Assembly: GCA_003344405.1 (NCBI GenBank)
Contig: NOWV01000166.1
Span: 1 to 64,000, forward strand
Direction of reading: 5' to 3'
DNA length: 64,000 bases
Source: Trichoplax sp. H2
Lineage: Eukaryota
The position numbers and the translations under genes are program-made. The notes beneath the pieces are model-generated. The model saw only the letters and a list, made by a program, of their open reading frames with translations. It made no database searches and was not told the DNA's origin. Shown in pieces: positions 1 through 64,000 of this stretch. Position 1 is the first letter of the stretch. Every line of letters starts with the position of its first letter.

Positions 1-388
1 GGATGATTGTACAGTAGACATTCCTTATTTAATACGGGTATACGCGTATGGTCGATTAAATAAATAATAATATTTGAATTGTACAAAATTGTTAACAATA
101 TACAGAATACTGTCTACAGAATTAAAATTTATAAGTAGACAGTAGAATACATGTATACATATTTGTCGTGCAAAATATATCTAGTAGATACGTATTAACC
201 TGAAAATTTTGTACCAATAGTAGGATATGTATCGTGTAAATAAATTGTTGCAATAGTCTTACACGATCGCATAAATTATAAATACTAGTGCAAACTCCCG
301 TCGCTTTGCTGATGGTTTACGATAATGTGCTCATTTAACAGATAGTATTACCATTTGATAGACCTGTCAGAGGTTCAGTAACTTTTTA

Positions 389-438
389 NNNNNNNNNNNN
401 NNNNNNNNNNNNNNNNNNNNNNNNNNNNNNNNNNNNNN
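389..438. other. Assembly gap (N run)
   Basis: Run of N bases in the sequence. Confidence 0.99.
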
Positions 439-832
439 TACCATAACAGGTTACAAAATAGCAGATGATTATAGAAAACAGCGAGTACCGTAATAACTAA
501 ATACAGTAGTCTATATATGAATGTAGAGTAAGCGGACTGTAGATCTGTCTAAATATAAGAGCAATACAACATGTCTATATTTAAGAGTAGAATACAGTTA
601 CAGTATATTCTAAATACACTACACTTAGTAGTACTATAATAGTTCTTTGACTGATATTTTACGGTATATATTAGTGAATTGAAGACCGTAAAAGCTGCGA
701 TAGTGACCCTGGCAAATGCCCTTACTACAGCCTTGAAAATAATGTCGGAGTGGAACACTACAGGGACGTAATGTCATTTGTACAGTATGATATAGTATTA
801 CTGACCGTCAAATTATTGTCATAGCAGCCAAG

Positions 833-875
833 GCATGGCCCACTAGAAAGAAATCTTCCTTCTAGTAGTCCAAGG
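833..875. mobile_element. Ultra-short palindromic MITE-like element, degenerate copy
   Basis: GCATGGCCCACTAGAA...TTCTAGTAGTCCAAGG terminal inverted repeats, flanked by CCAAG and TCAAG (4/5 match). Same termini as the copies at 7291 and 55087. Confidence 0.6.
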
Positions 876-1286
876 TCAAGCAAAATATTGCTATCACCTT
901 ATACAATATTCTCAGAGGCAATAAAAAAATCTGGAGTAGTATCTACAAATAAAATTGATGTTGGCTGAGTGATTCAACCGCTGTATATCTAATTTATCTA
1001 CTGACTCACTTGAGCCAGTAAATAAGTTCGATCTAAGTGTAACATATATATTATATAATATGAGGATAAACAACGTGATAACGTACTTCTATAGAGTTTT
1101 AATCGAAGTCTTGTAAAATAGCAGTTGTATCACTCAGCCAAGTTACTTACCATTAGTATCCGTAATATCAAACTCATAATCATAACTAACTATATCCTGT
1201 AAATCAGTGATCATTTGTAAAGTTAAAGGTCAAGTGACGTATAACACGAGAAGTATAACGAGCGGGGAATCGATTAGATCAATTGA

Positions 1287-1820
1287 TTAGTGTATAACTA
1301 TTGTTACAAATAATGTAAAGTAAAAAAGTACAAGTACTGTATATCTAGACTGTGTGTAAAGTATAACAAGTGTGGATCTACGATTAAAATATAACAAGAC
1401 TTTTAAGTCGAAGTATGTTAAACGTGGATCATTAGTTAGTGTATAACGATTGTTACATATAATGTAAAGTAAAAAATACAAGTACTGTATATCTAGACTG
1501 TATGCTGTGTGTAAAGAATAATAAGTGTGGATCTACGATTAAATATAACAAGACTTTCAAGTCGAAGTATATTAAACTTGGATCATTAGTTGGATCATTA
1601 GTTAGTGTATAACGACTATTGCATATAATGTAAAGTAAAAAATACAAGTACCGCATATCTAGACTTTATACAGAGTGTAAAGTATAATAAGTGTGGATCT
1701 ATGATTAAATATAACAAGATTTAAGTCGAAGTATATTAAACGTGGATCTACGATTAAATGTAACAAGATTTAAGTCGAAGTATAATAAACGATCTACGAG
1801 TAGATATAACAAGATTTAAG
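1287..1820. repeat. Tandem repeat, about 3 units of 150-165 bp, ending in a re-amplified ~49 bp subunit
   Basis: TTAGTGTATAAC...AATGTAAAGTAAAAA recurs at about 1287, 1436 and 1602. The GTGGATCTACGATTAAAT...AAGTCGAAGTAT subunit recurs at about 1693, 1742 and 1791. Confidence 0.9.
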
Positions 1821-2216
1821 TAACGATAACAAGAGTTCAATAGCAAACATACCAAATAATTATAAGCTACTTTGTATTATGATGCACTCAAAAACTCTAC
1901 AAACTGACTACTGCAGCACTGATGATGATGTCATAATTGCATTACAGTACTGCATCGAATGTTGACATGCTAACTCTACACTCAGAGTCTACAGTACAGT
2001 GCTGTAATATGTCTCATACACACAAGCGCACAGACAGTAAAACCATATGATCGCTTGTAGAGGCCGTTAATGCTGCATAAATTTATTAAAGTAAAAGTGA
2101 TTACTCATTGCTAGATAGGCAGTTTTGGTTAAATTGACTAAATTGCGTTACAGCGACTTTTTCTAAAACTCGTTATTCATTTCATTTAGTGTAGACATCG
2201 CTGGCATCAAATTAAA

Positions 2217-5200
2217 ATGATTTTTGATATTTCAAACTTATCATGGTCAAGCATTGTTATCACTGGGGTAATTACTTGGTTTATTTATCTCCAATTTATT
2301 CGCAGATTCCTAACACCGTTACGTAAGGTAAGCTAAGCATGTAAAATAATAAAGCTACAGTTATTTAGATTACATTTTTATCCATGATTGGTGTAAATTA
2401 TCACTATTACTTAGCTACACTGTACTAAAGATCTACTGTCTATGCATCATGTGATTTAAATCGTTGTAGACACGGTATATGTGCAATTGGGTATGTTATA
2501 TCTGGCCGATCAGTAAAATATACTTTAATAGAATGTACTATACAAAATAGCCTAAAGTAGCGATGATATTCATGCCTGATATCAACTATTTTCATTATCA
2601 TTAAGAAATCACTCCGTTATGTTCAAGATATAAACTCCAAATGTATTATTCTATCGTAGCTGCCTGGACCTGAAACTTGGTCTTTAACTGGAAATCTAGG
2701 TGAAATTATACGGGAACCACCAGTCGATCCTTACATAAAGTTAGAATAATAATAATGTTAATCCTTTGCTAATTGATTTAGAATGGAATCATCATTCTAT
2801 TATACTTATACTTTTAATCTGAAATCATACTTTGCATGCCCATAATATTGCATAGACAAACTTTGGGTTCATAGATACTTCCTGATAATAGCAAACGCAT
2901 CCGTTTTGTTACTTACGTCTGATATAATCAAGTAAAAATTCGACAGTAATGATAAATAATGACGTATATAATAATTTAAAACTGTTGATAAATTTCAGAT
3001 GGGCTAACAAGTATGGTGGAATCTTACGATATAGCAGATTATTTGGCAAATATCGAGTAGCCGCAATAGATCCTGATGCCATCAAACATATCCTTGTTAC
3101 GCACAGCTCGAGATATAGTAAACCTAAGGGATTTATAACGTAAGATGCATGACGATTTGTAACTTACAAACATTGTAGTTACCAAGAAAGCGACTTGTAT
3201 ATAGAGTATGGATTTATATTGTACAGTACGACATACACTCCTGGATACACAAAGTTAAAAAAGTCATTCTGAGACAAGTCGATATCATGTGATCCCACTC
3301 TGTTGTAATTTCCTAAAAATTGAATCTATTACTACCTAATATTACAGAATTTCAATGTGTCGTTCGCTGTTTCATATCTTACTCTTTCACAGTACTTAGT
3401 GCGGAGCACAATGTGCTGTGAAAGACTGACTTAAAAGCGGATTACGGTAGATACGCAATAGTTGATTTAAGATACGAGATTCGCTATAGGAAATTGTATA
3501 TCCTGTTTACGATTAAGTGTCTTCAAAATGATAAAACAAGAACTGCAGTTTCTTGTAAGTTTGACTTTATTACGTAAGTTGGATCGTCTTACAACTATTA
3601 TAATCTAAATCTTTAGCTAATTTGGGGCTGCTCTATACTGTTATTTACTGTTAATACACATTACGTCTTATGATCTGTCATTTAGCACTTTAAGGCCACT
3701 ACTAGGCAATGGATTATTTACAGCTGGTGATAAGGATCATTCTCAACAGAGAAAATTAATTAATCCGGCCTTTAAATATGCTAAATTAAAGGGTAAAATT
3801 GAATTTATAATTTGTACAGCTTTGTAACTAAATATATTGTTCCTCTAGCATTCATTCACAAATCATAACCAATTTGCGAATCATAAATAAATACAATGTA
3901 TACTGTATCAAATCAGTCAACAGCATGCACTGTATATTGTATGTAAAGTAAGTAGAATGCTATTTTAACATTGCTACGATTAAATACGTGTAAGTACTAT
4001 AATTTAGATTTAAGTAATATTCAGGATACAGCTCAGATGCAATCAACAGTTGGTATCATATTTCCTGTCAATGGATATAGCAAGTTAATTATATCTTGAT
4101 ATTGGTGTATATATACAGGTATGGTCTCAGTATTTGAAAGTTACACCAAAGAGTTTATACAATTTTGGCAGTATAAGCTAGAAGAAACTAAAAATAGTCA
4201 AACATATACTGAAGTTCAGGCACAGGATGATCTTACTCGTTTAACCTTAGACATTATTTGTCGGTGCGCTTTTGGATACGAATGCAATGCAGTATTGAAT
4301 CCAGACGATGAAATAACTAAATCTTTACAATCAATGTTTTCTGGTAGTGATCTTTCGTGAGTCTTGATCATAAGATTGAATGCTCATGATGTGACGATTA
4401 GTGTGTGATTCAATTATGATGCTTGTTATTGCTGCACTACAGATGGAAGGATTTACTTCCGCTTTACTCCTACTTACCGACGAAGGCAAAAAAGCGACGC
4501 CAGCAAGCTCTGACCACTATTAAAAATAAAGTGAACGAAGTTATAGATATAAAAATGTCACAGAATACAAACGCAGACTGTACGTTTCTCTAATGATTAG
4601 CTTACTTTATAAATGCATTTTCAGGCATGTATTAATACAATCTCGAATTTTTTTAACGCTATCGTTTCAACATATAGCGGACAGTTCCTTGTTGGATATT
4701 CTTCTATCATTAAGAGATCAGAAAACTGGTCAGGGTCTGACAAAGGAAGGATTATACGATCAGGTCGTTACCTTCATGTTCGCTGGTCACGAGGTAAATT
4801 TTTATGTAGCTCTTTCCTAGTCACCTTGATACATCGCGATGCGGGTAATACTATCCGCTTATTAAACGTCTCGCTATTTGAATAATAAATTGAAAGTCAC
4901 TTATTGAATAGTTACTTGTTTCGACGTATATACTGTGAATTTAGATTTTAAAAACGGTATAATCAATCCCTAGGGACATTGGATATCTAACAGTATTAAT
5001 ACCTAGTCTTAAATATCTGTATTTTTCAATTATTTGCTTTGCCAATAGTTAGTTCTCTCGTTCTACAGTTTTAATCTACTACAGAGATACCGTGAATTTC
5101 ATTATTATGGTATTGAGCGTTTTTAGTAATCTGGTTTTATTACTGCTGATTGCTAATTATTAAAATTGTAGACCACAAGCGTTTGCCTGTCGTGGACACT

Positions 5201-6699
5201 GTATGTATTAGCCCAACATCAGGAAATACAAAGTAAGGTCCGAGATGAAGCTCGTAAAGTTTTGAAAGAGCATAATTATCAGCTAACATGGGATACATTG
5301 GATGAATTTGTTTATTTAAATAAAGTCCTTAAAGAATCCTTAAGGTAGAAAATAGCAATCGCTAGCCTTTTATATACAAGTGTATATAAATCCAATTTTT
5401 TGCGTATAATGCAAATTTTAAAACTAGATTTCGTAAACAAACAATATATAGTCTCGTTTATATATTTCATCTGAAATGTAATTAGTAATTCTTTTAATAC
5501 CTTAGACTGTATTCTCCAGCGCCCTTGTCTGCGCGTGAATGTGTTCAAGATGACGAAATTAAAGGCTATGTTATCCCTAAAGGAACAGTAGTGATGATCG
5601 TGACACCGCATAGGTAAAAATTTAGCTGCATCAATGACAGATGCAGCTTTTATTGCGGACTTTTCATGAAATTATCATTTTACATTTAAGTCACCTTCAC
5701 GTTATTCATACAGTAATATAATTACAATAGGTGGATATGTCGAAGTAATCAATCAGAGCATGTATTATCATAGCTACGGAAAATTACAGTAACTAAATAA
5801 AATTCAGGAGTAAACTACATGCACGTCATAATTAGTACAATCAAGCTCGCCGCTATGCAACTGATCAGTTGCTCTTTGTAATACAGCCCCAAATATAGCT
5901 TGGATTATGATTTTAAGACTGCACCAGAATAGTAGTACTCGTTTATTGGATTGTATGATTTTGAAGATATCTATTTGTAGCAGAGGTTTACATACGTATT
6001 GTCGTGATACTATTGAGATGTTTATATTAAGACTTCATGATAGTAATAGATAGCGCTAATTATGTTAGTACTGTGAGAGTTGGATAGTGGTGCTTTAATT
6101 AGACGCGTAAATAATGAATAGCTCGCGCGATGATAAACTGTTATCTCGCGACTTAATTGGCAAGATATGATTGCAATGTGTAAATTCATTCTGTAACAAA
6201 GGGTATATAAACCGCGAGCTTTCGCTGTAAAAGATATTCCAGAGATAGTCCCTTGGTAGTTATGAGACGAACCTAATCTTATGTAATAATGTGAAGTTTA
6301 CAAGAAACTGTAGTTTGTGTTGTATTTTTAAGAAGACACTTTATCACACTCTTGAGTAAATTTAATGATAAAGACCCTATAAACGATAACATCTATTATA
6401 CATGATCTTTCATTAGGTGGGAGAAATATTATGGAGATCCTCTAGAATTTAAGCCTGACCGATGGGATGCTATTGAAGCCGATGATAAGAACTCAAATTA
6501 TACTTATATACCATTCCTAATTGGTCCTCGAAATTGCATCGGTAGTAAATTTGCGTTATCCGAAATGAAGTGTGTTCTAGCATTGCTACTAGATAGCTTT
6601 GTTTTCGATGTTGTTCCTAACATAGAAGTTAAGCGCAGATTAAGGATTACCATGAAACCTAATCCAAACCTTAAACTAAGAATTAGCGTTGCAAAGTAA
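2217..6699 (+). CDS. Cytochrome P450 (microsomal type, CYP4/CYP46-like; family unassigned), 10 coding exons
   Basis: Exons about 2217-2327, 2660-2739, 2999-3139, 3686-3792, 4119-4356, 4443-4579, 4678-4793, 5172-5344, 5506-5613, 6417-6699 join in frame at GT-AG sites. N-terminal membrane anchor, LPGP hinge, I-helix FAGHETTS, K-helix ESLR, PDRW (PERF motif), heme motif PFLIGPRNCIG. Confidence 0.95.
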
Positions 6700-7290
6700 A
6701 GATTTCAATCTGCTCTTGTTATTATTTTATTGCCTGTAAATCTTTGTAGAAGGATAATAGTATCTAAATTCGGGATTTATTGCACTGAAATTAAATTCAT
6801 GTTGATTGCAGTTTATCTTAAAAATTTTTAATCGCGCTTTAAATGTATTGCTCATTAATGTCTATTTACTAATTGTTATACCATGAATACATGCAGTATA
6901 TTGGCTAAACCCAAGAAAGGCAATATTGCACTAGTTCTCAGTTCTTAGAGAGACTTTTACAATATATTAAAAGTGGAATTATTAGCCTATTTACTAAAAT
7001 ATTATAGATTAAATCCTTCGACGCAGCGATTCTCTTATTATGAACATAGTTATGCCATGAACTACTATAAATTACTACATGGTGATTTCTAATAGTCCGT
7101 AGATATACCAGCTGTACACATATGTACAGCACATCATGATTACAGCATACGTTCAAATATTAGTAATGCTTTTAGTCCTAGTAATGTAGTAACTAACGAA
7201 AAATAATTTGAAGACAATTATTTTAAATGACCGATTTTTATAGATTATATGGAATTTAAAGTGTGTGATTAGTACTTACCGTAAGCTTAG

Positions 7291-7328
7291 CCATGGATTA
7301 CTAGAAGGTCTTCTCTAGTAGTCCATGG
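7291..7328. mobile_element. 38 bp palindromic MITE-like element with perfect 5-bp TSD (CTTAG)
   Basis: CTTAG|CCATGGATTACTAGA-aggtcttc-TCTAGTAGTCCATGG|CTTAG: 15-bp TIR with one mismatch and identical 5-bp flanks. Confidence 0.75.
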
Positions 7329-8553
7329 CTTAGCATTCTATGCGGTATGCCGTGCTATCATAGGACACAGCAGCAGTCGCAGCTTTGATGTGTTACGAGC
7401 ATAAATAAATGCTTGCTTTACTATATAAACATCTAGATACGGATTGTAAATTTATAGCTGTTCCAATATGAATTTAAGTTTGCTTTTCAAAGATAATAGT
7501 GATAGAGGCTAACAACTATATTAGAATATTAGATGATAACCAGGCTTTAAAATTTTATGCAAAATCCACTAGTTGATAATTTGTCAATTTCGACGTAGAA
7601 CAAGTAAATCTAATAATAGTAGCAGATTTACTGTTATTCGGTGAGCGAGACTTAAAATGCTAGTTACTTCAAACAAAACAGACGATATTATTATCTCAAT
7701 AAATCACGATCATGGTGGAGAAAATAAAACGGATCAAAATGCGCCTTAAACACCTAGTATGATCTAAATAAATTTATATAAATATTAATTATACTTATTA
7801 AAGATAGTATTTTTAGAGGAAAAAAATCGATTATACTTTAACATAGATATAAGGCAGTGTGCGGATTACAATATGTAGATAGATTACATAACCTACGATT
7901 CTTTGATTGAGCAACCAACATCTACACAATACTCCGCTAGCAAATATAAATATGCGAGAATATAACCTAACGGATACACATTCTGTATGGTCATTATTTT
8001 TGATGAATAAATTTCTCATCTTAGTATCTCTAAATATACGTCCAGCTACTTTGAAAGAATAGCATTAGTAATCTACATTTTTGATGAGTAATTCCAATAG
8101 ATGAAAGTAGTAAAGAGATAAAGAAGCTACCTCAATTTACTGTACGATTATTTACTCGTTTGACTTTAACACCAATGAAAGACATCAATTTTATAAATCC
8201 TCATATTCAGAGATAGATATACATAAATTCGATATATGGATTTTGTCGAATAGAACAAGATCCATTGTAACATCTATACCTGCAAGCGTAGGTGTATATA
8301 TTTATATTGGAATAATTACCGATACACGATCAAGTATTTGGGCACTTGCATGAAAATTTCCGCTTTACTATACCCAATTGTACAGGAGTGGGCCGGAACC
8401 GTACGAGAGACATTATCATCTATACTTAATTGAACCAATATTTTGTATTATTATCCATCGAACTTACGGTAAGGTAAGATACTGCACATTGTCACAGATA
8501 TACTGTATACAGTATAATTATCGTACTTATTGTACTCACTTATTTCTATGCGA

Positions 8554-8567
8554 GTTTCCATGGCAAC
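8554..8567. promoter_or_regulatory. RFX X-box upstream of LRRIQ3
   Basis: GTTTCCATGGCAAC fits the X-box consensus GTTNCCATGGNAAC and lies about 550 bp upstream of the LRRIQ3 ATG. Confidence 0.7.
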
Positions 8568-9117
8568 GCCTATAATAATATAAGCGTTTTCAATACATGT
8601 CGCAATCACTACTTTAGCTGATGTAAAATCTGTAGCAGTGATTTGATCACATTTGCATTTCTACTCGATCGACAAGAGACATTATAGGCTCTGTTTCCTT
8701 CTCAAATATTGTCACTCTATATCTATAAAATTATCATTAAGCTCGATACAAATTTTGTTACAGTATGTACAAATAATCATCCAGAATTATTAGTGTATAA
8801 TGCGGTTGTGAAGAAGATCGATCAAAGTATAATACATATAATTTAGTAAAGAATTAAATCTTAATTTGGTTTATTCTGATTCAATGGGTAACGCTAGGAT
8901 TTAGTCTACTCAGAGATGAATATATCATTTACACATGCCCCCTAAACAGCAAGTGAGTACATAAAATTTAACTTTGATAGGCCGATTGTTCTTGTTGTCT
9001 CTTTCCTCCATTACCATTTCCGATAAAAATATTCAATCAATTTTGTCTAAACCATGTCTATGATGCTATAATTATCAGTTTTCTGAATTTGATATGTTCT
9101 GTAATAGTTAGGATACA

Positions 9118-12100
9118 ATGAATTATTTCACAAGGAAAGCTAACATTATTGGTGATGACGAGTTTAGACATTATGCTAAACATCGAGAAGAAGGCTCTAT
9201 ACGAGACGCCGAAACTATCGGATACATAAATACCCCAAATGAAGAATTCTTGTTAAAAAATACAATCGATGGATTAAAATTAGATCAAGCGCAGTATTTT
9301 AATCTGCGTAATCGTCGTTTAATCGAAATAGGAAGCTTATATCTATGCGATAATTTGACCGTTTGTATCCTGGCCAACAATTTTATAAGGACATTTGATG
9401 CTCTTATTTATTGCAACAATTTACAAATGTTGGATGTTCATGGCAATCAGGTAAATAACAACCGTATCTTATGTATTGATATCTTAACCCTATTTTATAT
9501 GTATGCTAGAATAAAAGTGGTACAATTGAATTTGAAGCTTGTATTTTCAGATAAACATGTCAAATTTGATTTATTATGGTAGCCTTTACTACAACTAACG
9601 ATCATGTAGTATTAGTGGCATTAATTTAACTGCGATAACTAATACTTACGTATGTATTTCTTCCAAATTTCATTGCAGATCGTTAATGTGCCATCTGTAG
9701 CTTTCTGGTCTACACTTTCGAAATTATCTGTTATGTTACTACATGATAATGGTATTAGTTCGATGAGTTGTGTAAGAAAAATTGCAAATAGTCCTAATTT
9801 GGCAATTTTGACCTTACATAATACGCCTATAAGTTTAAAGCCACACTACAGACACCACGTTGTCAATAGCATTTTCACTCTCAAAGTGCTTGATAATTAT
9901 GTCATCGCGGATGAAGAAATAATTGAAGGTTGCAAATTTACTGACCAATTTTCAACCAAAAATCAGTTTCTTTATTTAAAGACGGAAAGAAACTTTGATC
10001 AGGTTAGTCGCCAAGTTGATGCTGTCCGGTATAATTAATCTATCCAAACTCTTATTTAATAAATTTCCTACGTTTTTAATTGTTTTCTCAAATAAATGAG
10101 TAGATTACAAACGGTGATGAAGCAATAAAGGAAATCAATCTACTCTTATCAAGGGCTAATAAAATTATGGCTAAGAATTCTCCAATACTTATTATTCAAC
10201 GTTATCTTCGAGGCTATTTAGCACGAAAAATACTAAAAGCATACATCAATCATAAAGATACTTCGTAAGTACTCTTATTACTAAATTACTTTACGGCATT
10301 TTTCATAAGTAATGAGGAATTATGAGGCAGCTGTAGGCCTAACTGAATAAACTAGAATATTAAGAAAAATCTCTTCACCTTAATTTATCTTCTAAAATAT
10401 TAGTAATTATTACCGTACTTACATGACAGGCAAAACTAGTAGCTAAATATCAGATCTTTATTGTTCGTCAGGATTAACATAGAAGATATTATGAACCAAC
10501 ATTTATCGCTGATAGCGGATGCAAACTCATCACAACAAGTATCGACAAATGTGGAACGCCAAATACAGAAAAGTCAATCTGAAAAAAGGAATAAGAATAA
10601 GCGATATCTAGATAAAACATATTCTACGGTAAAACACGGTTCAATGAGAATGGGGAAAATTAAAACAAAAAATGTACTTAAAAAATCACAATCCAAAAAA
10701 TCATTAGGAACGGTTTCTGATAATTATTACGCCACTGCTGAATCTCCAATTTTAATTCGACAATTTTCTCCTGCCTTGTCCACGCGCGACAATCAGATCG
10801 TACATTTAGACGATCCTAACTTCAACTATGATCAAGATTTTAATAACAGGGATGAAAGGTTTCATGGACATGAAGATTACTCTTTACCACCAATTCACGA
10901 TGGTCATGGTATTATAAATTCAATGAATTCTAAACAATCCGAAGCAATATCACCCTTAAAAATTAATGTAGATTTACGAGAATTACAAGCACGGGCTGCA
11001 CAATTTACAGAAGAGGAACGTTCAAGTGCTAGCAAGCAATTTAGACTAAGTAGCAGAGAGCTAAGTGCGATTAAGACCGGTAAAGAATTATTGAGCGGTC
11101 TTGAAAGGACTATGAAAAAAGAGAAGGTTGATAAATCCGATAAAGAACGATATTATAGCCCTCTTTCAGACTATAGAATGTCAGTACCTGAGGAAAGTAG
11201 GCCTCCAATTAGTAAAAATAGTAAATTTAGAAATTATAACGAAACTAATGAGAACGATGAATTATTTACTACCCATTTTCGGTTATCCGGTATGAAGGCT
11301 GCCACTACTGCCGTTGACCCTGTAGAAGAGATGATATTAAATAAGCAAGAAACTGCGAAAGATATGCGAGAAGCAAAGGCAATTTATAGGGAAATCATTC
11401 AAGAAAAACGGAAACCTCCTGTTGTTGAGAAACATATTACCCTTAATGGCCAACAAAGACTATATAAAAAATTATACGAAGCGATGAACTTATCCATTCT
11501 ACGAAGTGTTGATCAAGTCCATAAGGACTGGCATAAATCGGAGAAAGCAATACAGAAAATTGATACAATTGCTAATCGTCGCTTGCTTCATGATGTTCAA
11601 AAGGAAAGAATTCGACAGTTTCAACGCTACAAAGTGATGATAGCGCGTGAAGGTGGAATACAAGATAAAATAATATCAAGTGATGCATTAAAAATGATGG
11701 AAGAAGAAAGAGAAAGGGAAAATCTAAGAGTTCAATTTGCGAGGCAAGAATTAAATGAGAAAACAAAGCAGAGATTTGAGGAGATGGCTTTAAGTACAGA
11801 TTTTAATTGCCAAGCTACTGCAATTGGTCGGGTCATAAGACAATATGACGGTAAAAAGCATCGTACAGAGATGAAAGATAAGAAAGCAGAAGGTGTAAAA
11901 GTAAGTCAGGAAAAAGCAATTGAAAAGCGAGAGATGGTTAACAAATACCTAGAGCATAAGCGAATGGTTCAACGCGCTGTAAATCAAGTAGAAAAGAAAA
12001 AAATTAATGGAAAACTATTAGAGGAAGCTAACGATAGAGTAATGCAGGCGCGAGCTAGAGTAACTTATCTTAAACAGCGCCATCGTGTTGCTAGCAATTT

Positions 12101-12188
12101 TTGCAAATTGCAGAATACGCTGCTAACATCTGAACAACCCCCTAATGCTGTTTCTAATATGAGCATTGCAATCGATGATCGATCATGA
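9118..12188 (+). CDS. LRRIQ3: Leucine-rich repeat and IQ motif-containing protein 3 homolog, 4 coding exons
   Basis: Exons 9118-9450, 9679-10002, 10104-10264, 10472-12188 in frame. LRRs (VCILANNFI, LDVHGNQI, LLHDNGI), LRR cap (PISLKPHYRHHVVNSIFTLKVLDNYVIADEEII) and IQ motif (NSPILIIQRYLRGYLARK) recall vertebrate LRRIQ3. Coiled-coil C-terminus. Confidence 0.88.
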
Positions 12189-13244
12189 ATAATATAGGTT
12201 ATTTCTAAAGAAAATTTAAGACTATAATTATATAGTTGTTATTAAATGGGCTTAAATTTAATTTCTGTTGATATATATCTACTCAACGACTGGTGGTTGA
12301 CCAGAATCATGGCCACCTCATTCAATTATACTTAATTATCCAAGATATTACAAATTGCTACAGCATTGCTATCTACGTATCGTAGGGTAGATTGTGTACT
12401 ATGTAATTACCTTAAAAATTCTCTACATTCGATTGTAATTTAATTAATTTACTCTTCTGATATATGAAGCCATGTTAGTATTGGAAAAATTTAAAATTTT
12501 GCCCTGTTCATGTGCTGTAGCAATTCACTCAATATGTATTGTATTTGCCAACAATACTACACTCCATATAACGGCTCTAAAAATTTTGTGAGTACAGTAG
12601 ATTCAGGGTATTTTTATTATTATTATACAGTGGAATATGCAATAATTAATTGTGCAACTGTTTACTGAAGAAAATATCTTGAAGAAAAATTGAAATCTTC
12701 GACAAGTAATGAACGACATATTTTATTTATAAGTATATCAATACATAATGTAATGTGTTGAAGCGGAAACAGTAAAATCCTACGTTATGTTTTTTAATCT
12801 TAAGAGTTAATATCGTGAGATACTGCAAAAAAAGGCATTTTCAGTATATTAAATAGAGTCAAAAGTAGTTCGCATCACACGTTAAATACAAATCTTTTTC
12901 TGTGATGATGCATAATTTAAAAATAAAAATGACTATATTAAGCAATAGCAAATACGCACTGCATTCTGTACAATCTGAAATTCTTCAAGGTAACGGCCAC
13001 ACAGAGCTGATCGGATCAGTATTATTCTGTTAGAGGTGCCTTATAGCATTTGTATTTTATAGGTATAGTTCGGCCGTGATAACAAAAAATTGATATAAAT
13101 TTCATATGAAACCAATTTCTGTTCAAAACATCCTACTTATCTGCATGACCTAATAAAATTGTAGATGAGTATTAATAAGTTCAGATATTTGTATTATAAG
13201 AAATAATTGCCCACAGAAACTATCAATAGTTTTGGAAATTATTG

Positions 13245-14734
13245 TTATGAGGCCATTTCCGCTCGAGAGTTGTCTCTTGGTGTTTCTCCATCATTTGATT
13301 TATCGATAGTGTAGTTGTCATCATTTTGTCTCTGTACTTTTGCATTTAAGATAGCAGTGCTAAATAAGCGGCAATATAATTCCAAGGAAGATAAGCTATC
13401 ATCATTACCAGCAATCGGATAGGTGATAAGATTAGGATTACAATCAGTATCGACAATTCCAATACTTGGTATATTAGCCTGTGCAGATTCTCTTATTGCA
13501 TCCATGTTGTATGGGACACTTAAAAAGATTATTAAATCAGGTAAACGAGGTACTGGTAGTAGTTTATGAGCGTTCGTCAGAATACCACCTCGCCATCTTT
13601 GTATAACGAAAAACTCTTGACATTCTCGTGCTGTCCTTTGTACAAGGTGTTGAAACTGCAAGTAGAATAAAATTGAATTTAATAACATTACTCATTCAAT
13701 TTCAACAAAAATCGATGCGAACACGAAGCAGTTGCAACATTTGTATCTTTACTCGTGTACAAATTGTACAGTATAATAGCTGTCGACAGTAATATTGGTA
13801 TAGAAGCCAGCATAAACATTGCGTAAAGTATTTTAGCATGGTTTGACAGCGAAAAAAAGTGTCAAGACTTTATCAACGTTTTTTTACATTCGTAAGGAAA
13901 GTGGAATAGTTTATAGTATTGGTGTGCATGAGAATCATTTATTTCATCGTGAGCGTTATTTTTCTTTACCTGAGGACGACAACAAACGAATAATATCACA
14001 CCTTTGCGATATGCAATATGACTTGTTACATTTAAGGCCAGAAAAAGATGACGATCAGTCTCGTTTAAGTCGATAATATGATTGCCATGTCTATCACCGT
14101 AGATGTATCGCTTCATTAATGGATTCCAAACTCCAGTTTTATGGCCTAAATGTACGCCGGCGTCGAATAACGATTTGATACTGTAAAGCTGACGTACATC
14201 AAAAAAATCTTTGTGGGCTAGTGGATTGATACCTATAACAATAGATATAGATGAGAAGAAATATATAAGAATATGAACCGATATCATTATTAACTATTAC
14301 CAATTTCTATTCTCGACTGTCACAACTACAAGGCTGATTTGCAGAAGAGAATGTACGTATGCCCACACGCTTACACGTTAACAGTTAACAACTTCACTAC
14401 GTATTATTACAGCTACACATGTTACAGCTAGAGCTCAACAATCCCTTATTACTACAAACTACTGACGAATAGTCATAAAAGAAATAAAATGATTACGATA
14501 AGATTCTGGAGGAGAAAGTCCCTGACGATGTCAGAATCCATTTTTGCAAGCATCAAGGCAAATGAAGTTACCTGAGGGCTTACTTTCTGCCTTATCCAGT
14601 TTCCATGTAGTAGTAGAAAAGAGACATGATTGCCTATATAGCGTATTTCTACATGTCCACTGATTAGAATGGCAAACAAATGAGTTCCATTTCTGCAGCA
14701 CTTGTCTAATCTTGGTACTCTTGTGCAACGCCAT
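13245..14734 (-). CDS. MRPS2: Mitochondrial ribosomal protein S2 (uS2m), 3 coding exons
   Basis: Exons 14572-14734, 13970-14232, 13245-13655. uS2 motifs LFDAGVHLGHK, WNPLMKRYIYG, RWRGGILTN, RLPDLIIF, IPSIGIVDTDCNPNLITYPIAGNDDS. Basic N-terminal presequence. Confidence 0.95.
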
Positions 14735-14841
14735 GATTCTATTTACTCTATACCATTTAGAGGACCTCAATTTCCTTCAACTTTATGCAAGCAACAGCAT
14801 GGCTTACGCTGCGGCCAACGTGATCAAGGGGCAGCACACAC

Positions 14842-15195
14842 TACAGACCCTCATAGAGACCCTTATGGAGACCCTTATAGAGACCCTTATAGAGACCCTT
14901 ATAGAGACCCTTATAGAGACCCTTATAGAGATCCTTATAGAGACCCTTATAGAGACCCTTATAGAGACCCTTATAGAGACCCTTATAGAGACCCTNNNNN
15001 NNNNNNNNNNNNNNNGGGCAGCACACACTACAGACCCTCATAGAGACCCTTATGGAGACCCTTATAGAGACCCTTATAGAGACCCTTATAGAGACCCTTA
15101 TAGAGACCCTTATAGAGACCCTTATAGAGACCCTTATAGAGACCCTTATAGAGACCCTTATAGAGACCCTTATAGAGACCCTACGAGGGTCTCTA
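14842..15195. mobile_element. hAT-like MITE whose body is a 12-bp minisatellite (TAGAGACCCTTA)n; locus duplicated across the N gap
   Basis: Termini TACAGACCCT...AGGGTCTCTA are an inverted repeat. The 8-bp direct repeat GCACACAC flanks it (14834-14841 or 15021-15028, and 15196-15203). The complete copy at 15029-15195 has 12 full 12-mers plus a terminal 10-mer hairpin arm. Confidence 0.75.
14996..15015. other. Assembly gap (N run) with duplicated flanks
   Basis: N run. GGGCAGCACACACTACAGACCCTCATAG appears both before the array (about 14829) and right after the gap (15016). Confidence 0.97.
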
Positions 15196-15686
15196 GCACA
15201 CACTGCGCAGTACTGTACTGCACGGCTTGACAGTTGACACCCATCATACTACAGTGTACAGTAGGTACAGTACAAGACAGAGGGCTGTACGGTACACTGT
15301 ACACTGTAGCCGATAGTACCAGTACAGTACCAGTATAGTACTAGTACGGTACTAGTAATCAGGATCACGTGGGCCAACCGATATGGTACTAGACGTTTGT
15401 ATGGACAGTAGTATCTACCCTAGTGGAACACCTGGTAACGCGAACTCTGACTGTGATAGTGATCAAGTGCAAGTAAAAGCGAGTGTTGGACGAGCAATAA
15501 ATTCGCAAATTTCAAATCTCTCAAGCGAGCGACTTTAGATCTCAATCCTGCCAATTAATCTTGCTCATCCTACTGCAATTGATCTCATAAGAAGCAATAT
15601 CTTTATTCTTGTGAATCTGCTCGCATAGACTGTCTATCTTGAAGTACTACAGTATAGTTTGTATTAACAACAAGACGAAGAGCAAA

Positions 15687-16415
15687 ATGGAGGCAATCTT
15701 TCATACTTTTGTCACTTCTTATTTTCTCAGCGAAGAATGTTATAAAGATCTTTTAATCAATTGGAATATAACCAATATTAGCTGTCTTAAGATGCTAATT
15801 AGTAAATCTTTAGGTTTTGCTATTGTAGTTGGGGCTGCTGTTGTAAAATTTCCTCAAATTATCAAGGTCTATCGTGCTGGTAGTGTTGAGGGTTTATCAC
15901 TGCCGTCGTTGATCATGGAGTTGCTTGCAGTAGTGGTTAACGTGGCGTATAATGTTGTCAAAGGATTTCCTTTTAGTACATGGGGTGAAGGAGCCTTTCT
16001 TATGATTCAAACATCGATTCAAACTATGCAAATTTTATATTACCGCAAGCAACGTATACCTTTCTACTTGTTTCTACCTGTTCTTGCAGCTTTCTCCTAC
16101 TTCTTAATCTCTGATTATTGTGGGCTTCCCTTGCTTAGCAAGTTAACCTGGGCATCGATGCCAACTATTGCTGCTAGTAAGCTAACGCAAATAGGCACTA
16201 ACATTTATCATGGCTCTACTGGGCAGCTTTCGATGGTTACCATAGTTTTAATATTTGGTGGCTCCTTGGGCAGAGTATTTACAACTATTCAAGAAACAGC
16301 CGATCCCATCTTATTGACAACTTACATAGTGACATCTTCCTTAAATGGTGTCCTAGTAATGCAAATTATCTATTACTTTAATAATGTAATTGATAAAACT
16401 AAGAAGAAATTGTAG
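15687..16415 (+). CDS. MPDU1: Mannose-P-dolichol utilization defect 1 (Lec35/SL15, PQ-loop protein), intronless CDS
   Basis: ECY...CLKMLISKSLGFAIVVGAAVVKFPQIIK, GSVEGLS, GFPFSTWGE, GSTGQLS, GSLGRVFTTIQETAD are typical of MPDU1. First ATG is 15687; the ORF track start at 15639 is a TTG. Confidence 0.95.
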   Translation: MEAIFHTFVTSYFLSEECYKDLLINWNITNISCLKMLISKSLGFAIVVGAAVVKFPQIIKVYRAGSVEGLSLPSLIMELLAVVVNVAYNVVKGFPFSTWGEGAFLMIQTSIQTMQILYYRKQRIPFYLFLPVLAAFSYFLISDYCGLPLLSKLTWASMPTIAASKLTQIGTNIYHGSTGQLSMVTIVLIFGGSLGRVFTTIQETADPILLTTYIVTSSLNGVLVMQIIYYFNNVIDKTKKKL

Positions 16416-16849
16416 ATTTGTAATGTGATACCGCTATATTGAGCTAAATCTAACCATATTGCCAAGCACGAGTTGATGATGACATTATTTAAACTACTAT
16501 CTTTGTCAGCACTCGGTAATATGCAATAGGACCTCTTAACTTAAAAGTGTAATACTCGTTGTTTTGAAGGATTGATTGATTGATTGTTGTCGAATGGATT
16601 TCTGATTAGGATCAGATTAGCACTTGCAATTTCATATCAAGTTATCGTAGGTCCCACAAAGAAAGGCAATCGACTTGAAATTTTGAAGTATTTTATCATT
16701 TACATTCAATAAAAGCGTCACAAAATAAACTGTAAGGAATATTTACGTATAGTTAATATAAATGGACTTTGTGTACAGTACACTGTATAGTGTATAGTGT
16801 GCACTATGGAAGAAAAGAAATGAACGAATAAGATGATCCCTGTCTGTGG

Positions 16850-17000
16850 ATATTAATTTACTTGAGTTTATCAACCTGCTCTTTTAATTCTATTGCATTA
16901 ACATCACATTATAGAAGCTGTAAATATTAAATTGCTTGAGTTTATCAACTTGTTAAGCTATTTTAATTGTATTGTATCAACATCGCATTATAGAAGTTTA
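16850..17000. repeat. Diverged ~75 bp tandem duplication
   Basis: TATTAA..T.CTTGAGTTTATCAAC...TTTTAATT.TATTG.AT.AACATC.CATTATAGAAG occurs twice in tandem. Confidence 0.75.
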
Positions 17001-17334
17001 CAGCGAATTGTCTTGAGTACGCAGTATTAGCTAGCACAGTGTCATTTTGCCTCTAGCTATTTCAATATTGAGAACATTTTTAATACTTAATTTGCGCTAC
17101 TCTGAGGCATCCTAATGACGATGATCGTTTCGCTTCACTATTCCCTAGAAATTTTCAAGATTACCAGTATTGCTTTTAAAAAGGCCAGCTATATCATGGA
17201 TATATACTGTAGTACTGTATGTGTTAATGACTCGCTCATAAGTAGAACTAGCGCTTTGGTTGCTGTAATTAATTTTGAGTGCTTTCTGAAACGCCTTACG
17301 TATTTCGCAAGTTCTGTATATATATCGTCTAGAT

Positions 17335-17670
17335 ATAGCGGGTACACAGACAGAATTCATGTGCATATAGTATCATACTCTAGTAACAGAGAAGTAGCAC
17401 AAGCAGTAAGGGTCTCTAGAGAGCACTAATGATGATAGCTCAAATATTGACATCATGCTTTTTTCATTACCATCGGTAGCCTCCATTCCTCTTGTTCTTT
17501 GCTAAGCTGCATCGACATCATCTAGCAAAATTTTGTCTAGGCACACAGACACAATTTATCTGCATGCAGCATCATATACTAGCAACAGAGAGACAGTATA
17601 AGTAGTGTATTGAGAGGCCTAATGATGACAGAGCAAATCCTTTCTCCAATATTGACACCACACGTTTTAT
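17335..17670. repeat. Diverged tandem duplication with about 200 bp period
   Basis: CACAGACA.AATT.AT.TGCAT..AG.ATCATA...TAG.AACAGAGA...CTAATGATGA.AG..CAAAT...ATTGACA recurs at about 17345 and 17545. Confidence 0.65.
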
Positions 17671-18005
17671 TTCTTGGTAGTGCCTTGTTTCCTTATTGGA
17701 GGCCAGCTCTTGGACTGTAAAATCGACTTCAAATCGTTATTTCGTTCCTGCTGTTCCTCGTCGATATATATATATATATACTCTACTCTACCGAGTCATA
17801 TCTAGTAGGGTACTGTACCGTGTCCTGTAGTACCGTCCATAGTAGTCATACATTGATATATTACGCTACAAAAGAACTGTACAAGCAGACGAAAGCGAGA
17901 GCAGCTACCTGAAGCAATGCCCACCGCATCGCAGTAAGATACTAATCTATTGCAGAGAAATTATCATTACTTTAGCCATTTCTACCATTGATGCATTAAC
18001 AATCG

Positions 18006-20276
18006 ATGGACGAATTTCAAAAGCAAAAAAATCGGTGCTTATCATCGACAGACAACAGTATCAAAGGTAGTATCGATGCAAAGATTTTATCTTTAGTCCA
18101 GCTAATCAATGAAAACAAGGATTACTTTACAACTAGCTCCTGCTCTGGCAGAATAATGATATTCCGAAAGGTAAATGTTACAATGTTGAAACTGACTAGG
18201 TGGCAATACAAGTACTCAGTTTTTCAGCTCTATGATAAATCATTGTATTGCAGTTGTCATTAACTTTGATAGCTATCGCTTGTAATCGAGGTCAATAGTA
18301 TACCTCTGTGTCAGCGAATATTACTGTACTGTCATGGTTTACATTTTACAACCTCTGCCTTCCTATAAATCCCTTACGATATATTATTCGTAAAATCAAA
18401 ATGAATGCATTTTATGCAATATTTTACGGTAATCATGTATGCAAGTCATACTAGAAGAAGAGTGCATTAGAAGTATGATGTTCTAAGAGGTCAATGTTGA
18501 ACTACGTATGCTAACAAGGAAATGAAAATAATTATTATTATTAATATCAATCGAAAAATATATAGGTTAATCAGTTGAAAAGCAAGAACTGCGAAAGTTT
18601 ATTCGTCACGCATGACAGTATTACTGAGGATGATGTGGTATGCATGAATAATTTAATGTTGTAGTACTGTACAGAACTTCTATTAATTATTCGTACAATT
18701 CATGACTGCAATATTATTCAATAATCTATAAATTCATTATCGTCCACATATTAAATGCAGATACATGCATTGATAAAATGAATCTACAACACAATCAATG
18801 ATATGCACTGCACTGTATTTGGCCTATAGACAGTAGTATTGAAATTTCTTCACTGAAATAAAATTTTCTCTTTATTGGGTAATATCAATTCAGAATTACC
18901 AAACTAAGCAGTATTGTATTTCTGCTTCCTTCAGAATTTCTTACTCAATGGTCAGATTGAAGATAGTGTAATCTTTAAATTTGAGCCGTTTGTCCTTCAT
19001 GTTCAATGCAGAACTATGAATCACGCTCGTTTACTGGTAAGAACGATGATTCTTAGTATTTCTAGTTTTTTTCAGCCAGTTTCAATAGAACTGATAATGT
19101 TGGTCCTTACTAAACATTTTCTTGCAGTTTTATACCAGCATTTAAAGCTATACCGCATTCTTTTCACTATTTAATTGCTATTTCAATTATAATAGCTAAA
19201 GGCAGCCTTGACCTCAGGATTTCGAAATTCTGGCATCGTTTTGGGTAAAAAAGAACGCTTAATAGTGGTAATTTAAAGTCCGAACTTCTATATTGTTGTC
19301 ATTTTGTGACCGAAATTTTATTTTATCTTAGCATAATTTATAGTCATTAATAATTATTTACCAGATACGTAGTAAATCTATTGTTCATTTAATTAGGCTG
19401 TTCGTAGCACTCAAACCCTAGAAGTACCATTGACAAATCAAGGCGCTATGCTAATATCACAAGATGTAAGTGATAGTAAGATGAAGTAGCACCGCTTATT
19501 TATAAACTTCAACTACGATGATAGATCTTTTCACGTGGTATACGAAAGACAGTTTTCAATTGAAAGTGTTTTCACATTTAAATCTACTTTGCATTATACA
19601 GTACCTATATTTTCTACTACAAGTAGCCAACGAAAAAATGGATGATAATGATTTAAGGATTCGAAAGTAAATCAACTTTTTACACCTTACGAAAATGTAC
19701 TGCTTTCTTACTATTACTATAGTTTTAAGCTAATATACTTGCCTTGACTCCACTCAAATAATGCACATAGGTTCGAAGTTAGCTTCCATTCTACGACGTT
19801 ATCAGAAGGTTGGGTTTGTGCAATACTGTATAAGATTTTAAGATAAGGGTTAGCGTACGAGTATTACACAACCTGTATATAGGACAGCCAGTACAGCCTT
19901 AGATACAATGTAAGTTCTAAAATCCTTCAGAAGGAGATTTAACGTGCTTTATATCCCTATTTTATCTAGAAACGAAATGTAAGAAATCAAAATCAAGTAC
20001 TCGACGAAGCCAAAAGGATTCACTACAATCGGTCTGCTACTGCACTTGTCTATATCCCATGTATTATACTGTTTTAGTTATCGTCAGGAATTAGTAAAGA
20101 AAATAGAATACTTTTCATAGTAGCCATATAAATTACTATTTGTTATTAAATAAAATACCTTATGTTACAACTTTGCTTTAATTAAGGTATCAACTGCTCA
20201 AGCGTCTACGAAAAATTGTAGTTATGAGGATGGCCTACTTAATTTTTCCGATCTATTTAAAGAATCTGATTTTTAG
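18006..20276 (+). CDS. TYW3: tRNA wybutosine-synthesizing protein 3 (methyltransferase), 9 coding exons
   Basis: Exons 18006-18170, 18566-18637, 18935-19036, 19196-19267, 19397-19465, 19602-19666, 19771-19808, 19970-20031, 20187-20276. Motifs DNSIKGSID, YFTTSSCSGRI, FKFEPFVLHVQC, SGFRNSG, AVRSTQTLEVPL, ANEKM. The last three exons are less certain. Confidence 0.93.
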
Positions 20277-23200
20277 TTTTATTTTGAACACCTGAAAGTT
20301 CCAAGTTATTTAAGGGAAACTGTGGTACCATTGAATTTTGTATAAACTAATGTCGAGATGATGGTATCACTGATAAAATTTCAAAATTTGATTACCGTAG
20401 CATGGTGAAGAGAATACGGCGCTTATGTTTATAATTACCACTGTAATCTGAATATCTACTCTAAGATTGTAATAGAACTTAAAGTTAGACCTATAAATCT
20501 TGAATAATAGCTTACTCTGTAGTTTTCTATCTTCTTAGGTGCTCTACAGTAGAATGAGTACAGTATGCAACTATATATATTACTGTATGTAATTACGTTC
20601 TTAACTTTATTAAGAAGAAATTCATCTCATAATGGTATCCCACGTTACTGCAGAAGACACCTTGGATGGAACTTGCGTTACTTTAAAGGTGTCGGCAGTT
20701 CGGTGCCTGTTATACGTTAAATGGGACGCAGGAAACGTAATTAATATACATTATGTAAATATGGTCAATCGTGCCCACAAAGCATTCGACTTTATCATGT
20801 AGGCTATATTTAATACTAAAGAGCATATTCCACAAATAAGTTCAATCTAGAATTAAGCATTTAAGTTAAGTAATATTTTAAAATGCATAAAATTATATGC
20901 TATGGTAATCTAAATATTGATTATCGTCCATCTAAAAAGAAATTTAAATCCTACATAATGATCCACGTACATGAATTAGTATGCAGCTTATTGCATATCA
21001 TATCGGTTGTTCAATAAAATAAGTTACTATCGTAACGCGACTTATTACACACTGGTCTATGTTGCTAAATGAGAACCTTACTAAAACCTGCAGGATACTG
21101 CCAGAGACCGTAATTTTAATAATTTAAAATAATTAATAAGCTTCAAACACATATTTAGATAGGATAATTTCTCACACCCTTTACTAGCGCTTTTGCTTGT
21201 AGGATTCACTTAATTACCACAGGTATTATAGGAGCTCAAAATCAATAGCGCATTACAGAAGGTTTAATATAATATTAGAAACTTCGTTACACTATTTAAA
21301 GTAATCTTCTAACAATTGCACTCTTGTTTGCTAGCAGTGTACTACTATTTACTATATCGCCTTCATTCCTAGGATATCCCTAAAATTTGTGTCATGCCAT
21401 TAAATAGATTACCCTAAACAAAGCAACAGACCTTTGGATCAAATTTGCAAAACGAGACATAATGAAAACATACAAATTATTAGCAGACACTTATTCAGCA
21501 GGGGTACTAAACTACTGAATTATTGCATGATGAAAATTTTGCGATAACACCCAGACTGTCAAGACTAGACGCCTAAACAAACTAATTTTAGTCCTATGTC
21601 GTTGCACTTTTCTTCTCTTTATATGTATAGACTTAGATATTAATAGCACCCTTTAGTTGTTTTTAATTGAAACCACACGCGTGTTTTAAAAATTGTTCTT
21701 AGATTGTATTAACCATTTACAGAGTCACCATCACGTAAAAGACATTTTTTTGCATCGGTGCATACCTGGCCTTATGTACGGGTGTACGCAAAGATGATAT
21801 CGAAATACAACCAACTAATTTATGCAGGATTACGACAATAACTAATAACAGAGGGGACAAATTGCTATTATTGTACTTTGACCTGAACTAGTTGTAATAA
21901 AAATCATAGCTATACTCTCAATAAGATATTTCAATAAAATTTGCTACGGTTGTCGTAAATATTATGTTTAAATTTATGGATAATTTACAAGCATTAAATT
22001 CATCATAATAATTACTGTATATTGATTCTGGGTTTACAGTGTACGTACGTTGACATTCCGTATTGAAATTCAAGTGAGAACATTGAAAGAAGCCACACAA
22101 TGTTTTATGGATATGAAGCACGTCGAAGGTATAAGCTTCTAATAAGCCAGTATTCTCAATTTTTAATTAAAGTGTAAATATGTTCTTAAGCAGGAAATTT
22201 CAAGTATTATAAGCAATTTTTACAAAATTAAAACTTCAGTTAAAAAAAACGTCAAAGTTGGCAAGAAATATTTTTTTTTAGCATGTATCCCTCGTTATCA
22301 CAAACGCTGTACTATTTGTGTGTCATATATTAGGCTACCAATAGATTGTTTTATTTATTCAGCGTATTACATATGTATGAGATAGCGAAGATGCATACGT
22401 ATTAAGATTACTTGATAAATAAATACCGTAAGTGATGTAGGGCTTATTATCAGAGCATGCAGACATACGATAACTCCCCATGGCGGAATTAGTATGAATA
22501 GGGTCGGAAAGTGTTTATTTCTGCAGTTAACTAATGCTGTTTAATTAATGTATTAATTAAATGTTTAGTTCATTCAGTATATTTACAAATTTGTAAAATT
22601 AATTATTAAACCTTCAGCAATTTAAAATATTTTTGAATAATCAAAGCTCGGAATAGCCTATTTAAGACGGTATGTAGGCACATTTTAACCATAAGGAATA
22701 ATTCATGATTGCAAGATAATTAAGTTCAATGAGTTCAGCAAAGAAAATTCTGAAAAATAAGGTCAAAACTTGATGATTGCATTAAAATCCTAACGCTCAA
22801 TAAATATCATCGTGAATTTAAGTCATCAAGATTATAGAGTAACAATAACCTAACATATTAGTGTTTCAGATTTCACGGATGTAATGTTTATTATGTGATA
22901 TACTCGTACGGTAGTTATTATTGGGTAAAATTAGGTGATAATCGCGTGTCGTGTAATTCTTGAGAATTCACAAAATAAAGAGAGAACATTGACTTATCGA
23001 TTTTGAGTACGAGATATAACGGTTACGTATACCGTAATTTTAAATTCCATGCTAACAATGATGTATCGATATATTCTATAGGACTGTATGAGTGTAGCAC
23101 TTGAGCCTTTCTACTCTTAAATCTAAGGCGATAAAATATTGCTGATGCATAATCACAATAAATAGATATCCTAGTAGTTATTATACATACAATAATCCCT

Positions 23201-24358
23201 TTAAAACTATGCATTGAACGGTGAATGCTCGCGAATAATGAAACCAAATTAACAAATAACGGAGGAACAATATTCCGACTTGATTCGGTTTGTAGCATAT
23301 TTCATAGCCTTTTCAGCAATGTCAATACATATATATGTATACATATATATTCACTCTTATCTTCCTATTTCGCGAGAGAATACACAATCCTTATTGCACA
23401 GATCGCTTCTATTCAGTGCTAATAATAAGCAGTTTAATACAAATCAACAAATATTATGAATAGGTTTTGAAAAGGTGATAGACTTCGAAAATTTCAAGTT
23501 CTTAAAAGAAGACTAAAACTTAGTCAATAAACTATGAATAACTCAATCCATTCATTACTTCGGCCTATTTTACCATAGCGTAATAAAGACGGATGTATAA
23601 TACTTATGCAAAAAAGTGATCATACTACAAGAATATATCAATCGAGTACCCTGCTACTGATATAAACGATCTTTAGATAATTAGGATGGAATGATGCTGA
23701 AAGACACTCACCAATATAGCTCCATAGTACAAACTATACTATGTGGCAATTGCACAAGTATTATTAGCATTTCCCTGTATCAATTATAACGTCACTAATT
23801 AATGTAGAAAATAGAGGGTTAGCCGCCTAGGTACACTTGCGAGCATCTGGGCTAGATTTGAACTGTGCAAAGATCTTCTCATCAGCGATGTATCGGTATC
23901 TCAGCTGATAAATTACAACTTGGATGATCACGATTTCATTACCATGGCAGAAATACGAAATCAAGTTATTTTTCCCAGTAAGAGATACTGGTCAATAATT
24001 GCTACCGACCATATTTCGCTATCTTAATTAAAGATTAGGCTCCTATCATGTACGCGTAAATACAGCATTACATCACAAGTTCGGACTCAAATATTTCTGC
24101 ATATTTAGAAAAAGTAGACTATTAACATGATCTATGGCAATATACTGTACATAAATATTTATAATTATCATTATACAAAATCACAGGTATACTGGTAGAT
24201 ATAATTAAGATTTTTCAGTAATGTCAATCAATCGAGCAAGTCCTCGATGCATTTACAATACATAGATAAAATGCAAGATATCACAGTTATGTATTGATAA
24301 TTTGAGTATAGCAAAAATACAGTGCAGTGATGATCACTTGGAGTCTTCCTTTGGGATT

Positions 24359-25387
24359 TTAATTGTTATCTATCTCCATTTGATGTTCTTTAACTAGTTG
24401 ATTTCCCTTTTGTAAAGATTTATTACTACTTGATCCTACTACAAATAGAAAAGCAAAATTCCAATTTAATTGAGGTATCCATAACATGAGCGCAGAAGCA
24501 TAAAAATACTTTAAATTTCCTTATCCTAGCTTATTACTAGTAGTACATCATTCCTGTCGCTGCATCTTAACTTAAGTTCAGCAAAAGGTGATTACGTGTA
24601 GGATTACATAATACATAATACAGGTGGTAAGAATTCGACAAAATTTAACTATGTACTATTAGAATATTTACTTATAACTACAACAAAATAACTTACTGCA
24701 TCCAACAAATAACGTACTAGACGAAGTTATACGGTACCTAAAGTACCTCACAATGTAGTAGACATTAATGCCTAGGAATTATACTGTAATACGTTGGATA
24801 CCTTCTATGTCCATTTGTGATTTCGCTAGTTCAACTTTAGCTAGGCGCTTTCGATACAGTCTTAACTTCTTTCCGGATAGAACAATATTGGCATTAGGAT
24901 TACTTCTGTAAAATTTCCATTAATATGGAAACATAAGTTTAACATACGTATGACGGGGTTCGATTATGAGTTCATGGCTGATGTTAATTTACAATACAGC
25001 ATAGAGAATAGAGGAACATACGAGCATCAGAAGGTTTTACATGCTAATGTGCTATCACCTGTTCTGCTTTGCAACATCAAGGCTTGAATTCATAGTAGCA
25101 GCACGATTAGAAGGATCCCGTGTAGTTTTTTTCAGGTTTTTATAATGAGTTTTATGACTTTGGCGCTTCCTTACAGCTTTCTTGTCTTTTTTCTTCTGCA
25201 AATACGAAATGAAACAAGATTATCTGCGTTCATATAGGGGACTCAGCAAGCTACAGTAGTACTGTACTGTGGTTACGCATACACCTGCTACACGTACTAT
25301 AGTCTTATTATTAACCTAATCACAATTTTATTTTAATCGATAAATGATTGAATAATCTTGTTGTACCGCACTTACATTGTAACCCAT
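24359..25387 (-). CDS. Small basic protein, C11orf98-like
   Basis: Exons 25376-25387 (MGYN), 25059-25195 (Lys/Arg-rich), 24802-24905 (SNPNANIVLSGKKLRLYRKRLAKVELAKSQMDIE, recalling ANITLSGKKRRKL...MEVE of C11orf98), then probably ~24697-24716 and ~24359-24436. The 3' exons are tentative. Confidence 0.65.
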
Positions 25388-25766
25388 GTTAGCCAATATG
25401 AAAATCACTGTTATAGAAAATTTTTTCGTGTAGCTAGCTGATGTTGCTGATTCCAGGGCCTCTAATTCTAATTTGTGATCCAAGCGAGGGCAAGAGTCAG
25501 TGAGAAAGGGCAGAAATGCTGTACAGTACTGTACACTGTAATATAGTACAGTACAATACTGTACTGTAGTTCCTTCTAAAATACTGTACTGTACTGTAGC
25601 CTAACGTCACTAACTGCGCATATACAATTTTTAACAGTAAATTAGGTGCAACCTCTTAAGTCCTTCCTCTTTCGTCATCATAAGCTCTCTAGGCAAAACT
25701 TTCAGAAGCTAACCTTCATCTGTCAATTATTCTTCAACGGATCACTACCGGAGTGAGAGAATCAAA

Positions 25767-26003
25767 ATGCTACCAGGAAAGCTGTCCAGGATTGAATTAA
25801 AAATGAACAACTTGCAAGAATTTGAAAATAGTAGGAAAAAAAATGATAAAGCTCAAGTCGAAATGGATGATAGTCTGAATGAGCAACAGCAGAGAAATGG
25901 TGGTGATCATGTTAAGGACAGAATTGCAAGACAACACGAAAGGATTGGCTACGTTCCTCAAGTAGTCACAAACGACGCCCATGTCAATATTCGTGAAAGT
26001 TAA
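25767..26003 (+). CDS. CDC26: Anaphase-promoting complex subunit CDC26 (APC12)
   Basis: 78 aa. N-terminus MLPGKLSRIELKMNNLQEFENSRK and later HERIGYVPQ align with CDC26 [24 protein letters not shown] and NDRIGYKPQ. Confidence 0.85.
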   Translation: MLPGKLSRIELKMNNLQEFENSRKKNDKAQVEMDDSLNEQQQRNGGDHVKDRIARQHERIGYVPQVVTNDAHVNIRES

Positions 26004-27378
26004 TGTGATAACCCTTCTAAAACTGGCGAAATACATGTTATTTATAAGCTCTTCTTACTGTATGCAAATTGCAATAATAATACGTGTTATAATTATTGTT
26101 CCGTAGACTCCACTGCCATGTACTGTAGTGTACTGTACATAAGATAGAATATTCATTAATGTATAAATGTATGGACACCAAAAATTATTCAGGATAACTG
26201 AAGTACATACTGCATACTAGAGTTGGATACTGTAAATTATAAACTACTCTGTCCTGTTAAACATCTGCTTCCATTATTACACCAACGGAGAATTTCGATA
26301 TTACAAACAAGAAATTTATGCTAGCAGCTAGTTTATACCCGCTGTTGAGGATGGTTGCATTTGTATCTTCTAATAAATTACACAGCTATCAATGTTACTG
26401 CAACGTGATAGATAGTACTATCGATAAAACTACTGTGATTAGTCATATACAATACTGTGCATGATTGTATTACTTAGTGGGCTGTGATTTGCTAATTTCT
26501 GTTGGCTGCGGTTAATGCGCAACTGGTGTAATGTCGAAGTAGTTTACTGATACTGCACTAGGCTTTGTATGGAATCACCGTTGCAACGATGCTCGCACTG
26601 TTTTTTTTATCACTGGATTTTGTAACATGATCAAAGTACTCATTACTAAATATACTTAACCGCAGTTCAGAAATCTAAAAGCTTTCTACTATCATGTATC
26701 TCTATCTCTAATGCGTGTCACTATGATCTACTAGTATTCATATTCTTAAAATGTAACGTCAAAAAATGTTAAAGAAAACAAGATTATACTACACGTATGC
26801 TGCCAGTTATACTTTCTATCGAGGCATACCGACTAAAAGTATGTTTATATGCCGACCTGCAGCGCCCTCTTCTCAATAGGAGCTCACGACATTAGAATAT
26901 CAACCAAGCCTATTGACGGGGCATAACCTCAACATGTTTCTCAACAACATCGATTCGTTTTAATATTTTCTAAATTTTATACTACTTACATCGAAAGAAG
27001 CGTTGTAATCATGTATTTACTATTTCAGGATTCTTTTTCTACATTTGCCTATAATTAAAAAAATTTACTATAATTACTACTGTAACCCTACTTGCTGTAC
27101 CTCACTAAAAAGCTAAAAATAAACAAAAAATAATACTGCAATATATTGTCGCGGAATGAAAAGTTGTCGAATATTTTATTAGTCTATTTCTATCTAGCCT
27201 TTTAAATTATGGCTCTTTACATGAGGATATAGCGTACATGAAATGACGCTATGTGCTCCAGGTCATATCCTACCTACTAAATGTCCAGGCGTTAACCTGA
27301 AAATTTCGTTCTTACATCCAAGCTTCTGTGATTACTCAGCAAAAAGCTAGAAGCGTATCTATTCGTAGGTAATCTCAA

Positions 27379-27394
27379 CCATGGACTACTAGAA
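27379..27394 (+). mobile_element. Solo left TIR of the CCATGGACTACTAGAA mini-element family
   Basis: CCATGGACTACTAGAA matches the family consensus terminus. No partner TIR was seen nearby. Confidence 0.5.
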
Positions 27395-30300
27395 ACTCTC
27401 CGACGTGATACTCCTCCACAATGAAAGGCCACATACGGCCATTGCATAATATTGCAACCGTAGTTACAATCACTGTTACAAAATATAAAATCTCTTACTG
27501 TCTTTACCTAAACCTTAATGCCAAATGCATTTCCTTTACAATAAAACGTATACATGCCTTCTGTAGTACATAGCAGTATTAAATGTCAGCATTGCAGATC
27601 GATAGTATGAGGTTCTCTGAAGATATTTGTCAAAGTGATTCATTATCATACGTATAAATAAAAGTATAATGCTGTCTTTAACTTCTATTGGTATGAACTG
27701 AACATCGATCACACATGGATCGTTGTAACAATCTTTTACAGACGTTAGAGTACTTTTTTGTTTACGAATAACTCTCCAGTCAATTAACATGTTGACAAAA
27801 CAAATTACAAATGATGTACATTTCCTGTAACTGAGGCATCATTTTCATAATTTATCATTTACACTGATATGGATCCATTCCAATATCACAATACTTTACA
27901 TATATTATATAACAATATACGCCAATAAAAAAAAAATCGCCATGCAGTCACGCCATTGCACTGTACTTTAATAAGATCTTATTCATATTGCTAAACGACT
28001 TAATTCCGACGAATTACATGCCATAGTATAAATTTATAGTATATGCATACTATAGACCTATGTTATCAGCCAATGAAAGGTGGAAAAGCAGCAACTTTTA
28101 ATGTTCAGAATTTTTTCTGTATTGTTAATTTTCTAATACAAACATCTTACCGTATTTTACTGTAATCTTATCGTTGGTGGCATAGCGAATTTTAAAGATG
28201 TAATAGCTCGTCTAATTAATTATCGTACTTAATACTATCGCTGTTAGCCACTAAAATTACTCCGACTTCTGCTTCCTGAATAGATTAGTTAATTGTTAGA
28301 CAAAAAGTCCTAATGAAAAATTGCTAATCCAAATCTAATCTACCCACAGTATGCTAATATGCAATACTGTACTATTTATATTATTCAATTCTACTAATAC
28401 CCATCTTTTATTTGCAAAATAAGAGCAAAGAGCAGACAAGCCGAAACAATCGCTTTGACATTACTATTTCGTATCGCTATAACCTCGAGAAATCGTTGCA
28501 GTATAAACAAGTCGATGACCTAGCATAATAGAGATTACCAAATTATGAATTTATTATCCCTCACGTAACAGCATAAAGACCTTGTAATGTTTGTCCTAAT
28601 GTTCCTTGCTGACAAAGATAATTATTGTGATAGCTATTTGACGTAATAAGTATTTTGTTAGGCTTAAATGATGGATTATGGATAGCACAAACATTGAACC
28701 TGACGCTATTTTTTTTAATTAATATTTTTAAATATTTTAGTCATAGCCTGTGCGATTATTGTATTAAGAAATTAATTTTCTTGACGTGCAAGTGGTAGTA
28801 AACGATTTACCCTATCCAAACCCTTTCAAGATCAGACGCGTCGGATTTGGAGATCATTTGAAAAAAATGCGAGCTTTGACTCTATTCCAGCAAGCTCACT
28901 GATTTTGTTGCAAAATTATTTATATAGTCACAAGTTGTATGGCATTGAAGATCTGCTACCTTCAGCATTTAGTTTATGAGAATAGATTTACACAACCCCA
29001 AAATTGACATACATGGATTTAATTTATTGCTATATAACGTTAGTAAAAGATAGTAAAGAACATACTGGCTCAAACACGTATTTAGATCGCTAGGAATCTT
29101 AATGGAACACGTAATTTTACTTTGACGATAGTCTCGTGTCTAGTTACTATCGAAACACAGACTCGTATCATAACAATCATGTTGATTAGCGTATGCTAGA
29201 ACTATAATATGGCTTGAATCTAAATCTACTTTAAAATAATATACATCCGGAATCAGGAGTATAAATTACATGTAAATAATAAATACTCAAGTATATAAGT
29301 AGGCTGATAATTAATAGTTTTCGTAATAAAATATTACTTCACTTGATATTCTATCATGAGAGAAATGCTTGTAAATAATAAAATTGAATGATTGGAATAA
29401 ATACTTTGAGACAGCTTTGTGTCAATATCATGGAACAAAAGCATTCTGTTTAAACAATTAATATTTCTGCAAGATTAAAGCCTAAACTAAAAAAATACTC
29501 GAAGTATATTCGTACTCTCGAGATTTAAATCTGTATGGTGATCAACTTTACAAAAATAATCATAAATATAAAGTGTAAAAAGCAATAACAAACTTATACA
29601 GTAAATTCTTTTTAATTTATTCATGGTGCTTTCTTCAAGCCAATTAAAATAGGGTATAATATATGTTTCGACAGGAAGATTGTTTAATCAAGTGACTGTT
29701 ATTCAATTATTATATAAAATTAGTTGTTAAAATAGCAATTGCTAGTTACTAAGTACAATTTGTAGAAATTTTTATCCAGTCTATCGCACTAGTGTCAAAT
29801 GACTGGCGTCTATACCTATCGGCGCCAGCGACGCAAAGAAAACAATTCATATGTCTCTCGCTAATGCCAGACGAATATTATCTGAAAATTTAGTACGTAT
29901 TTATTATCACACAACTTTAATCGAGCTTTAGTAGCAGGAACAAATCTTCGTTGACAACCTAACCTTCCTATTTTGATTACTACAACACCCGTTGAAACAA
30001 GTTTCTAATTCTCTGTACTGAAAGTTAAAAATTCTTGTAGCAGCTTATTCGTGATTTTATCGAAAATCTATCTCTACCTACCATAATATCTCGGCCTACC
30101 CTTTCTGTAATTAGCCATTTAGAATACGTGGAGTATCAGTCTTTTATCCAAAATTTAGTGCTTCGAATTTCTTAATCTTTACCCATCTTTGCGCGAAGCA
30201 AATAGATTTTCAAAACTTCAAGTAATTACCCGAAAAATAAAGTTAAGGTAAATATTAATAGAAGTACCATTTTAACGCCATTTAGTAAAGAAAATTTTTG

Positions 30301-30549
30301 GTGGTATTGGTCCGATCAATTATAATTATATTATATAATAATTATCTGTTTTATGAGTAGAGCATAGTACCTACTGTACAGGAAAGTGATGCAAAAGTAG
30401 GAATTGTTATACAGTATAGTGTATAGTTCAGACAATTTACAGTTAACGATGAAAAGTAAGATCGCCTGTAAATGTAAACTTAGTTACCTCGTGATTTAGT
30501 GATATCAATTTTATCGTTTCATTCTGGCTAAAGAATCGATCATCACAAA

Positions 30550-33500
30550 ATGGAATTGGACACTATTGAAGAATTTCGTAGAAACGGCAAATCAGTCATT
30601 GATTTCATTGCCGATTATTTCACTACCTTGCACATGGATGAAGTTCCTCCTTTATCAGAAGTTCCACCAGGCTATTTGCGCTCTTATATTCCGAATGAGG
30701 CACCTGAAGAAGGCGAAGACTGGCAAACTATCATGGAAGATGTAGAGGAAGCTATCCTACCGGGGGTACTGTTAAATATTGTATTCTAAGATCTTAAACT
30801 ATGTAAATGGAGTTATTATACACTCTGATAGAAAGTCCACCATTATCATAATGCTTTCGTTTCCAGTTTTTATTTTTTCCGTTTTTCTCTTGTACTAGAT
30901 TGAGCGCATTGAACTAGGGGTTTTATATTATCGCACCGCAGATTTTAAATAATAGATTATACTTCGTTCTTATATATTTCAGTTTTCGATCCTGTATCAG
31001 TTCTAGATATGTATAGCTTACCTTTAGTGATTAGCTATACCTACTTGCTTATGACGTCCCGTAATATGCTTAACTTCCGCAGTAGTGGTAGTTTTATAGC
31101 TCTCAGTTTCTCGCTATAAAATTTGTAAAATATGGTATAAACCTTATTCTAATAGTAGAAAGCTCTTACAACCGCAGCTGTAGTAATTTTACCAAATTAA
31201 TGATATATATTTAATTTTGTTATTTGATTATGATGTTTATTAATACTGTATATCAAAGCAACCTAAAACTAGAATATCCTACTTCCGTACAACTAATTAG
31301 AAAAGAATTAACAATCTTGCACTTTTCATCGCCGTGTTACTAAATCGTTGATGACATTGCTTTGAAAACATCATATTTATCCGACCCTGACGGAGTTCGC
31401 TAAAAGTAAGTTGTACTTATCTATTTATGATCACAGGTTACCCATTGGAACAGTCGTCACTTTCATGCTTACTTCCCACATGGCCTGAGTTATCAGGCAA
31501 TGCTAGCAGAGCTACTAGGGACAGCTTTTGGTATGGTTGGATTTACTTGGGTACGGCAGTAACGCTATATATTAATTTTTACCGTACAAACTAAACTTAA
31601 AAAATGCGCTATATGACAGTGTATAGCTCTTTCGGTCAATATTATTAGACCCTAAAATAATAAGTGTCTATGATATTAGATGTGTAACTTCAGCACAGAG
31701 CATCTCAACACAAATTGAGCTACTAAACATTTTTAAGACATTTATAATCTCAGTACCCCTTTTCTTCACAGAAAGCTGGACCTGTGTCAACTGAACTTGA
31801 AACTATAGTCACTAATTGGCTAGGTAATATTGAAAAAGAACTACAGCACATAAATTGTATTGATTAATGCATATACAAAAAGTAACCAGAGATGGAGTGA
31901 CCGCTACGATAAGATTAAATTTGTACTCTATGTTTATTGTTGTAGTATGTTCGAATTTAATCATGAGCACTTTTGTTACGACAATTACCCTCAGTTACAT
32001 CTTCATTTTTTCTTCTAGGTGAACTAATTAATTTACCAGACGAATATTTGACTTACAGTAGCACACATTGTAAGGGTGGTGGTGTATTATTGGTAAGAAT
32101 ACTGTTTAGATACAAATTATGGTAATCATAGGAGATATTACATGATTTAAATAATAATATGTAACTACTCAAATAACTTCTATGAAATTTTTATGCAAAA
32201 TATCATGCAACGTAAGGATAGAAAAAATATAAATACAATTTGTAGCCTTGAATTTGATAAGATTTTTCATGTTTTATCTAGAGCTCAGCATCAGATTGCT
32301 TGATGTCGGCACTAATTGCTGCAAGGTATAAAAGGATTGAGACAATGAGGGCTAAACACTACCGTGGTTTTGATTCCAGTAAACTGTTGGGGAAATTTAT
32401 TGTGTATACTTCAGAACAAGTATGTACGATAGTTCAATATTTTTCCAATTGCTAAGGGCAGTAATAGATGCTAGACAACACAGTCTACATAGCAATAACT
32501 ATACTTGCGTATGTTTTCCCCACTATGCATAAATTTATATTGATTTTGGCTTGTACGATTGCAATATCAAGATTAACGTCTCAGTAGAGAAAGTATGTAT
32601 GGCAATGAAAATTAAAGTCAAAAAGCTAGAAACTGATGATTCCTTTGCTGTCCGAGGAGAAGTCCTTGATAAAGCAATCGAGGTAGTATGAAATGCGTAC
32701 TATAATTAAGTTTTATAGACATTCATAGAAGTTTGTTCTAGAGTCGTGTCAGTTGGATTGTACAAATTTCCTGCAATACTTGCTTCCAACTACTAGTGTA
32801 TTATAGTCATTATGAAGTACACCGCACTGTTTACTTGCTATTAAAGCTGTACCTGTATGTATTATGTTGCATTTTTAGGAAGATAAAGAAGAAGGCTTAA
32901 TTCCTTTGGCGGTACGCAATATTATTGTAGATTTACAGATTCATGATTAAAGCTATAATCAGTATAATTAGAAAGAAACTACAATTAAGCGATAAGTTAC
33001 TCATTCTTGTCAACCTTTCCATGAATCAGTCATCTTTTGTGCTCTTTTAAAGAACGTTCACCTAAATGATTCACTAACTTAGGAAATTTTCCAATTCTCA
33101 TTTTTGATACCAATAGGTTTGCGCTACAATGGGAACAACAGACTGTTGCGCTATTGATAACTTAGCTGAAATAGGACCAATCTGTAAGAGCTGATCATAT
33201 ATTAGTATATATTGTTAAATTGCTTTATCTACGATCGATAGGGATTAATGTTCGCCTGTTCAATCGTTGTTAGGCCAACGAGAACACGTTTGGCTACATG
33301 TAGATGCAGCTTATGCTGGCGGTGCTTTAGTTTGCCCGGAATATCACCACTGGTTGGATGGCGTGGAAGTAAGTTGAAATGGTTACTATTAGTTATAGGG
33401 CAAAAATACTACCTTATCGCATATTTACATATAGAAAATTGTACCAATGTCTATTCACTTCTAATGTCAATATATTTTCTCTATTTATTTACTTTCCTTT

Positions 33501-35146
33501 TCGGTATAGTACACCGATTCCTTTTGTGTCAGCCCACAAAAATTAATGTTAAACACATATGGTTCTGCCCTCTGGTAATCATTTTTTTAGTTTGAGATAT
33601 GTAGGAGTGGTTTTTATGACTTTATTTAGAAATTTTGAATTAGCTTTGGCTAAAGAAACTGAGAATGTACATTCTTGTATAATAATATATTCATAGCAAA
33701 TTTATTTCTTTTTAATATAGGGTAAAGAATCGTCTCATATTAAATCACGCTGTAAATCAGTTTGAAGAACCAATGTACTTACATGGCAGAAGAGGAAGTA
33801 GCATTTCTGGTGAATGGCATCTAAGAGCTTGTAGCTTCAGCGCAAAATACCGACAAAATATTGAACAATGTGAATGTAGGTTTTACGAAAGCAATTAGTG
33901 CTGTATTTTATTGAGCTATTTTTTCCTGTCTACGCTATATAATATGCATTTGTAACTCGGTTTCTTCACTTTTAACACATATCCTCTATACATTAATTCA
34001 CAATTCGGCTAAGCAAGGCAGGATAACAAACTTTAAGGTATTGAATTAGTGATATGTCATGAGTTTATTCCCCTTTACTAATATTTTAAAGTAAAGCTAG
34101 ATTCAACTCTTAAACACTCCTTAATTAATAAATTATATGTTAGGATTGGCAAGTTCCATTAAGTCGAAGGTTCTCTTCGCTTAATCTCTGGATAGTATTA
34201 CGAAGTTATGGTCGTACTGGATTGCAAGAACATGTACGCAAGGTAATATTTTAGCCTCGTAGGGGTATAGCTACATCAACATAAAATTTTATTCCTTTAC
34301 ACGGAAGGTAGTTTAAAAAAATTGTGTGCTTGATATTTCTATTTAAAAAGTAATTGTTTCTTATATTAAAAAATAACAAAATTAACACAATATGTGATTT
34401 TGGGATATTTAACATATAGCATGTTCGACTTGCTGGGATGTTTGCTGATTTTGTTCGAATGGATGCTAGATTTGAGCTAGCAGCTAAGCCAACTCTTGGT
34501 TTAGTATGCTTTCGGCTAAAGGTATGTATTACTAAGAAAATCACAACACAACTTCTTCGCAATCTCATAGCAATACTAAAGTATGCTTTTACAGTACCTG
34601 TTACTGTACAGTAATTAGCACAATATCGGTGAAATATCGTAATCATAAGTTAATACTTACCGTAGCTACCACGTATATAATCCCATAGTATCAGCGTAAT
34701 ATAGCCATCCTACAGAAGTTATTTTAAAAATTGTAACTAGCCATAAAAAAAATCTTAAATGATACTTGAAAGTATAACGTTCAATAAATCATCGGTTTAT
34801 TGGCTAGTCTTAATTTAAAGTTTGGTATTTAAAATTTAACAAATCGTTGCTGCTATAAAATGTGGCCCTTTAGAAACATATTCGTTTTAAATTTATGTGG
34901 TCTTTATAAGAATCTTATTTTAATTTTTTTGAATATTTACCTTTACAGGGGGCGAGTAGCTTAAATGAGGCATTTCTGGATTCAGTCAATAATACTGGTA
35001 AGCTCCATTTGACGCCAACAACATTGAGAGGAAAATCGGCTATTCGATTTTGCATCTGTTCCAACATTACCAATGACGCCGATGTTCGTTTCGCTTGGCA
35101 AGTTATTGAAGAAGTAGTAGAAGAGTATGCTGACGACTTAATGTAA
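30550..35146 (+). CDS. DDC: Group II PLP-dependent aromatic amino-acid decarboxylase family protein (DDC/TDC/HDC-like; orthology unresolved), 15 coding exons, about 490 aa
   Basis: Exons 30550-30765, 31437-31550, 31772-31823, 32019-32092, 32282-32419, 32572-32682, 32879-32911, 33117-33183, 33274-33368, 33510-33574, 33721-33809, 34018-34037, 34144-34242, 34420-34521, 34949-35146 sum to 1473 nt in frame. Motifs [47 protein letters not shown] (PLP Lys), [18 protein letters not shown]. Confidence 0.93.
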
Positions 35147-36962
35147 ATGATTTTTATACTGCTAGTGTGATAATCAAAATTCAACGAGTTAATAGTTCGC
35201 TTTATATGCCTAAAATGCTAGGTACTTCAGTATGCATGATAGCAGCACTATAGTTTCAGTCAGTATTGACTGAACAAATATACATGTGTTAATGTAAATC
35301 TTTGAATTTCTTAGATAGTGCTGTACCCACCTAATCTTTTAATGCTCTACATGCTTCGGCATACAATTTGTTTCTCGATAGTATGAGTGTAGTGAATCAG
35401 ATTTTCTCCCTCTATTATGACGTTATAAAGCAGGCGTAATGTTCTTTTAAATGTTATCCTTACTTATGCAAAATGTTGATTAAGTGCATATGGAATTCAA
35501 ATTTAAGTTTTGTTTGATGCATATGAAAAAAGTAATATCGTAGGATTCAGGGTTCACAGTCAGTTGCACTTTCTGTTTATACCGTGGCGAATATATCCGA
35601 TTTTGCCACATATTCAACATTCAACATGTAGTTACTGTTACAATCAAGGCGTGTAATTATGTTGCGCATCTTATTGCAGTATCAATGCAATATAAATAAG
35701 AGTATATATTTTTCTATATGTATACGTAGTAATATCACATAAGTAACTACGCACAATTGCAAATTCTTATATCATAGCTACTGAGTATGTACACTCAAAA
35801 CGTATAACAATGTGAATATTAGCTAATTGTGATATGCTATGTGTGTTCGAGTGTAATACTGTACGCATTATCTATCATAGAACATATAGCTTTAATATAT
35901 GCGCATTTTGTGTGCGATATAATTGATTTTGGCTTATTACCTTTGGCTGCTTTACTCAAATGACTGCTTCAGTATACGAAATACTGTGCTGCATATAATA
36001 ATTGTCCTTACATAACTGTATAGTAATGATGACATTGTTGTATACAGCTAAACTTTTGAGCTATTTTCTTGGTCAAAGTCATATGAAAATTCTGATTCTA
36101 CAGGTTGATCAGTTTACCGATATATATTTAATATAATTGTTCCAAATTAATTTCCCTGACGTTAATTATGTGGTTAATTTCTATATTGGTCGAAATGAAA
36201 ATGATGTATTTTTCAATTACTACCTGTTGTGAAATCCTACTTTGCTCAATTATCAATCTTAATAAATAGAAATATTCAATTAGCTCTGCCCGCATACTTG
36301 TATGACAACAGCTAAGAAAAATTACAATATTAATATGATTTGATAAAAAAGATGTGACGTTGACTGGAATTGATAAAATGTAATTGAGTAGTTTGACGGA
36401 CCAAATTTAACAGTCATCGAGCATGGAATATGGGGCACCAGGCTCATTCATACTAGCTCTTTCTGCATAATAGTGGGGAAAGGATACCATTAGTCTAGTG
36501 CATCACTTCCATAGAGTAGAATACAATAGAGCTTCTGTATAACTTAGCTATCACAAGATAGTTTCCAAGTTTATTGAATAGATGTACAGTATGTAAAACA
36601 GGAGCTGAAAAATTATCTCTCCAAATATCATCGAGTAACAAGCCTACTCGTTTGTATTTATTGCTAAAAATACCCTTACCGAAAATTAGATATAATGTCT
36701 TTACAGTTGTTGCATTGCTGCATGAATTATGTATAAGAGTTGTGCAATATTCCCCCAAATCTTTTCAAATATACGAGTAGTCGTTACCGTGATAAAATAC
36801 TACAGCAATATTGTGGTTTGTAACATGAATTTTAAAGCAAGATCAAGGTATCGAGCAACTATCAAAATACAGAGTATGAGTACAAGTACTATCAATTGCT
36901 ATTAACTTTATATGGATAATGACAGGTTGGGAAATTTAAAGTATGTATTCTCGTAAAAGCGT

Positions 36963-37496
36963 TTACAAAAGTCCTTTACGCTTAGCAATATACTTTTGAT
37001 GGTAGTCTTCCGCGTTATAAAAGGTAGAAGAAGGAATGATGTCAGTCACAGCCTTAATACCTTTCTTGATAAGGGCATCTTTGGTTTGATGAGCGAGTTT
37101 TTCTTGTTCTTTGTTGGCGTAGAATATAACAGATCGATATTGTCTACCCACATCGGGGCCTTGACGATTTACCGTGGTAGGATCGTGGGCCTTCCAGAAT
37201 ACGTCCAACAGTTCTTTATAAGTTATTTGCTCGGGATTGAAGTCTATTTTAACGACTTCAGCATGGCCAGTCTTGTCAGCACAGATTTGTTCATACGTGG
37301 GATTGACTGTGTCACCACCAGCGTAGCCGACGGTAGTTTCTTGGACACCTTTTAGTGTCCGAAACTTTTCTTCTACACCCCAAAAGCAACCAGCACCAAA
37401 CACAGCTGTTGAAGTCATTTTCCTGAGTAAAATTCGAGAGATAATTGAATTGGATTGCAATCGGTAAGAATTCAAATAGGCTAATGACCGTAACAT
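36963..37496 (-). CDS. MSRA: Peptide methionine sulfoxide reductase A, intronless, with putative mitochondrial presequence
   Basis: GCFWG active site, VGYAGG, NPTY, TGHAEVV, HDPT, RQGPDVGRQYRS, AEDYHQKY. A 26-aa Arg/Ser/Leu-rich, acid-free extension precedes a second Met. Confidence 0.97.
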   Translation of the reverse strand: MLRSLAYLNSYRLQSNSIISRILLRKMTSTAVFGAGCFWGVEEKFRTLKGVQETTVGYAGGDTVNPTYEQICADKTGHAEVVKIDFNPEQITYKELLDVFWKAHDPTTVNRQGPDVGRQYRSVIFYANKEQEKLAHQTKDALIKKGIKAVTDIIPSSTFYNAEDYHQKYIAKRKGLL

Positions 37497-38039
37497 AATC
37501 GAATTGAATATTATACAATATACTTTTCTATATCATGAAAGGGCAGGATCGCTAAATCCGGCAATGGTACAATAGTACCAGCTACCGGCAGGGATTGTCA
37601 TTAGGTCATTGGCTGTACCAGTCGTTGGTTGTGCTCTGTCATCATTGCGAATGCAAAATCACCATGAGTCGGTCCATCCGACCCACTCAACACTGTTGTG
37701 TTCGAACCTTTCTCAGGTCTTACAGTACGTACATTAAAATAGTAGCGTTCTGTCGCTTCTTGGACAGAGAGACTTACAGTATGCAGTAGACCTGAATGTA
37801 CTACATAAACAGGACAACTAGCTGAATCAATCACAAAAGTGAATCTCAAAATAATAATAATCTCCAGTAATAATCTCAAATAATTTTATATCATTGCACT
37901 AGTCTAACGACTCTAACCTCGCTCCGTCGTTCGTCATAATTGAACGTACTATCAAGCTGGACTAACTGTATACTTTTGACTGTACTATTTGAACAGTCAC
38001 TCATTCGATCAGTTGCATTGATCTTGGCATTCATAGTCA

Positions 38040-39914
38040 AGGAAAGCAGTTTGTAGACGGTAATGAATATATACTTCCTGAATGCTGTACTGTAGTTTGC
38101 GGTTAATTATTTTTTTATGATATAATCTTGGCTACTGTTACTAGTTAATGCAGTGATGATTTATTGCGAATAGCGGTGCTCCTATTTGAACTTCGTTGCT
38201 TTTCTTGCAGCGATCTGTCGTCAGTGAGCTTGTACCATCAATGTTGAATTAATGATTGATGCAAACTTAGCAGCCTGCTTTCTAGTGTGATTGCAGTGCT
38301 ATGACTAGCCTATGAGTACGCGTACTTGACATCATGGACTACCAGGTTTTCTTCTAGTGGTCTATAGCGACGTACAGTACATTAGTGGTATAACTCTAAA
38401 AATAGGAATAGATTGTGGGTAATCAACCGCTATGTAATGCAACGATAGATTACTATCATAATAACGTACATAATTACAGTTTTTGATTCAAGATAGTAAT
38501 GAAATAAAGGAATAGCTAGTCTAACGTATACGTAAGATCAAATAGAAACGAACTAACCGATGGACGTTAGGCAATATTGCAGATATGTGAGCTCGTAGCG
38601 TATATACAGTATATCAATAATTGTCATTTAAATTGAATCATGTCATTAAACTATGGGATGATTTGACGATTGCATTTCATGATTATAATAACAATTCAAT
38701 TACAAGTACAGCTTACTGTTTACAGGTAGCATCTTGCGAATGGCATTGACCAGCATCATCATCATCCACTAAGCTTCCTTTGTTATTAACATTGAATGTA
38801 TAGGAGTAGCTCGGTAAAGTAAAGAATATGACAGTAATCCCAAGTAAAGCTAACATCAGAGAATGCATATTTAAGTAATTATGTCCTTTTTCTCACCATT
38901 ACAGCTGAAATAGTTTAGTGCCTTGCATCATGGAGCACGTTGGCTTTGCTCGTTTTTAAATTGCTCTTGACAAGCTATTGTCTACTGTAGGTTAATAATT
39001 TAANNNNNNNNNNNNNNNNNNNNAGGAAAGCAGTTTGTAGACGGTAATGAATATATATTTCCTGAATGGCTGTACTGTAGTTTGCGGTTAATTATTTTTA
39101 TGATATGATCTTGGCTACTGTTATTAGTTAATGCAGTAATGATTTATTGCGAATAGCGATGCTCCTATTTGAACTTCGTTGCTTTTCTTGCAGCGATCTG
39201 TCGTCAGTGAGCTTGTATCATCAATGTTGAATTAATGATTGATGCAAACTTAGCAGCCTGCTTTCTAGTGTGACTGCAGTGCTATGAGTACATTAGTGGT
39301 ATAACTCTAAAAATAGGAATAGATTGTGGGTAATCAACCGCTACGCAATGCAACGATAGATTACTATCATAATAACGTACATAATTACAGTTTTTGATTC
39401 AAGATAGTAATGAAATAAAGGAATAGCTAGTCTAACGTATACGTAAGATCAAATAGAAACGAACTAACCGATGGACGTTAGGCAATATTGCAGATATGTG
39501 AGCTCGTAGCGTATATACAGTATATCAATAATTGTCATTTAAATTGAATCATGTCATTAAACTATGGGATGATTTGACGATTGCATTTCATGATTATAAT
39601 AACAATTCAATTACAAGTACAGCTTACTGTTTACAGGTAGCATCTTGCGAATGGCATTGACCAGCATCATCATCATCCACTAAGCTTCCTTTGTTATTAA
39701 CATTGAATGTATAGGAGTAGCTCGGTAAAGTAAAGAATATGACAGTAATCCCAAGTAAAGCTAACATCAGAGAATGCATATTTAAGTAATTATGTCCTTT
39801 TTCTCACCATTACAGCTGAAATAGTTTAGTGCCTTGCATCATGGAGCACGTTGGCTTTGCTCGTTTTTAAATTGCTCTTGACAAGCTATTGTCTACTGTA
39901 GGTTAATAATTTAA
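38040..39914. repeat. Near-identical ~0.9 kb direct duplication across an N gap (probably two haplotypes)
   Basis: 38040-39003 repeats as 39024-39914 with scattered SNPs and one ~72-bp indel. N gap at 39004-39023. Confidence 0.92.
38332..38367. mobile_element. Degenerate copy of the palindromic mini-element
   Basis: TCATGGACTACCAG...CTAGTGGTCTATAG, flanked by TGACA and CGACG. Confidence 0.5.
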
Positions 39915-40127
39915 TTGGTAAAGTCGAGTATTTATCAGTTGTGATCAGCTATAAAAAAAATAAAGAAAATTAAAAGTAGGTAAAAAATGAGTAGGAGCTT
40001 CAAAATACTAACGTACAGTACTGTAAGTGAATGATTCTAAATTTATATGAATTTCTTCAAATTATTTATTTATTTATTTATTTACTGTTTTAGTGATTCA
40101 ATTGACTGGCAAATGATTTACTATGTT

Positions 40128-40800
40128 ACTGTACTGTACTGTACAGTACAGTACACTAGTACAGTACAGTACAGAACGACTAACTCTACAGTATGCCTAG
40201 GATCTGGGTCCATTTTTTCAACGGTTTTTTATCAACTGGTTTCTGTCAGCGCAGCATACTGTACTGTACAGTACAGTACAGAAGTACAGATCCACATTGT
40301 ACAGTACTGTACTGTATACATATACACATCTATCTACTGTATACGTATACATATACATACAGTATATAGATATATGTATACAGTATAGCATACAGTGCTG
40401 TACTGTACTGTATACAGTACAGTATACTGTACATATATATATATATATATATGTACATACTGTATACATATACATATACATACAGTATACATACTGTGTA
40501 CATTTTTTCAACGGTTTTTATCAACTAGTTTCTGTCAGTCTGTGCAGCAGAGTGTACAGTACAGTATACTGTAGTACTGTACATGACTACTGTACATTGT
40601 ACTGTAATGTGTTGTACTGTACAGGGTACAGTACAGTACTGTACAGTACATTTTTTCAACGGTTTTTTATCAACTGGTTTCTGTCACTAGACTCACTACT
40701 GTACTGTACAGTACAGTACACTGTACAGTACACTACAGTACCACATTGTACTGTACTGTACAACACAGGACAGTACTGTACAGTACAGTACTGACAGGAC
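40128..40800. repeat. Low-complexity TACTG/CAGTA and TATAC tract containing three 37-38 bp conserved direct repeats
   Basis: CATTTTTTCAACGGTTTTT(T)ATCAACT(G/A)GTTTCTGTCA at 40211-40248, 40501-40537 and 40649-40686, embedded in ACTGT/ACAGT simple repeats. Confidence 0.9.
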
Positions 40801-41235
40801 TTGATTGTTCGACTGTTTTTGCACACTGTACGGTACCCAGCATCTTATTATACTGTAGCTCTGCACATACTTTATTTCAAAATTTTACGCTCTAGCCAGT
40901 CATCGGCTCCTCGCAGACCCCGATGTAAAGTAGTATGGAATAGATTGCAATTGCACTTTTAGAATAACATTGATGCTCAATCTTCCATTAGTTTGGTACA
41001 GACGTACAACCGGTGTTCATCGTAGTTATCAGAGCTATTGTGTAATACGTAGAGTAACATTCTAACAAATTAGCAAGCATTACTGTTTGTACCTGCAGCT
41101 TGGATGATCGTTGCGGATGATTCGTCAGACTTTGTTGTCAAAATCGATCCCATAACTTCAAATTGGACAACGACATAAAGAATACATAATCATTACTACT
41201 ACTGCTCACAGCAGCCAAAAATTGGGCCTTGGTCA

Positions 41236-44200
41236 ATGTTAAAAACAAATCAACCATCCTATTTGAAAACTACCTATCCTTCAAAAAATTATGTAACAGG
41301 TAAGAGCCACCACAACATACAGTAGTGTACTTGGTAGACGTTAACCATCTTCTACGCGTACAATCGAGTAGATCGATTGACTGCGTGAATTTGGAATAAG
41401 TATACTGTCTCTTTTTTATTCTTGCATTATAATCTGCTAGACCTAAAAGATGTAATTATCCTACTATAAAGCAGATCGTAATCGATTGATAATCCTTACC
41501 TCAATACAATTAATGTATTTTGTTCCATATTATTGACTAAAGATGTAGACAGAATATTACGCAAAGTTGATAAGGTCAAAATCAAGGTAAATTTACTCCA
41601 ATTCTACGTAGAGTTCTAAATGTGATCGCTTGTATGCAGTATATATACATTACAGTTTTATTTTTGCCTCTTTATACTATCTTTGGTAGTTAAGTGTATC
41701 TCAATTTCATTCAACTTTACAACATAAATAAGTATAGATCGTACACGCTATAGTCACTGTACTGCAATGTTATCATACTGTACCATTACTATGCGTATAC
41801 TAAGCCAAAAGTAGGACTTCTATACACTCTATATCCATTCAGAATGCCATTGTTACATCGCAATCTCTAAATTAATGATTTCCAACGATAGCCAATGAAT
41901 AATAATTTCGTTTGATTAATGGTACTAGCTCCGTGAAACGCAGGAACAGTTACAAACGGCATCAAGTAGTGACAATCAAGAAATGAATATGGCCACTGCT
42001 ATTCACTGGAGGAAAGATGACCAATTTAAGCAAACAATAAACGCAAATGAAAATCCAATGAAAGTAGTCATTCAGCGTGTACCTTCGTATACATTAAATG
42101 AAGTCAACACATCTAAGCGTCAAAAATTGAATAGTGATTACAAAGTGACTGCTGACGAAGCCAATCGTGCCAAAGTACGATTCGCAGATAGCCACAAGCC
42201 AACAACCGACAGTAGTTTAACCAAAAATGCTGAGGATGGCAATCAAACATCGACACAAGAATGCAAAAATATAGAAGATAGAATGGCAGATATCTCTTCA
42301 TCTCGGACAATGAAAGCCGGTAGTAAAATTATGAATGAAATAGAATCTATGACCAAAGCTAGAAGTAAAGCTACACATGGTAGTGATAGAAAAGCATTAG
42401 AAAATGATGAGATAAATGACTGGAAGACAAAAGGTATAGTAGGATGAATACACGTATAGTTATACGTACCATTATGATTTTTTAGTTAAGCTACCGTAAA
42501 ATGTGCATGCTATAGCAATAAAGGTAACTATTACCAAGGGTTATAATTTTGAATACAAGTTATTTGTATCAATGACTTGCGGATTTATATAACATGATAA
42601 GGCCATGCAGTAAATAATGCAGGAAGAAAAATCTCGCCGGCTTTCAATGTGGAGACTTGCTCTATTTCGAAGAGGAAGATAGCAACTGCTCCCGCTCCTC
42701 CAAACTATAAGGGTTTTAATCTTTTCGAGGAGTACACTACAACGATAAAAGAGAAAGAACCTGTTATAGGTATTTCATTGTTAAAGTGTAAAATGCCTGT
42801 CTTACTCATATTTCTAATATGGGAATATAATTATTATTATTATTTTTATTGTCTTACAGTTAAAAGGATTAGCCAAAGAGTACGAAATAATGTGGGTAAT
42901 CAAATGAACTTGCGCTTCAATAAGCCCACAACGACTACAACCCAGAATAATAAAAAGCCAGTAATAATCTCAAAAGGTAAAAAGACTATTCGAAAAATCC
43001 AGCGCTACGCCGAGAAAGAAGTCAATCTAAAGTACAAGCCCCCCGTCACTCAAATAACGCCATATTCTTGGCGTGAGGGCAAAGAAGCCATTCGGAACGC
43101 TTTTAAAGAGACGAAATCATCTCAACCTACAAGTAAATCCCCTCCACCACAGCAGGATTACTCTAGAACTTCATCATCTGCTTCCTCTTCATCAACTTAT
43201 TCAGCAATGAGAGCAAGTACTCCTACGTCGTCAAAAGGAGTTAGTGATGCTAACTATAAAAGTGATTTAGAAAAAAATGAGGAGGATCAAAGTAGTAGTA
43301 AAGAAAAAGAGGACTCGATATATAACGATCGCTTTGAAGATACGTCACCAACTGAGAGTGATGACGATAATACCGAATATCGAGGAATAGCCGATCAAAT
43401 ATTACGCGAATTAAAAGGTTTAATTGCAATTGTCACTGAATACAATTTATATCGCAAACATTTTCTTTATGTCTAATATGTGGAATCATGCATTCTTTCA
43501 ATTATCTTAGAAGATACCACAAATAACCAACAGTCTATCAATAAATCGTCAAAGAATACTGCTCGGAAACGTAAAGCGGCTCTAACAAAGACTCAAGGTA
43601 AAGTACTGCAATGGAATGAAGTGCAAAGCATTTTTATACTGTACTTATCATTTGTAAATTTTTAAAATAACCATTTGAAATCATTGTAATCCTCCTTGCA
43701 ATGGTTAAAATATGATTTATATAACTGATGATGATGACATATTGTACCTCCTAATTCGTTGAATTGTTAATAAGCCGTAGTATTAACTTGACACTGCAAA
43801 GCTGTCTCTCTTAACAATTTTGTCACTAGAATGGCTTATCCGAGCCCCAAAGAAACATAACTTATATTTCTTCAAATAAGCTAAAACTAAAGCGATTCTA
43901 ATTGCAGATATTATTTTTATTTTAGTTTGTAAATAAAATAACCGGCAAGAAATTTATAGTGTGGGTAATTTACTTAACATAACTCTAATTTTTTTACTTT
44001 TAAAAGAACATGCAAAACCGTTGCCAAAGCAGCGTCATTATGATCAGAAAGAAGTACAAGAGTATCAAAAGAAAAAAAACAATTTACGAAATAAGCAACG
44101 TCTTGAACAGAGAAAAAAAGAAAAGCTTGATAACGATGAGAAGCGGCGGCGGTTGCAGGTTAATCTTTTATTTATAGTATTTGCTAAAATAATTGCAAAG

Positions 44201-47200
44201 TTGATAAAATTTTACCACCCCCACCAGGAACTTATGATAAAATAGCCATTAGACAAGATAGAAGTTATAAAAGCATATAGAATTATACTTCGTATTTTAT
44301 TTTAAGTTTTTGGTAGGCTGTTGCAAAATACTAAGATATTGGGTTGACTTTACAGGATCTTTATAATCAACAAAAAGCTTTACTCGCCGCTAATTTACGA
44401 CAATCAAGAAAAAAAGTCACAAAATTTCATATTGTACAGCAAGGAACTTTTACTTCTAGTACCGCTGAGCAGGACTATAGATTTATAAATAACGTGCAGA
44501 ACACAGACATAAATCCACGTAAGAAAATATTCAATATCGAATCAGATATACCAAATGTCTGGCAGCCACCAATATCAACTTTGCATAATTATGAAGAACA
44601 AGTTGAATCTAGTAATGGAGAGAATCAAATCACAGATAGTGCCTCTTCTACGATTACTAGTAAGATTATCGATTTAAAATCTATAATTAACTGTACGTAA
44701 ATTTTTATCTTAACTGATGAGTTACCAATTAAATTGCTAGATACTATAGAAGGAAAATCTAATCAATTTAAAGACAATACCTCTATGAATGGAAGCAGTT
44801 CGGGTGGCTCGCGCTATCATAATGGAGAAAATGAGATAATCTCTCAACAGCATCACGGTAAGATAAGTAGTGAACTTTTTATACAATATAGATGTAGTCA
44901 TAAGTTTATCTTTTTTAACAAATACTAAGTTAATGTATAGTATCTTATATTATACTGTACATAGAGTCTAATTAGTCTAGAAGTGGCTTTACATTGTTAT
45001 ACACTTACTGTAATGGTATACATGACACGTTGATGACTAAATTATTCTTATTATTTTATGTTCGCATTTCTGGTTTGTATAGACTCTGTAATTACTGAAA
45101 ATCAATCCACTAAAGTAAGGCGCATTGAATCCATAAAGGCAGCTGCTATTCTGCTAAAAGATAGGATTGAAGCAGAGACGAGAAAGTTCATGGCCTTGCA
45201 AGCTGCTAAGAAAAGTCAACAGATAAGTCCATCCATTCCTCAAAATTACGCTATACAGCTTTCACAGGATAGCACAGAGGATAAAGACGTCACTTTAAGT
45301 ACTTTTCATCGAGACATTGATCAAGAACGTGAATTACCAGGTTTCTATCAAAAGTAATATACTAATTGGAACCTTTAGTAGTCAATTAATACCAGCATTT
45401 TTTTTGGTAGGAATACAAAACTTAAAGTTATTAGCCAAACATAATCATGAAGAGGTATGGTTATATTCTGAGTAAATATTCTTTTGAATACCATAAAGTT
45501 TCGCGATGATTTAATTAATTTCTTAACTGAGATACATAAATATTTGTTTAGATAATTCAAAATAGAGCTGCATCTATCATTCAGGCGTATTATCGAGGTC
45601 ACCAGGTCAGGAATACGATCAAAAAAGGAAATCTCCTTCCAGTAGCTCTTAAGTTACAAGTTATTGAAGATCAAGTAAATGATCAAAGTTTGGATAGTCA
45701 ATATGCTAAATCAAATAAGCTACAAACCAGTAATATCCATCAAGAATTTACAGCAAATGATCAAAATGCAGATGAACTGTATAATGTAACATCTAGTGAT
45801 AACATTAATCAAAGCTATGTTAATGGTAAACCAAGCGTTTCGATTCAAACAACATCTCGCTTTGACGAACTATATAAGAAAGCCATTGATGCTTTGGAAG
45901 CTTCCAAAGCTGCGATTGGACCATTGGATCTTGACGATGAAGAGCAATGTGATGATCGAAAAAGTTTTGAAGGAAGCAATTCTGATTCAGTATCCAATGA
46001 GGTTAATGAATATTATCAGAGCTTTAGTTATACGTGTTTACTACAGAAAGGATTGATTTAAGTGATAAATAAGAAATAGCTCCGTGATGAATTGTCAGTT
46101 TAGCTCATACATAGAACTTTATTATTTTATTAAAGAAGCTGGGGGAGCCTGAAAATCTTCAGTCACCATGGAGGAAAAGCTTACCTTCCGCTTTTCCTAA
46201 CAACTATGGGTAATTATATATCCAGATTCTGTAAATTTGATTACAATAATTAATGTTGACATAGCTATACCGACAATGTTCAATTGAATTCTTACAGTGT
46301 TAGCACCGTGTCGTTAATGATTAGAAATTCCAATAGAAGATATAAAGAAAATTTTAGAAGTAAGGGTTATTACTGTGTTGTCCTTGAATATTTTAATGTA
46401 GCTAACTTCAGCGCTAATAATAGTACTGTAAGTTACTTTGGTAGCTATGAAATTATGATCATATACGCACTTATTCACAATCTGATTTTGGTGATAGATA
46501 ATCGTGACCATGATGTTCAGCCGTTGAGTGGTATTACAAAAGGGAGCTCATCATTACAGGATTTGGACTATGAAAATGATTTCGAAGAATTATCCAAATC
46601 GCAAATATCAGATCGCACTGATCAGTACAGTACTTCATTTGAAGAACCTTCAGCTGATAAAATAACTGCTGCTGACGTGCTATCGGAATCAATATCTCAA
46701 CGTGATTCTGTTAATGACTCTAATATTGCGAGAGGTATTTATTGTAAAAAGCATATTTCACAATATTATCAAATATTAAGGACAAAGCTTTTATTAGAAT
46801 TATTTCCTAGATAGTAATAGAACATAAATACCATCATGCATATTAAATACGCAGGTGATTCAAACAATGATTATGATGTAGCGAGCCGGATCAGCTTAGA
46901 TTCAGCTAAGGAAACAGTACAAGCGCCTTCGAGATCTGCTAATAATCTGGTATCTCCTAATGCTCAACCGCCTAAGCTTCTAGAATCAGAAATTTTTAGC
47001 AATTCAAATACAACTGAAGACGATAATGCCGTAAAGGTATATTTTCATTTGTCAATGTTAGAGCAAAAGTGCCGTTAGTACGCGTATAATAGTGAATTTA
47101 TCACTAATATATGTGCTATTTTATAGGAACCTCATCACAAGCTATCTGACAATAGTCAAGCGAAGACATTTTTAGATAACGTTACGCAAACGGATCGTCC

Positions 47201-50200
47201 TATCAAGCACGAACTATCAGAAAAGCGCTTGTCTCCTGCAGATCTCGAACGACGTCTTCATGCGGAATTACAATATTTAGAATCTATCGATGAGTCAGTT
47301 CGTCAGCTAAGCCAAGTAGAAAAAGCTCGAGCCATTTCATTTGCTCAACAAGAAACCGTTTCACTAGCTCAAATTCTTAAGGTAAAATTTTTTTTATGCA
47401 TATAATATTGATTAGAGAAATTTTTCTCCGTAGTTTTAACTGCATTTGACTTTCTAGGCAAGGCAGTACGAACATATGCAAGAAATGGATAAATATAAGT
47501 CTGCTGCGGAAAGAGACAACTTGGAGGTGCAAAAGCGATTTGACGAAGTATGCATTAGTTAACATTATACTAGACACTTTGTACAGTACGAGCATAAATC
47601 ATACTGTGTTTGTATTATTAGGCAAAAGATGTTTTAAAGTCGGCTTCTGAATTAACTAGCCAGAAGCTTGCCGAAATTAAGTCGGAAGCTTCAGAGTCGG
47701 TTCGAAGTGCGGCTCAAAGGTTAAAAGAGGTTTGTGATGATATAATTGTCGCTATAAGATTATATTCAACGTGCATATATTAAATTTTGATCTGTTTAGG
47801 TGGAATCCGCCATTTCTCAAACAGCAATAAATTTTACACAGCAGTTGCAATCGGTATATCAACATGTTATAATTGCCACGAAGAGATACTCCTTTGAAAG
47901 CAAACTTAACAGAATTAAATGTCTTTTTACAGGCCCATTCTGCTACAGTAGCCAAGCTAGCGGATACTGTTGCAGATCACATTGTGAATGCCAAGAGTTT
48001 GGCTATTGAAACAGCTAGTAATGCCGCAACTGCCACTATTCAGTCAGTACGAAACAAGGATGTTCGCGATCTTAGAAAAGACGGTGGCGATAGTTATAAA
48101 ATATCTGAAACTTCATCAAATGATACCGTCAGTAATGGATCCTATTCCTCTAAATTTTCATCACCTATATCGAATAAGCAATCAGAGGTTGCTGAGGCCA
48201 GCAAGGCATCGAATTCATCATTCTCAAAATCCAATGTTGAAAATAGTGTCGTGTCTGAACATTTATCAAACGATTCCGGCCAAAATCGCTCAAGTAAAAC
48301 TTCAATTACTGATTCGAGTGCTAGGTAATAATGCATTAATTTAATGATTTCATTGCAATATATTTGTTGTCGAAGGGATATCGAGATTGTGATAACTCTT
48401 GATGTGTAGTTGAAATCATAGGAATTAATATATGCTGTTTTGTAATGTACAGCTTCGCCAAAGAATTATCTGTTACCGCTTCATCCGAAAAAGATATAAG
48501 CGAAAACATCGATGGTAGAGCATGTTACTTAAACTATAAGTTAGTTTTAATTTACTCTTGACTCATATTTATATTTGTATACTTTTTTACTGAATAGTGA
48601 GGTCATCTGGTTCGCATGATTATACTTCACGATTTGAAGACCTTTCTTCATCATCGACTATACAAGAAACAGCGGACGCAGACAAGGTATTATGATTGTC
48701 TTATATTTTCAATTTAGATATGTTTATTATAATATTAATTATCCAATTCTTGTTCGTTCATTTATGGAACAAGTCCTTTCATGAAGTTTTGCCATCCGTT
48801 AGCCATCGTCGACGCTATAGCTCAGAAAATGGTCAATCTAATATCGACATTTCTGACACTGCAAGCATCTCATATAGTTCGGTACGATGATATACGAGGC
48901 TAATTACTGTGTAAATTTATAAATTTGATACAAGATTTTTGTGATATAGGAGGATGCATCCCCTGCTGCGACTTTTAATGAACCTTCATCCAATCAAGGA
49001 AAATCTCTTTTTGTTAAAAAAAATTTATTTGGTAAATTTACAAAATATATGGTACAGCAATATATGAAGGAAGAAATGGTGCGCGCTAAACATCAAGCCG
49101 CTCTACTAAATCTGCGTGAGAAAGTAGTGCAAGAAAAAACAGAAGCCGAAATAGCGTGGCTAGAACATCTGAAAAAGTACTATTATAAATCTAGCAGGAA
49201 ATAATGGAAATAATATATATCGAGATGATATTTCTTATAACTTAGTTAACTTTTCTTGCTTGTCGTATATTATTCGCAACAGAAAATTTCGTAGTAAGGG
49301 TGAAGACGACAAAATGCCTATGTTGCGTAAGCGTCAAAGGAGTCTTTTACTACATCTCCAGGCTGAACAGGTTAGGTCCAGTGAATAAGTGCAAGTATAC
49401 AGTTTAACACGATCCTGATAAGAACTCTACAAATCTTTAGGCTGAAATTAAGCGACTCAAGGCTGCCAATCGAGCTGCACAAGAAGAGCGAAAATTAATT
49501 ATGTATCAACAAAAGGAAATTGATCGTATTAGAAAAACAACTCAAGCATATCGTGGTAAATTATCTAAGCATAAATCAAAAGATGATAAGAACGCATCAG
49601 TATTAGATCAAAAACTGGTATGTATAAAAGCGGTTTATAGCTTTCCGGTATAATCATTTGTAAAAAATTAAGGGCGATTAAGATTCTTAAGACTGCAATA
49701 TTTAAAATTTAATAGACTGGTAGTGATATTAGCGCAGAAGATGAGGTCATGGATTCAAGGCTACCTGCGGGATTGTCCACGTCTCCTGATGTCGTTTCTG
49801 TCGCATCGAAAAGTGATGACTCAACTCCAACAGAAACTACTGTTATGAAAAAATTGAAAAATATGCAGAAACACTTTTCGGAAAGGTAAATGCCAAGAAC
49901 TTTTCCTTATGTGTGAATAATAAACTTACATTCTCTTTCTGATTTATCTGCTGTAGATTTTTAACTCCCCGTGAGCAAAAGTTACAGCGTCGTCGCAAAG
50001 AAGCTGATGCATTATTAGATAAGCAAAAGCGTCTGCTAACATGGAAAACTGATTTGGATGAAGAGCAGGGTGCAATTAATCTTACATTAGATAAAGTCGC
50101 TGAACTCGGAACTAGCCAGCTAATAGAATCAACATCTAAAGGAGCAAAGATAGGAACAGCCAAAAAGTTTTCTACCGATGAATTCAATGATCATGATAGT

Positions 50201-53200
50201 TCAAATCTAGCAGAACACGACGCTATCAAAAATACAACAAAACAAAGTCCTAACATATCACTCAATGATGAGTATAATCATATTACAAGTTCGAGTAATG
50301 ATAGTGTAGAAGTGACACCAAGCCAATCTAAATTAGATAGCTCCGACTTAGGTGACTCTTACACTCGGAGTCAGAACTCAGACTCTATTGCTGAGGAAAT
50401 TTCAAACGAAAGTAAATCGATATCTACAACAAACGAGGGTACTCAAGAAAATGATGAAATGTTTGGAGATTTGCATTCTATTAACTCTTTAGCTAGTGTT
50501 CCACTGGAGAACGAATCATCTCAGAAAGAGATTAACTCCGGAAAAGCTTCGAATTCTATCCCGTCAGAATATGCTAATAGCACGTTTGAATCTTCTGAAC
50601 CAAGTACGTTGCATACGGCCTCTGCCTCTAGTCAGGCAATACAGGAAAGCCTCGACGAGATTTCAGCTTCAAAAAAATTTAGTGATAAGCAATATTCAAG
50701 CGCAGCTTTGGCGAACAAATCAGCCAACAGTTATTCTTCTTACTCAAATACTTTCGTTAGCAGTGAAGACGAAGCTTCTGCTAACGAGTCTCAAACGACA
50801 ACAGAAACTGCGTCTGATCTCAGCGATATTGAGGGAAGAATACGAAAATTAGCTACGGAATTACAGCTACGTCGACAAATTGCAAAAGATTTAATTAAAG
50901 AGAAAAAAAAATTAGAGAAAGATAGACTAAGGAAGCAGGAAGAACAACTTCGCGCAGAATTAAATAAAGTAGAGACCTTTATTAGCAAAGTTAAGTCAGA
51001 AATTTCGGATAAATCTCAGGAATTTGCACATTCAAGTGTAGTTAAACCCCCCACAAATGCAGCGTTGGAGCAGAAATTGGTCAATCTTAATAAGAGTCTC
51101 AGTGAACGTAAAAAGGCGTCAAAAGTTATATCTAATGTTTCTGTACCGATTCAGACACAACTTCAATCTAGTGAAGAGAACAGTTATTCGTCGATTCAGT
51201 CTCATAATAATATGTCCAAGAAATCTGGTAATGGTAAGTAATCCTTCAGCAATGTAAATAATTCTGTTGATACTCTTATTAACCGAAATTTAAACTATTT
51301 TTCTGATTAATAGAGAATACAGGATCAAGCACGCAAAAATCAGTATCTCCTCTGTCTATTGAGGATAATTTAGAAGCTAGTTTATCTGATGTTGATATTA
51401 AATCAAATTTAATAATAAATGCTAAAAGTAATGATTCGGAAGATAAGCATGTCGTTGCCGAAATGCCAAGAAATGATCAACCACAAGATAATGAACTCGA
51501 AAAAGCGCTTTCTGAAGTTGGTAATAGCGATATTACAAGATCATCAAGTGGGACAGTTACTCCTCATTCTGATGTCAATTCAAGCGTTCCCTCTTCCATA
51601 GATAATATTCAGCACGACATGATTATAATTGAGAGGCATACAGAAGATGACAGTAGCGGTAAAATGTCTAAAACCTCGGCTAGAAAGAGTCAGGACAACA
51701 TTTCGGTATCATCAAGTAGGACTGTAACTCCTGTATTCGATGATAATAAGGATGAAGAGCACGATTACGTTGATTACTCAGACGATTGGGATGGATCTAC
51801 TGAAAATGCTACGCAACAACGGGGAGACGACAAGGACTTGTCCATTCTGGAAGATGAAGACATTTCGAAAGCCTCCAGTAATAAAAACGTCGTCAAACCT
51901 TCTGTGGACGAAATCTTAGAAGATGTATCAGATCGTTTTATAGCAGATTCTGCTGATACATCCGTAGAAGAAGACATAAAATCACAGGCATCCAATATCG
52001 ATGTTTCTTCGGCTTCAACTATTTCTGCTAATAGTCCCATTGGAGGTAATATAGAATTAAATGATCCACAAGATTCTTTCGCCTCCAATACTTACTCTAG
52101 TAGCAAAGCTTCAACAAATCTTAAGAGTAATAGGAGTACTTCACGCGTCGAAAGTATTTTAAACGATGCTCAAGGTGCAGAGAATGAGAAGAGTAATGAA
52201 ATATCGCCTAAACCTGATGCAGATGACTGGCACGAACCACCTATAGATTCAGAAAAATTAGATACATCTATATCTGAAGATATTTCAGAATCTATCGAAG
52301 ACGATACTTCCAATAAATCATCAGTAAGCATCGAAAAGGAAACGTTACGATACGGTGAGGACTTCCCCGCAGACGAAACCCCTGCTAATGTAATGCATAC
52401 AACATCTGATGTCGTTGGTAGTCTTTCTGATAAAAGTATTGATTCAGATGTGAAACAAGAAAGATCTGAATCGGCCTTGTCGCATAGTGCAGCTAGTGAT
52501 GAAGAAAACTCCTTAGAAAGTAATCGAAACTTAGATCCAATGATATCTAGGACACCTGATCATTCATCTCACGATGAGATTGATACTGAAATGGGGGATC
52601 TTTCTAATAAAGATTATCTTTCAGATAGCAATAAAGATAAAGAATTAGTAGATCCTTCACAAGATTTAGCAAGTAAGGAGGCAGAATATTCAGACACAAA
52701 CTATTTATCTGACGCCTTTTCTGGCATTTCTTCATCCGATATTGGTGAAAAGGATGATCAAACAATTGCTACTACGTCACGCGAATCATACCAATGGAAT
52801 AGTCTTGAAACTGTTACGACGAACATGACGGTAAATTTATTAGACGATGCATTGCTTGCAGTATTTAAGGTACGATTGTCGAAGGAAAGCCGTACCAAAG
52901 CACAGGAATCTGCCTCGCATGATCAAGAAGTAATGAGTGCTGAAAAACCGAATGTCTTACCGTTTCAATCCCAGACCGCTGCAATAGAAGATCTGAAAGG
53001 TGATGATATACCTTCCTTACTCAACTTATCTGATCTACCGGAACCTTCAGTACCTCGTAGTAAATTAAACGACTTGAAAAACTTTGATATGGAAGTAGAT
53101 GAGTTATACCATGATTTTGAGAATAACAGCCAAAATTATCAGGATTTCATCCACGAAGTCTTACCTGAAGATGAACCGACAGTTACACCTGAAACCAATC

Positions 53201-53820
53201 AGGAGGTAATTCAGTATTTTGTCCCGCATACGGAAGAGTACATTAAAGAAATTGTCTCTACAGCTACTGACCAAATTATTAGCCATCATAACTTGAATGG
53301 CGCTGATGTTGAAATAAAATGCCCGGAAAATTTTAACTATAATGAAACTGACATTAAGGCTGATACCGAGTTTGAAAAATCTAGCCTTCGTTCATATCAT
53401 GTGATGATTTTTGACTTAGTCAAAGAAATCCTAGATGAATATTATGATTACAATAAAAATGCAAATGTCAATTTACCTTTGTGGATGAAGCCTAAACGCC
53501 TTCGGTTACCAGCCCGTCTGCGTGGTACTCCTTTGAATGCAAGTAATAAAACTATAAAAGAACATACAATTGGCTACGTAGTAGAACTCCTTAAACTTAA
53601 AACTGGAAAAGGTTCAGTTTCAAAGAAAAATTTAAAAAAAGACTTGGTGGATTCTATATTAGCACAAGAATTGGCCGAAGAGGAACCTGACTGGATTGAT
53701 TACGACAAGGATGAAACGTGCGTAAAAATGCAAGTAGCCGACTCTATACTGTCGAGCTTGCTAGAAGAAACATCTTCCATATTTAAAAATACTAAATGCA
53801 TGACCGATGTATACGAGTAG
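41236..53820 (+). CDS. CEP350: Centrosome-associated protein 350 homolog, multi-exon, start codon tentative
   Basis: CEP350-like blocks occur in order: RKIATAPAPPNYKGFN, ITPYSWREG, RHYDQKEVQEY, RLSPADLERRLHAELQYLESIDESVRQLSQVE...AQQETVSLAQILK, FTKYMVQQYMKEE...KGEDDKMPMLRKRQR, SDIEGRIRKL, and C-terminal VDSILAQELAEEEPDWIDYDKDETCVKMQVADSI (DUF4378-type). First exons 41236-41299, 41542-41586 and 41929 onward splice in frame. Confidence 0.9.
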
Positions 53821-55086
53821 AGTGATCTATTTTAAGACGAGTTGAAAATAATAAAAACACTGTAAGCAATTTATTCTACTGCAGCCCAAGATATAATTGT
53901 TCTATTAGAGAAATTAGTTCACCAACTGTTGATGAAAATTAATTTACGTATGTACGGGTCTATTGATTGCAATTATTGTCCAACGAAACTGTTTTGATTA
54001 TTGATTTATGATCGAATGACAAATGATAGAATTTTTAAGTTGTTTATAAGTGTTTGCGACTTCTGTTGATAATTTGTGATTGTCCACTAGCGAAGGAGTA
54101 TTTTTTACGACTATTGTACAGGGTCTTCTCAAATTTTAAAATTTAATTTATATGATTTGACACTTTTGCCAAAACACAGCTTTACCGCCTGTAATTAATA
54201 TGATGCCACCTTCCTGTAGCTTTGATAGTATTTTAATGTAAATACGAATACACACGTACGTAAATTATTTTACGCTTATATACAGAAAACGAACATACTG
54301 TACTTGTATACCGTATACTACGAATATATTATTATTATCTATGTATATATATATAATACGTAACAATCAATTAAAATGAGGCACGTAGCCGAAATCCAAG
54401 AAAAACTGCTAATGCTGAGATGGTAGTGATTGAGTCTTGCGAAATCAAAGACAAATTCAGTCGCTATTTCTATCTTTAAGTAAATTTTTAGCATATAAAT
54501 AAACTAAAGGAGTAAAATTTATTGATGTCTCGAAAATACTGATTCTTTCCAAACTGAAACATCATTAGAAGAATAGTAACAGCCAGGCGTTGGAAATATT
54601 GTATTTAAGTAATTTACGCCCAGTTTGATGCAGTAGAGGTTGGAATAATTAACCATTTTTGTTTCCATAGTTTACGGGACAAACTTTGTAATGCTTTGGA
54701 ACAAATTTAATAGCAGGGATTTGTATCAGGAAGAAAGTAGACAGAAATCGAGATTCAGCGTGAACTATGTATTACTCATAGTCGCTAAATACAGTAGTTT
54801 AAGATCGCAACCACCTAAGCTCAAGGTAGATTCAGTGACACAGAAGATTGTCAAGTTATAATATTGTAGTCAGCGACTCTACTTAAGCAGAAGTTGCTGG
54901 ATGGAAGTCGGTGGCAGCAGTCCTATCACTGCGGTAGGCATACGACATGTTTGAATAGCGGAAACAGAGATAGATTTCCTACTGGAATTGATTAATCCAC
55001 GATGGCAGTCTTTTATGGGATCGCTCTCATGCTAGGCGTAGTACAGTATTTGTAGTGAATATTTCTGCTCAGTTAGTAACCCATGA

Positions 55087-55117
55087 GCATGGACTAACAT
55101 ATTTTAGTAGTCCATGC
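55087..55117. mobile_element. 31 bp palindromic MITE-like element with perfect 5-bp TSD (CATGA)
   Basis: CATGA|GCATGGACTA-acatattttag-TAGTCCATGC|CATGA. Confidence 0.7.
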
Positions 55118-55182
55118 CATGACTGCAGATGAGCGGAGTAGTAGTTGAGCACTGGCTTGCTCCTTCTTTGTGTCCTCATTTC

Positions 55183-55592
55183 GCAAAGCACGAAGCATGC
55201 GCATTAAGCGTAATCCCTGTGATCATGGTAGTCTCTCTGCAGTCCATCCCTGACTCCATACAGTATGCTGAGTACAGTGTAGTCATTCTGCAAAGCACGA
55301 AGCATGCGCATTAAGCGTAATCCCAGCGATCATGGTAGTCTCTCTGCAGTCCGTCCCTGACTCCATACAGTACTGAGTACAGTGAGTAGACTGAGTACAG
55401 TTGTAATCATTCTGCATAGCACGAAGCATGCGCATTAAGCGTAATCCCAGTGATCATGGCAGTCTCTCTGCAGTCCGTCCCTGACTCCATACAATACACT
55501 GAGTATAGTGTAGTCATTCTACAAAGCACGAAGCATGCGCATTAAGCGTAATCCCAGTGATCATGGCAGTCTCTCTGCAGTCCGTCCCTGAC
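55183..55592. repeat. Tandem repeat, ~107 bp unit, about 3.7 copies, upstream of AP3M
   Basis: GCAAAGCACGAAGCATGCGCATTAAGCGTAATCCC...CTCTCTGCAGTCCGTCCCTGACT starts at 55183, 55290, 55414 and 55521. Confidence 0.93.
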
Positions 55593-55884
55593 TTCATACC
55601 GGAGCGCGGACTCGTCGTTGACGTCATAGCTGAGATAGAGAGTACATTCACTACAGTATTCAGTATTTCACGTTCGTATACTGACCATTTTGTTTTCTTT
55701 TTTTTTACTTGCTTTGTAGAGTACTTTGGCTGCTGTTCTAGACCATATTGTCGTGCTCAACTGGATGACTGCAACAGAAACTGATTTCAGAAGAGAAATC
55801 AAGAGTCTCAGCCGCGAAGACTGACGCTACGTCAAACGGTCAGACGACGACGTAGACCTGTGCAGCCAAGGAAAGAAGGAAGCC

Positions 55885-58800
55885 ATGATTCACAGCTTGT
55901 TCATCCTGAATAAAAATTGGTATAGCAATCGTAGCTTAAAATTATTGAATAATACTATTACACTAAAAGTTAACTTATTTACTTTACAACTGTGCCATGG
56001 CTTGAAAATACGATAGTAATGGATGAGTCTTGACGCATTGATGTATTATTGAAAGCAATCATGACTACCATAAGCTAATCCTACAGCGAATGGACGATAG
56101 ATGAATCATAATAGCATTACCACTACAGTATAATAAAATACTTGATTCCTTTATTAAGTACGGTGTTTATTGGTATAAAATTTCGCTATAAACTAATATT
56201 TCTCGAAAATATTGACCCAATAAACTTGTAGCGAAGTGTTCTTCGAAAAGCACTGGAAAAGTGTGGTCAGTCGTTCTGTTTGCGATCACTTTCTTGAAGC
56301 ATTAAACCAGGTAAAATTAAAAGTAGGATCGTAAATAGAGAGAGACACGCAGTACTGACTTGATATTGAAATCGGTGTCATCAAAATGAAATAATTGTAT
56401 TTTATAACCAAAGAAACACTAGTGCAAGTAAGCAATACAATCCATTTTTGCTTCTATTTCCTTTTGTTTTTAGGCTTCTTCGCCAGATGATGTTCCCACG
56501 GCTATCGGTGCTCCACGTCATATATTAATTAATATATACCGGAATAAATTATTCTTCATCGCAGTAGTCCAAGGCGAAGGTAACTATCATACGATTTCAA
56601 GTTACTAACAAGTTGATGATACAACTTTCCCTTTTTTTTATCATCTAGCGTTTTTGCCACTGCTTTTTATCAACTAACCGATTGTTTTTTGCTGTTACAT
56701 TGCTAGTACCTCCTCTATTTGTTATCGAATTTCTTCATCGTGTCGTCGATACCATCACGGACTATTTCTCTAGCTGTACCGAATTGACCATCAAAGATAA
56801 TAGTGTGGTAGTCTTTGAGGTATTCATGGCATCAATTTTCACTCTCGAAATATTATCGAAGAGATCTGTTTTTGCAAAAATTTCAGTCGATACTTAGATT
56901 TATGCCTATCGAAAGCGAAACGGATGATACTGTATGTACTGTTTTTGAAACATGAGTGCAGTGATATTCGTCATAAAATGCTATCAGTCATATAAATGTA
57001 TCTGTGTTGTTCATCTTCTACCAATTACATCCAAATAATTACGTTCCATAGATCTTGCTACACTTCTTATCGCATGTCATAGCGAAAATGATAATCGTAC
57101 GCTGTTGGATAGATGAAATATGGAGTTCAACTTCAAATCTATGGAAACGATTATAAGTTATTATACAATATTTAGTATTACTCAATTAATCCTATTGTGT
57201 ATTTCAACACGATTTAGACCTCATACCTTAAAGTATACTTGACGATATTAAAAAATTTTAATTTATTACAATTCGATAAAGACTCTGCTCTGCTGCCGTA
57301 TAAAATTTAAATTTATCCAAACACGACACTAATTCGCATGTTTTTGTACGATCCGCGAATTATTTCCATTACATAAATCTATTTTGCCTTCTTTAGATTC
57401 TAGAAGAAATGTTAGATAATGGTTATCCTTTAGCAACGGAATTAAATGTCTTGAAAGAGCTTATAAAGCCACCAAGTATTGTAAGAAATGTCATGAATAC
57501 CGTTACAGGAAGCACAAAGTAAATATCAAAAATAAATGATAATTTTAAAGATAAACTGGTTATAGTAATAAATGATCTAATTTGATATTTATATCTGTAT
57601 CGCAATAAATGTATCCATTTCTAAATTACTTATTAAGTGTTGGCGGTCAGCTTCCAACTGGACAATTGTCGAATGTTCCTTGGCGTAAAGTAGGCGTAAA
57701 GTATACTAATAACGAGGTAATTGAAAGATTCTATATCTAATAAACTATTTCTATGATCTTACTAGCAAATCGTCAACAGAGCTATATATTGATGATCTAA
57801 AATACAAAGGCATAACAAACCCTGCTTAAAATATAATGGTATATTTGGTTATGTGTTAATTTACTAGGTTTACTTCGATTTTGTTGAAGAACTGGATGTA
57901 ATAATAGATAAAACGGTAATAGAAACATTATTTCTGTAGGCTTTACTTTTCTTAGTTTACAGCAGATGTCATTCATTAATAGCATCCTAGACCTTGCATT
58001 TTGTTTACACCTTATCCTCTAACCTTCCGTCGCAAAAACAATGATTAATTTGCATTCTTTAGGGTACCACTGTTTTCGCTGAAGTAAATGGAGCGGTAAG
58101 CCAATGGAAAGCTGAGCTGCACAGTACTGTATTTGATGTTATAGTAACTAAAAATATTAAATTTGTACTATCTAGATAAAATGCCAATGCAAATTGTCGG
58201 GAATGCCAGGTACGATACGATAACCATTAGTTATAGATACATACACTCATATACTTACATTCGGTAACGAAGAATTACATTGAAACATACATCTTATTTG
58301 AAATATCTCTTGATCCTTCTGTTCAATAATGTTAAATTTTTTATAGATCTAGTCATGACGTTTACCAATCCACGTATGTTTGATGATTTGAGCTTTCACC
58401 CATGTATAAGATACAGAAGATGGGAGGTAATATTATTTTTATTGTAGCTTATTTTATTTCATTAAATGCCTACATTGAAGATATGATATACGGTATTATC
58501 TTTCAAATGTTGTAATAGAACGAACGGGTAGTTTCATTTGTACCTCCAGACGGTAACTTTCAATTGCTATCATACCGGTTGGGAACAAACAGGTACCAGT
58601 TTATTTCATGCCGCAGCTTAAATTATGATTGGTAATCGTCTCCTAAAACTTTAGAATTGCTTATATTTATTTATCTTATAATAATGCTTCAGTGTCGTCG
58701 CTATTCCCGTGTATGTAAAACCGACAATCTCGTTTCAAGGGGTAAAACTTTAGAAATACGAGAACTTTGAATAATAATGAAAAAATTTACTGTCTTGAAA

Positions 58801-59759
58801 ATGTCTTGTATTATAATTTAATGGCGTATGTATTTGTATCAGTCATCCGGCAGATTTGAAATAACTGTGGGTCCAAAACAGACGATGGGGAAAGTAGTAA
58901 GTTTAAGAATAATTTTTATCTGAAATTAGATTTAATATTGATCTTTCCGTTGTTGTTTTTGTAAGGTTGAGAACGTAGCTATCTCGATGACTGTTCCCAA
59001 AGTAGTATCGAATGTAGTGCTTTCTAATAACCCAGGTAGAATTGATAATGCACGTATCACGTCTGTTAAAGTGCTATCTTGTGATTATGATGAGCAATCT
59101 AAACTTACTGTCGGATTTTTTTTATTATCTAGAGGGCAATTTTACTTATGATCCAGTTAGCAAAACCATGCGCTGGGAGGTTAGTTTTTACACCCCACCT
59201 GAGGATTAGCTCAGAAATTGTGTTTTAAATTCGAGTAATTAATATTATAATTATTATCTTCCAGATTGGTAAAGTAATGCATCAGAAAATCTCTACAATT
59301 CGTGGAAGTGTAAGATCAGATTATATATATATACGCCTTATGATTGTTGAAAAGGTTATGCATCATTGAATTTGAAACTTCCAACCCGATTTTCTCTATA
59401 GATGCCATTGCAAAGTGGGGCAAGTGCTCCTGATTCGAATCCTACCATATTGGTAAGCCAAGCAATGTTTTTTAAGTCAATGTTTTTACGTTTCATTCCA
59501 ACTAATACGAGACATCATTCTTTTATTAGGTTGAATTTAAAGTTAATCAACTAGCAATTTCAAATATTAAAGTTAACCGTTTGGACATTTACGGAGAGGT
59601 AATAGTATTAAAGCATTTTAATAGCAACATTTGCTGAAGCAGACATTTAATGTACATCAGCTAATTATATAATTATTAATCTATTCCTTGCAGAAATACA
59701 AAGCTTTTAAAGGCGTAAAATATATAACAAAAGCTGGTAAATTTCAAGTACGGACATAA
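55885..59759 (+). CDS. AP3M1: AP-3 complex subunit mu (AP3M1/AP3M2 co-ortholog), 19 coding exons
   Basis: MIHSLFILN, EKHWKSVVSRSVCDHF, VPPLFVIEFLHRV, EEMLDNGYPLATE, VPWRKVGVKYTNNEVYFDF, KLSGMPDL, SFHPCIRYRRWE, FVPPDGNF, FKGVKYITKAGKFQVRT-stop. All junctions are GT-AG and in frame. Confidence 0.96.
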
Positions 59760-60139
59760 ATGAAATTTTTTGTTGCTGTCTTACATGCTTAAAACTTGGA
59801 GCAAGCTTGCGAATTAGCGATTCAATTTGCTACCTTGTACTGTTACATCCCTGATTGGTACGTTAGAAGTACGACAACTACAAATCCAGACACAAAATAA
59901 TTGTCGTCGAAAGTCCACAGATTTAGATATAATAAAATTAATTGCTGTATTATACGCAAATGATAGCGTCTGTTACTAATAAACAATAATATAAAATTAT
60001 ACATTTATGTTGAAATGGAATACTCTATTATATCCTAATCTCATCAATATCTCTTTACGGATTTAGATTGTCTTACATCATATTTTCTATAGCTTATTAC
60101 GTCATTAGCAGTATATTTGTATGTATTTAGAAAATAAGA

Positions 60140-62893
60140 TCAAGTCGATGCCAATTTGTTAATGATCTTTTTAGCAACTTGGAAATACGCCTCTGCCTGA
60201 AGTAAAAAGTGTAACTTGTATTGATAGATTGTATCTTTCTACATAAAATTGAATGGATTGTTACAAATATCATGCAAAGAAACTGACCTCTGTGCTATCA
60301 GGATTTAAAACCGTAATTGGTGTACCGTGATCAGATGTTTCACGAATGCGTAATGTTAAAGGAATATCTCCTATCATGGTATGAAAGCAACAGGATTAGT
60401 GGACATTGGCAAATAAGAAAAACTTTAGCTATGCATAAATAATTATTATCGATATACTGTAATTGATTCACCTATCGTTTCTATTTTCATTTCATCTGCA
60501 ACTGCATGAGCACCATCATGGCCGAAAATGTGAGAGACATGGCCACACTTTGGACACTGATAAGAGCTCATATTTTGCACTAATCCTAATATCTAGTCAC
60601 CGCAATAGTAGAATGAATGAAAGTAAACAATAGAATTCGGGTTCAGAACCCTTCACTGTTTCACAAATTTAATACTAACAGGAACATTCACTTTACGAAA
60701 CATTTCGGTTCCTCTGCGTACATCCATTAATGCTATGTCCTGAGGTGTAGATACAATGACCGCACCTACAATTTTAAGCATGGGCATATTCAAATAGATT
60801 CACAACAGGAATTCTTGTTTACTTTACTCATATCAGAAATCAGCACTCTCGTAGATGATCGCTTGCCTGTCACAGGAACCAATTGACTTATTGAGAGTTG
60901 GGTGTCTCCTGTTCCAGGTGGCATATCGATAACTAAGACGTCTAATTTATTCCATGCGACGGTATATAACAGCTTTTGAATGGCAGACATAACCTGATCC
61001 ATTACAAATCATACGTTTCAGCATATGAATGACAATGTTGACCTCGTTATAAGACTTATCATTTATGGGCAAATACGTTGTGTACCATCAATCCTCGCCA
61101 AATAATTGGAGCACCATCATCAATCAAAAAGCCCATTGACATGCTGCAAAAAATCATAGCAGTGTGATATATTAGCGAGACTTAGAGGACCAGCTTTCAG
61201 TTGATGATTTAATAATATGTTGTTTCATAAATATGAAGTACTTACCAAGGTATCTCATAATTGACTAACGGTACCATCAGTCCATCTAAAATTAAACATT
61301 GAAAGTATAAGATAAAACACTATGTATCTATCAACTAGATAACTTTCTTCATCCTCAGTGAAAGTAAATCCTGTACATACGGGTATACATCCGACAGCCA
61401 AGCTATTTTGGGTAGAACTTTTATAATGCATTAAACGCTACACTTACCTGTTGTAAGTCGAGGATTCCCATTTAAATTCATTAACCGCGGTATTGACGGT
61501 CCAAATACATCTGCATCTAATAATCCTATAGTCAGCGACTGCAAATGATTATGTTACAGAGAAGATCATTACTAGCAAGTATATCTCCACGGAAATAACG
61601 GGGGAACTTTAAATTTCAATGAGGACTAATTATTCACCAAATTGACATATCTTAACGGATAGAATTACCTTTTTTACGTGTTTCATTCCTAGAGCAAGGT
61701 TTACTATGCAAGTATATTGAAGGATAGTTTTAGTGTATGAGAATGACTAGACTACATTTAGTCCAACCTATCAGCTTACATGCAAGAATTTTCAATGGTG
61801 AGAACATAAAATAGTTGAGATTATACCTGCAGTTGTTGATTTTCCGACACCTCCTTTACCAGATGCAACAACCACTACTTTTTCGACACCTGGAATCGGT
61901 TTTTGCTTTGGTAAACCTCTAGCAGTAAGTTTACGTTGTCTGTCTGCTTCTACTTTTGACTTTTCGGTATCTCTAATCCCCTGCGATTTTAGATTGTATT
62001 AACAGTGTAATTGCACATACAAGATGTACTTATACACTACAAGATAACTGTCTTGTAGTAGCAACGATAGCATACTCCTCGTACGCTGGCTATCGTGATC
62101 TACCGAAGATAGATTTTACAAACGGCACTACCTAATATTGTTTATTTTTAAGGCTGTCATTGAAAGCTTTAATAGGCATTTATTTAGACATCTATTAAGT
62201 GTATTGATGCAGTTGTGATTATATATGCAAAATATACTGCCTAGGTCATATTCTTAGCTTGTAAAGTTATGATTACGTTCTCATTATACCATGTTCATAT
62301 CATCATTAATAGGCTCCTTATATGAATATTTGATGTTCTAGCTACTAAGTTGCAACATGTTGCGTAGCTTCTTGTTACCTACCAGTGGATTATCGTGAGA
62401 TAATAAAGAACCATTGGTATATAGCAGTCGGTAGTTTTTCATTACAGTCTGGTTTATTCTACCCATTACGAAATGACTCTTTAAGCTAATAGAAATTAAT
62501 CAATCATTACATTTCATATACAGTCCAGCATCAAATACCAGATGATAGCAGTTGATACACAAGAGGAAAAAACTCATCCACTAGAGCTCAGTATGCCGCT
62601 GATGAGCTGCTTTACCTAGTAAGGGCCATCATTTCAACTATCCACTTCCCCATGACAACAAGCAATGATAGTCTTTCGTTAGCATAAAGATAGGCGGCAG
62701 AGTATCGCTTCTAATTTGATTGTGTCTCTCCACATTCAGACATCTATTTACGAGTTTCAATTCTACTATGCAATCCTTCTGACTAATTCGTCGATGGTAA
62801 ATACAGAACGCAAATGCAATTATTAACCCGAGTGCTAATGCAAGATTTGCATATGGATTTGCAGAATGTGCTTACCGACATGCGGACGGACAT
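60140..62893 (-). CDS. NUBPL: Mitochondrial Fe-S P-loop NTPase NUBPL/Ind1, about 12 coding exons
   Basis: [71 protein letters not shown]...CPKC. The two 5' exons (62876-62893, 62049-62099), which give a presequence, are tentative. Confidence 0.94.
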
Positions 62894-63248
62894 GCCGCCG
62901 AGGTCAGACCATAGAAAAGTACAGTACCATCAGTCCATCAACCGGGCATACCGTACAGTACATTACATTGTAACAAATTTCAATTTTAACAGCTTTTACT
63001 ATAGAGAAAATGAAAGGGATCGACAGTAATTCGATGCACACCACTGTACTGTACACTGTACGGTATTGTACTATACAGTACAGTGTACTGCAACAGTACA
63101 GATAATGGACATCTTATACAGTATAGCAACCCATACATGATCCTCTGACTCACTACACAGTACCAAGTCTTTACCGGCTAATTTTACTAATATAGATGTT
63201 GTACAATATAGCAGTTCAGACAAAAGCGACTAGTACATGTTTTTGTTG

Positions 63249-63262
63249 GTTGCTATAGTAAC
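63249..63262. promoter_or_regulatory. RFX X-box-like palindrome
   Basis: GTTGCTATAGTAAC matches GTTRCYATRGYAAC and lies next to a TACTGTA-rich tract in the region upstream of NUBPL. Confidence 0.55.
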
Positions 63263-64000
63263 TAAGGGAGACTCCTGAGACTCCCATCAATCAGAGCCAC
63301 GCTAGCACTATAGTAGATGATCAAAACATCTTTCGGTCAATTTTCGAATAAATCATTTGATAGAGAGAGAGAAGCAAAGGCGTAACCTTGAGGATGACTC
63401 CAGAGGAGGCAAATAAGTGGATGTGTATACAAATGCTTCATACTATTAATCAATAAGTATATCGGCTACCTTAAAAAGAGAAGAATAGTGGAAAGACGAG
63501 CATACTCTTAATCTGGCATCTTTCCTTAGGGTATGTCCAATATAGTATACGTTTAATATTTTCATTACTAGATTGAAATGTTGATCTTGAACTAATAAAA
63601 GGTGCTCTAAACTTCTATATCATCTCATAGTTTTCGTTGATGTACAGTATAGTAACCACATTGAATCATAACCTTGATAATACGCATGCACTGCTTCATA
63701 CAGTATATGAGCGTTTGAACAAGAGCATGTGTATCAGTACAAATAGTGTATGTTGGCATTGTATCGTAATTGAATTACTACCTCTACACAAAATCATCAT
63801 ACGACTTGACTATAAACACTAGCTACATTATTTTAGATAGAGATTTGCGTAAAGTAAAATATCTTGTGGAAAATTTTCTTCAATAGCTAAACATCAATTT
63901 ATCACATCAACAGCCAAGTAGATGGAATTATTGCATACGAATACTAGGTACAGGATATACGCATATTTTTATTTTTCATATCTGTAGAATACATACTTTA

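Follow-up and report, generated by a model that had tools for sequence, protein, structure and literature searches.

The window, a stretch of 64,000 nucleotides from Trichoplax sp. H2, carries on its forward strand the gene TRIADDRAFT_21756, a group II PLP decarboxylase encoded by 15 exons (Table 1). Trichoplax is an animal without nerves, and the preliminary description of the DNA, which placed it in an apparently non-bilaterian animal from its letters alone, was right on this point. Exon 1 (30550-30765) matches Trichoplax adhaerens TRIADDRAFT_21756 / XP_002109307 with 100% identity. The Trichoplax sp. H2 protein RDD38668 (P0121), the product of a separate assembly and annotation, maps onto the window letter for letter as 15 GT-AG exons, and the reading frame is open across all of them.

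Residues 40-447 of the protein align with the whole Pfam profile PF00282 (positions 1-375 of 375); the match has an E value of 1.7e-122 and scores 409 bits against a cut-off of 27. The closest sequence matches among the best 120 of 5842 are animal DOPA/tyrosine decarboxylases with 45-49% identity. Among PDB sequences, the DDC chains 9dui and 1js3 are the best matches (E 2.6e-140 to 2.7e-140), and the insect DHPAAS 6jrl is also found (E 5.1e-110); exon 5 alone, too short as a query, gave 0 matches against the same sequences. The AF2 model has a mean pLDDT of 90.0 and a pTM of 0.89, with pLDDT below 50 at residues 346-361 only. Judged by its sequence, the protein belongs to the aromatic amino acid decarboxylase family and is an intact group II PLP enzyme of the dimeric type.

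A tblastn search of the window with six homologues matched this single gene, with no second copy and no alternative exon 6. The 90% cluster of the protein contains the H1 protein, the H2 protein and P0122, a 61-residue fragment from another source with four differences, all C-terminal and all conservative. No second placozoan cluster, either an orthologue from another placozoan (e.g., Hoilungia or Cladtertia) or a Trichoplax paralogue, occurs among the best 120 of 5842 matches. The H2 and T. adhaerens v1 gene models differ in a 16-base microexon (34022-34037), which is in the former and absent from the latter.

Table 1. Coding span, exons and active-site features of the gene (positions are those of the window; residue numbers with three-letter codes are those of the Trichoplax protein unless a DDC position is named).
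Feature	Position	Strand	Basis
Full coding span, Trichoplax adhaerens AADC homologue TRIADDRAFT_21756	30550..35146	+	H2-type model: 15 exons, 512 aa and stop codon
Tyr84-Phe85-Pro86-His87; DDC Tyr79-Phe80 kept, His at the Thr82 position	31470..31481	+	His there in 2/262 rows
Exon 5, C-terminal end VYTSEQ, donor CAA/GTATGT	32282..32419	+	window sequence, mapping of P0121
Exon 6, start INVSVEK, acceptor ATATCAAG/ATT	32572..32682	+	sole AAG acceptor in the gene
Asn200 (AAC), position of catalytic small-loop His192	32575..32577	+	alignment to pig DDC 1js3; column census
Asp279, equivalent of Asp271, kept	33303..33305	+	alignment
SPQKL for family NPHKW; Lys311 (33540-33542), equivalent of PLP-binding Lys303, kept	33531..33545	+	alignment
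Tyr341 (TAC), catalytic-loop Tyr332 (PMYL), kept	33776..33778	+	counted along 1js3
16-base microexon, (R)ITNFK, aligned to DDC ITDYR (residues 343-347)	34022..34037	+	in H2 model
Ser387 (AGT), Gly354 position, substrate-pocket residue	34162..34164	+	alignment

Asn200 and the junction of exons 5 and 6

Residue equivalences were taken from a HMMER alignment to pig DDC (1js3), with positions counted along the chain. In this alignment Asn200 corresponds to His192, Lys311 to Lys303 and Tyr341 of PMYL to Tyr332. The window reads gtg tat act tca gaa caa/gtatgt at 32402-32425 and, after the intronic atatcaag, att aac gtc tca gta gag aaa at 32572-32592, so that the junction is translated as YTSEQ/INVSVEK with the Asn codon AAC. 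The annotated protein XP_002109307 has YTSEQINVSVEK at this junction, and RDD38668 reads the same. The small-loop catalytic His192 of canonical amine-forming DDC, TDC and HDC is absent, with Asn in its place, and the flanking residues are Ile (position 191) and Val (position 193) for the Ala and Ser of canonical enzymes. Among 262 aligned homologues the His192 column holds His 247 times, Asn 9 times (query included), a gap 4 times, and Arg and Lys once each; Asn is further present in one nematode homologue and in four unnamed ones. By this census, Asn at the His192 position is far from a chance variant. Both public gene models, each from its own assembly (H1 or H2), have it, and it is therefore no sequencing error. 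The Asn that the preliminary description placed here is confirmed by the window codon, the 1js3 alignment and the two gene models, and every one of its residue-level statements is correct.

The acceptor of exon 6 is unusual. Its AAG is the only non-YAG among the 14 introns of the gene, and its pyrimidine tract is weak. The Asn could in principle be an artefact of the gene model, with the true mRNA spliced otherwise and a mature protein that lacks Asn at this place. For example, a donor at 32423/32424 joined in phase 1 to a CAG acceptor at 32584/32585, 13 bases downstream of the annotated one, keeps the frame open and gives YTSEQVLEKV. Elsewhere the gene has three GTAC-type donors in use. Sequence derived from transcripts and crossing the junction was sought among short proteins with matches to residues 150-400 of P0121 (E <= 1e-5), and none of the 119 matches (from 194 candidates) is placozoan; all are fragments of other organisms with at most 68% identity. 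In all, 36 open donor/acceptor pairs were listed for this intron, the phase-1 pair with CAG included, and the AAG is accordingly not the sole frame-keeping acceptor; this corrects the preliminary description, which had noted it as the one phase-0 acceptor with an open frame.

Against such an artefact, the annotated pair alone of the 36 preserves the spacing of the family, in which 255 of 262 homologues are free of indels over the 8 residues on each side. The alternative splice drops three residues here and would delete the cofactor-stacking position entirely, whereas the annotated junction gives the family motif S-V-E-K in frame, was picked by two annotation efforts, and lies in a region with a pLDDT of about 95 in the AF2 model. 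There is no AG between 32492 and the AAG, which is therefore the first AG past any branch point. Another acceptor that restores a His, a case the preliminary description had kept in mind, does not exist among the open pairs: His falls in the slot in 0 of 36. An artefactual Asn is considered very improbable.

Other active-site residues and the descent of the Asn

The residues that hold the cofactor are kept. Lys311, Asp279, Thr253 and Ser156 are the equivalents of Lys303, Asp271 (the partner of the PLP pyridine nitrogen), Thr246 and Ser149, and the equivalents of Trp71 and Phe103 are also present. Asn with the other PLP machinery intact is the combination that marks the class of aldehyde synthases whose small loop has Asn in place of His. 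Around this core several positions have changed. Those of Asn300, His302 and Trp304 are Ser, Gln and Leu, and in the 262 rows some of the substitutions are rare: Ile at 191, Val at 193 and His at 82 occur in 2 rows each and Gln at 302 in 3.

The DDC-type Tyr79-Phe80 pair (HAYFP) and the catalytic-loop Tyr332 (PMYL), both noted at the outset as kept, are borne out by the alignment. Tyr332 of pig DDC is the Tyr of DPVYLKH, equivalent to that of PMYL. A global MAFFT alignment misplaces the Trichoplax loop; the Tyr332 column was counted separately and is Tyr in 226 of 253 rows. The large-loop Tyr-to-Phe change of plant enzymes of the AtPAAS/4HPAAS (6eeq) class is not present, since the Tyr is kept. 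The Phe of the microexon (ITNFK) was considered as the counterpart of Tyr332, which would have given the protein both known aldehyde-synthase switches; it was rejected, as by the 1js3 count this Phe corresponds to Tyr346. In the H2 model 25 residues are inserted directly after the catalytic loop, and the AF2 pLDDT there is below 50.

A tree of 63 rows was built with a quick search; its branches are long, and the placement of Trichoplax inside the animal group is unsure. A 13-row group with P0166 (a Fagus tyrosine decarboxylase, confirmed as plant) stands apart, with an SH-aLRT of 98, from a 50-row group in which Trichoplax and every animal-labelled row fall. The five insect-type Asn rows form a clade that does not include Trichoplax, which branches without resolution at the base of the animal group, with an end branch of 1.37 (median 0.53). 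Asn at the His192 position takes at least three changes on this tree, so the Trichoplax Asn would be independent of that of insect DHPAA synthase, which supports the separate origin proposed initially. A pairing of Trichoplax with the unnamed Asn-bearing P0148 (SH-aLRT 88) is not trusted, both branches being long and the two sequences 38% identical.

Amine or aldehyde as the product

Asn192 has been described as the key determinant of aldehyde-synthase activity in insect DHPAAS (PMC6494836, PMC6411801). In Drosophila DDC, H192N lowers the decarboxylase Vmax from 3357 to 285 nmol/min/mg, an 11-fold drop, and raises aldehyde synthase from <1% of decarboxylase activity to 163, with wild-type DHPAA synthase at 270 (PMC6411801). 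The reverse change in Bombyx DHPAAS, N192H, takes aldehyde synthase from ~95% to 22% (PMC6494836). Among plant enzymes, the poppy mutant PsTyDC H205N is reported to be bifunctional and still to make tyramine, EgPAAS, whose Asn is natural, to form only aldehyde, with Phe as substrate, and MmAAS and LiAAS, also natural His-to-Asn enzymes, to have shown little or no activity in yeast (bioRxiv 10.1101/404970).

Because Drosophila DDC and poppy TyDC each become mixed decarboxylase/aldehyde synthases through the His-to-Asn change alone, the Trichoplax protein is predicted to be bifunctional or mainly aldehyde-forming, with an aldehyde share from substantial (at least a third) to dominant; a probability of about 0.55 is given to this reading. 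An aromatic L-amino acid would form the external aldimine and lose CO2 as usual. Without the His, protonation of the C-alpha carbanion would be slow, and in a large fraction of turnovers O2 would be trapped to give an arylacetaldehyde, NH3 and H2O2 (decarboxylation-dependent oxidative deamination). Since Tyr332 is kept, amine formation probably persists in part. The preliminary description had proposed an aldehyde synthase instead of an amine enzyme. Its Asn switch is present, but by analogy with DDC H192N and PsTyDC H205N a protein that retains Tyr332 and Tyr79-Phe80 may well be bifunctional.

L-DOPA, which the preliminary description gave as the substrate of insect DHPAA synthase, is an unlikely one here. 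Gly at 353/354 has been tied to L-DOPA specificity (PMC6494836), and the Gly354 column is Ser in all 15 labelled TDC-type rows and Gly in all 13 labelled DDC-type rows. Placozoans reportedly lack tyrosine hydroxylase (PMC10244343; 10.1101/2025.04.18.649542). The Ser at the Gly354 position, together with that reported absence, suggests that the substrate is Tyr or Phe, perhaps Trp, and not L-DOPA; the products would be, in place of DOPAL, 4-hydroxyphenylacetaldehyde or phenylacetaldehyde.

There is a live debate on whether monoamine signalling arose before bilaterians. The monoaminergic system was argued in 2023 to be a bilaterian innovation (PMC10244343). A 2025 preprint reports Trichoplax GPCRs deorphanised for tyramine, tryptamine and phenethylamine with nanomolar EC50 values, and names a single placozoan AADC as the source of these endogenous amines (10.1101/2025.04.18.649542). 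Two Trichoplax 'DDC_like' genes, Tad_31153 and Tad_60611, are listed elsewhere (PMC11452686), against the one AADC of the preprint. The text of the preprint gives no accession; the gene in the window is most probably its placozoan AADC. The initial caution against taking the gene as proof of amine synthesis is well founded, and the preprint makes it topical. A full-text search for 'acetaldehyde synthase' found no mention of such an enzyme in Trichoplax, the word 'aldehyde' is absent from the evolutionary papers checked, and a search for literature on the accessions of the gene found none.

Several observations run counter to an enzyme with a substantial aldehyde share: Tyr332 and Tyr79-Phe80 are of decarboxylase type, amine formation (285) exceeds aldehyde formation (163) in Drosophila DDC H192N (PMC6411801), MmAAS and LiAAS with the same Asn are nearly inactive in yeast (bioRxiv 10.1101/404970), and exon 6 has an unusual acceptor, AAG. 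The nanomolar receptor responses to trace amines argue for some endogenous amine source. With its long branch and rare residues beside the cofactor, the protein may also be one to which one-residue analogies do not transfer.

The enzyme may instead be essentially a decarboxylase that converts Tyr, Trp and Phe to tyramine, tryptamine and phenethylamine with only a trace of aldehyde, Tyr332 protonating the carbanion alone or via another residue or water. The kept Tyr332 and Tyr79-Phe80 fit this, as do the activity left in Drosophila DDC H192N (PMC6411801), the tyramine still formed by PsTyDC H205N (bioRxiv 10.1101/404970), and placozoan receptors tuned to trace amines with the AADC as the one synthesis enzyme named for them (10.1101/2025.04.18.649542). 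It is nevertheless regarded as unlikely. The characterised natural Asn enzymes that are active, insect DHPAAS and EgPAAS, are all reported to form aldehydes (PMC6494836; bioRxiv 10.1101/404970), the single substitution costs Drosophila DDC most of its decarboxylation (PMC6411801), and His is retained in 247 of 262 homologues. The preprint presents no in-animal amine measurement, and 'mass spectrometry' and 'HPLC' do not occur in its text (10.1101/2025.04.18.649542).

A catalytically dead protein, or one that has drifted to other PLP chemistry or a non-enzymatic role with Asn200 as one sign of relaxed or redirected selection, would account for the long end branch, the rare residues at five cofactor- or substrate-pocket positions and the poorly modelled insertion after the catalytic loop, and it has a parallel in the near-inactivity of MmAAS and LiAAS (bioRxiv 10.1101/404970). 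Loss of function is hard to reconcile, however, with the retention of the Lys303, Asp271, Thr246, Ser149, Trp71, Phe103 and Tyr332 equivalents, a confident AF2 model outside the loop, a frame open over 15 exons, and a fragment (P0122) whose only changes are conservative; it is held to be improbable.

If the aldehyde share is substantial, the enzyme may yield reactive aldehydes and peroxide instead of, or beside, the trace amines credited to it. As monoamine oxidase is reportedly absent from placozoans (PMC10244343), an aldehyde-forming enzyme would provide them with a direct way to make arylacetaldehydes. Either product, amine or aldehyde, would constrain models of pre-nervous chemical signalling. 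A bolder and doubtful proposal is that the one AADC reported from placozoans works solely as an O2-using aromatic aldehyde synthase and is fixed throughout Placozoa. No AADC route would then lead to tyramine, tryptamine or phenethylamine in these animals, and the receptor ligands would come from food, bacteria or PDXDC-type PLP decarboxylases, as in sponges. Sponge enzymes have been studied by rescue of C. elegans tdc-1 and bas-1 mutants (10.64898/2026.02.14.704838). Arylacetaldehydes and H2O2 would serve defence, digestion at the feeding surface, protein cross-linking or similar ends; His at Thr82, Ile-Asn-Val and SPQKL would be adaptations to oxygen chemistry; and the enzyme type would have a third independent invention among animals and plants, the earliest-branching one.

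Comparison with known enzymes

Insect DHPAAS (alpha-methyldopa-resistant protein, 6jrl) is like the Trichoplax protein in fold, family, Asn192 and the kept Tyr332. It differs in three respects: it has Phe79-Tyr80 or Tyr79-Tyr80 where Trichoplax has Tyr79-Phe80, it has Gly at 353/354 where Trichoplax has Ser387, and it stems from a duplication of insect DDC, with Trichoplax outside its clade. Placozoans are not known to have a cuticle that could be cross-linked. The first difference is a soft one, since some lepidopteran and ant DHPAAS are reported to have Tyr79-Phe80 as well (PMC6494836), and Phe79-Tyr80 is thus not a strict feature of the insect enzyme.

Canonical DDC and TDC (1js3, human 3rbf, arthropod TDC) have the core PLP residues, Tyr79-Phe80 and Tyr332 in common with Trichoplax, and TDC-type rows also share Ser at the Gly354 position. 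In contrast, they have His192 with Ala and Ser as neighbours, NPHKW and Thr82, where Trichoplax has Asn, Ile and Val, SPQKL and His, with an insertion after the catalytic loop in addition.

The His-to-Asn switch is already known outside insects, in Myrtaceae plants and a nematode homologue, so that the occurrence outside insects to which the preliminary description pointed is not the first. The characterised Myrtaceae enzyme EgPAAS, compared here by its published description and outside the alignment, resembles the Trichoplax protein in its natural His-to-Asn change on the background of a decarboxylase that retains the large-loop Tyr. Its reported substrate, Phe, is not a catechol, as expected for the Trichoplax enzyme; it belongs to the plant TyDC clade, unlike Trichoplax. 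The engineered Drosophila DDC H192N and PsTyDC H205N, both reported as bifunctional, combine Asn192 with a decarboxylase-type Tyr332 as Trichoplax does, and the Drosophila mutant has Tyr79-Phe80 too. These two are single mutants made in the laboratory, whereas the Trichoplax protein has had time for further changes, adaptive or degenerative.

Gene structure and the residue at the His192 position

The gene under study lies in a eukaryotic window of 31-40% G+C. Its first exon shows 100% identity with Trichoplax adhaerens TRIADDRAFT_21756 (XP_002109307, UniRef B3RNK8, 487 aa), whose 90%-identity cluster includes Trichoplax sp. H2 protein RDD38668 (P0121, 512 aa) and one 61-residue fragment. RDD38668 can be placed on the window without a single mismatch, in 15 exons separated by GT-AG introns; with six homologues as tblastn queries, the window yielded neither a further copy nor an alternative exon. 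The neighboring methionine sulfoxide reductase frame lies tail to tail with the gene, about 1.8 kb downstream.

Coordinates of the gene, selected sites within it, and other long frames in the window
Feature	Position	Strand	Pfam match
Aromatic amino acid decarboxylase (AADC) homologue	30550-35146	+	PF00282, E 1.7e-122
Exon 1	30550-30765	+	
His codon at the Thr82 position	31479-31481	+	
Asn codon (AAC) at the His192 position	32575-32577	+	
Exons 11-13	33721-34242	+	
16-base microexon, H2 model	34022-34037	+	
Codon at the Tyr346 position	34032-34034	+	
Peptide methionine sulfoxide reductase match, 189 aa single open frame	36963-37532	-	PF01625, E 2.5e-61
PQ-loop repeat match, long open frame	15615-16415	+	PF04193, E 2.3e-22
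DUF4378 match, long open frame	51307-53820	+	PF14309, E 1.2e-09
Long frame	10443-12188		none
Long frame	14664-15230		none
Long frame	40201-40794		none
Long frame	42601-43476		none
Long frame	49943-51241		none

The asparagine is confirmed. In the window DNA exon 5 ends tca gaa caa|gtatgt and exon 6 starts atatcaag|att aac gtc tca gta gag aaa, giving YTSEQ|INVSVEK; the public H1 and H2 gene models read the junction identically. A HMMER alignment to pig DOPA decarboxylase (DDC, 1js3), counted along the chain, equates Asn200 with His192, Lys311 with Lys303, the PMYL tyrosine (Tyr341) with Tyr332, and HAYFP with Tyr79-Phe80-Pro81. The preliminary description had reported this Asn, together with retention of the DDC-type YF pair and of the catalytic-loop Tyr, and all three readings stand.

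Exon 6 follows an AAG acceptor, the sole non-YAG one among the gene's 14 introns. It had been described as the only phase-0 acceptor found to keep the frame open; an open phase-1 pair, 32423|32585, was overlooked, yielding YTSEQVLEKV, three residues shorter. With another splice, such as this pair, the Asn would be a gene-model artefact, but that is very improbable. The region is indel-free within 8 residues of the site in 255 of 262 homologues, the annotated junction restores the family motif in frame, AG is absent from 32492 up to the AAG, and the AlphaFold2 model places the region in a canonical strand-turn-helix (pLDDT about 95). When all 36 open GT/GC donor and AG acceptor pairs for exons 5-6 were enumerated, none put His ahead of the S-V-E-K motif. 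A search for transcript-derived sequence across the junction gave 119 short-protein matches, none of them placozoan.

For exons 11-13 the T. adhaerens v1 and H2 models disagree, and the v1 model looks erroneous. With its splice 33830|34154 the conserved ITDYRHWQ-type motif is lost. The H2 model, with its microexon (ITNFK) and exon 13 from 34144 (DWQVPL), matches pig DDC residues 343-353 and carries a 25-residue insertion following the catalytic loop. Shorter open alternatives to this loop exist (e.g., donor 33809 with acceptor 34018), with the microexon retained.

Distribution and origin of the asparagine

A column census covered 262 of 390 collected proteins (all P0002-P0271 rows of 380-1400 aa; P0001, which duplicates the query, was omitted). 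At the His192 position it gave 247 H, 9 N including the query, 4 gaps, 1 R and 1 K. The eight other Asn rows comprise an ant, a beetle and a stick insect protein, all like insect 3,4-dihydroxyphenylacetaldehyde (DHPAA) synthase, one from the nematode Steinernema hermaphroditum (P0235), and four further sequences. After local realignment of 253 loop segments, the Tyr332 column holds 226 Y, 8 F, 7 gaps and 12 others, with Tyr in Trichoplax. At the Tyr346 position (DYRHW) Trichoplax has Phe, as do 40 of the 262 homologues, and 24 have Leu; annelid, mollusc, hemichordate and crinoid proteins are among these variants. P0235 combines Asn192 with Leu at this position (its close relative P0267 has His192), and homologue P0148 combines Asn192 with Phe79-Tyr80. 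Outside insects, these two are possible additional aldehyde-synthase candidates, as yet uncharacterised.

In a quick IQ-TREE analysis (63 rows, 513 columns, LG+C20 PMSF), Trichoplax falls within a 50-row group containing all animal-labelled rows (SH-aLRT 98 versus a 13-row group with beech tyrosine decarboxylase). Inside that group its position relative to DDC-type and tyrosine/histidine decarboxylase (TDC/HDC)-type groups is not settled by the tree, and its end branch is long (1.37 versus a median of 0.53). The one sequence it groups with, P0148 (support 88), was discounted, since both branches are long and identity is 38%. The Steinernema protein pairs with its His-bearing relative. Because the insect-type Asn rows form a clade of their own and Asn needs at least three changes on the tree, the Trichoplax residue is independent of the insect one, as had been proposed.

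Predicted chemistry and substrate

In known enzymes His192 has been reported to help protonate the C-alpha carbanion that decarboxylation leaves; in its absence this carbanion attacks O2, and the products are aldehyde, NH3 and H2O2 (10.1101/404970; PMC6411801). Drosophila DDC H192N has a decarboxylase Vmax of 285 nmol/min/mg, 11-fold below the original 3357, and gains aldehyde-synthase activity of 163, compared with 270 in wild-type DHPAA synthase (PMC6411801). With the reverse change N192H, Bombyx DHPAA synthase goes from about 95% aldehyde synthase down to 22%; the Phe79-Tyr80 pair has a smaller effect, and Tyr79-Phe80 is found in some natural DHPAA synthases (PMC6494836). The DHPAA synthase crystal structure confirms Asn192 as the catalytic residue (PMC12078590). 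Among plant enzymes, PsTyDC H205N is bifunctional, EgPAAS (Myrtaceae, a natural His-to-Asn case) is an exclusive phenylacetaldehyde synthase, and two other Asn variants have almost no activity (10.1101/404970).

The fold and PLP core of the Trichoplax protein appear intact from sequence and model. Its best PDB sequence matches are DDCs (about 2.6e-140), followed by HDC (1.6e-126) and DHPAA synthase 6jrl (5.1e-110); the AF2 model averages a pLDDT of 90.0, which drops below 50 only at residues 346-361, and its pTM is 0.89. Equivalents of Lys303, Asp271, Thr246, Ser149, Trp71 and Phe103 are all retained. Its combination of Asn192, Tyr332 and Tyr79-Phe80 is that of engineered Drosophila DDC H192N, and by this analogy the enzyme is expected to be bifunctional, with aldehyde synthesis taking a substantial to dominant share (probability roughly 0.55). 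In that share of turnovers, the steps after decarboxylation would lead to the aldehyde. An enzyme that is still mainly a decarboxylase is unlikely, although amine output of DDC H192N does exceed its aldehyde output. Counting against the analogy, the cofactor surroundings are divergent, with Ile-Asn-Val for Ala-His-Ser, SPQKL for NPHKW and His for Thr82 (occurrences among 262 rows: Ile191, 2; Val193, 2; His82, 2; Gln302, 3; Ser300, 14; Leu304, 12). That the protein is inactive or has another role is more doubtful still.

The His at the Thr82 substrate-pocket position has a parallel in the O2-using PLP enzyme MppP, reported to have its signature His roughly at this site and an Asp in place of the decarboxylases' Asn300 (PMC6411801); Trichoplax has Ser there. 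A link between this His and oxygen chemistry is pure speculation.

The Gly354 column holds Gly in 13/13 labelled DDC-type rows and Ser in 15/15 TDC-type rows, and Trichoplax has Ser. In the literature, including PMC6494836, Gly here goes with a preference for L-DOPA or indole and Ser with phenolic substrates, and both tyrosine and tryptophan hydroxylases are reported missing from placozoans (10.1101/2025.04.18.649542; PMC10244343). Tyr or Phe is therefore a more likely substrate than L-DOPA.

Placozoan amines and known aldehyde synthases

A 2025 preprint describes a single placozoan AADC homologue, attributes tyramine, tryptamine and phenethylamine to it and concludes that signalling is endogenous; it reports no chemical detection of these amines (10.1101/2025.04.18.649542). 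If that homologue is TRIADDRAFT_21756, the argument is weakest at the chemistry of this enzyme. Monoamine oxidase, too, is reported absent from placozoans (PMC10244343). An alternative amine source is conceivable, since sponges produce trace amines with other PLP decarboxylases (10.64898/2026.02.14.704838). Two Trichoplax 'DDC_like' genes, Tad_31153 and Tad_60611, are enriched in fiber cells (PMC11452686), versus the preprint's one; TRIADDRAFT_21756 is named in neither source.

A literature search pairing Trichoplax with 'acetaldehyde synthase' found no report of such an enzyme in non-bilaterian animals, and none of the TRIADDRAFT_21756 accessions returned a paper. The word 'aldehyde' is absent from the texts searched on early monoamine evolution.

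The His-to-Asn change is confirmed in Trichoplax, but the emphasis on its occurrence outside insects needs narrowing, as plants have characterised cases and a nematode homologue carries Asn; the functional interpretation is partly supported. The Trichoplax protein is not a member of the insect DHPAA synthase family, from which it differs in clade, 79/80 pair and Gly353, nor of the plant Tyr-to-Phe class. By sequence it fits those aromatic acetaldehyde synthases in which a small-loop His is replaced by Asn, as a new, independently arisen candidate of predicted function within a known mechanistic class.
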